Positions 1 to 64,000 are shown, numbered from the stretch's first letter. The stretch: DNA of 64,000 nt from Podarcis gaigeae (GCA_964106915.2 OZ066919.1), one strand, 5' to 3'. Numbers and translations: made by a program. Notes: generated from the sequence alone by a model not told the origin.

Positions 1-846
1 CCTACACACAGCCCAAACATGCCACATTCCCTCTTAGCCCAAGCAGTATTTCATGGGTCCCATGATCTTTGGTCCCATATAATAAAGGTGATAATATGAT
101 GACAATCTTAAAACACTAGAAAGTTTAGAAACCAACACTCTGCCCGCTCTCCAATGCAACAAAGGTTCACATTGTCAACTGCTATAAACTCTCTTTCATT
201 TCCTTGCGTTTGACAATTTGTACTTTGAGGCAGGATTAAATATTAAAGACCCGAGTGTTTTCATGTGTTTTGGAAAAAGCCAGAAGAGCTTCCAGCCGAA
301 TATGCTGAACACAGAAAAGCCATTTGAGCCAATCTGCTGGGTTTCTTTTGGGCAATGCTATGAAAACGTGATAACCAGCGACCTGATTTAGGCTCCAACA
401 TGCTTCTACAGCTATATAGGGAGAGAGTATGTGGTGAATCACCACTTTCATGGAGATTGCAATTCACCTAGCACTGGTGGAAGAATATCAAGACAGAGCC
501 CATAGCAGAAGTACACATTTGATAGGAGAAGATATGGGTTGTGTAGCCCCTCTTGAGCACAAAAGAGAGCAAAAGTCCTTTCATTTCCAGATTGGGTTCC
601 TTGGCATAAATGGCACAGCTTGCAGAACATGGGTTGTACCCTTTGCAATTTTGCAAAGGTGGAAGGTCGATCAAGCTTTATTCAACACTGCAAATCTGAA
701 TAGCCCTGAGTCCTACCCTGCTGAAACCCATTTAAAACCTCAGAGCTAGAATTGGGATAGCTGATCTCAGTGGGCGGCTCATTTAACCTCTTGGGGAGGT
801 GGTGGGTAATGAAACATTATCTTTATATATGTCTCCCTTTGGAGAC

Positions 847-847
<1 letters not shown>

Positions 848-887
<40 letters not shown>
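848..887. repeat. (TAA)n microsatellite, tail of the adjacent minus-strand L2
   Basis: Pure TAA run, directly followed by a reversed L2 3' end. Confidence 0.95.
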
Positions 888-888
<1 letters not shown>

Positions 889-1432
889 TTTATACTCCAC
901 CCATCTGACCACTGTAGGCGGCTTCCAGAAAAATAAAAAAATAAAAAAATGCCAGACATTAAAAATTTCTCTGAACAGGGCTGCCTTCAGATGTTTTCTA
1001 AAAGTTGTTTCATTTTTGATCTCCCTGATATCTCATGGGAGGGTGTTCCACAGAGGGAGCACCACTGCCAAGAAGGCCCTATGCCTGGTTCCCTGTAACT
1101 TCACTTCTCACAGTGAGGGAACCGCCAGAAGACCCTAGGAAGTGGACCTCAGTGTCTAGGCTGAATGATGGAGGTGAATGATGACTGAGGCCTTTTAGGG
1201 CTTTAAAGATCAGTACCAACACTTTGAATTGTGCTCAGAAATGTACTGGGAGCTAGTGAAGATCTGTTAGGATTGGTGTTATATGGTCTTGATGGCCACT
1301 CCCAGTGACCAGTCATTTTGGATTAGTTGTGGCAGGCATTTTGGATTAGTTGTAGTTTCCGAGTCACCTTCAAAGGTAGCCCCACCTCAGTAATCCAAGT
1401 GGGAAATAACCAGAGCATGTACCACTCCAGTG
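888..1432 (-). mobile_element. L2 LINE 3' fragment (5'-truncated)
   Basis: Reversed lizard L2 3' end: 'cagggctgccttcagatgttttctaaaag...gggagggtgttccacag...accaacactttgaattgtgctcagaa...ttttggattagttgtagtttccgagtcaccttcaaaggtagccccac', with (TTA)n tail. Confidence 0.85.
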
Positions 1433-2024
1433 AGAAAAAATGGAGAGATGTTAAAATTAATCTCCTTATGCAATTAATCAAAATTTGGTCAGCCTATGTG
1501 TTTGCAAATATTATGCATTAGTATGAGTGTGTGAATATGTATACATATATGCAATATATTCACCATCTCTTTGATAGACATACACACACAGTCCAGTCAT
1601 GATCTCCTCAACTCTCTCCCCTTCCTGTTCTCTGAAAAACTCCAACACAATCTGCCTTACATTCACAGTGGTGCTGCAGTAAAAATACTCTAACTTTGAC
1701 CCACCAAATAGACAAACCATTTTACACGCCACAGAGGAAAGCAAAATTCCCTCAGGACCAGACCAAACTGATCTGATCTCAGATAAATTTCCTTCCTGTG
1801 TACAAATATGGCTATCAGACTCTGAATGTGAAAGTAAGCCTGGACTGTTAAGCATGCCCAGTGGAAATTTTCAAAGCAGTACAGCAACAATTGTCCAGAT
1901 CTTCCAATACTGTATTATATTTCTGTTTGCAGTGGTGGCACTGCAAAGGAACATTGGGAAGTAAGGGGAGAGAGGACGAAGCAGATTCTCTGGGAACAAG
2001 CTCTGCGCTGCATGTCTGAGCTGT

Positions 2025-2106
2025 TAAGGATATGCGGAAAAAGCTTTCTTTTTTATTCTCAGTTCTAAGGATACGGAAAAAGCTTTCTTTTTTATTCTCA
2101 GTTCTA
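2025..2106. repeat. Two-copy ~40-bp tandem duplication
   Basis: taaggata(tg)cggaaaaagctttcttttttattctcagttc occurs twice head-to-tail. Confidence 0.95.
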
Positions 2107-4753
2107 GCTGCAGTCCCCAACAGTGCCATCCATGGTTGTCTTGTCAGTGGTAGTGATGAGGAGCACAAGCAAGTAAGAGATAGCTGCCTGCCTTTGTCAT
2201 GGCTTATCAACAGAATGGCAATAGCCAAGTTTTGGAGTGACTCTATTACTTCCTTTTTTCCCCTTTTGGCAGATTTAAATAAAGATGGCAGTCTTACTTA
2301 TTCACTCTGCTCCAAGCTTCAAATGAAATGTTACCATGCCCTGTTAGCCACCCAGCACAGAGAGAACTGTATTTACATAATGAAGTACCCATATATTTTG
2401 TGACTGCAGATTGTATAATAAAATGAGAAACAGCCACACATTGTTCATAAAGGCAAATGAAATGGGAAAACAAACCCTTAGTCAAAACAGGTGCTAATAG
2501 TGCAAATCCTATACATGTCTACTTAGAAGTAACCCCTACTGAGTTCAATGGGACATATTCCTATCAAGTGAGTAGCCTAAATGATTTCAAGCCTGTTCAC
2601 TTAATTTGATTTGTGGCCCTCCTTGACATAGTTTCACTGGAATTTATCAGACTCCCAAACTGCCGCTGGCTGGTGTGCAGCAAAGTGATGGCAGTGGCAG
2701 AGTGTTCTTTTTCCAACGGTGAGTGCTGCCATCCCCTTTCCCAAACACTCTCCATAATACATAAAGATGACTGGGCACCTTTAAAAGGAACAATATCACT
2801 TGCACAAGACTGTCACAACAGCAAAGTCAGCTGTCTTGTATCAACCAATGTTGCAGTGAAACAGAGCTGCCCAAGGTCAGGTGATGGTAATTCCTGCATC
2901 CTTGAGGGGACATCTTAGGTTTGCAGAAAAAAGAAACAAACTAAAAAAACGAGAAGATTGAGGATTGTTCACAGAACCCTGACAGCATGGGAGCAGAGTG
3001 CAGGAACAATGAGTCTCTGTGCTGGGTGGCCACCAGACCTAGAACTAATGCATCACTGAACCCCGATTCTCTTTATTTTCCTTTAATTTATTATGGAGCA
3101 CACCCCATTTGCAGCTTAAAGGGTCTATTGGAAGTGATTAATTTGATTCGGAGGGAAATATTTCCTCTGATCCAAATTAACTCTTCCCCATATACACTCA
3201 TACAAAGGACTCTTTAAACTATAAAAGCTACATGCCTCCTAACAGGTTGAAGGGTTTGGGAGAGGGGAAGCTACAGCATTAGACATCCCTTGATGCCAAT
3301 TTCCTCCTGAACTCTCCTATACAGTCAGGGCAAGCTAACTATTCCACCCATCAAGTACTGGATTGGAGAGTTCAGAGACAGTTGTCCAGCTCTGAACTTG
3401 GCTAATATTCTACCGTGTGAGGAGTTTCCTCATTATTTCTTCCCTCACCCCAGTTCCTTGAGGGGCCTGATCTTGTGTCTCATGAAAGCAGTCATGGTAA
3501 TTTGTTTGACTAAACCTGAAGACTCTAGCAGGATTTGGGGTAGGCTACATGCTTTATTTTATCTCCTCCTCTATCTTCCATGGGGAAAATGTATTTATGT
3601 ATATTTATTAAGTGGGCCTGATGAATAATGTAGCCAGATATCCTTTATTTCAAAAACCAAAAACACCAAACATGTCTTCTTTTAGTATAGGATAAGTTTC
3701 TGAGTCACCACTTATTCTATGAGCTCAATTATACTATCATTAAAATACGGAATTACAATCTATTTTGGAACAGGGTGGACTTTCATGGACCTTTTTTTAA
3801 AATCTGTGTTAATACTTGCAGTCCTTGGAAGAGTATGTCCATAGAGCTAGAGGCTATTAAGTATAGCTCTTGCCCTGTCCACAATTGCTCTATCCATACT
3901 TCATCTTGTGTACAGATTGTAATCAATTATGTTGTCTCTCATCCTTGATTGTACTTGCAAAGTCCCTGATTTTCACCATATGTCCGTGAATAACTCATTT
4001 AACAGGGAAGAGATCTTTGCTTAGCTATTTTTCTCAGTTCAATCTTACAGACCAGGACAAGCAGAAGCTGCAGCAGAAGTTAAAAGAAATTCTGACAAAA
4101 TAATTTTGGTACATAGAGAAGGAAACCTTGCAGTCTTTCTGCTATTTTATAAGGAACAAGGAGTCATCTCTTTCCCAATGCTACAACTCCCGTCTCATAA
4201 AAACGCCTAGTTTCTTCACTAAAGTTGCCTCCAGACTGTCAGTACCTTGTGGGAAGGATTCAATCTCATACTGTAAATTTTTGCAATTAAAATGGATTAA
4301 AGTGTTTTGGCGCAACAAATCCACTTTTACAAATGTGGACTTTCTGCAGTGAGGAAAGTGAAGAGGACATACACTAAAAAGTGTGGGATAAATGACAGAT
4401 TAACAGGTAGGTGTGTAACCACCACATAAGCAAACGGGTGAATGCAAGGTGAATGCTCATTGTTGTATAACCTCCCCCAAAACAAATCAGAACAAAGGCT
4501 CAATAAAGACTGGAAATCATATAATCTCCATGTAAGCTTTATGCAAACAATTCAGGATGAATACTCAATAAAAAGGTCATTGGAGGAACCCCAACTACTG
4601 CATGACCCCATCTCAATCACATGCTTTTAGGAAATCTTCCTTGTTTCAAAAACTCCCTATTCTAGAATGAAAAATAGCCCCATCTGCACGTTAAATTTTA
4701 TAGGCACTCTGACTTTTTCACATGCTCAGTTCTTCAAAAGGAGTTTGCAAATT

Positions 4754-4929
4754 CAGGGGTGCCAACTTGAGTAAAATATGTGGGGAGCAGTTAAACATAA
4801 TTGATCACAAGATGTGGCGCATGTAAAACATTTGAATGGCAATGCCCACTTTGAGGGGAGACCCCTCAGATATTTTATGGGGGGGGGGTGTTTTGAAAGG
4901 ACCTCAATCCCTAGGAGTTGGCTTCTATG
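4754..4929. mobile_element. Non-autonomous hAT-type MITE (CAGGGGTGCCAACT...AGTTGGCTTCTATG)
   Basis: Imperfect terminal inverted repeats; internal sequence homologous to 54340-54454. Confidence 0.7.
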
Positions 4930-5844
4930 GTTGCAATATATGCAGAGATCTATATTTCTTTATAATATGGTGCTTCATATTATATGATGGGTTTGACCCT
5001 GTCTTTTAAATAGGATGATATGGACTTCCTAAATAATAATGCATCTTGGATATTGTATTTAGGAAGCCATCAGTGGGATCACATCTGTTTATAACAAGCT
5101 GGAGTGTGACTCCAGACATGTAATGTAGCCTGTGGTCTCTATAGTAAATGCCATTTTCAGTGAAAATTAGAAAGGTTTTTCTATGGCCTTGTTGGAGATT
5201 TTCAGGCTGGGGGCTTTCCTGCCCCAACTAGGAATGTTGTTGAGGCAGTTCTCGTCTCCCTAGAGGTGTGGGAACGGAGGAGTGTCACGCAGATCCCACT
5301 GACAGATCTGTAATCTTGTTGTCTTCACCAGCAAAAAAGGGTGCGTGACTGTGATCCAGGACTCAGAGCTGTGGAGGGTGATTGCAAAGATGAGAAAAGG
5401 AAGGAGAGGTCTTGAGGGCATGAAAAATTTAAAAAGGCCACATTATTTCTTAATAAGTTGAACTAAACATTCAGATGCAGACACCACAAACAAATCTTTG
5501 TTGGGGGTATCATTTCCCTCCAATAGCGCACATGCAATTTGTGCCTTCAAAATGACCCATTTTACCATAATGCATGGTTGCTTGGCTACGTTCGCTTTCC
5601 TTGTACATTTTCTCAGATGGAAACATGGTTATGTTTGCTTGGAAGACGCTGCTTTTTCCTGGCTTCCCTTCCCTAAGGGACACACACGGGACAAGAGCAA
5701 CCTCTTAGCATCAGGCAAAAATTGCAGCTGCTATATGAAAGTTTATTTTATTTTTTTTACTCTGAAGAGCAGCCATGAAAACATGACTCCACTTTAATGG
5801 TAAGACAGTGGTGGGGAAGGAGAAAAGATATAATGCAAGAGTTT

Positions 5845-6260
5845 GTTTATTTATTTATGCTATTTATATACTGCTTAGTTACTGTAGTTTTTAAGCCATG
5901 TTTAAAAATTAATCCAAGACCCCAGAAAACTTATTTAAAATGCTTGCCTAAATAGAAAGTTCTTTGTCAAGTGCCTCAAGTTCAACAAGGAGGGGGCATG
6001 TCTAATCTCAGCTTGGGGGAAGGCAGAATTGGGTCCACCATGCTGAATGTAGGGTTTCTGCTGGATACCAGCCATGCATCTGAGCTATGGAGGACCACTA
6101 ACAGAGACACCCCAGTGCAAATGTGCCCTAATGCTAAAGAAAAGTAAGCAAATACTGGGTGCCTTTTCTTTACCAATGAGGCACTACAACCAGCCTCCAC
6201 TCATTTGGGAATGGGGGGATGCACTACAATCTGCAGGCAGACTTGAGCACCAGCACTTTT
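5845..6260 (-). mobile_element. Degenerate L2 3' fragment
   Basis: (TTTA)n tail followed by eroded reversed L2-like sequence ('aatgcttgcctaaatagaaag', 'agcaccagcactttt'). Confidence 0.45.
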
Positions 6261-7844
6261 AATTTGAAAACTCAAACAGAAAAATTTCATTAGAAACTTT
6301 GCAAACCTGTTATTAGTTGTTCAATTAAAATCCACATTTTCTACAAAGAAAAATTGCTCATTACAGGATGAAATCCACTGAGCAGTTATTTCTTTTTGTC
6401 TCCCCCCCCCCCCTGCACATTTTCAGTTTATCCCTTGACTTTTCTAAAACATAAAATAAAATGTAGGAATTACACAGATGCAGGTGGCATTTAGCTAGGT
6501 GTGACAAGCTTTCCTACACAGCTGTTTTAAAATATATGGTGTGTTTCCATTCACTTTTTTCCTCCTTGCTCTTATTCTACTATAGAAGTGATAATATATC
6601 CCAAAGACAACCTCAAATCTTATATAAATTGGATGATGGTGTGGAAAGAGAATGACAGCTTCTCTTTTCTCTTCCTCTAAGGACCTGAAACATGTTAGAA
6701 GGGCAGGGGGCATATAGGAATAGGGTTTCTCATCAAATCAGTCACTGTTATCAGTGCAAGAATCATAGTTAAGCTGATTACATTTAGACCCCAGAACCTG
6801 TTTCTAAGATCACATGAAGGGTTTGTAAATTCTACTGAATTAACCACAGCCAGTCCTCACATGTTTGGGACCCAGGTTTTCAGATTGCAGGGTGCTGCTT
6901 TGATACAGACTTGAAACCTTGCATTTTAGAAACTGGACACTATCCAGAATGGTTCAGAAGACAGAACACTAGATTTAAATCTAGGCGATGCAAGCTCAAG
7001 TTCAAGATTCATTTGACCCTCTCAGATTAAATTGGTAATAATACACACACATGGTAGCTCTTCCTATTGCAGCCACTAGCTCAACTCCCTAGCTTCTGGC
7101 ACTTCCATGAGCATGGCAGATGAGCCACCTGAACTATTTGCCATCAGCAGAGATCCTTCAAAATGTGGATTGGGTTCAGCTTGTGATAAACTATTCAGAT
7201 GACCAATTCTCATCCTGGGCTACCAGATGGCTACTGGAAGAGCGAATGAGTGCATGTGATTAAGAGAGGAGCTCACCTTGCTGGCACTTCCAGTAGGAAG
7301 GGCTACCTCGTGCTTTTAGACCTAGGGTTTTAGAGGATTATGAAACCACAAAAAAGTTAGCTTTGGCTCTACACTGCACTGAGTGATCATGAGATGTTTA
7401 TTGTCTAGCGGGTAAAGGCAAGGTAAATACTGCAGCACTGATTAATGGACCAACATACCAGTGCAACATTTAATAACAACAGTTTCTAGGCCAAGAACCT
7501 GCCATAAAATGAAAACCTGAATTGTTCCTATGCAAATCACAGTGACTAGGTTAACACATAATTCTCCCCCTCCCCCTTTGAAACAGTAAGAGCTTTGTAA
7601 AAGCTGCCAGCTCCTGAAGAAGCAACTTTTATTACCCAGATCTCCCAAACTCTTACCTTTCCTAGTCAAACAGAAATCCAAACAATACAGGTTTTGCATT
7701 GATAGCACCTTGGAGGCAGGCAACCTGTGCTTTCTAGGGTAAATTTAACTACACAGGTTGTGTTTTTTTAAAATAACAATGGGGAAGGATGGGAGATGAC
7801 AAAGGGCACATGGAGCTGATGACTACTAAATTGCAACACTAAAG

Positions 7845-7968
7845 AGGTGCTTTTTTCTAGAAACATAGGTGCTGGTACTTGCCATGAAGTCGTTACAGTA
7901 AGTGCCACACTTTTTAACAACAAAAGAGGTGCCAGTACTGCATACCCCTGAGTACCCCCTGGGGCACT
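7845..7968. mobile_element. Short hAT-like MITE related to the 24908 and 43736 copies
   Basis: 'gtgcttttttctagaaa...aggtgctggtact...gaggtgccagtact' shares the left end and internal motifs with that family. Confidence 0.5.
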
Positions 7969-8434
7969 TGTGTGGACGGTGAGGAACACAGGCATGCCTT
8001 TAAGTGCACACTTCCATGTAGTATGTGCACATGTGCAACAGCCTTCTAAAATTACACAAAATGCAGTAAAATCCAAGCTTTCAAGCCAAAGCAAGAATCA
8101 CAATATCCTTACTGATTTCAGCAGAACTGTATATTAATCAATGGAAATAGTAACAAGGTCAGAAGGTTGTTTCCATCCACCATTCTGAATTGTAAAAGAC
8201 AGACTTCGCCTCCTTGGCTTGCTTGAGAGCTTCCCACAGTATTTGGATATCCTTTGTCAGACACAAAATTCTGAGATAGATGGAGATTTGATTTAGCCAT
8301 GTGCATTGGTTTAACCTTGAAGAACAGCAAGTAAGGCTATTGTCCTGAACATGCCAACTTACACAAATTCTGTGTTTCTATGACATATGAAACATTTTCC
8401 TGCATCATCCTGAATCACCTGAAAATGAGGTCCT

Positions 8435-9665
8435 CTGTGGGCTGATTTCATGCAGCATGCATTCAATAACCATGTGCCATGTGTGTGTCATAATTGGCAA
8501 CGTAGTGCCAGTGGAAGAGTGTGTGCAATCTCGTCTTCATATCTGTGGAGAAACTTCCCCACATCCCTCAAAATGTCATTGCTACATCCATGAATTATTG
8601 GGCCTGTATGAAAGCATCCTTAGTTCTCTAACACCTTTGTTTGCATAGTAGCATGGCATTGGGCAATTCTTTTGACATTGTTGAAATAGGCAGTCAACAT
8701 GAATTATGGGTGGCGAAGCCTGGCCTTGAAAGACTTCTGTCTGTCCTGGGCAGAGATTCAGCTTTATTATTTTGGTAAGGTGTCACTACACATCTCTGCA
8801 GCGTTACATAAAGTAAAACAATTATCAGCCAGGAAGTGCTATGTTTTCATTTGTGGTTTCTTGTGATGAGGAGGCGATGAGGCAGTGTGGGGATGCAGGA
8901 AAACTGGTCCACATGCCAGGAAAGGCAGGAGAAGTGACAATCATCATGCACAACAGTGGTGGGATTGTTTGACGGGATAGAGAAGAACTTGCAATTCCTG
9001 GAGGCGTAGAAAGACAAGGGCTAGGAAACAGGTTGCAGCAAGTCCCCTGGGAGAGTCATTTTAGCTGGAAGGAAAAGGTTTTTACAAAGGCACTGGAATA
9101 GTAGCATGAGAATGAACTGATGGTTTTCAAGTGACAACAACTAAAAAAGCCCACTTTCACTTTGGATGGATAAGCAATCTACAGCAGCATCAGTAGATTA
9201 CTTAAAGAGGATTTTAAATACAACAGTAGACTATTTCAAGCCTGTGGCATGCTCCACCTCAAATCAAAAACTCTTTAAATTTTAGATGTTGAGCCAATCA
9301 TGGAAAAATAATTTTTAATATATAAATAAAATTGAATGGAGTAATGAATTGCACAGACTGAACCAAGATTCAAAATGAGGGTTCTGCTTGGATTTTAACT
9401 AGAACTTCTACCCGTGAAAAGATATGCATTAGCTTACTGCATAAAAGTTTTATTCATTATCTTACCGATAAAGTTTCTAAGGAGGCACATGCTTTGAATG
9501 CAAAAGGTCCCAGGTTCAATACTTGGCACCTCCAGTAAAAAGATCAGGTAACAGGTGATGTGAAATACCTTTCTTTGTCTAAGACTTGAGAGTTGCTATC
9601 AGTTTGAGTAGACAATACTAGGTTGAATAGCCTAATATTCTGACCTAACTGGTATAAGGCAGCTG
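8435..9665 (+). repeat. Inverted segmental duplication, copy 1 (paralog about 26390-27580)
   Basis: Colinear reverse-complement homology, including an exact 49-bp match 8975-9023 = rc(27023-27071) and a SINE at the same relative position. Confidence 0.9.
9480..9665 (+). mobile_element. tRNA-derived squamate SINE (Squam3-like)
   Basis: B-box-like 'ggtcccaggttcaat', body 'gtagacaatact', tail 'ggtataaggcagct'. Confidence 0.75.
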
Positions 9666-11329
9666 CTGCTGATGTCCATCATTATACATCTCTTGACTAG
9701 GCACTATGAACAAAAATATATTGTTTGCAATGTCTATTTAACCAAAACTTACTATGTGTAGAAAGTATTAAAACTATCACCTTATTAAGACACCATAATA
9801 TTAATATTAAGTGGTTAAGCACTATAATACTTGGTTAAAAGAAAGTGGTCTTTCATCAAATTGACAGTTCTATGAGTGCTACACTTGCAATAAAAGCAAT
9901 GTCATCATCACCATCACTTTGTTTGCTGCCCCCCCTCTCTCAAAACAGCTTACAATAATGAGAACAAGACACCAAAAAACAAAAACCATCTCTAGATAAC
10001 CATCCCATTAGAAAACAGCAAGTGATCTTGAAAGCGAGAATAGGTTAAGATAGTAAATTACCCTTGCCTGCTTTCCTTTTTGGACTTTTCCCGAAACACA
10101 AACCTACCCACTGTCTTTATCCTCACTCAAAACAACACTTTTTAAAGCGCTTATCCAGCTAGAGTTGAACTTTCCAAATCACTTGACCACTAGAAAACCA
10201 ATATTCACCAAATATCACTAAAAAAACATGTTTAGGCCTGAATCTTTAAAGCCTGGACCTATGCCTAGAAACACAGCACAAAAGGAAGTGTGGATGAGTC
10301 CTACGAGTTAAGGACTGGCTCAGGTCATAACTGAACTGACCTGAACAGCCGAGAGAAGGGGGGTGGGGGGAAGGGAACAGGGATCTCTGCAGACCAATGG
10401 TTGTAATGCTGCCACATAAGGCCTGTAATCCATTGTTGATATTCCAGGAGGGCTGTATCCTCTACTGCAGACCATGAATTCTCAGGGTTTCTTGTGTACA
10501 TCTGCTGTTCTTGTGCAAAATAACATACGACATTGAACTGGCATACGTATTTGATGTCATTGGTGCAGTTTGAATCTCTCCCCCCCGCCCACCTTTTAAA
10601 ACGTGTGCTAATTAATTTGCACCACTGATTCTGTGCACTTATTCAGCTAGAAACCTTGCTGGTTTTCCTCCCAGCAGCTAGTCCACTGTCTCAGAAATCA
10701 GCTACTTTAGCCTCCTGGATCAAGGCCCATTTCTTTTTGAGCACAAAACATTAGAGAGCTGGATGCAATTAGGACAATCCAGCATTTCAGTAAGAATCAA
10801 AACCCTCAGCATGGAAATCTGGGAGGAGAACATATCTATGAAAAATGCACCATTATTATGTCAGACCAGCAAAAAAAGGAAAAGAGGTAAAATTGCACAA
10901 AATTTGACAGGTGCATTGAGATGGATACAGCCATATAATGTCTGAAGGGAACAGAATGAAAGTGTTGGAATCTCTATTAGGGCACATAGATCCCAAGCAC
11001 GCCCACTTCTATTATTTCATCCATCACTGGTGCAAAACAGTTAACAAGCAACCAACAGCTAAGCAGGCTAACTTCTTAGCCAATCATCTGGGGAGACCTC
11101 TGCAATCCAAAGCCTTCAACATGTGATGACTATGGTTATAGGACATCTAGAGGTCTGACATTCTTCGGTGTTGCATATTAAAGGAGGGTATGAGGGATCT
11201 CCTCATTCCTGTGCTGGATGTCTACTCACTGTAAAAGCTCAAGCCCTAGAAGTTAAAAGCATGCATAACCTGCAAAGCATTCAGCCAACAGCAATAGTTG
11301 GGAGGTGCCAACTATTGCTGTAGTTTAAT

Positions 11330-11445
11330 CTGTGAAGCTAAACATCTTGAAAGCTGGCCAGCACTTGCATGGGAGGTCCTCTGGAAGTCTCATGTTAACC
11401 GCCTTGGGGTGCCTTGCAAAATCAGTAGGGTAGCAATGTAATAAA
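11330..11445 (+). mobile_element. Degenerate 5S-rRNA-derived SINE (SINE3-like)
   Basis: 'gaagctaaaca...ctggccagcacttgcatgggag...ctggaa' aligns to the 5S rRNA A/C-box region 'gaagctaagca...ctggttagtacttggatgggag...ctgggaa'; ends in an L2-like 'aatgtaataaa' tail. Confidence 0.55.
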
Positions 11446-12027
11446 GATGCATGTGAGTCAGGACCCCAGTCACCAGGTCACAGCCTTCACGACAGCAACT
11501 AAAAAATGCCAATATAATATGTGTAGCAGGGAAAATATACATTAATTAACTAGATTAATGTTTGGCAACTCCAGACTTAATCCAGCTAATGAGGGTGTTA
11601 ATGTCAGTGCTAGCACTAGAGTTAATTCCTCTGGAGCAGCTCAGATCAAAGTTTTCTTTGTTTCATAGAGGGATCAAGCAAAAGAAAGGGACAGGCAGCT
11701 TTTTGCTTGAAGCAAATGTCCCCAAAGCTGGTTGAGCAGATCTTTTAACCAGGTCTTATAATGAGTTTCCTGTGAGACCTCAGAGAAGTGGCTTCTTTGA
11801 CCTCAGCACCCAAGTGGAGATACTGCTGCTTTCCAATCATGGCTGAAATCAGATTAGTTTATGCAGAAATTATACAAGGGCAGAGAGAAAGTTTGGAAGT
11901 CTATTTATTGTTTTAAAATGGCTGTATGTACAGTTTTTTGAAAGTTAATTTTGGAAAGGTAACATGCAGATGTTTCAGATATGTGCACATTCCACATATG
12001 GATTTATTAGCATGTACTTAGCTCACA

Positions 12028-12394
12028 GTGGCGCGGGTGGCACTGTGGGTAAAACCTCAGTGCCTAGGACTTGCCGATCGTATGGTCGGCGGTTCGAATC
12101 CCCACGACGGGGTGAGCTCCCGTCTTTCGGTCCCAGCTCCTACCCACCTAGCAGTTCGAAAGCACACTTAAGTGCAAGTAGATAAATAGGTACCGCTTTA
12201 TAGCGGGAAGGTAAACGGTGTTTCCGTGTGCTGCGCTGGTGCTGGCTTGCCAGAGCAGCTTCGTCATGCTGGCCACGTGACCCGGAAGTGTCTCCGGACA
12301 GCGCTGGCCCCCGGCCTCTTAAGTGAGATGGGCGCACAACCCTAGAGTCGGACACGACTGGCCCGTACGGGCAGGGGTACCTTTACCTTTACCT
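12028..12394 (+). mobile_element. Full-length Sauria SINE
   Basis: tRNA-like head with 'ggttcgaatccc' B box, Bov-B-like 3' end 'gagtcggacacgact', (ACCTTT)n tail, perfect 13-bp TSD tacttagctcaca (12015-12027 / 12395-12407), CpGs retained. Confidence 0.95.
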
Positions 12395-12442
12395 TACTTA
12401 GCTCACAAGTTGCAAGTGTTATCTAGCAACAAGTAGCCAATA

Positions 12443-12657
12443 CAGTGGTACCTCAGGTTACAGACGCTTCAGGTTACAGACTCTGCTAACCCAGAAATAG
12501 TACCTCGGGTTAAGAACTTTGCTTCAGGATGAGAACAGAAATCACGCAGTGGCAGTGGGAGCCCCCATTAGCTAAAGTGGTACCTCAGGTTAAGAACAGT
12601 TTCAGGTTAAGAACGGACCTCCAGAACGAATTAAGTTCTTAACCCGAGGTACCACTG
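12443..12657 (+). mobile_element. Tc1/mariner-type MITE (CAGTGGTACCTC TIR)
   Basis: TIRs cagtggtacctc / gaggtaccactg flanked by TA; further copies at 23386, 33214 and 58310. Confidence 0.9.
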
Positions 12658-13689
12658 TATTCTGCTATGTCAGAGGGTACCCAAGCTGGCAAAGCTGTCT
12701 ACTTTCTGGCTACCATTAGTTTACCTGCTCTGAAGTCAGAGATGGCTTGGGCAGCCATAAGCTTGGAGCTGAACACTAAAGGTTGACTTTGAAAAGCTTA
12801 AAATTTGAACTACAAGGCCAATAAGCAAGTTTTGGTAAATCAGATTGCATAAGTATATTCTACCTGACATGAACTTCCAAATGACATATTGGTAGTGCAA
12901 AGTGACAAAGTGATTTCATAACTGTTCAGTGGAAATATCACTTTGGATATCTGATAAAAGTACACGGACACAGGTATTCTTCTACTTTATGCAGAAACTC
13001 CAAACCTCCCAGCAGTGTGAGCTGAATACAACATGCAAATTCATTTAGATTTATATGTCCAGTATATGTGTTGTGTGAAAAATATTTTTATTTATATCCT
13101 ACACTTCCTCTGGGAAAATCAGAGCAATTATGTAGTTTTTCTACCAACTACGGTATATCCAGTTTACCCCACAGTCAAAACAGTGGGAGAAGACATGCAT
13201 TATAATACACTACTTAAGATGGTAGCAGCTTCTTAAAATGGAGGTTCAAAGAATCAGGGCCAGTAAAGGAAGAGTCTTATTTGTATTTCTTCCTCAGAAA
13301 GATTTTCTCTCTTAGCTATTGATTATGTATTACGTATTTCCTTTTTTGAAAGCCACCTTATGAGAGCTTGCCCATAAAAATATTATGTACCGGTAAGTAA
13401 ATACTCTTTTTAAAAATGGTATTTCATAGCCATTTGCACCTTATTCTTCTCCCAGAAAAAAGGCTATTGGTGAGTAAGAATACAGATTGGCAGGAAATTT
13501 CCAAGCAAGGCCTCTCTACCACCAGCTCTTTCTGCTGTTTCCTTTCGTGGACATACCCTGGTGAGGAGAGAGGATGCATGGCAACAGGGAGGTATCAAGG
13601 CAATGACCTCAAACCTTAGACCTGGAGGCTCCCATTGTTGCCTGGAAACATGAGAAATAGATTGAACTAGATCTGATTTTCCATGATTC

Positions 13690-14273
13690 TGTCATGTCCA
13701 AGCCAGGGCTGAGCCAGCATGACCCCCTTAGATGAAGACCTCACTGACATGATGCATGATGTCTTTATGGAGCCTCCTGACCCCAGCGCTACGCTGGACA
13801 CCTGCAGCATCTCTGGAGAAGTGATGCCAGGCCTACCTGCAGCAGAAGACCTGACGCAACCCATGAATGAGGTTCCTGCTTTGCCTATGGAATCAGAGAG
13901 GGAAGGTGAACCAACTCTCAGCCCCAGGGAATGCTGGCATCAGATACTGCAAGCACAGGCAGACACCTGTTGAGAGTTTGCATGCTTCCATGCCCAGAGA
14001 TGCTAGGCTCCTCTGGAATAAGGGGCCTCCTTTGGAGTAAGGGAACCTTGAAAGCTGAGATAAACATTTGCAGCATGGGCTGCTTCTGAGTGCCCTGATA
14101 TCTCCCTGCTGCTGCTTAGAGAGTTTTCTTTTTTGATTAAGTGGTTTATACATTTTGTTAAATACAAATAAATGCTGTAACCCTCTGGACTTTGGCCAGC
14201 TCTTGTCCTGGGGCCTAGCTTCCCTCTCACCTCCAGCTCAAGGGTGAAGCCAGGACCAGACCAAGGCAGGACA
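13690..14273 (+). mobile_element. Probable solo LTR (Gypsy-like)
   Basis: TGTC...GACA inverted termini, AATAAA near 14167; no clear TSD. Confidence 0.5.
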
Positions 14274-17200
14274 AGTTTCCTAGTAGCACTGGGAATGTTC
14301 AGAGTTTAAACCTGAGACCTCTGCTGCTGTGATGCTTCCCAGTATTGACCACCCATCCTCCTAGCAAGACTAGGTTTGGGAATGGGAAGTATGATAGCAG
14401 GATGATTTGGCTCTGATTCAAGCCCATGACTAATTGGACCCAGTCCTCAGAGGACCCCAGGCTTAATTTGTAACATGCCTGAGGGAAGGGGTCAAATCCT
14501 TGTATTCCCTTTACAAATCCTCCAGTAACAAGACTAGGCACCATCTCAGCTACAATCTAGGCATTTCCTGCTGCAGCAGCTGTAAGCTTTCCTTTGTACA
14601 AATTAAAACAAAAATGGAATTGCCTAGTTCTTTTAACAGAGAAAACTGGGAGAAAGAACCAGAAGAAAGGGATTTAATTATATAGGGCTTCAAAGCAGTG
14701 CGGACATACAAAGGAGGATAATGAAATTAAAATGGCTGTAGAAATTTTAACTACAATCTTCATAGTCTAGGATAATATGCATCTAACCTACTTGACCCAC
14801 ATATACAGATGCTGCCTTATAAAGAAGATTTCCCTTCAATTATGTCAATGCATAAGGCAAATGCACACCTAATGCCCGAGCATGGAAAGCAATGGCTGTG
14901 TAGCCTAATGTCAACCCTTCTTCAATGAAGATACAATGGGGATTCAAGCATGTCTCCCTGGTGCTATCCACAGTTCTGTTGATCTGCTATCTTAAAATCT
15001 AAATGGCATCTCCATGGCCTTTCTATCTGGCATTCAGTGTTCTCTGATATGTTAACTCCTGCTCCCCTGGACCCTTTCTCTGCTTAATTTTAACAGTACA
15101 GGAATGTTGCTTCTAATCTAAGTGTCTCCTAAATTCTCTCACTCCTATTTGTGTCTCCTATGGATAATCTCATACAAAATGCTTAAGAGATACTTGATTT
15201 ATAATTTTAATTGGTTCAACTTTAACCTCCAGCTACTGGTTCTTATTCAGCCATGGGCTATACAGCCTTTCTTCAGCTTAGTTTTCCTTCTGTTATAAGA
15301 AACTCAGGGTAGACCTCTGTGGTTCTTCCCTGCGCTCAAGGGACAGCTTACAATGAGGGTGCTCTGTTGCCCATTCTCTCTTGCCCATTCTAGCGATGAG
15401 TGGAGGAGAGTAACTGCTTACACTTAATTCCTACAAAACCACACTAGGCAAGATTCACTCGATACGTATACTCTACAAAGGATCTCAAGGGGAAAGCAGT
15501 ATGAAAAACCCCCTCTCCAAATCATATGCATGGCAAGCAGTAAGCACTACTGTGTAACTGTTCAGTTTTCAGCTCCCACCATTTCTGCTCAAAAATTCCA
15601 ACATCACATAATGATACTCACCTATTTTGCAATTAAAAGTAAACCAATAACCTTTATTAACCAAAATTTTAGAAAATATGGAAAGAACACACTCCATTTG
15701 AAAGAAATGCAAATGAATTGCTTTGCTTGACTGTCACCACCATATAGCAGGAAATCTATGTTGCCTGCTACAAGGAGTCATCATAGATCCCAGATTGAAT
15801 TCCAGGGACTCCTCAGTTTATCCTCTGTTGCAATAGTGGCATCTCTTTCCACCCCCCCTCTTTCATGTGTCATCTCCTCTACCTGCTGTAGTAGGCAGGA
15901 ATTCAGATATGCCACACAGGAGTTAGGTGAGGAAGGGGAGGGAAAATTGGGGGGAGGGAGGGCTGTTATTGCTGCTTCACCTTCAGATTAAGAGAAAAAC
16001 TTCATTTTATGGAGGAAATCTCCAGGTTACAACATGGCAAGCCTAGCCACTTAGTTTCTTTGAGCTAAACATTGAAGTGTGGAGGAGAGAGAATGTGGAG
16101 ATGAATTTCTGTGTTTCTTCTTGTGGTTTAATGGGCCCAACATTAATGAAAAGTGGATAAAAAACAATTTTGTAACTTTTTCATATCTCACACTAACTTT
16201 CCTGTGGTCTTCATTCCATGTAAACCCTTATTAAGCTTTGGATCTGTGGCTGTGATTTTGCAGAACAGAAAAACCAAGTCCAATGCTTTGGCATAGCTGG
16301 AGTCATTAGAAATCTTCAGACAATGCTTTCCTTTCATCTATAGCACGTGCAAACAGAACGGAATTTTGCCAGGCCCAATATATCAAATGCAGACAGCTGT
16401 TAAGAGAATTGTTTAAGTGACTGAACTGGTGCAGCTTTTTATGTAGATACTCTTCTGGTTGTTAAATGTGTTACATAGACTTGCTGGCAACTGGGAAAGG
16501 GGGACTTGATCTGCCATGTCAGAGGGGCAGCTTCTGAACATTGCTGAGTCTTCAAAATTAATCCATGACTTGGCTTCCCCTGAAACAGCAGAAGTAGGCA
16601 CACAGCAAAAAAATCTGTTGGTATAATCAGCAATTCCCAGTGGGTCCTCCTGAGCAAAGTATGAGTTTGTGAAACAGAAGCTGGAGCCAAAGCTAAACAG
16701 ATCAGTAGGTGACATAACAGTGTGATTTTCCAAAGAGACTGACGAAGAAGGCAAGCCCTGATTGGTCAAACAAATGCTCCCATACACCTGGCACATATTT
16801 TCTTGGCTGGTGCTCTACAGCCCACAGGGCCTAGAGTAAATGTGAGCAGCTCTCACATGCCCCAAAGCAATAAAAATTAAATTATTGCAAAATAATAATT
16901 ATAATAATAATAATTGAGCACAGGAAAACGAACTGTGAATGGGAAACCTAGCACCCCCCCAACTTTTCTGGGAATGAGCGAGGCAAAGTTCCCATACTGT
17001 CTGGGCTGAGCTGACTGTTTCTGCCCTAGCTGGCAAACTTATTGTGCCACTGGAAAACTCTTAAAAATAAGATGAGCAATGGTTCAATAACTGCGTAGGC
17101 GCTTGTGTGGAGGTGGAACATGTTGAACATTAGGTAAATCGTGCTTGCTGGTTTTCTGGAATATCCAATATTTTCATTTATATATAATCTGGAAAGTGTG

Positions 17201-18764
17201 GCCAGTTTTGAATACTGTTAATGTTGCAAAAAGACTTCTGGCAATTCTAGGTGTGCTCTGACCAACATTCGATTCTGCATTAGTAGAGGTGGTAACTCTC
17301 TTAAGAATGCAATGTGCATCCTACAAGGGCTAAGTGGTAAGAAGCGGCCCCCTCCCTTGAGGCAAGAGACAGATGAGGAAGGCATTGCAACCTAGGAGGA
17401 GGAGGGAAGAGCTTGGCTCCATTCTGGAAGGCATGGAATCTACCATGGACAAATAATGAAATAAGCAACTCTCAGCATCTGGGAATAAAGAGCAACAATA
17501 CCTGGAAGAAACATGGGTTGCTATTAGATTCCTACAGTCACTGTCATGTGATAATTACACATGTGACTGAGAGGATCCGCCTCTGGCCTGAGCTATCATG
17601 GGACAAGAAAGGTAACCTCAAAATAAGCACTTGAGAAGCATTCATGATGACACCTCTGATCATGGTTACTTATATTACAGAACGTAACCCAATTGCCATA
17701 CATCATTGGGAATACAGGATACAAGTTCTGAAATCAGCAGAGTGTTAACAGTCCTTGAACTACAAAGGGCAAAGCAAGGCAGGCTTCAGGGAGATTTCAC
17801 GGAGAGCACATGCAGGCACAGGAAGCAGAGTCCAATTGTTTCAGTGGGATATGGTTAGTTTTCCGCCTACAGTACTTCAAACAAGACTCGCGGATTTACA
17901 GTAAATTGCAGCTGTGCCCTCTATGTTTCTGCTGCCAGCAGAAAAAAAATACTTGTTCTGCCTTGACAATGGCTAAGTGAGTCATGTTGGCCTGGTTCCT
18001 AAATGGCACAGGGGGTTCAGGTTAAGAGGTGGGCCATCTAGACTCCGCCACATTACTTCTCATTAATGTGTCTTGCCTCTTTCTCAGGTGCCTCGGTAGA
18101 AAGAACAGAATACCTATAATTGCCTTTTACAACATTTTAGCAGAATTGGACAGAATTAGTGGTTTATTGCCATTGTAAGAAAGGAAAAGAAACATTGTGT
18201 AATAGACAAAAGTTATTTGGGAATGAACATCACACCAGGAAAAAGAAAAGGACAAAAATGGCTTATATATGCTGCCCTCACAGTTGTTCCATATTTGTCT
18301 GTAACAACACAGAAAGCCATTGTTGCAGAATAGCAACGATCTCCAGGTAGAGACTATCCATGCACTCAGTTTGAATTACACTTTTATTTTTAGGTAGGTA
18401 TACACAAAGTACTTAGGTTTAAATGGGACAATATACCAGAATTGTGAATAGTGCCCAGGTATGCAAATGGTTGGGTTTCTCTGTCATGAAACGTATTAGT
18501 TCCGATCAGGAAAGGGTCAAGCCATTGCTTCTGTGTTTACTGTATGAAATGCAAATGCTACCATTCACAATGATACAATTCACGGACATCCTTAAAACTT
18601 GCTACTTTTTTGCACCCTAGATTGAAAAGTAAAGTGTGAACTGGCTTTAAGAGAATCACAGCACAGATCAGCCCAAAGCTTTGGAGCGCTAGAGTCTAAA
18701 CCTTCCCCACTCCTGTTGGTGTACTCTCACATTGAATAAATGACCTTTCAGATTGTAATGGACA

Positions 18765-19372
18765 GAGCTTATAGATCTGATAAATGACTATCCCTTGGAA
18801 CAGGTAGTCAAGGAGTTGACCAGAGAGGAGACAAACCCAGATTTAATCCTGAGAGGTGACCAGGATCTAGTGTGGGATGTAAGTATTGTCAAACTGCTCG
18901 GAAACAGCAAGAGAACAGCTTAAACAAGAATTTAGTGAAAAGGAACTTGAGAGGAAGAATCAAAAGCGCCAATGCTTTTCAAGATGTTTGGTAGTTATTT
19001 AAAATCACAACCATCAAAGTTCAGATAGAACATCCAGCAGAGATTAAGAAAAGCAGAGAAGTATCCAAGACGATGCCATTATAGTTAACGTGCCATAAAA
19101 GGGAAGGTGAGTTTCTTGAAGAAGTGTCCATCTTGCCCAAATATGGAATATAAAAAGAAGCACAACCCTTGGCAATGCTTATCACTAGAAACATTAAAAC
19201 AAACAAGAAGCATTTCTTTAGATACGCAAGGATCAGGAAACCAGTCAGGGAAGTGGTTATATTGTTAGATGACAACAATGCAAAAGGGTTACTGAAGGAG
19301 GATGTGGAGATTACAGAGGAGCTGAGTAAATTCTTTGCATCAGTCTTCATTGTTGTAGAAAATATTTCCATG
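18765..19372 (+). mobile_element. CR1 LINE ORF2 internal fragment (endonuclease end to pre-RT region), decayed
   Basis: Translates to 'LEQVVKELTREETNPDLIL..DLVWDVSIVKLLGNS' and 'IKTNKKHFFRYARIRKPVREVVILLDD...ELSKFFASVF', typical CR1 ORF2 motifs; stops and deletions present. Confidence 0.85.
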
Positions 19373-20367
19373 TAGTAGGCCTAGGAATGGTGCAAAAGTG
19401 CACTAAACTTTGTATTTATATATTCATAGTAATTGTGAGAATTTGGTTGGGGAAATTCCCCTCAGCCTACATACTCAAATAGGAGCAGTTGTCTGAGTGT
19501 GTTTTTAAGGAATAGCTATTACACATTACTGTCAATATCAACTCCCCCCCCCCGCCATAAGGAATTTCAATTAGCTTCATCTTCTTTGTAAGTGGAATTA
19601 AGAAAGATATTATCCTGAGAAATAGTGAAGACAGCTGAAATCAGTACTTCTAATGCACTGTGAAAAGCTGGTTGTGACCAATCAAATCAAGACATTCTTC
19701 TAACTTCCTAAAGTGTGTGTTCTGAAGGGGACAGAGAGGAGAATTTACTGAGATGGAATTTGTGTTTTTTGTGGCTACTGTATTGAACCCAGAGCAATTA
19801 CAGAGATGAACAAGGAAAAAGACATGGAACTGACTGGGCCAATAGCTGTGGCTGAAATTTGGCCTTTCTGCACATTTATAATAATTGAATACAGTCAGCA
19901 TATCTTCTCTTAAATCTTCAGTTGTGGAGATATAACATTTCTGGACACTGAAAGCATGTTTTTTTGTACCTGGGAAAGTAGAAGGCTTCCCCCAGATAAT
20001 ACATTAATTGCTATTGCTATTAGCAGTGAGACCTACTGGGTATTCCAGTGATGAAATTAATGATGAGCCATACAGCCCTCTGCTGTGCCTGCAACATTTT
20101 GTGAGGTCTTTTATTATTATTTTAATGTCAAAAAATAATTTGTTTAGCCCTCAACTTCTCCACTGTGTCACCCCAGTGCGGAGTCCAGCAATATCTATAA
20201 TCGATCTATCATCTATCAGCAGCAAAGCTACTAATACCTGCTATATTGTACTTCTTTAGTGATTAATTGTCAGCAACTCCTTTGAAAGCTATGCTTTCAT
20301 CCTCTCTTGTGCTATATAAAAAAATTCCTTCCAGTAGCACCTTAAAGACCAACTAAGTTAGTTCTTG

Positions 20368-20405
20368 GTATGAGCTTTCGTGTGCATGCACACTTCTTCA
20401 GATAC
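20368..20405 (-). ncRNA. Minimal hammerhead ribozyme motif, antisense copy
   Basis: Exact reverse complement of 20478-20515. Confidence 0.75.
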
Positions 20406-20477
20406 ACACAGTATCTGAAGAAGTATCTGAAGAAGTGTTTATGCACACGAAAGCTAGTGTGCATGCACTTCTTCAGT

Positions 20478-20515
20478 GTATCTGAAGAAGTGTGCATGCA
20501 CACGAAAGCTCATAC
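20478..20515 (+). ncRNA. Minimal type I hammerhead ribozyme motif (PLE-associated)
   Basis: GUAU-CUGAAGA-A-GUGUG(CAUG)CACAC-GAAA-GCUC-AUAC: CUGANGA core, 5-bp stem II, GAAA, short palindromic stem III, UH site, stem I GUAU/AUAC. Confidence 0.75.
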
Positions 20516-20997
20516 CAAGAACTAACTTAGTTGGTCTTTAAGGTGCTACTGGAAGGAATTTTTTTGTTTTGACTATGGCAGACCAACACGGCTACCTATC
20601 TGTAACTTGTGCTATATAGTTAGCCAATCAAAGAAAGCCTATTGGTCTCAATCCATCATGCCACAAATGCAACCTTCTGTCCATCTTCTTGGCAGCATGA
20701 CCAAGAGCTAGAACCTACCAAGAGGCTCACACTTGCCACCTGTTAGACCATCCCATAGATCCTCTCCCCACAATCTAGATCATTACATGTCATAGTCAGG
20801 GAGCCAAACATGCTACATAATAATGACAGCAGAACCAATAAGCCCCGATAACTTTGGCAGTCTGTTGGACACAAGGTGGTCTCAAGAGTCGCATCAGTGC
20901 CACACCTTTTGCCCTTCCATTTCCACATTTCCAATTTATCTCATGCTGTCCTATGCCCTGACCCACAAAAATGGCAGACACATGAGTTGCTCTACCA

Positions 20998-21225
20998 CAT
21001 GGGTAGGCAAACTAAGGCCCGGGGGCCAGATCCAGCCCAATCGCCTTCTAAATCTGGCCCGCGGACAGTCCAGGAATCAGCATGTTTTTACATGAGTAGA
21101 ATGTGTCCATTTATTTATTTGTGGGGCATAGGAATTCATTCACCCCCCCCCAATATAGTCTGGCCCCCCACAAGGTCTGAGGGACAGTGGACCGGCCCCC
21201 TGCTGAACAAGTTTGCTGACCCCTG
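20998..21225. mobile_element. hAT (Charlie-like) MITE
   Basis: Imperfect TIRs catgggtaggcaaac / gtttgctgacccctg, internal ggccc motifs, 8-bp TSD ctctacca/ctctgcca (7/8). Confidence 0.85.
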
Positions 21226-23237
21226 CTCTGCCAAAAGTCTTTATTCCTTGTGTACAAGCCTGGGCCTTGCAGAGACTGAATCACAGGTAAAAAAATAAAT
21301 AAACAGAATTTGAGAGCAGCTATGTCTCACAGAGCAAAACAGCCCATATAGCGAAACATGATATTCCAGATTAATAGCACATTATAGAACTAGAAAGAGC
21401 AAGCTCCCCTATCCTGTCATCATCTTGGGCTACTTCTGTGATGGAGAAGTAAGAAGAGGAGGAGGAGAAGAGCCATACAGAGGGGTGAAGAGGCCTGTTT
21501 CCAATGACACTATGCAGAGTGTGGGAGGTGGGGGGGAAATGAAGACAATATTTTGACCACTGCAACAAGACTTTGTAAAGTGCAGATACGGTGCAGACTG
21601 TACCTGCTGAAGTGTTCCCTTCTATATAACTGAAAAGGATGTGGAAGCCCTCTTACATCTGAACACCTTTGCTCTATATTTTCCCCATCTCTGTTGGGGC
21701 TTACGCTTTCATATACAGCCCTTTTTAAAGTTCCATATTTTAAATGCCAGAAGGGCCACAGCCTTCTGTCAAACCTGGTTCTATTGACTCTACATGAAGC
21801 AGTGTGGAGGTGGAAGGTGGAATATAAACTGTTGCATTTCTAGATGAAAAGTTGGGTCTACCTGTGATTGATTTCAAACCCGTGCAGCCATTGGGTTCCT
21901 GGCTAGTTGCCAGGGTGATGGCTAGATCCTGGGATGGAGATATCACTTATCTGCCACTCCATCTTCTCAAGGGCAACATAGCAGTTCAAGGCGATAGATA
22001 AGGAGACGCAGAACTAATTTTGCAGTAATAAGTTAATCAGCTGACAAAATGGGGTCAATGATAGGGTTACATAAATGTTTCCAGGAAACTGAGAGCTCAG
22101 AAGGTCCAAAGAACAAGGATTCAAAGACTAGTGTGATGAAAGGTCCACATTTTTATTAGGGTGAGGGCTTAATATTAGAATATTCTCAAAGTCTACCTCA
22201 CTGGGGTTAGTTCAAACATGGCATGTCTTGTTGCAGTTTCACACGATGTGCAAAGTATGAAGCATTCTGATGCTGTGAATGTTTTTGGAAGTGCTTAGTT
22301 TGATATTCTGATCAGACAGCTGCATTTCCACTTCCATACCCCACAATATTACCCCAACAGGCTTTGATGCTAGCTTTGAAATGCCAAGACACTGCATGAG
22401 GTATTGCTTGGCTGAAAAACACATTGACATGAGGAATGGAGAGGAATTTTTTTAGTTAACATTTAATGCAAACCTACAGCATCCAAACCAATACATGAGC
22501 CAAAACACAGCTCTCCTTTCAGATTCTCTGAATCTTTGCAAATTGGGGATTTTTTTTTTACAAGGGCCAAATAAAGTGAAACTGAGAATCCCTGACAAAG
22601 CACAGAAATCTCCCACCTTCACCTAGCATTTATGTAAATGCTGAGGTTGGAACACCTGACAGTCTCATAGTGTGCTTTTTGAAAGGTAAGTAGGAAGCAG
22701 TTTTTGGCAAGGAAATGTTCTTTTTTAAATTTGTCGCAGGAATGTCTTTCTAATCGTGTTACATTTTTGGTACCCATAGCAACTCATCTATTTTGAACTG
22801 TGGAACAACGAATGTAGTCAATGGGAATAATATGCATAAGAAAGGTGAACTTTATCTGATCTTATTCCTAGGCCGATCTGACCTGCCAAGAGTACCAACA
22901 GAGCCAGAGAGCATGTGTCATTGTTGAGAGTGGGTTGGATGTGTCCATTCAGTCTTTGCAAGCAACTTGACATGCAAAGCATAGTCTGCTATCATTCAAA
23001 GAGGAGATGTAAAAGATGGAACAGTTACATGCAGTGGAGGCTGGTCCATTAGAGTCAATTGCCCCATCAACATCACTCTGCTCTCAGCCTTTTCCCACTT
23101 GTCTGCCCTCCTATTTATAACCAGCCCAAGGGGTGGCATTGGCTGACACCTTCCTCATCCTTAGCCTCAGTGTTGCCCTCATAGAACACTGCAGAGAGGT
23201 GCACCTAATTCCTGGGTGCCAGAGACTGGATTTAGCA

Positions 23238-23934
23238 TGTTAAAATGCAAGTCAGTTACCAACCTTGTGATGGACCCCTAAAGACGGGTCATTAGCTGGA
23301 ACAAAGGGAGTGGCTCTGTGCCAGAGGGCAAACTCAGAATCAGCTAGAAAGGCAAAGCCCTTGATGTTGAGTTAGAAGGAGAGTACAGTGGTACCTCTAG
23401 ATACAAACTTAATTTGTTCCGGAGGTCCATTCTTAACCTGAAACTGTTCTTAACTAGAGGCGTGCTTTCACTAATGGGGCCTCTTGCTGCCGCCGTGCTG
23501 CCAGCACACAATTTCCATTCTCATCCTGGGGCAAAGTTCTCAACTCGAGGTAACTCTTCCAGGTTAGCGGAGTTTGTAACCTGAGACGTTTGTAACTTGA
23601 GGTACCACTGTAGTTGTTAGGATTTTAGTTGGCTGTGGGAAAAAGGTGTCAGTCTGCTAAATGTAGCAAGAGGGCAGGGTCAGAGCACACTGTGGGCTAA
23701 CAGTTGGAATCCAAGGCTGTAGGAATGGGAGAAACAGATTCCTCTTGGAGGGTAATGCTATAAGCCCCTCTTTTGTAGGCTACAGTTATATGTGTGTGTG
23801 TTTAAATAAACCAAAAATCATAAAGACACCACAGTCTCCACTGTGCCTCATTTGCAAAGGAAACACAAACCCGGGGTAAGCACCTTAAACCGTGGAATCT
23901 TGCAGTGCTGTGGAGACTGGGGTGGGGTGTAACA
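23238..23934 (+). mobile_element. Probable solo LTR, interrupted by a MITE
   Basis: TGTTA...TAACA termini, TATAA near 23759, AATAAA near 23805; left boundary uncertain. Confidence 0.5.
23386..23610 (-). mobile_element. Tc1/mariner-type MITE
   Basis: cagtggtacctc...gaggtaccactg with TA flanks; internal sequence is the reverse complement of the 12443 copy. Confidence 0.9.
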
Positions 23935-24907
23935 GTACTGAACTTTTTAAAAGCCATGGTTAGGATAAAATAAATCCATTCCTCAGATCAGAATTCTTTC
24001 ATTTGTAAGATATTAATGAGTAATAGAAGAAGAAAGTATCTAGTCTGGTGTTCCAAGAACTCATTTCATTAGCTAGCACAGCAGGAGGAAAACCTCACAT
24101 GATCTTTAAGCTAAACATCAACTAAGAATACTGAATGCAGCTAAAATGTAACTCAGCTGATTTTCTGCTGTCACACACCTCATTGTATCCCCCTCCTGAA
24201 ACAATGGACGGAAACTCAGCTCAATGCAAATGAACTCGGCCAAACAATGTGTCTCCGGATCAGCTGCCAGCACCAGTGGGTTTGACCGGCTGCTGCTGCC
24301 AGTCAGTCTGAGATCTCCATCTCTGGGTTGTTCTGAGTTCAGCTTTGGGAACAGAGAAAGATTAAAAGACCTTCATATTGTGTAGGTGGGTAACTGAATC
24401 GGCAGACTGTTATGGATTTTCCTGTCATCCTGCAAATTCCAGGACTTCCTTCTTTGAAAAAAGCTAGAGAAACCAAATGCTTGGTGTGTTCCCTGTCTTG
24501 CATATATGAATGAAACACGGAAGGAGATAATAACATTTTGCACTCATAGGTTCATTTTATAAAGTGGCTGTACTTAGGTGTGTGCAGATAGATAATATAA
24601 ATACAGAGTAATATAAGAGTTATGTTCTCTCTCTGAGTGGCTTGCATATGGTCACCGGATATTGTCCCAAACAGACACTGGTCATGGTTATCTCTTACTG
24701 AGCTACACACTTGCCTTCAGACCATTCTCTGGACAGGCCATATATATCTGTTCTTCTGCCCTGTTTACGATCACAGAGCCAGGGCAACAATCACAGAGCC
24801 AGGGCAACATCCGTGTAACACTAGACAAAGCTGCCTTGCATACTATTTAAGTACTAGCATTGGAACAAGGAAAATCATGGTGGTGGTGTTAGTAGAATGG
24901 TTTTATG

Positions 24908-25044
24908 CAGTGCTATTTTTCTAGAAAAAGAGGTGACGGAACTCACCATGAATGCCTCCCTTATTCTCTTATAATGGCAATGGTGCCCACCTGAGAGGTA
25001 CTGGAACTGAGTTCCCGTGAGTTTTGGCTGGCCAAAAAGCCCCG
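24908..25044 (+). mobile_element. hAT-type MITE
   Basis: Highly similar to 43736-43871; 8-bp TSD gttttatg/gttttata (7/8). Confidence 0.85.
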
Positions 25045-25404
25045 GTTTTATATTGTACAGAAAGGTGCTAATCAGCGGGGGGGGGGGGGGGCATCCAATT
25101 CCACCCACACCCCACAACCAAACAATAATGTTGAGGCTGACCTTGATGGGAAAGCAGACCAGGGAGGTATCCAAGGGGAAAGTGTTGCAATAAATGGTTG
25201 GTTAATTCAGTAACCCTCACATAGACGGGGTAAATGCACAACAAAGAGACAAGAAGATCACTTCAACAACTGTGCCATATAACTGTTGGCAAGTGTGGGG
25301 CAGTGGGAAGGAACAGCTTGCCTGATGTAGTCTGCACCCAGTCACAGTCTGAAGACAGGATGTGGGAGGAAGTAGCAAACACTCCAATATTTATTAAATT
25401 ATAT

Positions 25405-25745
25405 ACGCAGCTGCGTAGGTAGGGGGCGGGGCACACTGGGCGGCACTTACCTTGGGGGCGGCATGCCAGAGCCCAATGTGATGCCCCAGTCCAGGCACCT
25501 CAGAGCATGCTGCACTGCTCCCCAAAGCAGCACGGCCCCAGGGCTGTGCTCATAGGGCGCCAAGCTGCTGCACCCCCCCCAGCCACCAGAGGGGAGTTGA
25601 GAAGGACACAAAAAAGCAGCATGGGGCTGGCCTCTCGCCGCAGGCTCCCCCTCAGCTGCCTGCCAGCTGAGGGAGAGGCAGTGGGTGGACTCCTTGCAAG
25701 CTCTGTGCTGCTTGAAAAAGCAATGCAGGCCTGCAGGGCGTCCAA
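25405..25745. mobile_element. GC-rich non-autonomous DNA transposon fragment (hAT-like)
   Basis: Abrupt GC-rich block with lizard hAT-like motifs; ends not resolved. Confidence 0.4.
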
Positions 25746-26384
25746 GCAGAATGGCTTATCTCCCAGTCCTACCTGAAAATACTGGAGAATGAACCTGGGA
25801 CCTTCCGCATGCATCTGCCCTATGTCTGAGCTACACCCCTTCCCATATTAATTCATCACATTTTTGTTCCACTCTTCCTCCTAACAACCCAAGGTGGCTG
25901 CATTATATGCAAACTATGGTTTACCTCCAGAATTGTTTTAAAAATCTGTGTATTTGTTTTTAACTTTGTTACACTAGAAACATTTGCCACAGATTATCCC
26001 TACAGAAAAGACTGGTTTGCATGTTTTTAAAATACATCTTAATCTCAGTCGTAGAGAAAGTTAGTCCTGATAAAGTCTCATCCACTGAGCACACCTTACT
26101 TTATCTGTATTGTGCTTGAAACAACTGTGTACATGCTAGTCTTCTACCTCAAGTTTCTGAATTATGATGGCAAATAATTTTTTTTTATTTGTATATATAT
26201 TCAGAGTCATTATTGTTTTGCATTCAAAACAGGCTAATTTTATAACCTGAAATTGTGTTTGTTTTTACATATATTTATGAGTTTGATTTTTTTCTTAACA
26301 TTTTGCCTGCATTGTCCTACGTATAGTTCTCCCCACTCCCGAAAACAAGGAGAGAATGATCTCAAAATGACCTCTCCCACTAGC

Positions 26385-26575
26385 AGACTTGCCTTACACC
26401 AAGTCAAACTATTAGTCCACCTCTCCCCATTTTGTGTACTCAGACTGGCATCAGCTTGCCAGGGTCTCAAAAGAAGACTTTGCACATGACCTGCTACCTG
26501 AACCTTTCAACTGGAGGAGCCAGGAGTTGAAACTGGAATCTTCTGCATTTTAAGCATGTGTTCTGCCCTTGAGCT
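26385..26575 (-). mobile_element. Squam3-like SINE
   Basis: Reverse complement resembles 9480-9665 and 40341-40528; same relative position in the duplication as the 9480 copy. Confidence 0.7.
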
Positions 26576-27580
26576 AGAATACAGTTCTAGGGGTAGAAGT
26601 ACAGTTTCAGGAATTGAAGCTCTAGCTGAAATCCAAGTAGCATCCCCATTTCAAATCTTTCATCAGTACAATTCATTAACCCATTCAATTATATTTATAT
26701 AGAAAAAATAGTTTTCTGTCATTGGGACAAGCTGCAGAGTAGTTTGGTGGAGCATGTATCATAGACTGGAAATAATCTGTTCTCCTGAAATGCTACTTAA
26801 CCTTCAGGGTAATCAACTGAAGCTGCTGTAGGATTGCTTATCTAGCCCCAGTGATGTTCTGAAAGTGACACAAGTCTGGGATTTTGTTGTTGTTACCATG
26901 ATAGCACTCCACCGAAACCCATCAGGTCACTCTCATGCTACTGTTCCAGTGCCTTTGTAAAACTGCTTCTTTTCCATCCAGTTAAAATGACTCTCCCAGA
27001 GGACCTGCTCCAGCCTGTTTCATAGCCCTTGTCTTTCTACGCCTCCAGGAATTGCAAGTTCTTCTCTATCCTGTCAAACAATCCCACCACTGTTGCTTGT
27101 GATGACAGTCACTTCTGCCTTTCCTGGCATGTGGACCAGTTTCCCTGCATCTCTGCACCTCCTCATCACTACAAACCACAAATGAAAACATAGCACTTCC
27201 TGGCTGATATTGTTTTACTTTATGTAACACTGCAGGGATGTGCAGTGACACCTTACCAAAATAATGAAGCTAATTCCCTGCTCAGGATAGACAGATGTAT
27301 TTTAAGGCCAGGCTTTGCCACCATAACCACTGCCTGTTTCGAAAGAATTACTCAGTGCTGCCCTGTACAAACAAAGGGGGTGGAGAACTAAGGGTGCTTT
27401 CATACAGGCCAAATAATTCCTGATTTAGCAATGATGTTTTGAGGTATTGGGGGTGGGGAGCAGTTTCTCCATGGATATGAAGATGTGATCACACACACTC
27501 GTCCAACACTACATTGCCAATCGTGACACACATGTGGCATGTGGCTATTGAATGCATGCTGTATGGACTCACCCCCACGA
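26390..27580 (-). repeat. Inverted segmental duplication, copy 2
   Basis: Reverse complement is colinear with about 8435-9665. Confidence 0.9.
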
Positions 27581-27794
27581 CCATAGCAGGCAAGGGGTTG
27601 TTTTGGAAATTCCTTTATGCAACATCTAGGAAGCAGGAGGGTAGGACTGAGGACAGCCATCTAACATGTCTATAAATACAAATTAAATCTGCTCAGATAA
27701 TCTACAGTAGAGAGATTTCAAGAACAGTAGGTACTTGTTTGGATGGGCACTCACCTACCAGCGAATATGATGCTTGTTCCCCATTGCTGCCCTA

Positions 27795-28025
27795 AAGAAC
27801 TAGACAAATTAATGGAGGAGAGGGCTATCAAAGGCTACAAGCTATGCTTTGCCCCCACAGCTGGAGGCAGTAATGCTTCTGAATACTGGTGGCTGGAAAC
27901 CACCAGTATTTTGTGCTCCAATCTTCCTTGCAGGTTACCCACAGGCATCTGGTTGGCCACTGTGAGAACAGGGTGCTGGAATAGGTTGGCCACTGGCCTG
28001 ATCCAGCAGGCTCTTCTTATGTCTC
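27795..28025 (+). mobile_element. CR1 LINE 3' end
   Basis: 'tagacaaattaatggaggagagggctatc...ggcatctggttggccactgtgagaacag...ggcctgatccagcaggctcttcttatgt' resembles the squamate CR1 ORF2 end and 3' UTR. Confidence 0.8.
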
Positions 28026-29802
28026 TGCGTCTGCATGTGCTGACATCAGTTCTCCAGGGTTTCAGATGATAATCTTTTCCAGTCCTAACTGGAGACACCA
28101 GGGGTCAATCCTGGAATTTCTTACATGCAAATCAGTACGCTTCCACTAAGCTGCATATGTGCTTCACTGCTATATCCCATCTAGCTTTAAAAGGCCAAAG
28201 GGAGGCATTTTGCTTGTAAGGTGGTGATTCCAGAGCATCATACTTTTCAGAGACAGATCCAGATTGCAGTGTTGCAGTGTTCACCTTAAGTAGTGAACAA
28301 ACATACTCACAGAGACACAGACACACTCCCTTGTCCCCATTTCATTCTTTTTAAAAAACTGATCTGACTAGCAGATGAATCTTAGTTCAATACTGGCAAC
28401 AGCACAGTAACTTCCATTGCACCTGAGGGTGCAGTAATATAGGAGAGTCAGGACTGGCCATGTAACACACAGCTTTGTTCTTCAAGGTTATGGAAAACCC
28501 TAGCAATAGCTAGGAGGCTGCTGTCACTGCTCCCCCTACAGCATTGGATACCTGAGGCAGTTGCCTCACTTTACCAAATGGTAGAGCTGGTCCTGCACAC
28601 ACCAGCCAAGCCGAAAGGCTGTGGCTTCAGTGTGAAACTTGCTTTCAGCCCATTTCTTGTCTGACAAATCTCACAGTAGAACATAGGTCTCCTATCCATG
28701 CTTTGGATTTGTTTTAGAATAATCCACATTCTGGCAGGATCCGAATGCAAGCCTGGCTGCTGAAGGGTGAATGCGAAGTACTTCTGGTGGGAGCCCTTTA
28801 TTCAGGGACAAGGCAAGCGTATTTATTTTCTCCTTACTTAATTTCAACCTTGAGAATGCACTGATCTTCTCCACACCGCCCCCCCCCCCGCTTCTCTGGG
28901 TTGAGGATGACGATTTCTCTTGACTCCATTCCAAGAATGCTGTCTTCTCTTTATTGATGGGGATTGCGCCGTTCATTCTTATCAGAGGAATAGGTTTCAG
29001 CTATGCTCTCGCTCCATTAGCTCCGATACACCGTGGGGAATAAAGCTGCCCATCTCCTTCACTGCGAATGCCGGCAATGGAGCGCTACCCTGGTTGCTGC
29101 CAACTCAGTGATGTCATCTTCAACTGCAATGCGACCCCCCCTCCTGGCCTTGTGCAAAACTCCCTTAATGAGGCGTCTGTGCTCCTGGCTGCTTCCCTGT
29201 TGGCACTCAGGAAAGCAAAGGGCGTGCTGCACAAATCCATCTTTGCAGGCATTCATCTTTATTGTTGCATACTGACCCAAAGTACCTCTCTCCCTCCGAT
29301 GAGCCTGATTGAAATTCAATGGGAGGGAAAAAAAATGCCAGGAGAACAATTTGTCCTTAACTAAACACAGCCTTTTTCTTCCCCCTTCCCCCTCCCCCTC
29401 TGTGCAGGAGCTGCTGTTAGTTTGCTTCCAAGATTCTCCTTCGGGCAAGGATAAAAGATTGGGAGCCTGAATTTCTAAACATTAGCTAAATCTAGTGGAT
29501 GGACCCGTCCCCACACCTCTTCACTATACAGCATTTACAGTCAGATGCAAAATACTATACACAAGATGCAGAGGCAACCCCCCAAGAAAGTAACGTGAGA
29601 TTCCTCTTCTCTGTTACAGGAGCGTATTTCCTCCGGACAAAGCCTGCATACAAGGCAAGGCTGCACCTTTTTATTCTGATGAACTGCCCTGGTCATTTTA
29701 TTTTAAATAGCAGCTGAGATTACTGTGCTAATCACGAAAGATTAAAATGCATGCATTCCCAATAGGGCTTCTTACTGAGTTTGCTCTGTTTATTTGATAG
29801 GA

Positions 29803-30060
29803 GCATAGGAAGCTGCCTTGGACATAGCTCAGGTGGCTAGAGTGTGATGCTGATAGCACCAAGGTTGAAGGCTGCATATTCCTGCATTGCATGGGGCTGG
29901 ATTAGATGATCTTCAAGGTTCCTTCCAACTCTAGAATTATATGATTTTATGTATATACCAAGTCAGACCATCTAGCAAAGCACTGTCTATGCTGACTGGT
30001 AGCAGCACTTCAGGATTTGAGACCGGGGTCCCTCCCAATCATACTTGGAGACGCTGGGGA
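29803..30060 (-). mobile_element. Squam3-like SINE split by a younger plus-strand SINE
   Basis: 'cataggaagctgcctt' resumes as 'ataccaagtcagacc...' after the inserted element. Confidence 0.7.
29820..29950 (+). mobile_element. tRNA-derived SINE with CR1-type tail
   Basis: A-box 'tagctcaggtgg', tail 'ggattagatgatcttcaaggttccttccaactctagaattatatgatt'. Confidence 0.7.
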
Positions 30061-31646
30061 AAAAATGCTGTTTCCCTGCAGTTCAGGGGAAGTAATTTCC
30101 CAGCTGTCTGCCTATGTAGTTTGCATCCTATTCTGCCCCTAGGTGGCTCACATGTGGACCTCATTTTATCAATCCTGCAATGTAGGTTAGTCCGAGGAAA
30201 TTAGACTAACAATTAACAATCCTGCAATGAAGGTTAGTCTAAGGAATGATTTACCCAAGGTCATTCAGTGAGCTTCTTGCATGAGCAAGGAATTGAACCT
30301 GAGTTTCTTACAATCAAATCTGTGATAGACCCACCTCTGAAAGACACAAATATATTTTTCTGGGAAGTTTGTGAAAATATTGCATAAGAATTATAACGTA
30401 TGTCTGCCTTAGACAATGTCCATATGGCAAAACTCTTGAGAGAATGTTCACACTTTACTCTCTCCGGAATTCTAAAGTACATAGATTATGCTTCCAATAT
30501 TACACCACCACAAATCTTGTTGTTTTCTGAGTGTACACCCAACATTCTAACCCAGTTTCCCTCAACCTGACGCCCTACAGATATTTAGGACTACAACTGC
30601 TATCATCTCTGACCACTGGCCATGCTGTCTGGAAGTGATGGGGCTTGTATTCCAGAACATCTGGTGGACACTAGGTTGTAGGAAGGCTGCTGTATCATGC
30701 ATGTTTTTGCTTATGCTTCAGGGAGTGCATTTGACAAATGCTGTCTCCGAAAGTTTGATGATGTCATCACTGCACTCTCAGTGGAAAGTTCCGTTGACTT
30801 TAGCCAAAACTGGACAAGGTCTCTATGTTGTATTTTCCTAAGGGTGGCCAAAAGAGCATGAATAGCTTCATATTTACAGCAAACATGATGGTGATAGAGA
30901 ATACCTATGTGAGATACAATATATATATATTTTCAATCAGTCACTGGTAATTCTATTCTGTGGCTCCCAAGGCCTGTTTGTAAAAATATAGTAATAACCT
31001 ATTCTTGCAGTTAGATCATGAGTTGGTTGGACAGAAGGAGAAGAGGAGCAGAGCATGAGGAGGTAATGCAAGACAGTGTGAGGGCAGCAGCTGCCTAACA
31101 ATACTAGCACACAGCTTCACCATTTCATTGCAGAGCTTGTGATTTGGGCCTCACATGATTGCAATAAAATCACAAGAGCAGCCATCTGGGTGTGTATGCA
31201 TATATTTGGCAATCCACAATGGTACAGTATCTTCACAACACTGAGACCTTCTGATAGACTAATCAAAATGTAAAACATAGAGGACACTTGAAGTCTGCTA
31301 GTGCTTTCACTATATTTCTCCTCATTAACATCTCGTATCAGTGTTGTGCTAGGCACTGTGCAGAACACAGAAATCATACAGAGCCTGCTGAGAGTTCTTG
31401 CAGCCTACAATAGCCAGGCATGACAGGGATGGACAGAGGCCATTGGGTAGTTGACAGTTAAGGTACAACAGAGGAAATGAGGGGCTGCTGTGGTCTGTAT
31501 ACTTATGGAAGTGAAGTGCTCTGAAGCAAGAGACACCTGTGATGGTCTCAGGAATAATCAAAATAAGAGATATTTGTCAACCAACTTCTTAACTATGGTA
31601 GGGGCAAATAGTGGCACCTTAATTCAGATGGAGTTGCAAAATGAGC

Positions 31647-31776
31647 NNNNNNNNNNNNNNNNNNNNNNNNNNNNNNNNNNNNNNNNNNNNNNNNNNNNNN
31701 NNNNNNNNNNNNNNNNNNNNNNNNNNNNNNNNNNNNNNNNNNNNNNNNNNNNNNNNNNNNNNNNNNNNNNNNNNNN
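31647..31776. other. Assembly gap (130 N)
   Basis: Run of n. Confidence 1.
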
Positions 31777-33213
31777 TCATATATACTGTATTGCAATAGG
31801 CCCCTCTGAATCTGTGTGTTCTCTGAATGTGTCTCACGCTCAGAACAGTTTGAGCAAATAATTTATAGCCAGCTGGGTACACATAGAAATGCATAGATGC
31901 ATAGAACAACACTGTTACAAGTAACCATATTCTGTTTCTGACAGCAATGGCCGATAAGACCAGGTAGTATATTTTGTGACCAAAGACACTGGATGAGGGT
32001 GCTGGAAGCATGGTGGTAGGTGATGCACAGTTGATGACCCACCCCAGTAATACCTCCAGCCACTTGCTAATGATATTAATGGAATGTACCTGTGTGAGGA
32101 GCTACTAGCCAGTCATCAGCTACACACCATGGCATTGATCAAGCCACCCCATGCCTCCAACAAGACTCCTGCCATTAAGAGAATGGGGCTCTATTCCCCA
32201 CCCACAATTTGGTTCCTGTTCTGCAGTGGCAGACATCCTGTATCTGCCACATCACCTCCTTGCTATTCCTGCCCTCCTACAGTCTACATTCCTGTGACCT
32301 GATACCTGCACCAAATTCATTGAAAGAGAATAGAATGTAAGCAACTGCAATCTGGATATGGTGAGGTTGAAATTCTCTCCACCCACCTCCCCACAACTCC
32401 CCGCTCTGTCTCCACACATACACCATCATCCATTTGCATAAACTATTAAGCAGCAAGCTAAATAGATGTGGCCTCTTTAGGCTGTAATCCAGCGCTGAGA
32501 TGAGCTAAGCGCACAGCACTTACTGCTCCATGTAATCAATTCCAGTGCAGCACATTCATTATCGTTGCCTTTAGCATTAATATGTCTCATAAAGAAAATG
32601 CTCCCATGTGTTGCCCAAGGCCTCAGCAGCTTGTTCGCTGCCCCTAGTTCTCTCTGATTCCTCCTTTAAAAAAATAAGTAAATTAAAAAGCAGCTCTAAT
32701 TATTGTCCCTGCTTCCATGGATTCCATTCAGCCACTGATCTCCATGTGTCAGCATCGGTTCTGGGCAGCTGTGTGAGGTGAGCTGGGGGCCAGGAACTAT
32801 GGGATGAGCCAGAAGTCAGGAGCGAAGGACAAAATCAGTAAGCAGGATCACGGAGCTAAGCCAGGTGTCAAGACTGAAGAGCAAGTCAGAACTGGAGGAC
32901 ACAGAAGACAGGATTGAGGTGCAAGCTAGAGGTCAGAACCAAAGGACAATATATGAACACACCGGAGCTCAGAAATAGGTTCAAGCAAGACTCAACTGGC
33001 ACAGCAAGGACTGCGCCTGCCTGTTCAGGAAGATCCAATGGCCAACCTGGGTGGGCAGAGTCAGTTCAGGGCCTGAGGGTACTCCACTGAGTAGCTATTC
33101 ACATGCAGTTCAGTGGCTCACCACAAGGGGAGCCATCCTGATGGCTTCCACCACTCCTTTCTTATGTGGATATAAGTTTCTGAACAATGTCAACAGAAGC
33201 TTGGTGAGCTACA

Positions 33214-33438
33214 CAGTGGTACCTCGGGTTACATATGCTTCAGGTTACAGACTCCGCTAACCCAGAAATATTACCTTGGGTTAAGAACTTTGCTTCAGGA
33301 TGAGAACAGAAATCGTGTAGCAGCGGCGCAGCAGCAGCAGCAGCGGGAGGCTCCATTAGCTAAAGTGGTGCTTCAGGTTAAGAACAGTTTCAGGTTAAGA
33401 ACGGACTTCCGGAACGAATTAAGTTCTTGGTACCACTG
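33214..33438 (+). mobile_element. Tc1/mariner-type MITE
   Basis: cagtggtacctcgggtt...ggtaccactg-ta, same family as 12443. Confidence 0.9.
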
Positions 33439-36400
33439 TATATACACTAATGTTCTCTGCAGGATGCAGCAGGTGATTTTCCATGTCTGTCCCTTACAGA
33501 TTTGAGGATCTGGTATGCTCTAATGTGCAGGTAACGTGCAATCTGCATTGTGCCATGCACCAGCCCAGTCTTCATCTGCTCTACAGACAGTTTCTGATTC
33601 AGGGTTGGCACATTGGGGAGTACTGAGGAACAGCATCAACTTATAGCTGCCACACACCATTCTGTTTAAGCAAGAGCCACACGTTCTATTCCCATTGCTG
33701 CTGCTTCAACCCAAGTGGAGGCATGATTAACTGCACTCCAGGCATGGCCAGAGTTGCAAGGCATTCATCTTAACATGTGAACCACTGCTTCGGTCAATTA
33801 ACCAAGGAGGTAAATCATGGGTGTCTCTAAAGCCAGATCTCCTATAATAAGGGAGCAAAAATTTAGGTGGCCAGAAACAACTGGTGCCTAGAGCAGTTGG
33901 TCCTTGTGACTGGGTTGGTGAAGAGTCGTTGCTGTTTTGTTTTACGGTTTTATTTCACAGTGGTACTTTTAAACCTTGTACAGTGAATTGAATGCTGGAT
34001 GAGTGGCACAGAAATATTTAAGTCCAATAAGATTAGTAAACGTAGCAATGTAAAGATAGTGATGACTTCCAGGTATGCATGCCCTCTGCCATCTCTGTGT
34101 TAGGAAGTGCCTGAATAGAAGACAAAAGGAATGCACCACCATTACAACTGAGTGGATCAGTTCACAGGCTCCCAAAAGAGGCAGAGATGCTGTTCAGCGA
34201 TAGAAGGAAGACAGACCAAGGCAAGAGGCAGGTTGTCACAGCCAGAGTGCAGAACAGCAAGGAATCATCATCATCATCATCATCCGGTTGTGGAGGCACA
34301 GGGTCATGGCCACACGGCCACACACTATGCCACTGGCCAGGGGGAGTCTCTGTAAGTTCTGCATTGTTTTAGCTGCTGGCCTAGCTCTCATAAAAGAAAT
34401 AAACGTGCATTAGACAACATCAACTAAGGTGTGCCATGCCAGGGATGTGTGCAAAGTAAGGAATGTGATCAGTAAAATAAATCCAAATGAATCAATTTTT
34501 GGCATATTCAGTATGAGAAAGCAGAAGTTGTCTCAAGCCACTAGCCACTCCATATCCCAGAGTGGAGTTCAGTCATGGACTTTTCAGTAGAACGAAGTCC
34601 AAAGTTCCCTGTCGAGGTGAAATCTGGTGTGGGCAAAACTCATCCCTGCCCTCGTGCTGCCCACCCCCTTGAGCTCTGGGCCTCCCCAACAAGAATCCCC
34701 TGGCAGAGTAATGTATGAATGAAGGTATCAGCTGGTAGTTGCCGTGAAGAGCTGAGGGAGGGGAGATGTGAGGACAACACTGAGTCCCCCACCTCCCAAT
34801 TTCAATCCCCCTAAATTGCTTACTCTCCCATTAGGCTGCCTACAAATGTGACTGCAAAATTGGGGGGCCATTTTTGCTCAGCTCTGCTTTTCAGCCTCTC
34901 CGTGATAACAGGCTTTTAGTCCTCTGATACAAGTAATTCCACACAATGGCTGGGATCCAAACTCCTTCAGGTGCCTACAAAGAGCGTCTTTTAAGGTGCC
35001 TGTGTGTACACAGCAGCGCTTCCCACTTTCTTCTTCTGCTTGACAGCAGGTCTTTGTGCCTCATAGCAGGATGTTTCTGAAGTTGCTTCAGTTTTGGAGG
35101 CAGCAACATGGTTTAGTTTAAAAACTAATGAGTCCCATGACTTTTTTTTTTGAGAAAGACCATTTAAAATGTTTGACCTCACTAAGGTTTAGAAATCTTC
35201 TGATCTGCATTGGCCATTGTGACAAAACTCCAGGATAATGAACTTGATAGAATCAACACAGGCTCATGCCAGATTGTCAGAATATGTCTGACAGAGTGCA
35301 TCAGAAGGCTGATAAATACACTGCTCTCTGATTGTATGAATGGTTGGAATGTGTTACACTTCCAGCTAAACTAAATGTGAGTACAATTAACATGAAAGCA
35401 TTTAAAAATGCCTAATAGCAGCAAAGAACGAGTTCAAGCAGCATCAGGACTACAGGAAAAGGAGAGGGAGACATCAGCTCTTCCTCTCCACTGTGATCAT
35501 CCCGTTCAGACTTGCAAACAGCAGCAGGGGTGGCAATTTTTCCAGACTATGGCAGGGGAGGAAAGGGTTAAGCTCTTCTCTGCACTCTCTGAGCTCTTGA
35601 TGTTAGGACTCGCCTACAGCTGCTATACCTTTTTATTTTTTTAGAAAAGTATTTTCATTGCATTCATGCAATTAATGTCATGCCTAGTTTAGCCCTTAAT
35701 CAATGCTGATCAGCTTGAGCACCTACACTGTAGCATGGAGTCTGGATTTCCCTTCCTGCTTTGATTCTGGTAACAGAGTTAGAGTGGCACTGATTTTGGG
35801 TTTAGTGGTCTGCGTTAGTCTTTGTTGCTGCATATTAGCATGGATTTCTGCGTACCAGGAAGTTGGGCTTGAAGCAGACAATTAGTGGGCAGGAGTAGGA
35901 ACAATGGTCAGTTGAAGAATTCTAGGAAGTGTCCATTTAAAGGATCACAAAGGCACTACCTTCTTCCAAGGTGGCAGGTTCCAAGGCCACTTACACTCTG
36001 GCACCAGTGCACTCCCACTGCTGGTGTTTGGAGCTGTGTATATGCAATATTACCAACAACCTGTAGCTTCTTGAGAAACACTGCTGTTTGATATGTTTTC
36101 CCCTCAAATTACCTTCCATCTGATTAGAAAGCCACATTCACTTCGCAGATGACAACTTCATAAATAGGAGTTGGGGAGCTGCAGGTGTGGGAAAACCAAA
36201 TAATGTGCACCAAGTGAAGACATTTCTGCCTCATCTCTGGTGTACAAAAATGTGCAAATGTGACCTGAAATGCAGTCTGGGAAGGTGGCCGGGGTGGGGT
36301 GGGGTTTGACCTCGCTGTGTTTTAAGCTGCTAATATGTACATAGCCCAAGTCTCTTAAAGCCGGTGACTGATGACTTAATCCAAATGGTTTGTTTCTCAA

Positions 36401-38500
36401 ATGCTTTTCTGAGTGTTTTTACTCCCCTGTTTCTAGCCAACGCTGCTATGCAAAATTGCCACAAGTTCTTTTTTTTCCAATACCTGATGCGTTTGATGTC
36501 CGTTTTCTCCCTCTGAAGAAATCAATGTCTGTATCAGTAGATGAATGTATTGGTTTTGCCTCTCCAAGACAAGCCTTTTCAAACAAGATGGTATATTCTG
36601 TAGCCACGTCATTTTAATTAAAAATATACCAAGGAGCTATTCATACTGGGGGCACATGAAAGGTTTCAGCAACATGCCCTGGAGCAGTTCAAACTTAATA
36701 AAGTCAAGGTGGGCCTTGGAGGACACCAGGCCTGCCTTTGATGGAGCCAAATAGATTTATAACATCTTCTAACAGCAAAGAGTTTTGTTCTTAGCAAAGA
36801 ATATTTGATGGGGTATATGCAACGTAGTGGGAAAAGAGTCATGGGGGTGGGGGAGAGAGAAAAGGAAGACTTTGTTGTTTTGTTCGTTAGAGAACTCAGC
36901 TAGGAAAGTGCGGCTTAACCTCCTCTTTGCTTATACTGTAGCATGTTTAATTTCAAAACAAGACTGGACCAGAACACAAACTCCAGCCTGATTTATCTAG
37001 TCTTGCTTCCACCTGCGATGTCAATTTGACATCTTAGAAAGAAGGCAAATAATCTAGGATAGGTTAGAAGGAGGGAAGAAAACAATAACTGATAAGAATA
37101 TTTACTTTTACAGCACATAAAAAGTCCAAGGGGATGGCCAGTGAAATTTGTAGGCAACAGGCTTTGTGACATTACATGACCTTCCTTTTTTAATCTGCTT
37201 GGCTATAGCAGAGAGCACGAGAAAAGTGGCAAATTCAGCTATCAGTTGAGGAAGTATGCTAGCCATGTTTACATCTTTGTCAGCTAATGAGGCCCAAGTA
37301 CCTTTATACAATATCCACAGCTGCTGTGGCTTTTGCTTTCCTTTGACCGTGCCATACTGTCCCTTGCAAAAAGCTAGAGAAGTCTCTCCATTTCTGGCAA
37401 ATGTCTCAGTTCATTCAATCAATAACTGCACCAGAAAAGGGTTGTTTGAAAGCCTTTTGATCAAAGATATCGTGTGACCACAGCACAGCACATGACTCCC
37501 TATGGCATCAGAGAAATTCAGCCAATGGCAGCCAGAGGATATGACAAGTGGGTAGATGACTCATTTGAAGGATGCTCATGGACCTGCTGTGAAACCTTGA
37601 GGTCTGTTGCAAGTGTCAACTTCATTGAGACAGCAACTCAATCACATTTTATTGGATTTAGGGAATCACCTGGTAAGAGTAAGATAAGGAAGACTGAACT
37701 AACAGAAAAGTGATAAGAGGAGAGAGGGAGGTGGACACTCCAGGAGATTTGACAGCGAACAATATTTGCTGTTCTGGTGGGTCACCATTATATGAAATTA
37801 TATTGTTCTACCAAATATATATCACACACACATGCATTCAAAAAAAGAAGAAAACAGTAAATATTGTACACTGTTATGGAGTTTTAAATTTTATACGTGT
37901 ATATTTATTTGGCATATGCTATAGTGGTAAAAAGCTTGGAGGGAGAACTGAGCATGGAGGTTGGCTCAGGTGGTCTACATCTTAGCCAAGGCCCTGTCCA
38001 CTAGGGCATGAGCGAGTGAGAAGAGGAGGTCCTTGCAGTTCACAATTCTCATGTCTCAACCCCCAAGTTGCTGGTGGTATGGCAGCAAGCCAAGCAGCTT
38101 TTCTGCTATGTGTAGGGTGGGGCTGGAGATTGATATTAAAAGCTGCTATAAAGAAAAACTAAGCAGGCACTAGCAACCAAACCAATGAATATGGTAAGAA
38201 GCTGAGTTAGATGGCATGAAAAAGGTTGGACATAATGAAAAGCATATTAGAAAATAATTGGGCCCAACTCTTATCTGAATGAAGCAACTGCATATTTTTA
38301 CCGCTTCCCTTGATTGATTGATTGATTGACAGACTGCATTGACTTGGGGATGTTTCTGAGCCAAACCATGGCTTAGCCCTGGGTAGTGCAGCAGGGCCGA
38401 CGGTTCACCCCGTACAGGGGCTAATGCAAAAGGAATATTCTGATGACTGCCTTTGTGGGAGCACTGACATTGCATCAGGACTTGAACCAATCTCACAGAG

Positions 38501-38818
38501 CAGTGGTTCCCAATTAGCTAAGTACTGTTTTCCAAAAGCCAAGCCATAGACCCCCTACTTTTGAAAATGTCGATACCTCTGTGGTAGTTTTTGTTCTGTG
38601 AATGGTGCCACCATACCCTCCAACATGTCCCAGTGCAAAATTGGGCTGTGCTCTCATGTGAGTTATGTGACCCGCATGAGAGTACGGCACCCAAAAGATG
38701 CACATCTGGCTGCAATCTCACACGTTTTTGGGCTCTGTGTTCTCATGCGAGATGTCCCAGACAGTTGATAGATATGTGCCACGGGCCTCCTGGAGGACCT
38801 CCAATTGGGACCACCCTG
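38501..38818. mobile_element. hAT-like MITE
   Basis: Imperfect TIRs cagtggttcccaatt / aattgggaccaccctg; TSD not evident. Confidence 0.5.
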
Positions 38819-40340
38819 GAGGGCTGTGGAGTTGGCTGGGTGCTGTGCTAGCTTTTGTTTCTACAGCTATTGTTGTGGCATGGAATTTGCTGCTGAGAGT
38901 ACACAGAACCACATTTATGCTATGCCAACATTAGCCCAAGCATAGAGGGACCACAGGATCATCCTGAAAACAAAACTTTGCTCGACTGTAAGAATGCAGA
39001 TGCTTAGAGCTCCGATTAGAATCACACAAGCGCACACATATATATGAAAATAAATAAATCTGACATACTGTCAATGTTTAGATTATTTTTCTTTTCTTTT
39101 TTTACATTTTCACAAGAGCAGGAAATTAGAGGGAGCAGACAATCATTATTTAATGGCAGCAGAAGCTCAGTTTCAGATGCATATCTAGGCAAATTCTTCC
39201 AAGCATAGCATATACCCCCTCCCCCCAATATGAAGTGATTGCTGGCTTGGCATATACATCACCCCTGAGAGTCAAAGATAAGGGAAAGCTGTGCAGGTCA
39301 ACCCGAACATGAATTGTTGATAAAATCTACCGGTATATAGCACACAGCGCAGTGGATTAGCATATATGTACAGAGGAGAGAGCAATGGCATTGTAACATT
39401 TATTACAGTGAGCCATGAATGAAAACCAAGCATCAAACAGAACATGCACACTGTATGAGAAGAACAGGTCAACAGGGATTGGGGGGCACGGGGGCAGTTT
39501 TGCTACCAGACAGGTAGCATCAGACTTTGACAAATGCATTTTCATGCCTGAAGTGAAGAACAAGATGGTGCCTCCCTTCCGTTCAATGCACGAAAGTCAG
39601 CTGAACTGACAGATGAATCTTACTTCAAAATTGATAACGGTATAAATCAGTATCCATATATATAAATCAGTATCCACACATATAAGGGAATTCTAATTAA
39701 AAATAGCACATAGATGGCATCACACACCAATACAGATTTCTAAAATAACATCTGGACACTTGCCATATTACTGGCGTGGGGGCAGAGGTACATTTCCTCC
39801 GGTTTATACTGGGATTGCTTGCTGATTTATATATTTGGATTAACGTTTAGAGGGACATCTCCAGTATATTTAGAAATGATATTGTAATGACCCGCCCAAT
39901 TTTCATTGTTAAATCTCTGCAATGGCTATGTGTGTAATTCATGCTAACATGGATGCTGGCTGCAGCCAAAACATTGATAGTGGAACGGCGGAAAACACTG
40001 AAGGACGTGCAGTTAACACTTTGGTACAAAAATGTGTGGATACTAGTGATTTCAGACAAGGGTACTCACTACATCACAGTGGCTCTCCCAAAGGCTGGAC
40101 CGGTTCTGTGCATTAAAGAGTGTGTGGAGGTGTGTATAGTTGCTCTTTACTAGGACTGTAAAAGAAGGATTCAGACAAACATCTGAGTGATGCAGTCACT
40201 GAGTGTGGGAACCAGCCATTTGACTTGCCTGGCGCTACCAAACAACACCTCCTGAAATTCCTTTGCAAGGTGTGTGGTGTGGCAGGAAGAGGAAAGTTGT
40301 GTTCTTACACTTTGGCTATGGCATGTCACAGCTTGGCTAT

Positions 40341-40528
40341 GAAGAGCTGTATCTCAGTGGCAGGGCATTTTACTTGTGTACAGAAGGTCCCAGACTTAAC
40401 CTTTGACATCTCCAGGTAGGCATGGGAGACACTTCTATCCAAAACCCTGGAGAGCCACTACCAGTCAGTGTAGACGATATTGGGCTAGATGGACTTGACT
40501 CAGTACAAGACAACTTCCTGTGTTCCTA
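40341..40528 (+). mobile_element. Squam3-like SINE
   Basis: 'cagaaggtcccag...catctccaggtaggg...aaaccctggagagccactaccagtcagtgtagac...cttcctgtgttccta'. Confidence 0.8.
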
Positions 40529-43500
40529 GGAACTTTGATTACTTGATTTCACCTCTGCCATCTTCCCTTTGGCTGCTCCTCAGGAGCCACCCAAAGGGAA
40601 TGACAAGAAGTGGCTCAGTCATGATTTGGTAGAAAAGATTCAGGATTGAGACCAGGGAGGGGGAAAAATATTGTCAGGAGAGTTGTGGCACCTGTCACCA
40701 ATGGAAGTGAGACCTTGCCATCACAGGTGGTTAGGATGCTGAGGCTGATGTAGCACAATGCTATTTGTTGTTGGTTGATTCTGTGCCACAGATGGTCATG
40801 ATTCTGAGGGTGGCAGTGACTTTTGGAAGAAAAAGAGAGAGTAATTTCTCTTACAAATGGTACATAAAAACAAAAAACAAATAAACAAGTCATCACTGAA
40901 GGAAGCTTAATTATCTGGCATATTAGTCCCAGGAAGACTGATTAGGGAGTAGGTAGAAATAATTGATCATTCAGTTCAGTAACTGATTACTTTGTGCTGT
41001 AGTTTATCATACAGTTATGTCACTACTGTTGGCTTAATCACTGGACCCTCATTCCAGATATGGAGGAACTAGTTGTAGTGACTCAGTGGAGAGGTATAGG
41101 CACTCCAAACATGCTCAGAGGTATCCTACAATCAGCTTTTCAATAAAGTTGTCTCAGCTTAGGTATCGTATAGTATGGTAGGCTCATACTCCAGAAACCA
41201 GGGGACCAACTTAACTAAATTTGTAGGATCTAGTCCATAAACTATATTATACTCAGTGTTCTCTAATTATAGATGGCTGGATATATAACCATGACTGGAT
41301 GTGTGAGACACAGTAATCTGCCAGGACAAAGGGTTCAAAACCAGTGGGAGCAACTGGGAACTAGCTGGGAAAGAGCTGTTTTGGATTGAGAGTCAGAACT
41401 ACTACTGCTCTGAGACTAGTATCATTTGCCCATATGCAATTCCTTCTGTGTTCATATAAGGCCTGTGTAACCTGTACATTCCCTAAAACAGTAAAGTGAC
41501 ACTTACAAGGACATGATAAATCTCCAGTGCAGGTGGGTGTTTCGATGTACAGTTCTAGCAATGTCAGCTTGAATCAACATCACGACTTTGACTTCTGCAT
41601 CAACCACAACTACTGCCTCCACAATGAAACCGAAAGGAAGGATAGCTGCTGGCATTTCCACCTCCAGCTAGCAGGGAATGTATGTAAATTAACCACTACC
41701 AGCACCATGCTCCTGTAAGGCTGATAAATGGGAAAAATAGGGCACTTGTCAGCCACCTAATAGGTGTCTGTGAGCTCAGATCACAAGGAAAGGGGCTGAA
41801 TGACAGGATGGGTAGGAGACATGGACAGATTATAATAGGCCAGTTGGAACGATTACACAAGAGACCATGCTTGCAGACTCTGAACTTTATATCTTTTCTG
41901 CTTTTTAAAAGTAAGTCTCTAGATCTCCAGGAAGTAAAGTTATGAAGCAAAATGTGCAGCCAACTTTTTGAAGCCATTTCTGGAAGATGAGCCAGCCTGG
42001 CTGCTCATACTTTTCAGTGTTTTAAGCCAGTGAGTAAAGTCTGAATTATGTTTGATGGGTGTTTGAATGCCAGGCTACAGGAATCCCCAGGGTCCTAAAG
42101 AGCTGCTATTTCCCTTGCTCTTTAATGCACTCTTCCTGCTTATTTTCCAGTCCTTGAAACTGCTGTAGCTTGCCCTTCCTTTCTAGCAACCAAAATTCAC
42201 ATTTCTTGTGGTGGGTTCATTTGATATCACATACACCCTATATTTTCAGCAAATACAATTGCACAATAGTGCAAATGGGTGTTAAATAATCCTCCTTCCC
42301 CACAAATGGCAAATGCAAAATGTGAAAATTTGGAAAGAGGCTTTGAGATGTCTCCTGCTGTGTAGGAGATGAACTCCAGGAACTCATTAAGAATTCACTA
42401 TATAGTTAACTTACAATGCAATGGTAAACATGTCTGCTCCTAAGTACGTCTTTAGTAGAGCTTGACGTAGGGACGGACAGGATTGCAAAATCAAACAATT
42501 CCAACACAACTGAATTATTATTAATAGAATAAAAATGATTCCATAACATTTAAAAATCCATTTTGTTATCTCAGTGATTTTGCCATTGGGAAAGTAAGTG
42601 GAAACAGAGTTTGTCTTTTTTTTGTACTGAGAAGTTAGGAAAACTCTGACTGTGCTTTTTCTTACTATTTTACCTATAAGAGTAAAATCATCACTAAAAT
42701 GAAAGCAGTTCACACTGCTTTCCACAGTCCCCTATGCCCAGTGGCTACAGGCCTAAGTTAATCAATCCTAGGAATCAATCCTTTGTGCATACGTACTAAC
42801 CTGGGAGTAAGCTCAGCTGGGCACAAGTGAGTCCTATGCATTTAAAATATACAGTAAACATGCCAATTTAATATTCCTTGAAGCCTTGAAGCTATACAAA
42901 TTTGCAAGGAAGGAATGGCAAAAAACATGGTCCTTTATAGTACAAATATAAATTAATGGAACTGAAATTTGATGCCTGTGATTCATGCACTGTCCCCTTT
43001 TGCAGGCATTGATGCCTCTTACATCTTCACAACAGTGAAACTGTATTTGCTTAGAATATTTTTTTGGAATCCACAGAAATTTATGATTAAGACACACATG
43101 AAAAAAATTATGTTTATATCATTTATATCAGGCTTCTTCTTCTGATTCCTTTGTTCAGGTAAAGTGAAATAGTGTACTTCACCTGAATTTCCAGAAATTA
43201 TGGCATGGGATTTTGTGAACATTTCCTGTTTTGATCTAGTTCTGCCCCTTTAAGACCAAGCTTGTGTGGCCTTTGCCAAAGGGGATTGAACCCATGAATG
43301 AGTACCTTGGCACCCTGCATTCAGCTGGCACAGCACACGTCACTCACAGTTTCCACAGCTGATTGGAATGTTCAGAACTGTACCCAGCAAATTGCGGCTT
43401 GGTGAGGGTTTCGGAGAAGAGAATTTGACACTGAGCAGATTAAGAAAGCTATACTCACTGTATGCCTGGAGCCCTGGTATGTTTCAGAGGGCTCTTCTTG

Positions 43501-43735
43501 CATCTCAGATTAAAAAAAGGCAGTGTAGATACTAATTTCACAGCGACGTGGTTGTTCATATTCTGCCTCAAAGAGACTTAGCCTTTATGGGTAGGATTCA
43601 CCTAATAAGCCATGCCAGTGAAAGCCCTGTGGAAAGCCCATTGCACAAGTGGTAGGCCTTGCACCTCCCTCAAAACTGGCTCAAGGGGGTGGTGGTGGTG
43701 GTGGGAGAACTCCCAGAACAGTAAATGGGCAATGC

Positions 43736-43871
43736 CAGTGCTATTTTTCTAGAAAAAGAGGTGCCAGAACTCACCATGAATGCCTCCCTTGTTCTCTTAT
43801 GATGGCAATGGCACCCACCAGAGAGGTGCTGGAACTGAGTTCCTGTGAGTTCTGGCAGAATAAAGGCCCTG
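43736..43871 (+). mobile_element. hAT-type MITE
   Basis: Same family as 24908; 8-bp TSD ggcaatgc/ggccatgc (7/8). Confidence 0.85.
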
Positions 43872-44999
43872 GGCCATGCCCTTTTGGTCGCACAATCAAT
43901 GGAGCTCACAGCCCTAACATAATAAAGATAATGGATTATTATTTGTAAGGAAGAGAGTTCTGTTGTTTGAGCTGTCACCTGCCTTCTCAAGGAATACAAC
44001 CCAGAAACAGGCCTATTCTCAGTGTAGGCTCAAGGTCAGCATCCTAGGGCAGCTACTGTGCCCCACACTGTGCCGCCAGCACTGTCACCTTCCCCATGCC
44101 TTCCACATAGGGTAGTTGGCTCTGTGAGCCTCCATTTTACTTTCTCACTATAGCACGGAATGATGCTGCATCTGGTGCTCTGGAGCACTGCCAGGGTTGG
44201 GCTTTGGATTTAAATGGCAGTCTGGGGGTCCAAAGGCCCCCTCAAACCTGGAGCTGGCCCTGCCTGTCCTTCATATGTTATTTAGCAAAACTAGGCCCAT
44301 TTTGCAGCCTAGTTTTTTTTTTTTTGCAGAAGGAACTACTAAGGGAATTTTATAACCAGCAAATTCTCTTCCGCAGAGTCAACTGTGCTACAGGCATGCG
44401 GCGTGTTCTCAATTCCCAATCCTCTGCTGTGTCGAATGTTTCCAAAACTCTTGCAGTAGGAACAAAGTGGGAACAGGACACAGCTGGGCTGGTCCGATCG
44501 TCCGCCAGCTGGGAAGGCATGAAAAGGGAGAGCTGGCAGGACTGTTTTTCACTCTGTTTCAGAGTCTGACGTTCATAATGTGAGGAATGGTTCTCTTTCA
44601 AAGGACATGAAATGGAAATATTCCCCTTCTCTTGGATGTTTTGGAAAGTGGATTTCTGTTTGAAAAACACCTTTTGGGGCAAAGAGGTTTTGCACCAAAA
44701 TTCTTTGCCAGTTCCTGGAATTGCTAAAAAGCAGAAACAACTGGAGAAGGTCAGGAAATGAAAACAGCTCTGGGACAGCAGAACATTTCAACTTAAAAGC
44801 TGCCCGGTGACAGAAAGATGAGTTACAGAAGCAGAACTTCACTTAGAAAATGTGGACTTGTGTAAATCCCATGAAAAAACACACAAACTGAACCTGTGAT
44901 TTAAAAGTGGGAAAGCAGCAGGAGGGAAGAGGGTAGGGTGGCCATGTGGCCGACTTTAGGGAAGGTAGCTATTTGAAAGGCTATTTGAAAGGCTGTCCA

Positions 45000-45262
45000 T
45001 GTTAAGTCGTGGGTGAACATATCAGACGACACAGTGATTCTTCAAACAGCTCTTGTTTATTCACAGGCCAGAACTGAACTGAACTGAACTGAAGGGTTCA
45101 GTCAGCCTGCTTATATAGAGCTCCACTAGAACGCAACAGTACCCATTTTCTGTAACTATCCAATCACTGAACATCACTTTCGATCCCTTATTTGCATATG
45201 TGGACCTAAACTATCTACAGTATCCCCCTGCTGGCCCAGGGTGAGAACTTCAGTACATAACA
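45000..45262 (-). mobile_element. Solo LTR (263 bp)
   Basis: TGTTA...TAACA termini, perfect 5-bp TSD gtcca (44995-44999 / 45263-45267), minus-strand TATATAA (about 45111-45117) and AATAAA (45056-45061). Confidence 0.85.
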
Positions 45263-45870
45263 GTCCAGTCCAAGTTTAAATGAACCATTAGATGGGTCAG
45301 CAGGAAGGACCTTGAAATGCAGACTCAGCAGGCACACAGGTCAGCTGGTCACAATCTTTCCCACTGCAGTGATATGTACTGTATTTATATTTCAAAGATA
45401 GCAATTACTTCTAAATTTGCACCTACACATATAAACCAGCATATGCAAATATAATGTAAACCAGTGTCCTCTTTTTACACTAACCTTTCCTCTCTCTCTC
45501 TCTTTTGGTAATGCATGTGACCACTCTAGAAGAGGATGCCAAGACCTAGGCCTGCCTGCACTCTCTCTACCCACAAAACTGCCTCACCCAAAGCTGCCTT
45601 TCTTCTGGCAGGCATTACTTTTGATCATAGAGCTTGACTGAAAGAAAAGCTTTCTGCGGAGGAGGGTTTTCTTTGCAGCAGAGGAAACTGGGAAGCAGGA
45701 GGGGAGGATTCAAAACTCACACCAACCTTTTATCCCCACGCAATTGACAATATGTCTATTGGTCTGCCACCATTTTATCTATGCTAGGCTCTTAACAGAC
45801 TGGTAATCAATGACCAAAGTATGCCAACATCTTTTGGCTTCCTTCTGTTTATGGTGGGAAACCAGTTAAG

Positions 45871-45872
<2 letters not shown>

Positions 45873-45916
<44 letters not shown>
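45873..45916. repeat. (AC)n microsatellite
   Basis: Pure AC run. Confidence 0.98.
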
Positions 45917-45918
<2 letters not shown>

Positions 45919-48397
45919 AGGCCATACACTGCTGAATTTCAGTCTGACCAAGTCATACTGGCCTGGTATCCACATACAGATCCAGTTATTCACAATTTCA
46001 GGATGTATGTGGCCCATGTGGTCCCTGTAAAAAGGCCTCTCAAAGTGTGTGTGTGTGGGGGGGGAATGTTTGTGGGAATGCAATTTAGCAAATGACAAGG
46101 AGATATAATTGCAGGTTTTTTTAATTAATCAAAAATTCTCATAGGACAAATGTGGTGGAGAGGTGTGCCTTTCTGTGGCTTAAGGGTCAAGAAAAGCTCA
46201 AATGTGCATGCCCAAGTATGTCCCAATGCTGTGTGTGGCCTGTGGCTCCCTCCTTTTGGAAGCTCTGTTGTTGCAGCTGATAGCCAATGCAGCATTTACT
46301 TGCTTATTGGGAAGCAACTGCTACTTGACTTGTCAACTGTCCTTCTCCCTTTGCTAAAGGAGGCTTACTGTGGGTTTATGTGTGCCACGGGTTCACCACC
46401 GCTGCTGACTGCTATCAGAAGTGGACTTCATGCTACAGAAAACTGGTAAGAAGAACTATGCAAGCTTATGACTTTCATATAACCTTTCTTCCCGGTCAAG
46501 GTAAACTGCTTTCTCACTCTTACACTAACCCAAGTTAGAAAATGAAAGGGGGAAAAGAAACCCCCAACACACCCCAAATGTTTGATCTGATGTCTTAAGG
46601 TTTAAAACCCACGCCTGATGGCTCAATATACCCGGTTGCTTCAGCCTTTCCTTGTATGTGTATTGCAAACTCTGTATCATTTTAGTTGCTCCCTACTGAA
46701 TCCTTTCCAGTTTGCTTGCATTCTTAAAATATGCTGACCTAAACTGGCCACTTTCCAGCTAGCCAGTGCTGAGCCGAGGACCAATTTTTACCTCCTGTGC
46801 CTTGAATCACATTATAGGCAAGTTCGTCCGAGAGGTGCTTCTGAGGAATAGGCTGACTAATCAGACAAATGACTGGGGGATGTCATTTGCCCACTGATAA
46901 TTTGCCCATTCTGCCAAATCAAATACAATTTTGACTCAGTAAGTTCTCTTGCAAGGATGATGTGTCATCAGAAGACTTTTGCTTCTTGTTGACAAATGCT
47001 AAAGTTTAATCTGTCTTGGATGGGTAGCGAGGGTGTATTATCGACAGAGCTTCTTCCTTAGGAATGTTGGAAATGTTTCACTGTGGGTACTTTCTAACTC
47101 TTGAAGCAAGGGATGTGGTAAGACACTGACCTGGTTCACACATCACACTAAACCAAGCCATGGTGGTGTGCAGGCCTCAGGAAACGGGACTGAAGCCATT
47201 TTATTCCTTCCTGTTCATTCTGCTGTCGCACTGTGCTAAGCCATGGTTTGGCTTAGTTCTTCAACTGAGGCTGGGTTTGTGGTTTTGCTCTCTCCAGACT
47301 AACAACAACCTGCAACCAAGATTTGTCCTATGGTTTATGGCTTGTGGATTATCCGGGAGAGCTACTTCACATGCCGGGGTTTGGATGGTACCCTAAGCCA
47401 ACCTATGTTTTTGGCCTAAAACTCCCATGATCCCTAGCTAGCAGGATGAGTTGTTAGAGATGATGGGATGGGAATTGTAGTCTCAAAACATCTAGAGGGG
47501 CAAGTTTGAGGAAGCCTGGCTTAGCTCAACACAGAGCAGCATAGCAGCAGAACAACTGGGGAGCCTGCACATTCACATGTTCATGCTAAGGTCACAGTTT
47601 GGATTAGTATTACACGTGAATCTGGTTAGTCTCGCATTTTCACAATGTGTTTCTGGATAACCATGGTTGACAAGGGCCATAAGTCAATGGAGATGAATGA
47701 GTAAAGAAGAAACATGATACAAGTTAGTATTACATGCAAATTTAGTTAGTCTTGCATTTTAGAATATTATTAGAATGTGGTCTTTCACACTTTAAGGTTG
47801 CAGTTCTAACCCCACTTACCTGGGAGTACATTTAATGGGACTTACTTCTGAGTAGTCATGGTTAGGATTGATGCCTTTCAGGGGAGTAAGGCTGAAATGA
47901 ATCCTATTGGTCTCAGTGGTGCTGACTTCTGAGTAGACATGTAAAGGATTGCACTATAAAATGCATGTAGGATTGCTAACCATAAGCACGTAAGTGACTC
48001 AATATATTTATTTATTTGAGAATAGCACTGATCATTGCTATTTGTCTAAGGGAATTCTATCAGCTGTATCTTAATGTGAGCAGGATGACTGGACTAGCTT
48101 CTGTGTGGCCTATATCACTTTGGCATCCCTACATTCATTAGTCTAGTCTCCCATTTCCGCATTATTCTGTAACTCTTAAAAAATTCCACATGAAAATTCA
48201 CATCTAAATACATATTTTTGAATATGCAGTCTCAAAAAATACGCATTTCTAAATGAACTTTTTCTAAAAATATGCATTTCAATACTTTTTCAGGTACGAA
48301 CTATACAACAGAAAATTCAGAGAAGTGTGAAATCTTAAGGATAATTATGTTTCAATCTGCACATTACTCTGGGAGCTGCAGATCAGGTCAGTTTTCT

Positions 48398-48854
48398 TTT
48401 TTTTTATATATAAAATATTTATTAAAATTTTACGGAAAGACAAATACATACATACAACGAAAAGAAAACAGAAAAAACAACATAGCCAAAAATACAAAGA
48501 AAATACAGAAAACAGAAAATACACAAAAAGTCATAAAAAAGATAATAAAAAACATAAAAAAGAAAAAATCCAATTTTTAACTTCATATTTATTTAACCCT
48601 CTTTCTTGGCTTCCTCACACCTCCTTTTTTGTGTTCCCCTTTGCCCAATCAAGTTCAGCAAATCCTTACCCTCTTTTAAATCTCATTGGTAATTATATAA
48701 TTCAACCTATTATGTCTCCGATCTTTCTCCTTATAACTTAATCACTTATACCATATTGTTTAAATTTGACATAATATAACTCTAGTCTTTACCCTTTTTT
48801 AAAGTTCATTTTTGCATACTCTTTCTAACTTTGTCACTAATGCCATATAAAAAT
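48398..48854 (-). mobile_element. 5'-truncated L1-clade LINE 3' UTR
   Basis: T-run (minus-strand polyA), minus-strand AATAAA (tttatt) near 48418, AT-rich body, perfect 18-bp TSD agatcaggtcagttttct (48380-48397 / 48855-48872). Confidence 0.85.
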
Positions 48855-49490
48855 AGATCAGGTCAGTTTTCTATCAGAATTCAGATAAACTGCATTCTTC
48901 CAGGATCCCACTTAACAACACACTTCATTCTGGCCAAATGTCCTACTTTTCTATATATTCTTTTATGATTCTTACCCTTTAAAAAGTTTTTATTTTTAAA
49001 TCTGATCATGTGCACCTCCACCTATGCACCCATTCATTGTTTCCACTCCCCACCCCCACATTCTCAGCAAAGTTCTTGGCTAGTTCAGAACCTAGTTTGC
49101 AGACTCTCTTCCCCACATCCCTGTGCAATTTACATCTCCCAACAAAAATGTGCAGTGTCAGTGGGGGATACACAGCTGGTGATATGCAAATCTACAAGAA
49201 GTAACAACCTGAGCCTTAAGAAAATTAAAGAATAGCCCACTAAACATGAGAGGAGGAGGATCACATATGGATGGCAAAACGATGGGCGAGAAAAGAGAAC
49301 AGGAAAAACAGGTTAAGATCAGCAACAATGGGGCATTGCTCTGTGTAAGGAGTTTTGGGGAAAGCATAATTTTGCGCTCCGAGAAAGATGACATAAAAGC
49401 ACATTTGGATTTCTTTTAGCTAACCATTTTTAGTGCAACCCCCGCTCCAGCATTGTTTTCTGTGCTTTGTTTTTCTTTTCTTACTCACAG

Positions 49491-49515
49491 CCAGCCATCA
49501 GACTATACCCCAAAG
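49491..49515 (+). other. Candidate microexon (25 nt, or 21 nt from the AG at 49493-49494)
   Basis: Long polypyrimidine tract ending ttactcacag, strong donor AAG|gtaagg, repeat-free flanks. Host gene unknown. Confidence 0.35.
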
Positions 49516-51894
49516 GTAAGGCGTGCTGCTTTAAAACACATCCCATTATCTGGCTTAATTTGTGGTCTAAGTAGTTGGACTGTTCTCGGGACAATGTTTC
49601 CTCCCTCTCCCTCTCTCTGGCTCCTCTGGAGTGTTCATTATTATGTGGCTGCATGAAAAGCAGGCAATGAGGTGGGAGGCAAGGTCACAATAGTGGACCT
49701 GGGACTCTACAGCTTGCTCATTAAGGACAGGCATTTACAACAGCACACGCAGAGCCTCCCTTCCAGAGACAGACACTTTCAAAGCAGTAAGAGATGAATG
49801 ACAAGGCCTCTTGAGCAATATGCACATCCAACAAAGGGGGCATCTTGAGCTCTGCAGGGAAAGCACTTTGTACTTTGGAGAAGTGTTATAGAAATAACCA
49901 TCATAATGTTTATCGATCAATTGTGTTTAGGATTTTTAAAAAACCTGCTCCATCCTAGTATCCACTAAAACGAAATCTGATACAAGATGAAAAGTACCCC
50001 ACGCTGACTTAACTCCCTATCCCAGTCACTAGAAAGCGGGCTGCATTTACAGCACGTCTGAAAGATGCTCAGGTTTCGATACTGGTAAGATTTCGAAGGG
50101 GTTTTCATTATGGTGGAGTAGCAAGCTTCTGTACATGCAAATCTGGTGAAAGGGTGGTACTATCAAGACTCTTCATTGTTTTTTCCTTTCAACAGGGCTA
50201 CTAATCTTAGAGGTTGTATTAGAGCAGTGCAAGTCTATGCGTATCTATGCAAAAGTAATTCATTTTGCTCAATGTGGTTTGCTACCAAGCACGTAGGAGC
50301 AAAATTGCAGCCTTATGGTCAGACCTTATGTGTTAGTACTCACAAGCAAGTCCTGCAGAATTCAATGGGGACTTACTCTCAAGTAGACACACCTACTATC
50401 ACAGACTTAGCAATGTTGGGGTTTTCAGTTACTAGCATGAAAGATACAACATCAGGGTCCCTGGATGTGGACTTTGGTGCAACAAGAAAAATGATCCTTT
50501 GAGCTTATGCCTATTATGGCCACTCTCTATTTGTTCTCCAGCAAGCCAGGCATGGAGGGGGGCACATGTGACAGGCTGGGGTGCCAAGGCCATGCCAGCA
50601 ACAGGGACAAGGTCCAGTTCTCTGCTGATGTGGGAAATCCACTGCTACAGCATCTCTGATAGCTGGCCATCCAGCCTTAAAAAGCTGTAATGAAAGTCCA
50701 GTACCTTCCAAAACAGCCTGTCCCACTGTTAAACAGCTCACACCATCAGAACATTCTTCAAAAAGTTTAATCAGAATCTTCTTTATTATAATTTGAGCCT
50801 ATTGGTTTGGATCCTACCCTTTGGAGAAACAGAAACCAAAACTGCTTCCTCATCCATGCATGATGACCAAGAGTGAGAGCAAGTTCAGATAGTGAATTCA
50901 GAACTCCTGATCCATAGACATTCGTGCTAGGCTAGCCATCAGACCGCACAATCTTGCAAAGGCAAAAAGCTTCGTGCGAGCAGGCTTTGCTTTGATCTCA
51001 TTAATTTATTTACATCATTCCCATATATGAAGAGCAGCAACTTTTTTTTAATGTGCAACCTTCCAAATGCTACACTTTAGTTCAGAGCCCAAAGCCACAA
51101 ACCTTCTCCACAACCAGAAATTATTCAATGGGGAAGGGTTCCCAGACAGCATCATTGTAAGGTCACTCTACTTACTGACTTCAGGCTATTCAATACAAAT
51201 AGCTTTCCCAAGTTTATCTAAGGCTCCATCTTCTGTATATTCTTACCAAGCCTCTCATCTAGAAACATTCTACCCCCTCAAGAAAGAAATGCGAAAGACG
51301 TGAGGTGATTGAAGCTGGAGAGAGAAGGGAGTGGGAAAAATCTTTCAATTAAGGCCTATTATCTTCCCAGAATGTTTGGAAGTATGCTTATTTTACCCAT
51401 GGTTGGATAAGTGATTCCTATGGCTTCAGGCACATTGTGAATTGCAGAAGATGACTGACAGAGACTGATAATTATAGTTAATGATGGCCTTAAAAGATAT
51501 ATATGTGTATATATATTTGTGTGTGTGGCTGGGTTGGGGGTTGGAGGGTATAATAAAATGAACTCATAATAATTACATACAGTAGAGTCAGAGAGGAAAA
51601 AAGTGGAATCTGGGAGAGTATTGCAGAAAGCTTGGACACTGGGGAATACAACAACAAAAACAAGAAAACCAGCTAGACAACAAACGTGTTGGGCCAAAAG
51701 GCACTTTAATCATGGGAGAAGGGGAAAATGACCACACCAGGAAGCTGATCTGCTCTGAGGCTGAATTGGGTCTGCTCTGTTCAGCCTTCCTGGCTGAGCT
51801 GGTGTGAAGCTGGTTTTGGAGTGTGTGTGTTGAAGAACTCCTTCATCATGGTGTTGGGGGAGCTTAGCATTCACGCTGGGGCATTCAGTCGTGG

Positions 51895-52325
51895 CAGTCA
51901 TAGGGCTGTCTCAATACATAAAAGACTCAACTCATGTGGCAGAACATATTCTTGATCTGGTTTTTGCAACAAGGTTTAAAGGCAGTATCCCACTGGTGAG
52001 TCTGCTTCCTGGATGAACCATTTCCTGGTGAGGTTTGGTTTGATAATGGCAGTATGCCCCTGCAGGGGTGGGAGAGCCATTAAGATGGTCCATCTTTGGA
52101 GACTTATGGCATTTGATAGTTTCCTGAATGCTCTCAGAGATTTTCTGACTGACATAGTTGACACTCCTGTTGATGCTCTGGTCTCACTATGGAATAGGAA
52201 TATGGAAAGGACTCTTAACAGTATCACTCCTTGGGGCCTCTTCTGATTTGGTATTCTTGGGAGCTGCAGGTAATGAAGCAAGAAGGATGATGGCTAGAGC
52301 ACAGCTGGCATAAATCTTAGGAGGA
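51895..52325 (+). mobile_element. L2 LINE ORF2 fragment (endonuclease C-terminal region), decayed
   Basis: Translates to 'GLSQYIKDSTHVAEHILDLVF' and 'HFLVRF...CRGGRAIKMVH..RLM..DSFLNALRDF...PVDALVSLWN'. Confidence 0.8.
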
Positions 52326-53870
52326 ATTTGACCAAACTCTACCTTTTCTGGACAAGGATAGGCTGGCTACAGTTCTGCTCTCATATATAACTTCCAAGCG
52401 CTAAATTCTGTGAAAATGTGTGCAAGTGCAGAATTTTAGAAGTTTTCATGTGAATTATAGCAAGCATTGGGATCTCTGGCCATTGGCTATGTTTGCTGGG
52501 GCTGATGGAAGATGTAGTTCAACAACATCTGGAGAGCCCAAGGTTCCCCCACATCTGAACTATAGCAATATTTGGTGATCATCATTCCAAGCAAAATAGT
52601 TACATCCAAGTCTATTTAAGGGACTTGAAGAGAAGTCAAACAGATGACTGTATCAATTTTGTATTTTTATCAGAACTCTTTGCTGGAACTCATAATCATC
52701 CTTTCCACCATGTAAATATTCTGAATTTGCCCTCCATTCAAAGAGGAGACTTCAGGATATACAGTCTTGCAGTGTATTCCCAAGGCAGGCCAACAAGAGC
52801 TGCTGTTGTAGTATTAGGTCCTACAGAACTTCCCCTCCTGCTAAACTTTCAACAGCTAAAGGGTTAACTTTAAGTTAACACCATGGAAAAGGTTTCAAGT
52901 CCTTAAAGTGCAGGCCAATCCATAACCTTGTTCCTTGCTTTCCTCCTGAATCAACCCAATCCTATTTGACAGGAGGAATCTGTGAGAGTTAATGAAGCAG
53001 CGAAAGGCTAGGAGGATCTCAGAACAAAACTTCATCACAGCCAATCATGGAACAGATTATCCTTCGCCTGACTGCATTATGATGACATCACCCCATCGCC
53101 TCACTGCAAGCAGATCAGTCACCCATCCCTGTTATTTCCATTTCTAGGCAGTCCCTGGCTGGATTATTCATCGGCTATCTTTTTAATCTTGACTCTGGTT
53201 GAAATGAACATCTGAAATGTCTTTAGAAGTGTCACTCATCATAGAGATCAGGTCTCTCAAAAAGGTGTGACTTCATCCCTTTTGTAAAGGTCCAAAGCAT
53301 CTGGAAACAAAATTCAGACTGGCATGTTCACATGGGTCATTGCCTGCTAATCCAGAATGATTTTCTCATGATGGTCAAGGGGAACTGCTACAGAAAATAT
53401 GAATGGGTAGCAGATGCAAACACCCCTGCTCGTTTTAGATCTGTTTTTGCTGAGCTGTGTTTCGTTTTAAAGAAGGGCTTTGTGTTGACCAAGACAGGCA
53501 ACAACTTCTTCCTCCAAAAGTGGAAGAACCACCTCAACATTCACATATTGGTTTTACATTACGGCAACATGAAACATCCTGCAAAAAGATTGTTTTCTAT
53601 AGTGTTTTAGGGTTTGTTAACTTGTGATCATTTGCCTCATCATTGCAGGTTATACACTCAATCTGGTCTTCACTACAGAGTGGGCTGGGAGCCCTTCAAA
53701 AGGTGGGAATGGCTCTGTTGTTAAGGGCAGGTGGGCTGTTCATGGACAGCACCTGGTTAAGTTTGGATTGGCTCTGGTTGAGTCCCCTGCTATTGTAGGA
53801 GACCCATTAAGATAGTCCACCCTTGGAGACATATGGAACTCAAGCTCCGGTGCCGCGAGTTCGATCCCCG

Positions 53871-54303
53871 ATGGCGGCGTCCGCCTTCCCGCGCGCCCTC
53901 TTCCCGGGCTACTTCCAGGCGGGGCCGCCCAGCCGCCGGCGCAGCGCCTCCCGGGCCAGCCCGCTGGTGGCCGGATGGGGCTGCTACGGGCAGGTGCTGC
54001 CCGACCCCGCGGCGCCCGGGCAGGTGAGGGGGAGGGGCCGAGGATAGGTGGGGCAGAGGGGGGCCAGGTGAGGGGCCGGGGCCCAGGACAGGGATGGGGG
54101 AGGGGCGGGCACCCTGCCTTCCCTCTGGCTGCCTGGCTGCCGCCGGGGGTGGGCAGTGGGGACCCACCTCTCGCCACCAACGGCACCCCTCTTTGCCCCG
54201 CAGGACCCGCCGCGCTTCGTCCCCTGCCGCCTCCCGAAGGCCGTCGGAGAGAGATGGACGCCCAGCGAAGCCGCCCCACTGCCCCTGACGCCGCCCAAGG
54301 CCA
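53871..54303 (+). pseudogene. Captured 5' gene fragment: exon 1 CDS 53871-54023, intron 54024-54203, exon 2 54204-54303 (MAASAFPRALFPGYFQAG...PAAPGQ|DPPRFVPCRLPK...LTPPKA); parent gene not recognised
   Basis: ATGGCGGCG start in a CpG island, 51 open codons, donor CAG|gtgagg, G-rich 180-nt intron, acceptor ctctttgccccgcag|, frame stays open across the phase-0 junction, second donor CCA|gtgagc. Confidence 0.7.
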
Positions 54304-54339
54304 GTGAGCGCCCCTCGGGCAGGAGAACGCGGGAGCCCG

Positions 54340-54454
54340 TCGGGGTGCCGACCTGAATCATATACGGGGGTGGGCAGGTGAACAGATCACACGCCATGGT
54401 GCACGCAGGTCATTTCAGTGGCAACCCCCTGGCCCCTCGGAGTTGGCACCTATG
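54340..54454. mobile_element. hAT MITE (same family as 4754-4929) forming the right end of the composite insertion
   Basis: 'ggggtgccgacctgaat...gatcaca...catttcagtggcaa...ccctcggagttggcacctatg' vs 'ggggtgccaacttgagt...gatcaca...catttgaatggcaa...ccctaggagttggcttctatg'. Confidence 0.8.
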
Positions 54455-57400
54455 TACTCAAGGGATTCCTGAGTACTCTGGGAGATGTTATGGCTGTCTT
54501 GGTTGTCACTCCTGTCAATGCCCTTGTCTTGCTGTGGAACAGTGAGATGTGTAGTGCTATCAACACAATGATCCAGAAGACTCCTTGGCTTAAAGACATA
54601 ATTGTGCCTGCCATGTGGCAGTGGCAGCAGTCAGTGGTTGCTGAGTGGTGAATGGGCTGTTGAGATATAGCCCTGGAGAGGAAAAGCAGGTTACATTAAT
54701 TCTGGAGATAGATACAGCTAATTGCACCACAATGGTGCACCACAATGGATATGTGAAACATTTTGAAGGTAAAGTTGCTCCCATCTTTCCATACTGGATG
54801 CCACAATTGTAGTGTTTAGAGCACCACCTGAAATAGTTTACGGGAACAGTTTTGGTTATTGTGGCCTGAGGGTAGTTGCAGTGGTTAGGCTGACCATCTG
54901 TTCTCTTGATGGTCACCCATCTTGGCTTGTGACATATAGCAGGAAGCGATTCACTAGATACGTCCAGGGAGTAGCATGTGGCTCATTATGGGAGGGAGTG
55001 ATCCCCATTGCTTTCAAAGAAGTGTTGGTGTGGTACCTCCTGAAGAACCTACCTTTTCTGTGCCAACCATAACACAGCTGTGCATCCCAGAGACACGAGC
55101 TAAGAGCTGATTCATTTATGTATGTACGTTACTAGATGACTGTTCCCATTGATAACTTGCAGCTGAATATATGAATGGCTTCCATTGAAAAATATCATCT
55201 TTGAGGTGTTATGAAAGTTCTGTGGTAACTGATCTGTGATGGCTGTTTCATACATAGAAGGCATGACTATCTTATATTCACTGAACAATGAGGATGCATG
55301 TCTGAATTAACTCTTAGAACTGAAATTTTGAGGATGAGTGGCTTACATATGAAGGAATACCTTATGCAAATTTAATAACAAATGGGATGTGCTTTCTGGA
55401 TTGCTCTGAGTACTAAAGGGGTGGGGAACATTTTTCAGCCTGAAGGCAACATTCCCTTCCAGAAAACCATTTTTTTTTGTGGGGGGAGCACAAAACCATG
55501 GTGGGTGGGGCCAGCAGTAAAATAAAGCAGAGAAACTGATGTTAGTTTTATCTTTGTACGGTAGGCTTGTTTCTACACAAACACCATTTTCCCAGGCAAG
55601 CAAGAAGAATGAGCAGAGCTCAAGGACACATTCTAACTCAAGTTACGTGCAAACAGGGCCAGTCAGGGGTGTAGCTGAGGAAGGTGACTTGGGAGACTCC
55701 CGAGGGCCAAATGTGGAGGTGTGGAGGGCTGTTTTGGGTCTCTGGGCCATGGGTTTCCCACCCCATGAGCTACATCAATATTGCCCCCAAACCAGCATGT
55801 TGTGAAATTATCATTTGACTCCTTGATGCCATCCCATCCTCCCACCTATCTTGGTTATTAACTTCCTACTTGCATATTAGAAGTATTAATTTGATCTAAT
55901 GATTTGTGATGCATATTGTGAATTAAAGTGGTAAGTTAGTTGAAGTCTCAAAATTAACAGAACATATTTGACACAACAACAGCACGCAGCAAAGTTTATC
56001 AAAGTTCTGAAGAAAATATGCAATTTAGGTATAAATTTGTTAGAGTTTTTCTCTGTCATCATCAGCAATTGTTGCTTGCTGATGTCTGTTTTTGTGCAGA
56101 TATGTATTTGTCATAAATACACCAAACACAGAAACTCAAAATAGTTTTGCAGAAACCATTTCAGCAGCATAGCTTTTCTTGTTTCTACACGACAAGCTAT
56201 TGTTGCAAAATCTCCTGTTTCTACAATACTCTTAAAAGGTACAGGGGTCCTTCCCTCCTTTGCATCTTGTCACCCAACTTTAAATTACTACTAGGAGAGC
56301 CTAGCATTTCCAGCTCCTGTCTTGCTTAATGTCCTACTTTGACTCCCCAAGAGGCTCTTTCGGCATAGTGCCTGCCCATGTGACGCACACCTCTCAGGGA
56401 TTAAGCCCCTTTCCCAAACCTGCATGTGCCTTCGTTGCAACAAACCAAACCCTACTTGTCTAGTTGTGGACAGAGGGGAGGATACCAACCACTTCATAGC
56501 CCTTAATCAGCTGAGCTGGTCACAACAGCAAATGTCCTTGCGGAGCTTGGGGAGCTGAATAATGAGAGTTCCTTCCAAAGGGGAAATTAATCAATTTGCT
56601 TGAGGTCATACTTTGAGGCTGGTGGCAGAGGGGAGTCTAAACGCTACTCTTCCCCATCTACACTCCATATCCAATGATTTGCTTCTAAGCTTTAGAAGCC
56701 TGAGCCTCACCCTGAAGAGCTGGTCTATCACTTCCATTTGTTATTGCAGTGACTGCCTTATTCCATCTGATCTAATGGTTTATCTATTTGGAGGCAGCAA
56801 TAATTCTGTTGGAAGTTTCTGCACCCTCCCTGAAGAATTTTCCCAAAGGGGGCCACATGCAAAAAAACCCATGATAGCCAACATTTGAAAATAGGCCCAT
56901 TGCTTATTGGGGGGGGGGTAGGGGGGACAAAGGGCAGAGCTCCTGTGCCTTTAACTGCTGCAAAACTGTGTGCACTAGGAAAAACATGAGGGGTTGGATT
57001 TCACAATCCTTTGTCCTTACTTAAAGTAAAAGCAATATTCCAACATTCCATCATAGTGCATTATTAAGTATATATTAACAGTAAAAGCATTTAGGGATGA
57101 ACAGCAGGTTTACGATTCTAGTAAGTATTGCCTTAAGGTTATGTTTTCAGGAATTGGCTTTACAGTTAGTTCCTTGTTGAAATCTATTTTTAAGCTGTTT
57201 AGTCTGTCTTGGTTATTTTAACTTGCATGGGAGCAGAATTGTGCCTGGACTCTTGGTTGCACCAGACAATTCAGCTCTTGGCAAAACTGAGACTGGAATC
57301 TTAAGAACATTTAGTCTTGATAAAATGTTACTGAACTGAATTGAGCTTAATAAGCATAATTTGGATTGGGCTGCCATTTTACGTCAAGCTACCCTGGACA

Positions 57401-58309
57401 GAAGATGACTTTGCAAGGAGTTTTGATTTGTCCCAATAATTCATCTCTTGCAAAGCTTACCTTAATTGCTCATACTTTGTTCAGGAAATTCGATGAACAA
57501 ATACACATTTTGCAGAAGAAAAAATGAATGAGGAGAAAATATTAAAGTGCAATAAGATGGTAAGCCAGCATTAACAGAAAGAGAGAGATTTTCTCCATCT
57601 GGAATATGAAGCTAGTTTTCCATTAAGCAACCTTTAGGTATCATTTTAGGTGGCAGATTCCAGATGTGGCTCCACTTTCCTTCTTGCAACCTGGCCCTTT
57701 GCATGTTATTTAAAATGGAAGTCAATTCTGTGTTTGGGAAGTCAATTCTGTGTTTTGATGTTCTGTTTCTTATGTGAAAATATCCTAGGCTAACACTATG
57801 CAGAGAGATACACGTGCCATTCATCAGAAAACTGGAGAAGGAGCACAGGGTTGGTGAGGCATGTTACTAGCCCAGGAGACATTCTGGACACCATCCCAGG
57901 TTTAAGGAATGAAGTTGCATGGAGGAACCATTCCACAGCCCTATCCAAACAAACCAACTTAAGGAAGAGGACAGGGATGGCCCACAATCTGACACAATCC
58001 CTGTGGCTTTCCCGTCTTACCTCAATTTTCATGCTATATTGGTGAGATGGATTATCAAATACTGAGCAACCTTGTTCTCTCTACATCTGAAAATTAGGCT
58101 TCTTTTTAGAATAAACGTTTAAAGAAAATAGTTTGACAATGAGTTATCAGTAGTTTTACTTAGAAACTCAAATAATTGCCACATTAACCTATCACATAGC
58201 ATAGTCAAGTATTCTGAGCCCCCAAAACCAGCCACTCTCTCACACTATGAAGCAGTTATGTCTTTGATGTGTGACTTTCCCACTCTTACTCAGGATAGTT
58301 TTGTATGTA

Positions 58310-58551
58310 CAGTGGTACCTCGGGTTACATACGCTTCAGGTTACATACGCTTCAGGTTACACACTCCACTAACCCAGAAATAGTGCTTCAGGTTAAGAAC
58401 TTTGCTTCAGGATAAGAACAGAAATCGGGCTCCGGTGGTGCGGCAGCAGCAGGAGGCCCCATTAGCTAAAGTAGTGCTTCAGGTTAAGAACAGTTTCAGG
58501 TTAAGAACAAGCCTCCGGAACAAATTAAGTACTTAATGCGAGGTACCACTG
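58310..58551 (+). mobile_element. Tc1/mariner-type MITE
   Basis: TA-cagtggtacctcg...cgaggtaccactg-TA. Confidence 0.9.
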
Positions 58552-59316
58552 TACACTTATTGTGTATATATTTTTTTGTATGTGTGATGTTCAACACATC
58601 CAGACAAATGTATATTTCAAGTAAATATACATTGTGATTTCTAATAGTGCACGAGACAGTAAAAGAGGAACTTTCAGGCTGCCCTGCTTGACTAAAAAAA
58701 AAAGAGTATTCTGAAACAGAACTTGCTCCAATATATGACCTTTTTAAACTTGGGATTTCTTGTATTTCACACAGTATGAATGACCTCAACATGAATACTA
58801 TAGGATCCATCTTAGTAAAGATAGCTAACTGGAACACTCTTCAAAAATATGGCCATGCTGCTTTGATATGCCAGCATCTGCCTCCCTGAAAGGCTAAATT
58901 ACAAGATTCTAATGATCCAGAGTCATTTAATTAGCAAGCGGGAAAACTATCCAGCCCTCCATTAAAAGCCTGGCTGTGCATCTCTGAGATACTACTGTGC
59001 TCCCAGAAGGTTCTTGGGTTCTTCTGCAGTTGCCAACGTGCTTCCTTTATATTGTGGGGTTCTCCAAGAAGCATTAAGGATTAGTGTGGGAATTAGTGTG
59101 ACTTTGTTAAGAAGAGATTGCATAAAAAGCAATCACCTCCTTGCTCTTAAAGGAAGAGAGGGAGGGAGGAAGGGAGGAAGAGCATCCTCGCAGAATGGCT
59201 TTGTTCATTCAGTTGAACTTGTCACTTCTTTTGTCTGACATATTAACTCCAAGGACTTAGCTAGATTGGTAAAGAAAAAGTGTTTTATATGCGTTGTATA
59301 CGTATGAAAGCACTGT

Positions 59317-59334
59317 AACACCAGATGGCGCTGT
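59317..59334 (+). promoter_or_regulatory. CTCF motif match
   Basis: AACACCAGATGGCGCTGT is close to the CTCF core consensus CCACCAG(A/G)(G/T)GGCGC, with the CpG retained. Confidence 0.55.
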
Positions 59335-59367
59335 GAAGTTCCGGTTTTGCCAACACGATTTCTCATA

Positions 59368-59573
59368 CAGTCATACCACTTGTTACGTCAGTCTCTGGCT
59401 GTGTTTTTTCAGGATATGAACGAGGCCCTTTCACCACGTTTCGCCGTGTGTGCATGTGCAGAAGTGCTCTATCGTGCCGCATGCATGCACAGAAGCGGCA
59501 CTCTAGTTGCGGACTTTTCAGGGTGTGAACAACACCCCAGAACGGATTGAGTAGGTAACTAGATATGCCACTG
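59368..59573. mobile_element. Diverged Tc1/mariner-type MITE (related family)
   Basis: TA-cagtcatacc...atgccactg-TA termini. Confidence 0.6.
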
Positions 59574-62500
59574 TATAAAGTTTACCATGTGTTTTCCAGA
59601 AGCACTTCTTTGATGTGTCTAGATCTAGCCCAAGTCTCAACCACAGTCTGTCTGTATGGCACTTTTCCATGGGTTGGAAGTTACTATTCACATCCAAACT
59701 ACACTATCATGAGCTGAGATGTGTTCCTCTACCATGACAGACAAAGGTTGACCCAATGAAGGCCCCATTGCTTGTATGAGCCAATGTGAGCTTTCTGCAT
59801 GCGGTTCCCATGTGCCATATGGTAAGACCTTTGGTTTGGTACTGTCAAGCCAGGAGGGCATGAGTGAGGATGGCTCCTGAGATGGTTGCCTCAGGCAGTC
59901 TGATTTGGGGTGTGATGAAAGGGCAGCTAACAGTTAGTTATTTCAATTTATTTTTATTTTAGTTTTCCTGCCAGAAAGGAGAGGTGAGGCACTTGTGGGA
60001 TTTTCTGCCTCAGGTGCCAAGATAACTTGGCTGACCTTGGGAACTATGCATGCTGACTTTTTCGTTGGTGGCAGGGAGGCTCCATTTGTTGCTCCGCCTC
60101 AGGCGGAAAAACGTCTTGGGCTGGCCCAGAAATGGAAGAGCTGCATGTACAGGCATATCCTTGGATTGTCCTCAGCTGAGCTCCCAGTTGAAAAGAAAAA
60201 CACCATGGCAGATGAGACAGAAATTATTTATGACACCCAATCTGTGGGTGGCTGTGCAAGTACCTAGGTATGATAGGTGTTTCTGTGGTGTTCCAAGGGC
60301 ACCCATAGCTCATGTCCTAGCCTTGTGATGCAACTTTTGCCCCCTGATAATGGAAGCTGAGACTATACAAACCAAAGGGAGTGTTTTATGTTGAAGTCTC
60401 AGGAAGAAAAATATTGAACTCAGTTCTAGCCCACTTGCTTCAGAAACAAATGTATATTCTCTAAAGAATAGGTACGTATATGCTCTATAGAACTGCACGC
60501 TTCTGTCTGTAGTTCCACTCACTTCAAACGTGCTTTAGCTGGAAACCTATTTTCAAAGCTAAATAGGAATGACCAACACTCTACAATAGATTCCTAGCAA
60601 ACATGTTTGGATTTTGCCATAGCTCTTAGATGCCCTACGGAATCATTTTACTGGAATGTCTATAAAGTCAGGAGTATAAACATAAATAACAAGAAAATTT
60701 AGGGAAGTCTGTTAGGACAAATGTAAGAGGGTCCATGAAACAGGCTTCCCCATGAGAGAAATGGGGGGAAAGCTGCGGCAACTTTCTTTCGGGACTCTGA
60801 TTTGCACAAGTGTTTACAGATACAAGGCATTTGCAGGCATCAGCTATCATTTACAGAATCTAGATTCTTATGCCCCTCAAAATCTTGAGAATATTTACTT
60901 TAATTTTAAAGCAAACAAGGTTTCTAATGTAGCTTCCCAGTGGCTAGCCTCTCCTTCCTTTACTTATTTCTATATCCTTCCACATGAGCCTGCCTTCAAA
61001 AAAGAATTTACCCACTAGGGTTCCAAGTCCAGCATCTTATGCAAAATTACATAGAGTTATACATAATTTAATCAAATTTATGGATGCAGAATATGAGTGG
61101 TGGTTAGTGGAGGATTCTGGAGCCAATGATCAGGCTGTCTCTTTGCTATGCACAACTCTCATGCATTCAAATCCCTTAATGCAAGACCGGGAGCCTGAGC
61201 AGGCAGCAAGGCGCTCTTGGCTTGTGCTAAAATCACTTCCTATTTAAAATGATCAGTTTAAAAAGACAAATATAGAAACATCCCGCAGCGTGGGAGCTCC
61301 TTTCCCTCAGTGTGCAGCTGCCTTTACATGCTTGCTGGGATCTCATTCCTATTTGCTTGCAGTAAAGGAGAGAATTTATAGGCAGGCGATTCTGCTTTTA
61401 AACTGTTCCTGGCAGCACTGCGTTCTTTTATCGTCTGTAAATACTTCTGATTTCCTTATGGAAACGCACCCCAGAGAGACCATGACGAGGTCCCTTGCTT
61501 TAGCACTGGCTCCTGCCCAGCCTTGTGTGACTGGCCTTGCACTCTGGTACATACATCTGAGTCACTGTCCTTTTCCAGGGCTGCAGTAGAAGATTTTCAA
61601 CTTCATCAGGGTCAGAACGGTGGAGGGATTTCCTGCACCCACATAACTTAATCAGGAGGGGTACTCTTGGGGAAAATAAGTTATATATCCCCCCCCATAT
61701 CAACATCTCCTCAATGTCCGGAAATGTTAAGGAAGTCTCTTTTGATACACTCAGCAGTTCTAAGAATCCAGGCCATTAGCAACAGTTCATGTCTTAAGCA
61801 TGCTGCCTTTAAGACTCCCTGACCTTGGTTAAACAGGAAGGCCTCTGCCGTGAGAGATATGGGACCTAATTCAGCTAAAGCTATGACTAGCTTAAATTCC
61901 ATTGCCTCCAGCAATACTAAGTCATGACAATGCCCGGATCAGGACCATGATTTTTAACTCAGGATATGCCACTCACTTCTTTCTATGCCCATGCTGACTT
62001 TTTCCTGATCTAGGGAAAAGAAGACTTTTGTCCTCCAGAATGATGAAGACATTGAATGTCCAAACAGTCATATTGGACAGCAGACATGTTTTGTTATTCA
62101 GCTAGTAGTAGCTAGTTAGTGTTCATTTATGAAAGTTCAATGTTTCTCACACATTGTGGGCTATACAGAATGTAGATGATAGAGAGTAACCGGGTCAGTT
62201 TTGATCACTTTTTCTGCAGAACACCACTGGAAAAATCAATTGGCCACAATCCCTTGCACACACTATGCATAAGTTGCGTAGAGCGGAAGCAAATTCATGT
62301 AGCGCTCTGATCAAACTTTCAGGTCCTCTCCATCCTCTGTCTATATCCAACTCTCCCTACCCCCCTTGCACCCTCCCCAAATCTGCTCCAGAGGGTTGGG
62401 GGGAAGCCCAGAGCAAATTTAGGGGGCACATGGGGCAGAAAAAGGGAAGAAAGTCCCATTGCACAAGTGGAAATCCTTATGCTGATTGCAGGGCTGGCCC

Positions 62501-64000
62501 ACCCATAAGGCACAGTGAGATGACTGCCTCAGGCGGCAGGATTCACTGTGACACCATATCCTAATGCTGTTCTTTCCTCCACCCTAGTTCCTGATGTAGA
62601 CCCTCCCTCACTCTTTCTTCCCTGGAGGGGAGGCAGATGCCATTTTGGGCAGTGACTTATAGGGCACTTACAGCTGCATTGGATACAAGCCATGAATTCC
62701 AAATCTGACCTCAAGTTTCATTTCTGAAATTTGACTGTTGCATGCCAAGAAAGAGAAAAATATCCAAATTTTGGTTTCTGAAACATCACCAGATTTCACT
62801 ATTTGTAAAATGCCATTTCAGCTTTAAGGTGGGTCAGTTCTTAGACAAAGATAGCTTCTCTAGTGATAACTGTGATGTTTTACCTATGTGTAGTGGGCTG
62901 TAAGAGATGACACCGCCATTGTTATCTTTCTTGTCACCACCAGGGACACCTGTGTTAGGTTGCAAACCTGTATTCATGGAGGCTCCCTGTCTATTTTAGA
63001 AACCTGGTTTTTCAGAGTTCAAAAATGTCTAATGTCTAAAATGTTTAATGAAGTACTGGGCACAATCGGTGACCACTCTTCTAATAGTGACAGTGTGGGC
63101 ATGCATGCTTACCCATCGTTTAGAGAAGCTAGCATGTTGGCTTGTTACATGTTTGTGCAGTGCTCTATTAGTACTGGACATGCATGCCATCCGTGTACAA
63201 ACTTTACAGAAATGTCAAAGCAGTGGCAGCAGTGGTTGAAACAGCCAGATGCATACCTGTTCAGTAACATTTTCAGGTCTCCCCACTAGGACCATGACAG
63301 TGCATCCAAAATGTGCAGAATTCCTGCAGAACTTTGATTGCATGGGGACACACAAACACAAGTATTGCAAATGTGGGTCATTCACATGACTATCTGAAGT
63401 CTCAAAATGGATTTGTTGCATTTTTAACTAAAGAAGCTTATGCAACCACTGCTCCTCCAAGCCAGTGTACTGTTAGATGCTGCTTAGGGAATACCCAGAT
63501 TTGGCTGGCAAATATGCCAGCTAATGGAATTAGCTGCTCCTTCTCAGAACAGCCCTCATTCTGCATGGGAACAGCAGCAGAAAGATACACTCTTGCTTAC
63601 AGAAGGGCTCATTTATCCTGACTGGCAGCCCCTGGGATTAGATGCATGTCATCATTGGCGGGATGAAAATAACTCCAGCCCCATAATGCCTGGAGTCAAA
63701 CAGAAATAGTTACAATAAAAATAAAGTAATATGGACCCTGTTTTGTGTATTGTAATTGAGAAGCCTAGATCTATTAACTCATGAATGCTTGCAACATGTA
63801 ACTAACTGGGTTCCTTAATGGCAAACTAACACTCTACATGGCAAATCAGCCTCTTCCTTTAATTTGGGTAGGTAAAAACGGGTTACCATTCTCAAAACGG
63901 CAACATAAAATCATAGAATTGTAGAGTTGATAGGCACCCCTATCAACTCAAATCTTCAGGTTGCTACTTTAAATTGGGAAGGCTTAAGATGCCTTCTTAT

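Follow-up and report, generated by a model that had tools for sequence, protein, structure and literature searches.

In the present study, we found that an old LINE in Podarcis gaigeae contains a 610-bp segment that is a DNA copy of the start of the TAF1C gene. End-bypass transduction by a hAT-type transposase would best account for this insert, with a probability that we put at roughly two in three. In end bypass, as cited for Drosophila P elements, an element linked to the parent contributes one true end, and flanking sequence apparently serves as the other (PMC8277862). The segment lies in a window of 64,000 nucleotides, which is the whole stretch of DNA that was analysed; positions are counted from its first letter, and features are on the plus strand unless stated otherwise. 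The initial annotation had offered two explanations, a Pack-hAT element or a single one-ended transposition. Support was obtained for the latter, as the parent gene carries the MITE and only the parent and one copy were found.

The block at 53845-54454 contained 74% GC and 59 CpG. Its CpG observed/expected ratio was 0.70, compared with 0.20 for the window, and the 600 bp richest in CpG within the window fell in this block. It was bordered by the 8-mers AACTCAAG (53837-53844) on the left and TACTCAAG (54455-54462) on the right, which were identical at seven of eight positions. The host was a decayed LINE with an L2-like ORF2, in the linker between endonuclease and reverse transcriptase. Its 5' part ran from approximately 53635 to 53836 and its 3' part from 54463 to approximately 54680; the 5' part aligned to a paralogous LINE fragment at 51930-52320, which was used as the empty-site reference. 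When 53845-54462 was excised, the alignment with the paralog (about 52072-52175) was free of gaps and yielded a score of 118.5, whereas keeping both 8-mers or dropping both left gaps of 8 nt, with scores of 109.5 and 108.0, respectively. The LINE reading frame was open across the site once the insert and one 8-mer were removed. These results agreed with the initial description of a GC- and CpG-rich 610-bp block that interrupts a decayed LINE and leaves a colinear paralog upon removal. The host had also been named a decayed L2 ORF2. A decayed and dispersed piece of LINE ORF2 was indeed present, but Pfam and a homolog search returned no confirming match for the clade, and the L2 label is our assumption from two motifs (THxxGHxLDLVF and RRLMDPxGFLxAL). 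A resident gene was sought within the window as an anchor for orthologous sites, and none was found. A gap of N is located at 31647-31776 of the window.

The target-site duplication (TSD) was considered in relation to the donor and the target. The duplicated 7-mer did not occur in the donor flank of any TAF1C parent, and the target-site match would arise by chance with a probability of about 6e-5 in register, or 3e-3 when slack is allowed. Comparison of the junctions with both partners indicates that the TSD was derived from the target and not from the donor. The earlier claim that exactly one 8-mer had been duplicated stood as far as the presence of a TSD is concerned but was slightly overstated, since an 8-bp TSD with a 610-bp insert and a 7-bp TSD with a 611-bp insert, including one donor base, would fit equally well by colinearity. 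Base 54455 is a T, which is the donor's next base after the outer TIR in P. gaigeae (species A) and its sister species B, and the ancestral target base at this position appears to be A. Around the whole moved unit, the TSD can be read as 7 bp or as 8 bp, in which case its single mismatch carries the base of the donor. The T at 54455 may be a carried donor base beside a 7-bp TSD or a replacement of the first base of an 8-bp TSD; it could also have come from a later point mutation instead of a retained donor base. No microhomology, filler or deletion was observed at the left junction, and microhomology at the right junction amounted to at most 1 nt. The site in a further species (species D) matched through 53838, and loose contig ends were observed at 54435 and 54455.

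To identify the cargo, its exons were searched one by one. Pfam returned no match for exon 1 or exon 2, and phmmer with exon 1 alone (53871-54023) revealed the gene through hits to two squamate proteins that carry TAF1C domains. The RNA polymerase I factor SL1 contains TAF1C as a subunit. The proteins matched by the insert exons carry TAF1C Pfam domains, and the matches lay in their orthologous N-terminus. Five lacertid TAF1C loci were then compared, namely those of Lacerta agilis (L002), Podarcis muralis (L004), P. lilfordi (L005), Zootoca (L006) and a third Podarcis (L007), which we take to be P. raffonei, going by its accession. Protein identity to lacertid TAF1C was 88-96% for exon 1 and 82-94% for exon 2. 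DNA homology to the five loci started exactly at 53845, 26 nt before the ATG, and ended at 54453-54454, which is the outer end of the MITE. By homology, the cargo was confirmed as a DNA copy of the TAF1C 5' end. It comprises a 26-nt fragment of the 5' leader (53845-53870), coding exon 1 with 51 open codons (53871-54023), a 180-nt GT..AG intron 1 (54024-54203) with a G-rich repeat of variable length in the parents, an open exon 2 of 100 nt (54204-54303), in which a G>A change of the last base weakens the donor, and, as aligned to the lacertid parents, the start of intron 2 (54304-54339). A B-box-like motif at 53858-53870 had no match in Rfam and was thus regarded as only a part of the TAF1C leader.

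The true TAF1C gene has FAM221 and HINT2 as its neighbours on either side, and no match with the TAF1C loci was obtained from the sequences flanking the insert. Since the homology was confined to the insert and the flanks were unlike the TAF1C locus, the insert was considered a short dispersed DNA copy. A segmental duplication was rejected because the homology did not extend into the flanks. A retrocopy was likewise rejected, because intron 1 and part of intron 2 were kept and the insert had no poly(A) or repeat tail. The initial annotation had proposed an exon 1-intron 1-exon 2 cargo that kept its intron, was not a retrocopy and represented a host gene start moved as DNA. This proposal was borne out by the TAF1C homology, the retained intron, the TSD and the hAT-type right end.

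A hAT-type MITE of about 160 bp was resident in TAF1C intron 2 in all five lacertids (Lacerta, Zootoca and the three Podarcis), and TAF1C of Rhineura was without it. The resident MITE was flanked by GCTGCTGC and by GATGCTGC or GATGCCGC, which represented a decayed 8-bp TSD matching at six of eight positions inside single genomes and at seven of eight across species. The MITE ends were CAGGGGTGCCAAC and, on the other strand, CAT(A/G)GGYGCCAAC, with GGYGCCAAC common to both. The marks of hAT elements are an 8-bp TSD and short TIRs starting with YARNG (PMC3014272); the left TIR of the MITE (CAGGG) fits this pattern, and the right one (CATAG or CATGG) misses it at position 3. By comparison with the resident MITEs, the insert carries a remnant of the element at 54340-54454 with a damaged inner end. 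A deletion of about 13 bp took the inner TSD together with the terminal CA, and a 45-bp internal deletion was found at 54422/54423; neither of these losses was present in the three named Podarcis parents. The intact outer TIR, CATAGGTGCCAAC, occupies 54442-54454 on the minus strand, as judged from the parents and a second copy, and the insert ends at the first base of this TIR. The second copy is an independent, older member of the same MITE family at 4754-4929, with 71% identity and a decayed TSD, and it defines both termini. Because it has the same two ends, 54454 was taken as the true MITE terminus. The right end had been called a hAT MITE terminus from the outset, and this family copy bore the assignment out; a parent gene with the MITE in intron 2, suggested as a check, was found as TAF1C. 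An autonomous partner for the MITE was sought by exact match against Anolis TIRs and by a TIR pattern scan of metagenome contigs, and none was found.

The public-run evidence consisted of Logan contigs, in which bubbles are popped, so we inferred which contigs belonged to the parent and which to the copy. The runs were two samples of P. gaigeae (X1, which may be the source sample of the assembly, and X3), one of species B (X4) and one of species D (X11). Contigs spanned both junctions in X1, X3 and X4. The junctions were thus bridged in independent public runs and did not result from misassembly. One joint in X4, 54454>54486, had a side of 23 nt and was disregarded, as it probably reflects a match to a repeat. 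The flanks of species B were 1.2% diverged, and those of species D were 3.7% diverged. In species D, the insert was absent and no MITE was present at the site, which contained a 27-bp deletion beginning inside the target, a 9-bp deletion nearby and several other indels. The empty site looked for in a related lacertid was therefore obtained in part: the insert was missing in species D, but the 27-bp deletion over the target means that the site is not pristine.

The depth of the shared pieces was about twice that of the flanks, with contig depth being a rough guide, and one branch left the right end. These observations fit two loci only, the TAF1C parent and one copy, and the contig graph and depth spoke against the dispersed family of copies that the initial annotation had raised as a possibility. 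The parent branch of species A shared the 45-bp deletion and exited at 54435, with 15 bp of the outer TIR lost, and that of species B kept the outer TIR and exited after 54455. The X3 contig running into the parent flank was free of gaps both at the damaged inner end and at the place of the 45-bp deletion. Accepting the limits that bubble popping sets on such contigs, the damage to the MITE inner end most likely preceded the move. The parent and the copy had common derived changes that were missing from the named Podarcis genomes, and they differed from each other by roughly 2%. These results place the event after the split from species D and before the split of species A and B.

The left end of the insert was compared with the MITE TIR. 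A moderate candidate for a surrogate (cryptic) end, CTCCGGTGCC, was found in the TAF1C leader at 53845-53854, matching the MITE TIR at seven of ten positions in register, and the likeness was also 7/10 in the P. raffonei parent. The match is modest, as 2-3% of positions score 7/10 or higher and its profile score is in the top 1-3%. Within the cargo, several sites with better scores had been passed over, and the surrogate end does not have the conserved A at position 2. This weak and post hoc match would count against end bypass. The same applies to the TSD of 7/8, which is readable as 7 bp, to the outer TIR CATAG, which is off YARNG at one position, to the failure to find an autonomous partner and to the altered site in species D. 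On the other side, the element is linked to the parent and the moved unit ends within 1 nt of the MITE terminus, and a TSD of the superfamily type surrounds the whole unit; both features would be expected of end bypass.

The end-bypass reading starts from the MITE of about 160 bp, which entered TAF1C intron 2 in the lacertid ancestor and formed its own 8-bp TSD there. The contigs, read with the caveat given above, indicate that, in the lineage shared by species A and B, the inner end of the MITE and 45 bp of its interior were lost, leaving one good outer TIR. A transposase supplied in trans would then have bound the outer TIR and paired it with the look-alike in the TAF1C leader, a GC-rich and probably open region about 500 bp further upstream. 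Once the whole 610 bp had been cut out, its integration into the old LINE would have used a stagger of 8 nt; the donor would have been restored from the sister chromatid or the homolog. The hAT hairpin model includes a one-base overhang at excision (PMC2921059). A donor base present as such an overhang on the excised end, and retained in gap filling, could have given the T at 54455. Afterwards, the copy remained without spread, the species A donor lost 15 bp of its outer TIR, and the copy has been losing CpGs. It is conceivable, though we doubt it, that wall-lizard hAT-type transposases with GC-rich TIRs repeatedly pair old intronic MITE ends with look-alikes in open CpG-island leaders. If this were true, gene starts of a vertebrate would regularly be moved by end bypass in nature. 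The founding step would then be on record at this locus, where a single copy has a known donor, the inner end would have been damaged in advance and an overhang base of the donor would have been retained.

Other explanations were weighed against end bypass. A one-ended transposition completed by host repair seems unlikely. In this case, only the real right end would have been cut and transferred, the left end would go back to end joining after a break, or after copying had stalled, in the vicinity of the TAF1C promoter, and the TIR likeness at the left would be due to chance. Gene starts are break-prone places, and a left break near the gene start, a likeness merely in the top 1-3% of sites and an imperfect TSD all suit this account. 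The duplication nevertheless abuts both ends cleanly, and the left junction contains neither filler nor a deletion, as expected from a concerted two-end strand transfer, and a Ds insertion into a break left no TSD (PMC2921059). An insertion templated independently of transposase, in which a staggered break in the LINE was repaired from the TAF1C promoter region and copying stopped at the MITE end by chance, we regard as improbable. By our own estimate for inserts of this size, the prior of ending within 1 nt of the TIR terminus is roughly 0.3-1%, and the junctions had no microhomology, the target had no deletion and the TSD had a hAT-like length. These points are set against the report by Tan et al. 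2021 that single-copy animal Pack-TIRs mostly arise without transposition (PMC8277862), and against the single copy of the insert, the single donor base (T) found at the right junction and the possible 7-bp TSD.

An RNA route, in which an unspliced and prematurely ended TAF1C transcript was reverse transcribed by a LINE, is very improbable. A TSD of 7-8 bp is compatible with LINE insertion, and the 5' end lies just 26 nt before the ATG, possibly near the putative transcription start, but intron 1 was kept, the 3' end fell at the TIR terminus, and neither a poly(A) or repeat tail nor an extra 5' G was observed. A classical Pack-hAT, with a fragment gap-filled into the interior of the MITE or with the insert as a member of a multicopy family, accords with one TIR and a TSD, and it had been the other option of the initial annotation. 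This reading was largely refuted and can hardly be maintained: there is no left MITE half, so the cargo does not lie between two halves, the parent carries the MITE, the species D site is without it, and the contig graph contains two loci only. The GC-rich, repeat-containing stretch might raise the suspicion of an assembly chimera or of a resident ancestral gene. Both are refuted to near certainty by the junctions bridged in two samples of species A and in species B and by the position of TAF1C between FAM221 and HINT2, with flanks unlike the window.

Previous work allows the end-bypass reading to be placed among known systems. Tan et al. 2021 surveyed animal Pack-TIRs and reported 370 cases, including 208 hAT cases (PMC8277862), so the earlier remark that gene capture by such elements is little documented in vertebrates understated the record for animals. 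That survey required the cargo to lie between two element halves and the parent to lack the element (PMC8277862). The TAF1C copy has the TAF1C leader at its left and the whole MITE remnant at its right, and its parent holds the MITE in intron 2 in five lacertids. A Pack-TIR may also be recognized by an empty element at the orthologous site or by multiple copies with distinct TSDs; here, species D was without the MITE and the depth was about 2x. By its authors' own account, the survey may miss end-bypass cases, which it cited solely from induced P elements (PMC8277862). Judged from its structure, the locus does not qualify as a Pack-TIR and agrees with end bypass.

The comparison with individual systems gave a similar picture. 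The P elements in Drosophila were artificially activated, whereas the TAF1C case would be natural, fixed and germ-line, in a vertebrate and with a hAT-type MITE; it carries two exons from the start of a gene, and the inner end of its MITE was apparently deleted beforehand. Animal Pack-TIRs, such as the frog hAT-N8_XT with the CAPSL 5' UTR (PMC8277862), resemble it as single-copy gene-fragment DNA with a TIR end and a TSD. Their own features, which are two halves, an element-free parent, usually an empty orthologous element and often microhomology, were all absent from the TAF1C copy. Maize Ds2 and Ds-l4 with gene fragments (PMC3260210) and Anolis hobo_AC with filler DNA (PMC3014272) likewise indicate that hAT elements move intron-containing or genomic filler DNA. 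These elements have two proper ends and internal filler, whereas one end of the TAF1C copy is host sequence. In the literature searched, we found no published case of natural vertebrate end bypass or of cryptic- or one-ended hAT capture, although this does not prove their absence. The locus thus looks like a natural vertebrate example of the class missed by the animal Pack-TIR survey. Its donor is identified, and the order of events can be read across lizard genomes. A search recipe follows from it, namely to look for gene copies that stop where an intronic MITE stops and that have an 8-bp TSD.

Finally, the fate of the copy was considered. Both TAF1C exons in the copy were still open. Compared with the species B copy, positions 54278, 54303, 54346 and 54397 differed and were polarisable, and 53855 varied in sample S2. 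All five changes were CpG deaminations, and the one at 54303 weakened the exon 2 donor. As the recent changes were all of this kind, the copy is probably methylated and silent, a relic that probably has no function, so its value would be mechanistic and not that of a new gene. Small shares in RNA runs of species D and G fit the parent gene.

The hAT-type MITE that resides in intron 2 of lacertid TAF1C carries three copies of GGTGGGCA when intact, and the 45-bp deletion in the MITE took out two of the three. It was observed that the remaining site in the MITE remnant lies at 54369-54376, and an extra copy was found inside the cargo, within its TAF1C intron 1 portion (54148-54155). GGTGGGCA may be a subterminal binding motif of the MITE. 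A second member of the family was located at 4754-4929; this copy is independent and older (71% identity), with both ends kept and a decayed TSD. In run X4 (species B, insert present), a contig with the joint 54454>54486 stops at the MITE terminus, matches the host LINE over 23 nt and then diverges; it may derive from a further copy of the MITE or reflect a repeat matched by chance.

Over window 53839-54499, run X11 (species D, without the insert) revealed a 27-bp deletion that begins within the target 8-mer, as well as a 9-bp deletion. These deletions are most likely a coincidence; secondary loss of the insert is a formal possibility.

TAF1C intron 1 contains a G-rich tandem repeat with a unit of ~60 bp, and its length among lacertids ranged from ~70 bp to 1.6 kb (Podarcis muralis locus L004, ~5230-6810; P. 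lilfordi locus L005, ~5230-5800; window, 54024-54110). Length variants were likewise contained in runs X3 (P. gaigeae) and X4. In the third Podarcis locus (L007, taken as P. raffonei), the intron 1 donor at ~5868 is GG, not GT, and ~180 bp of the intron is absent, reflecting either an assembly error or a true loss.

Elsewhere in the window, a TA-flanked Tc1/mariner-type MITE with ends TACAGTGGTACCTC was identified in four copies (12441-12659, 23384-23612, 33212-33447 and 58308-58553), together with an old inverted duplication (8439-9128 and 26914-27575; 83-92% identity) whose arms lie ~18 kb apart. At 20318-20565, two 90-bp arms form a perfect inverted repeat around a spacer of 68 bp, and related sequence is present in the loci of Lacerta agilis (L002), P. 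muralis (L004) and Zootoca (L006). A stop-free stretch of 86 codons on the plus strand (13713-13970) has an acidic, protein-like composition and gave no match in Pfam or Atlas and no gene record. In addition, a 130-bp N gap lies at 31647-31776, and positions 48001-49000 form a low-complexity stretch that is AT-rich (29% GC) and C-skewed.
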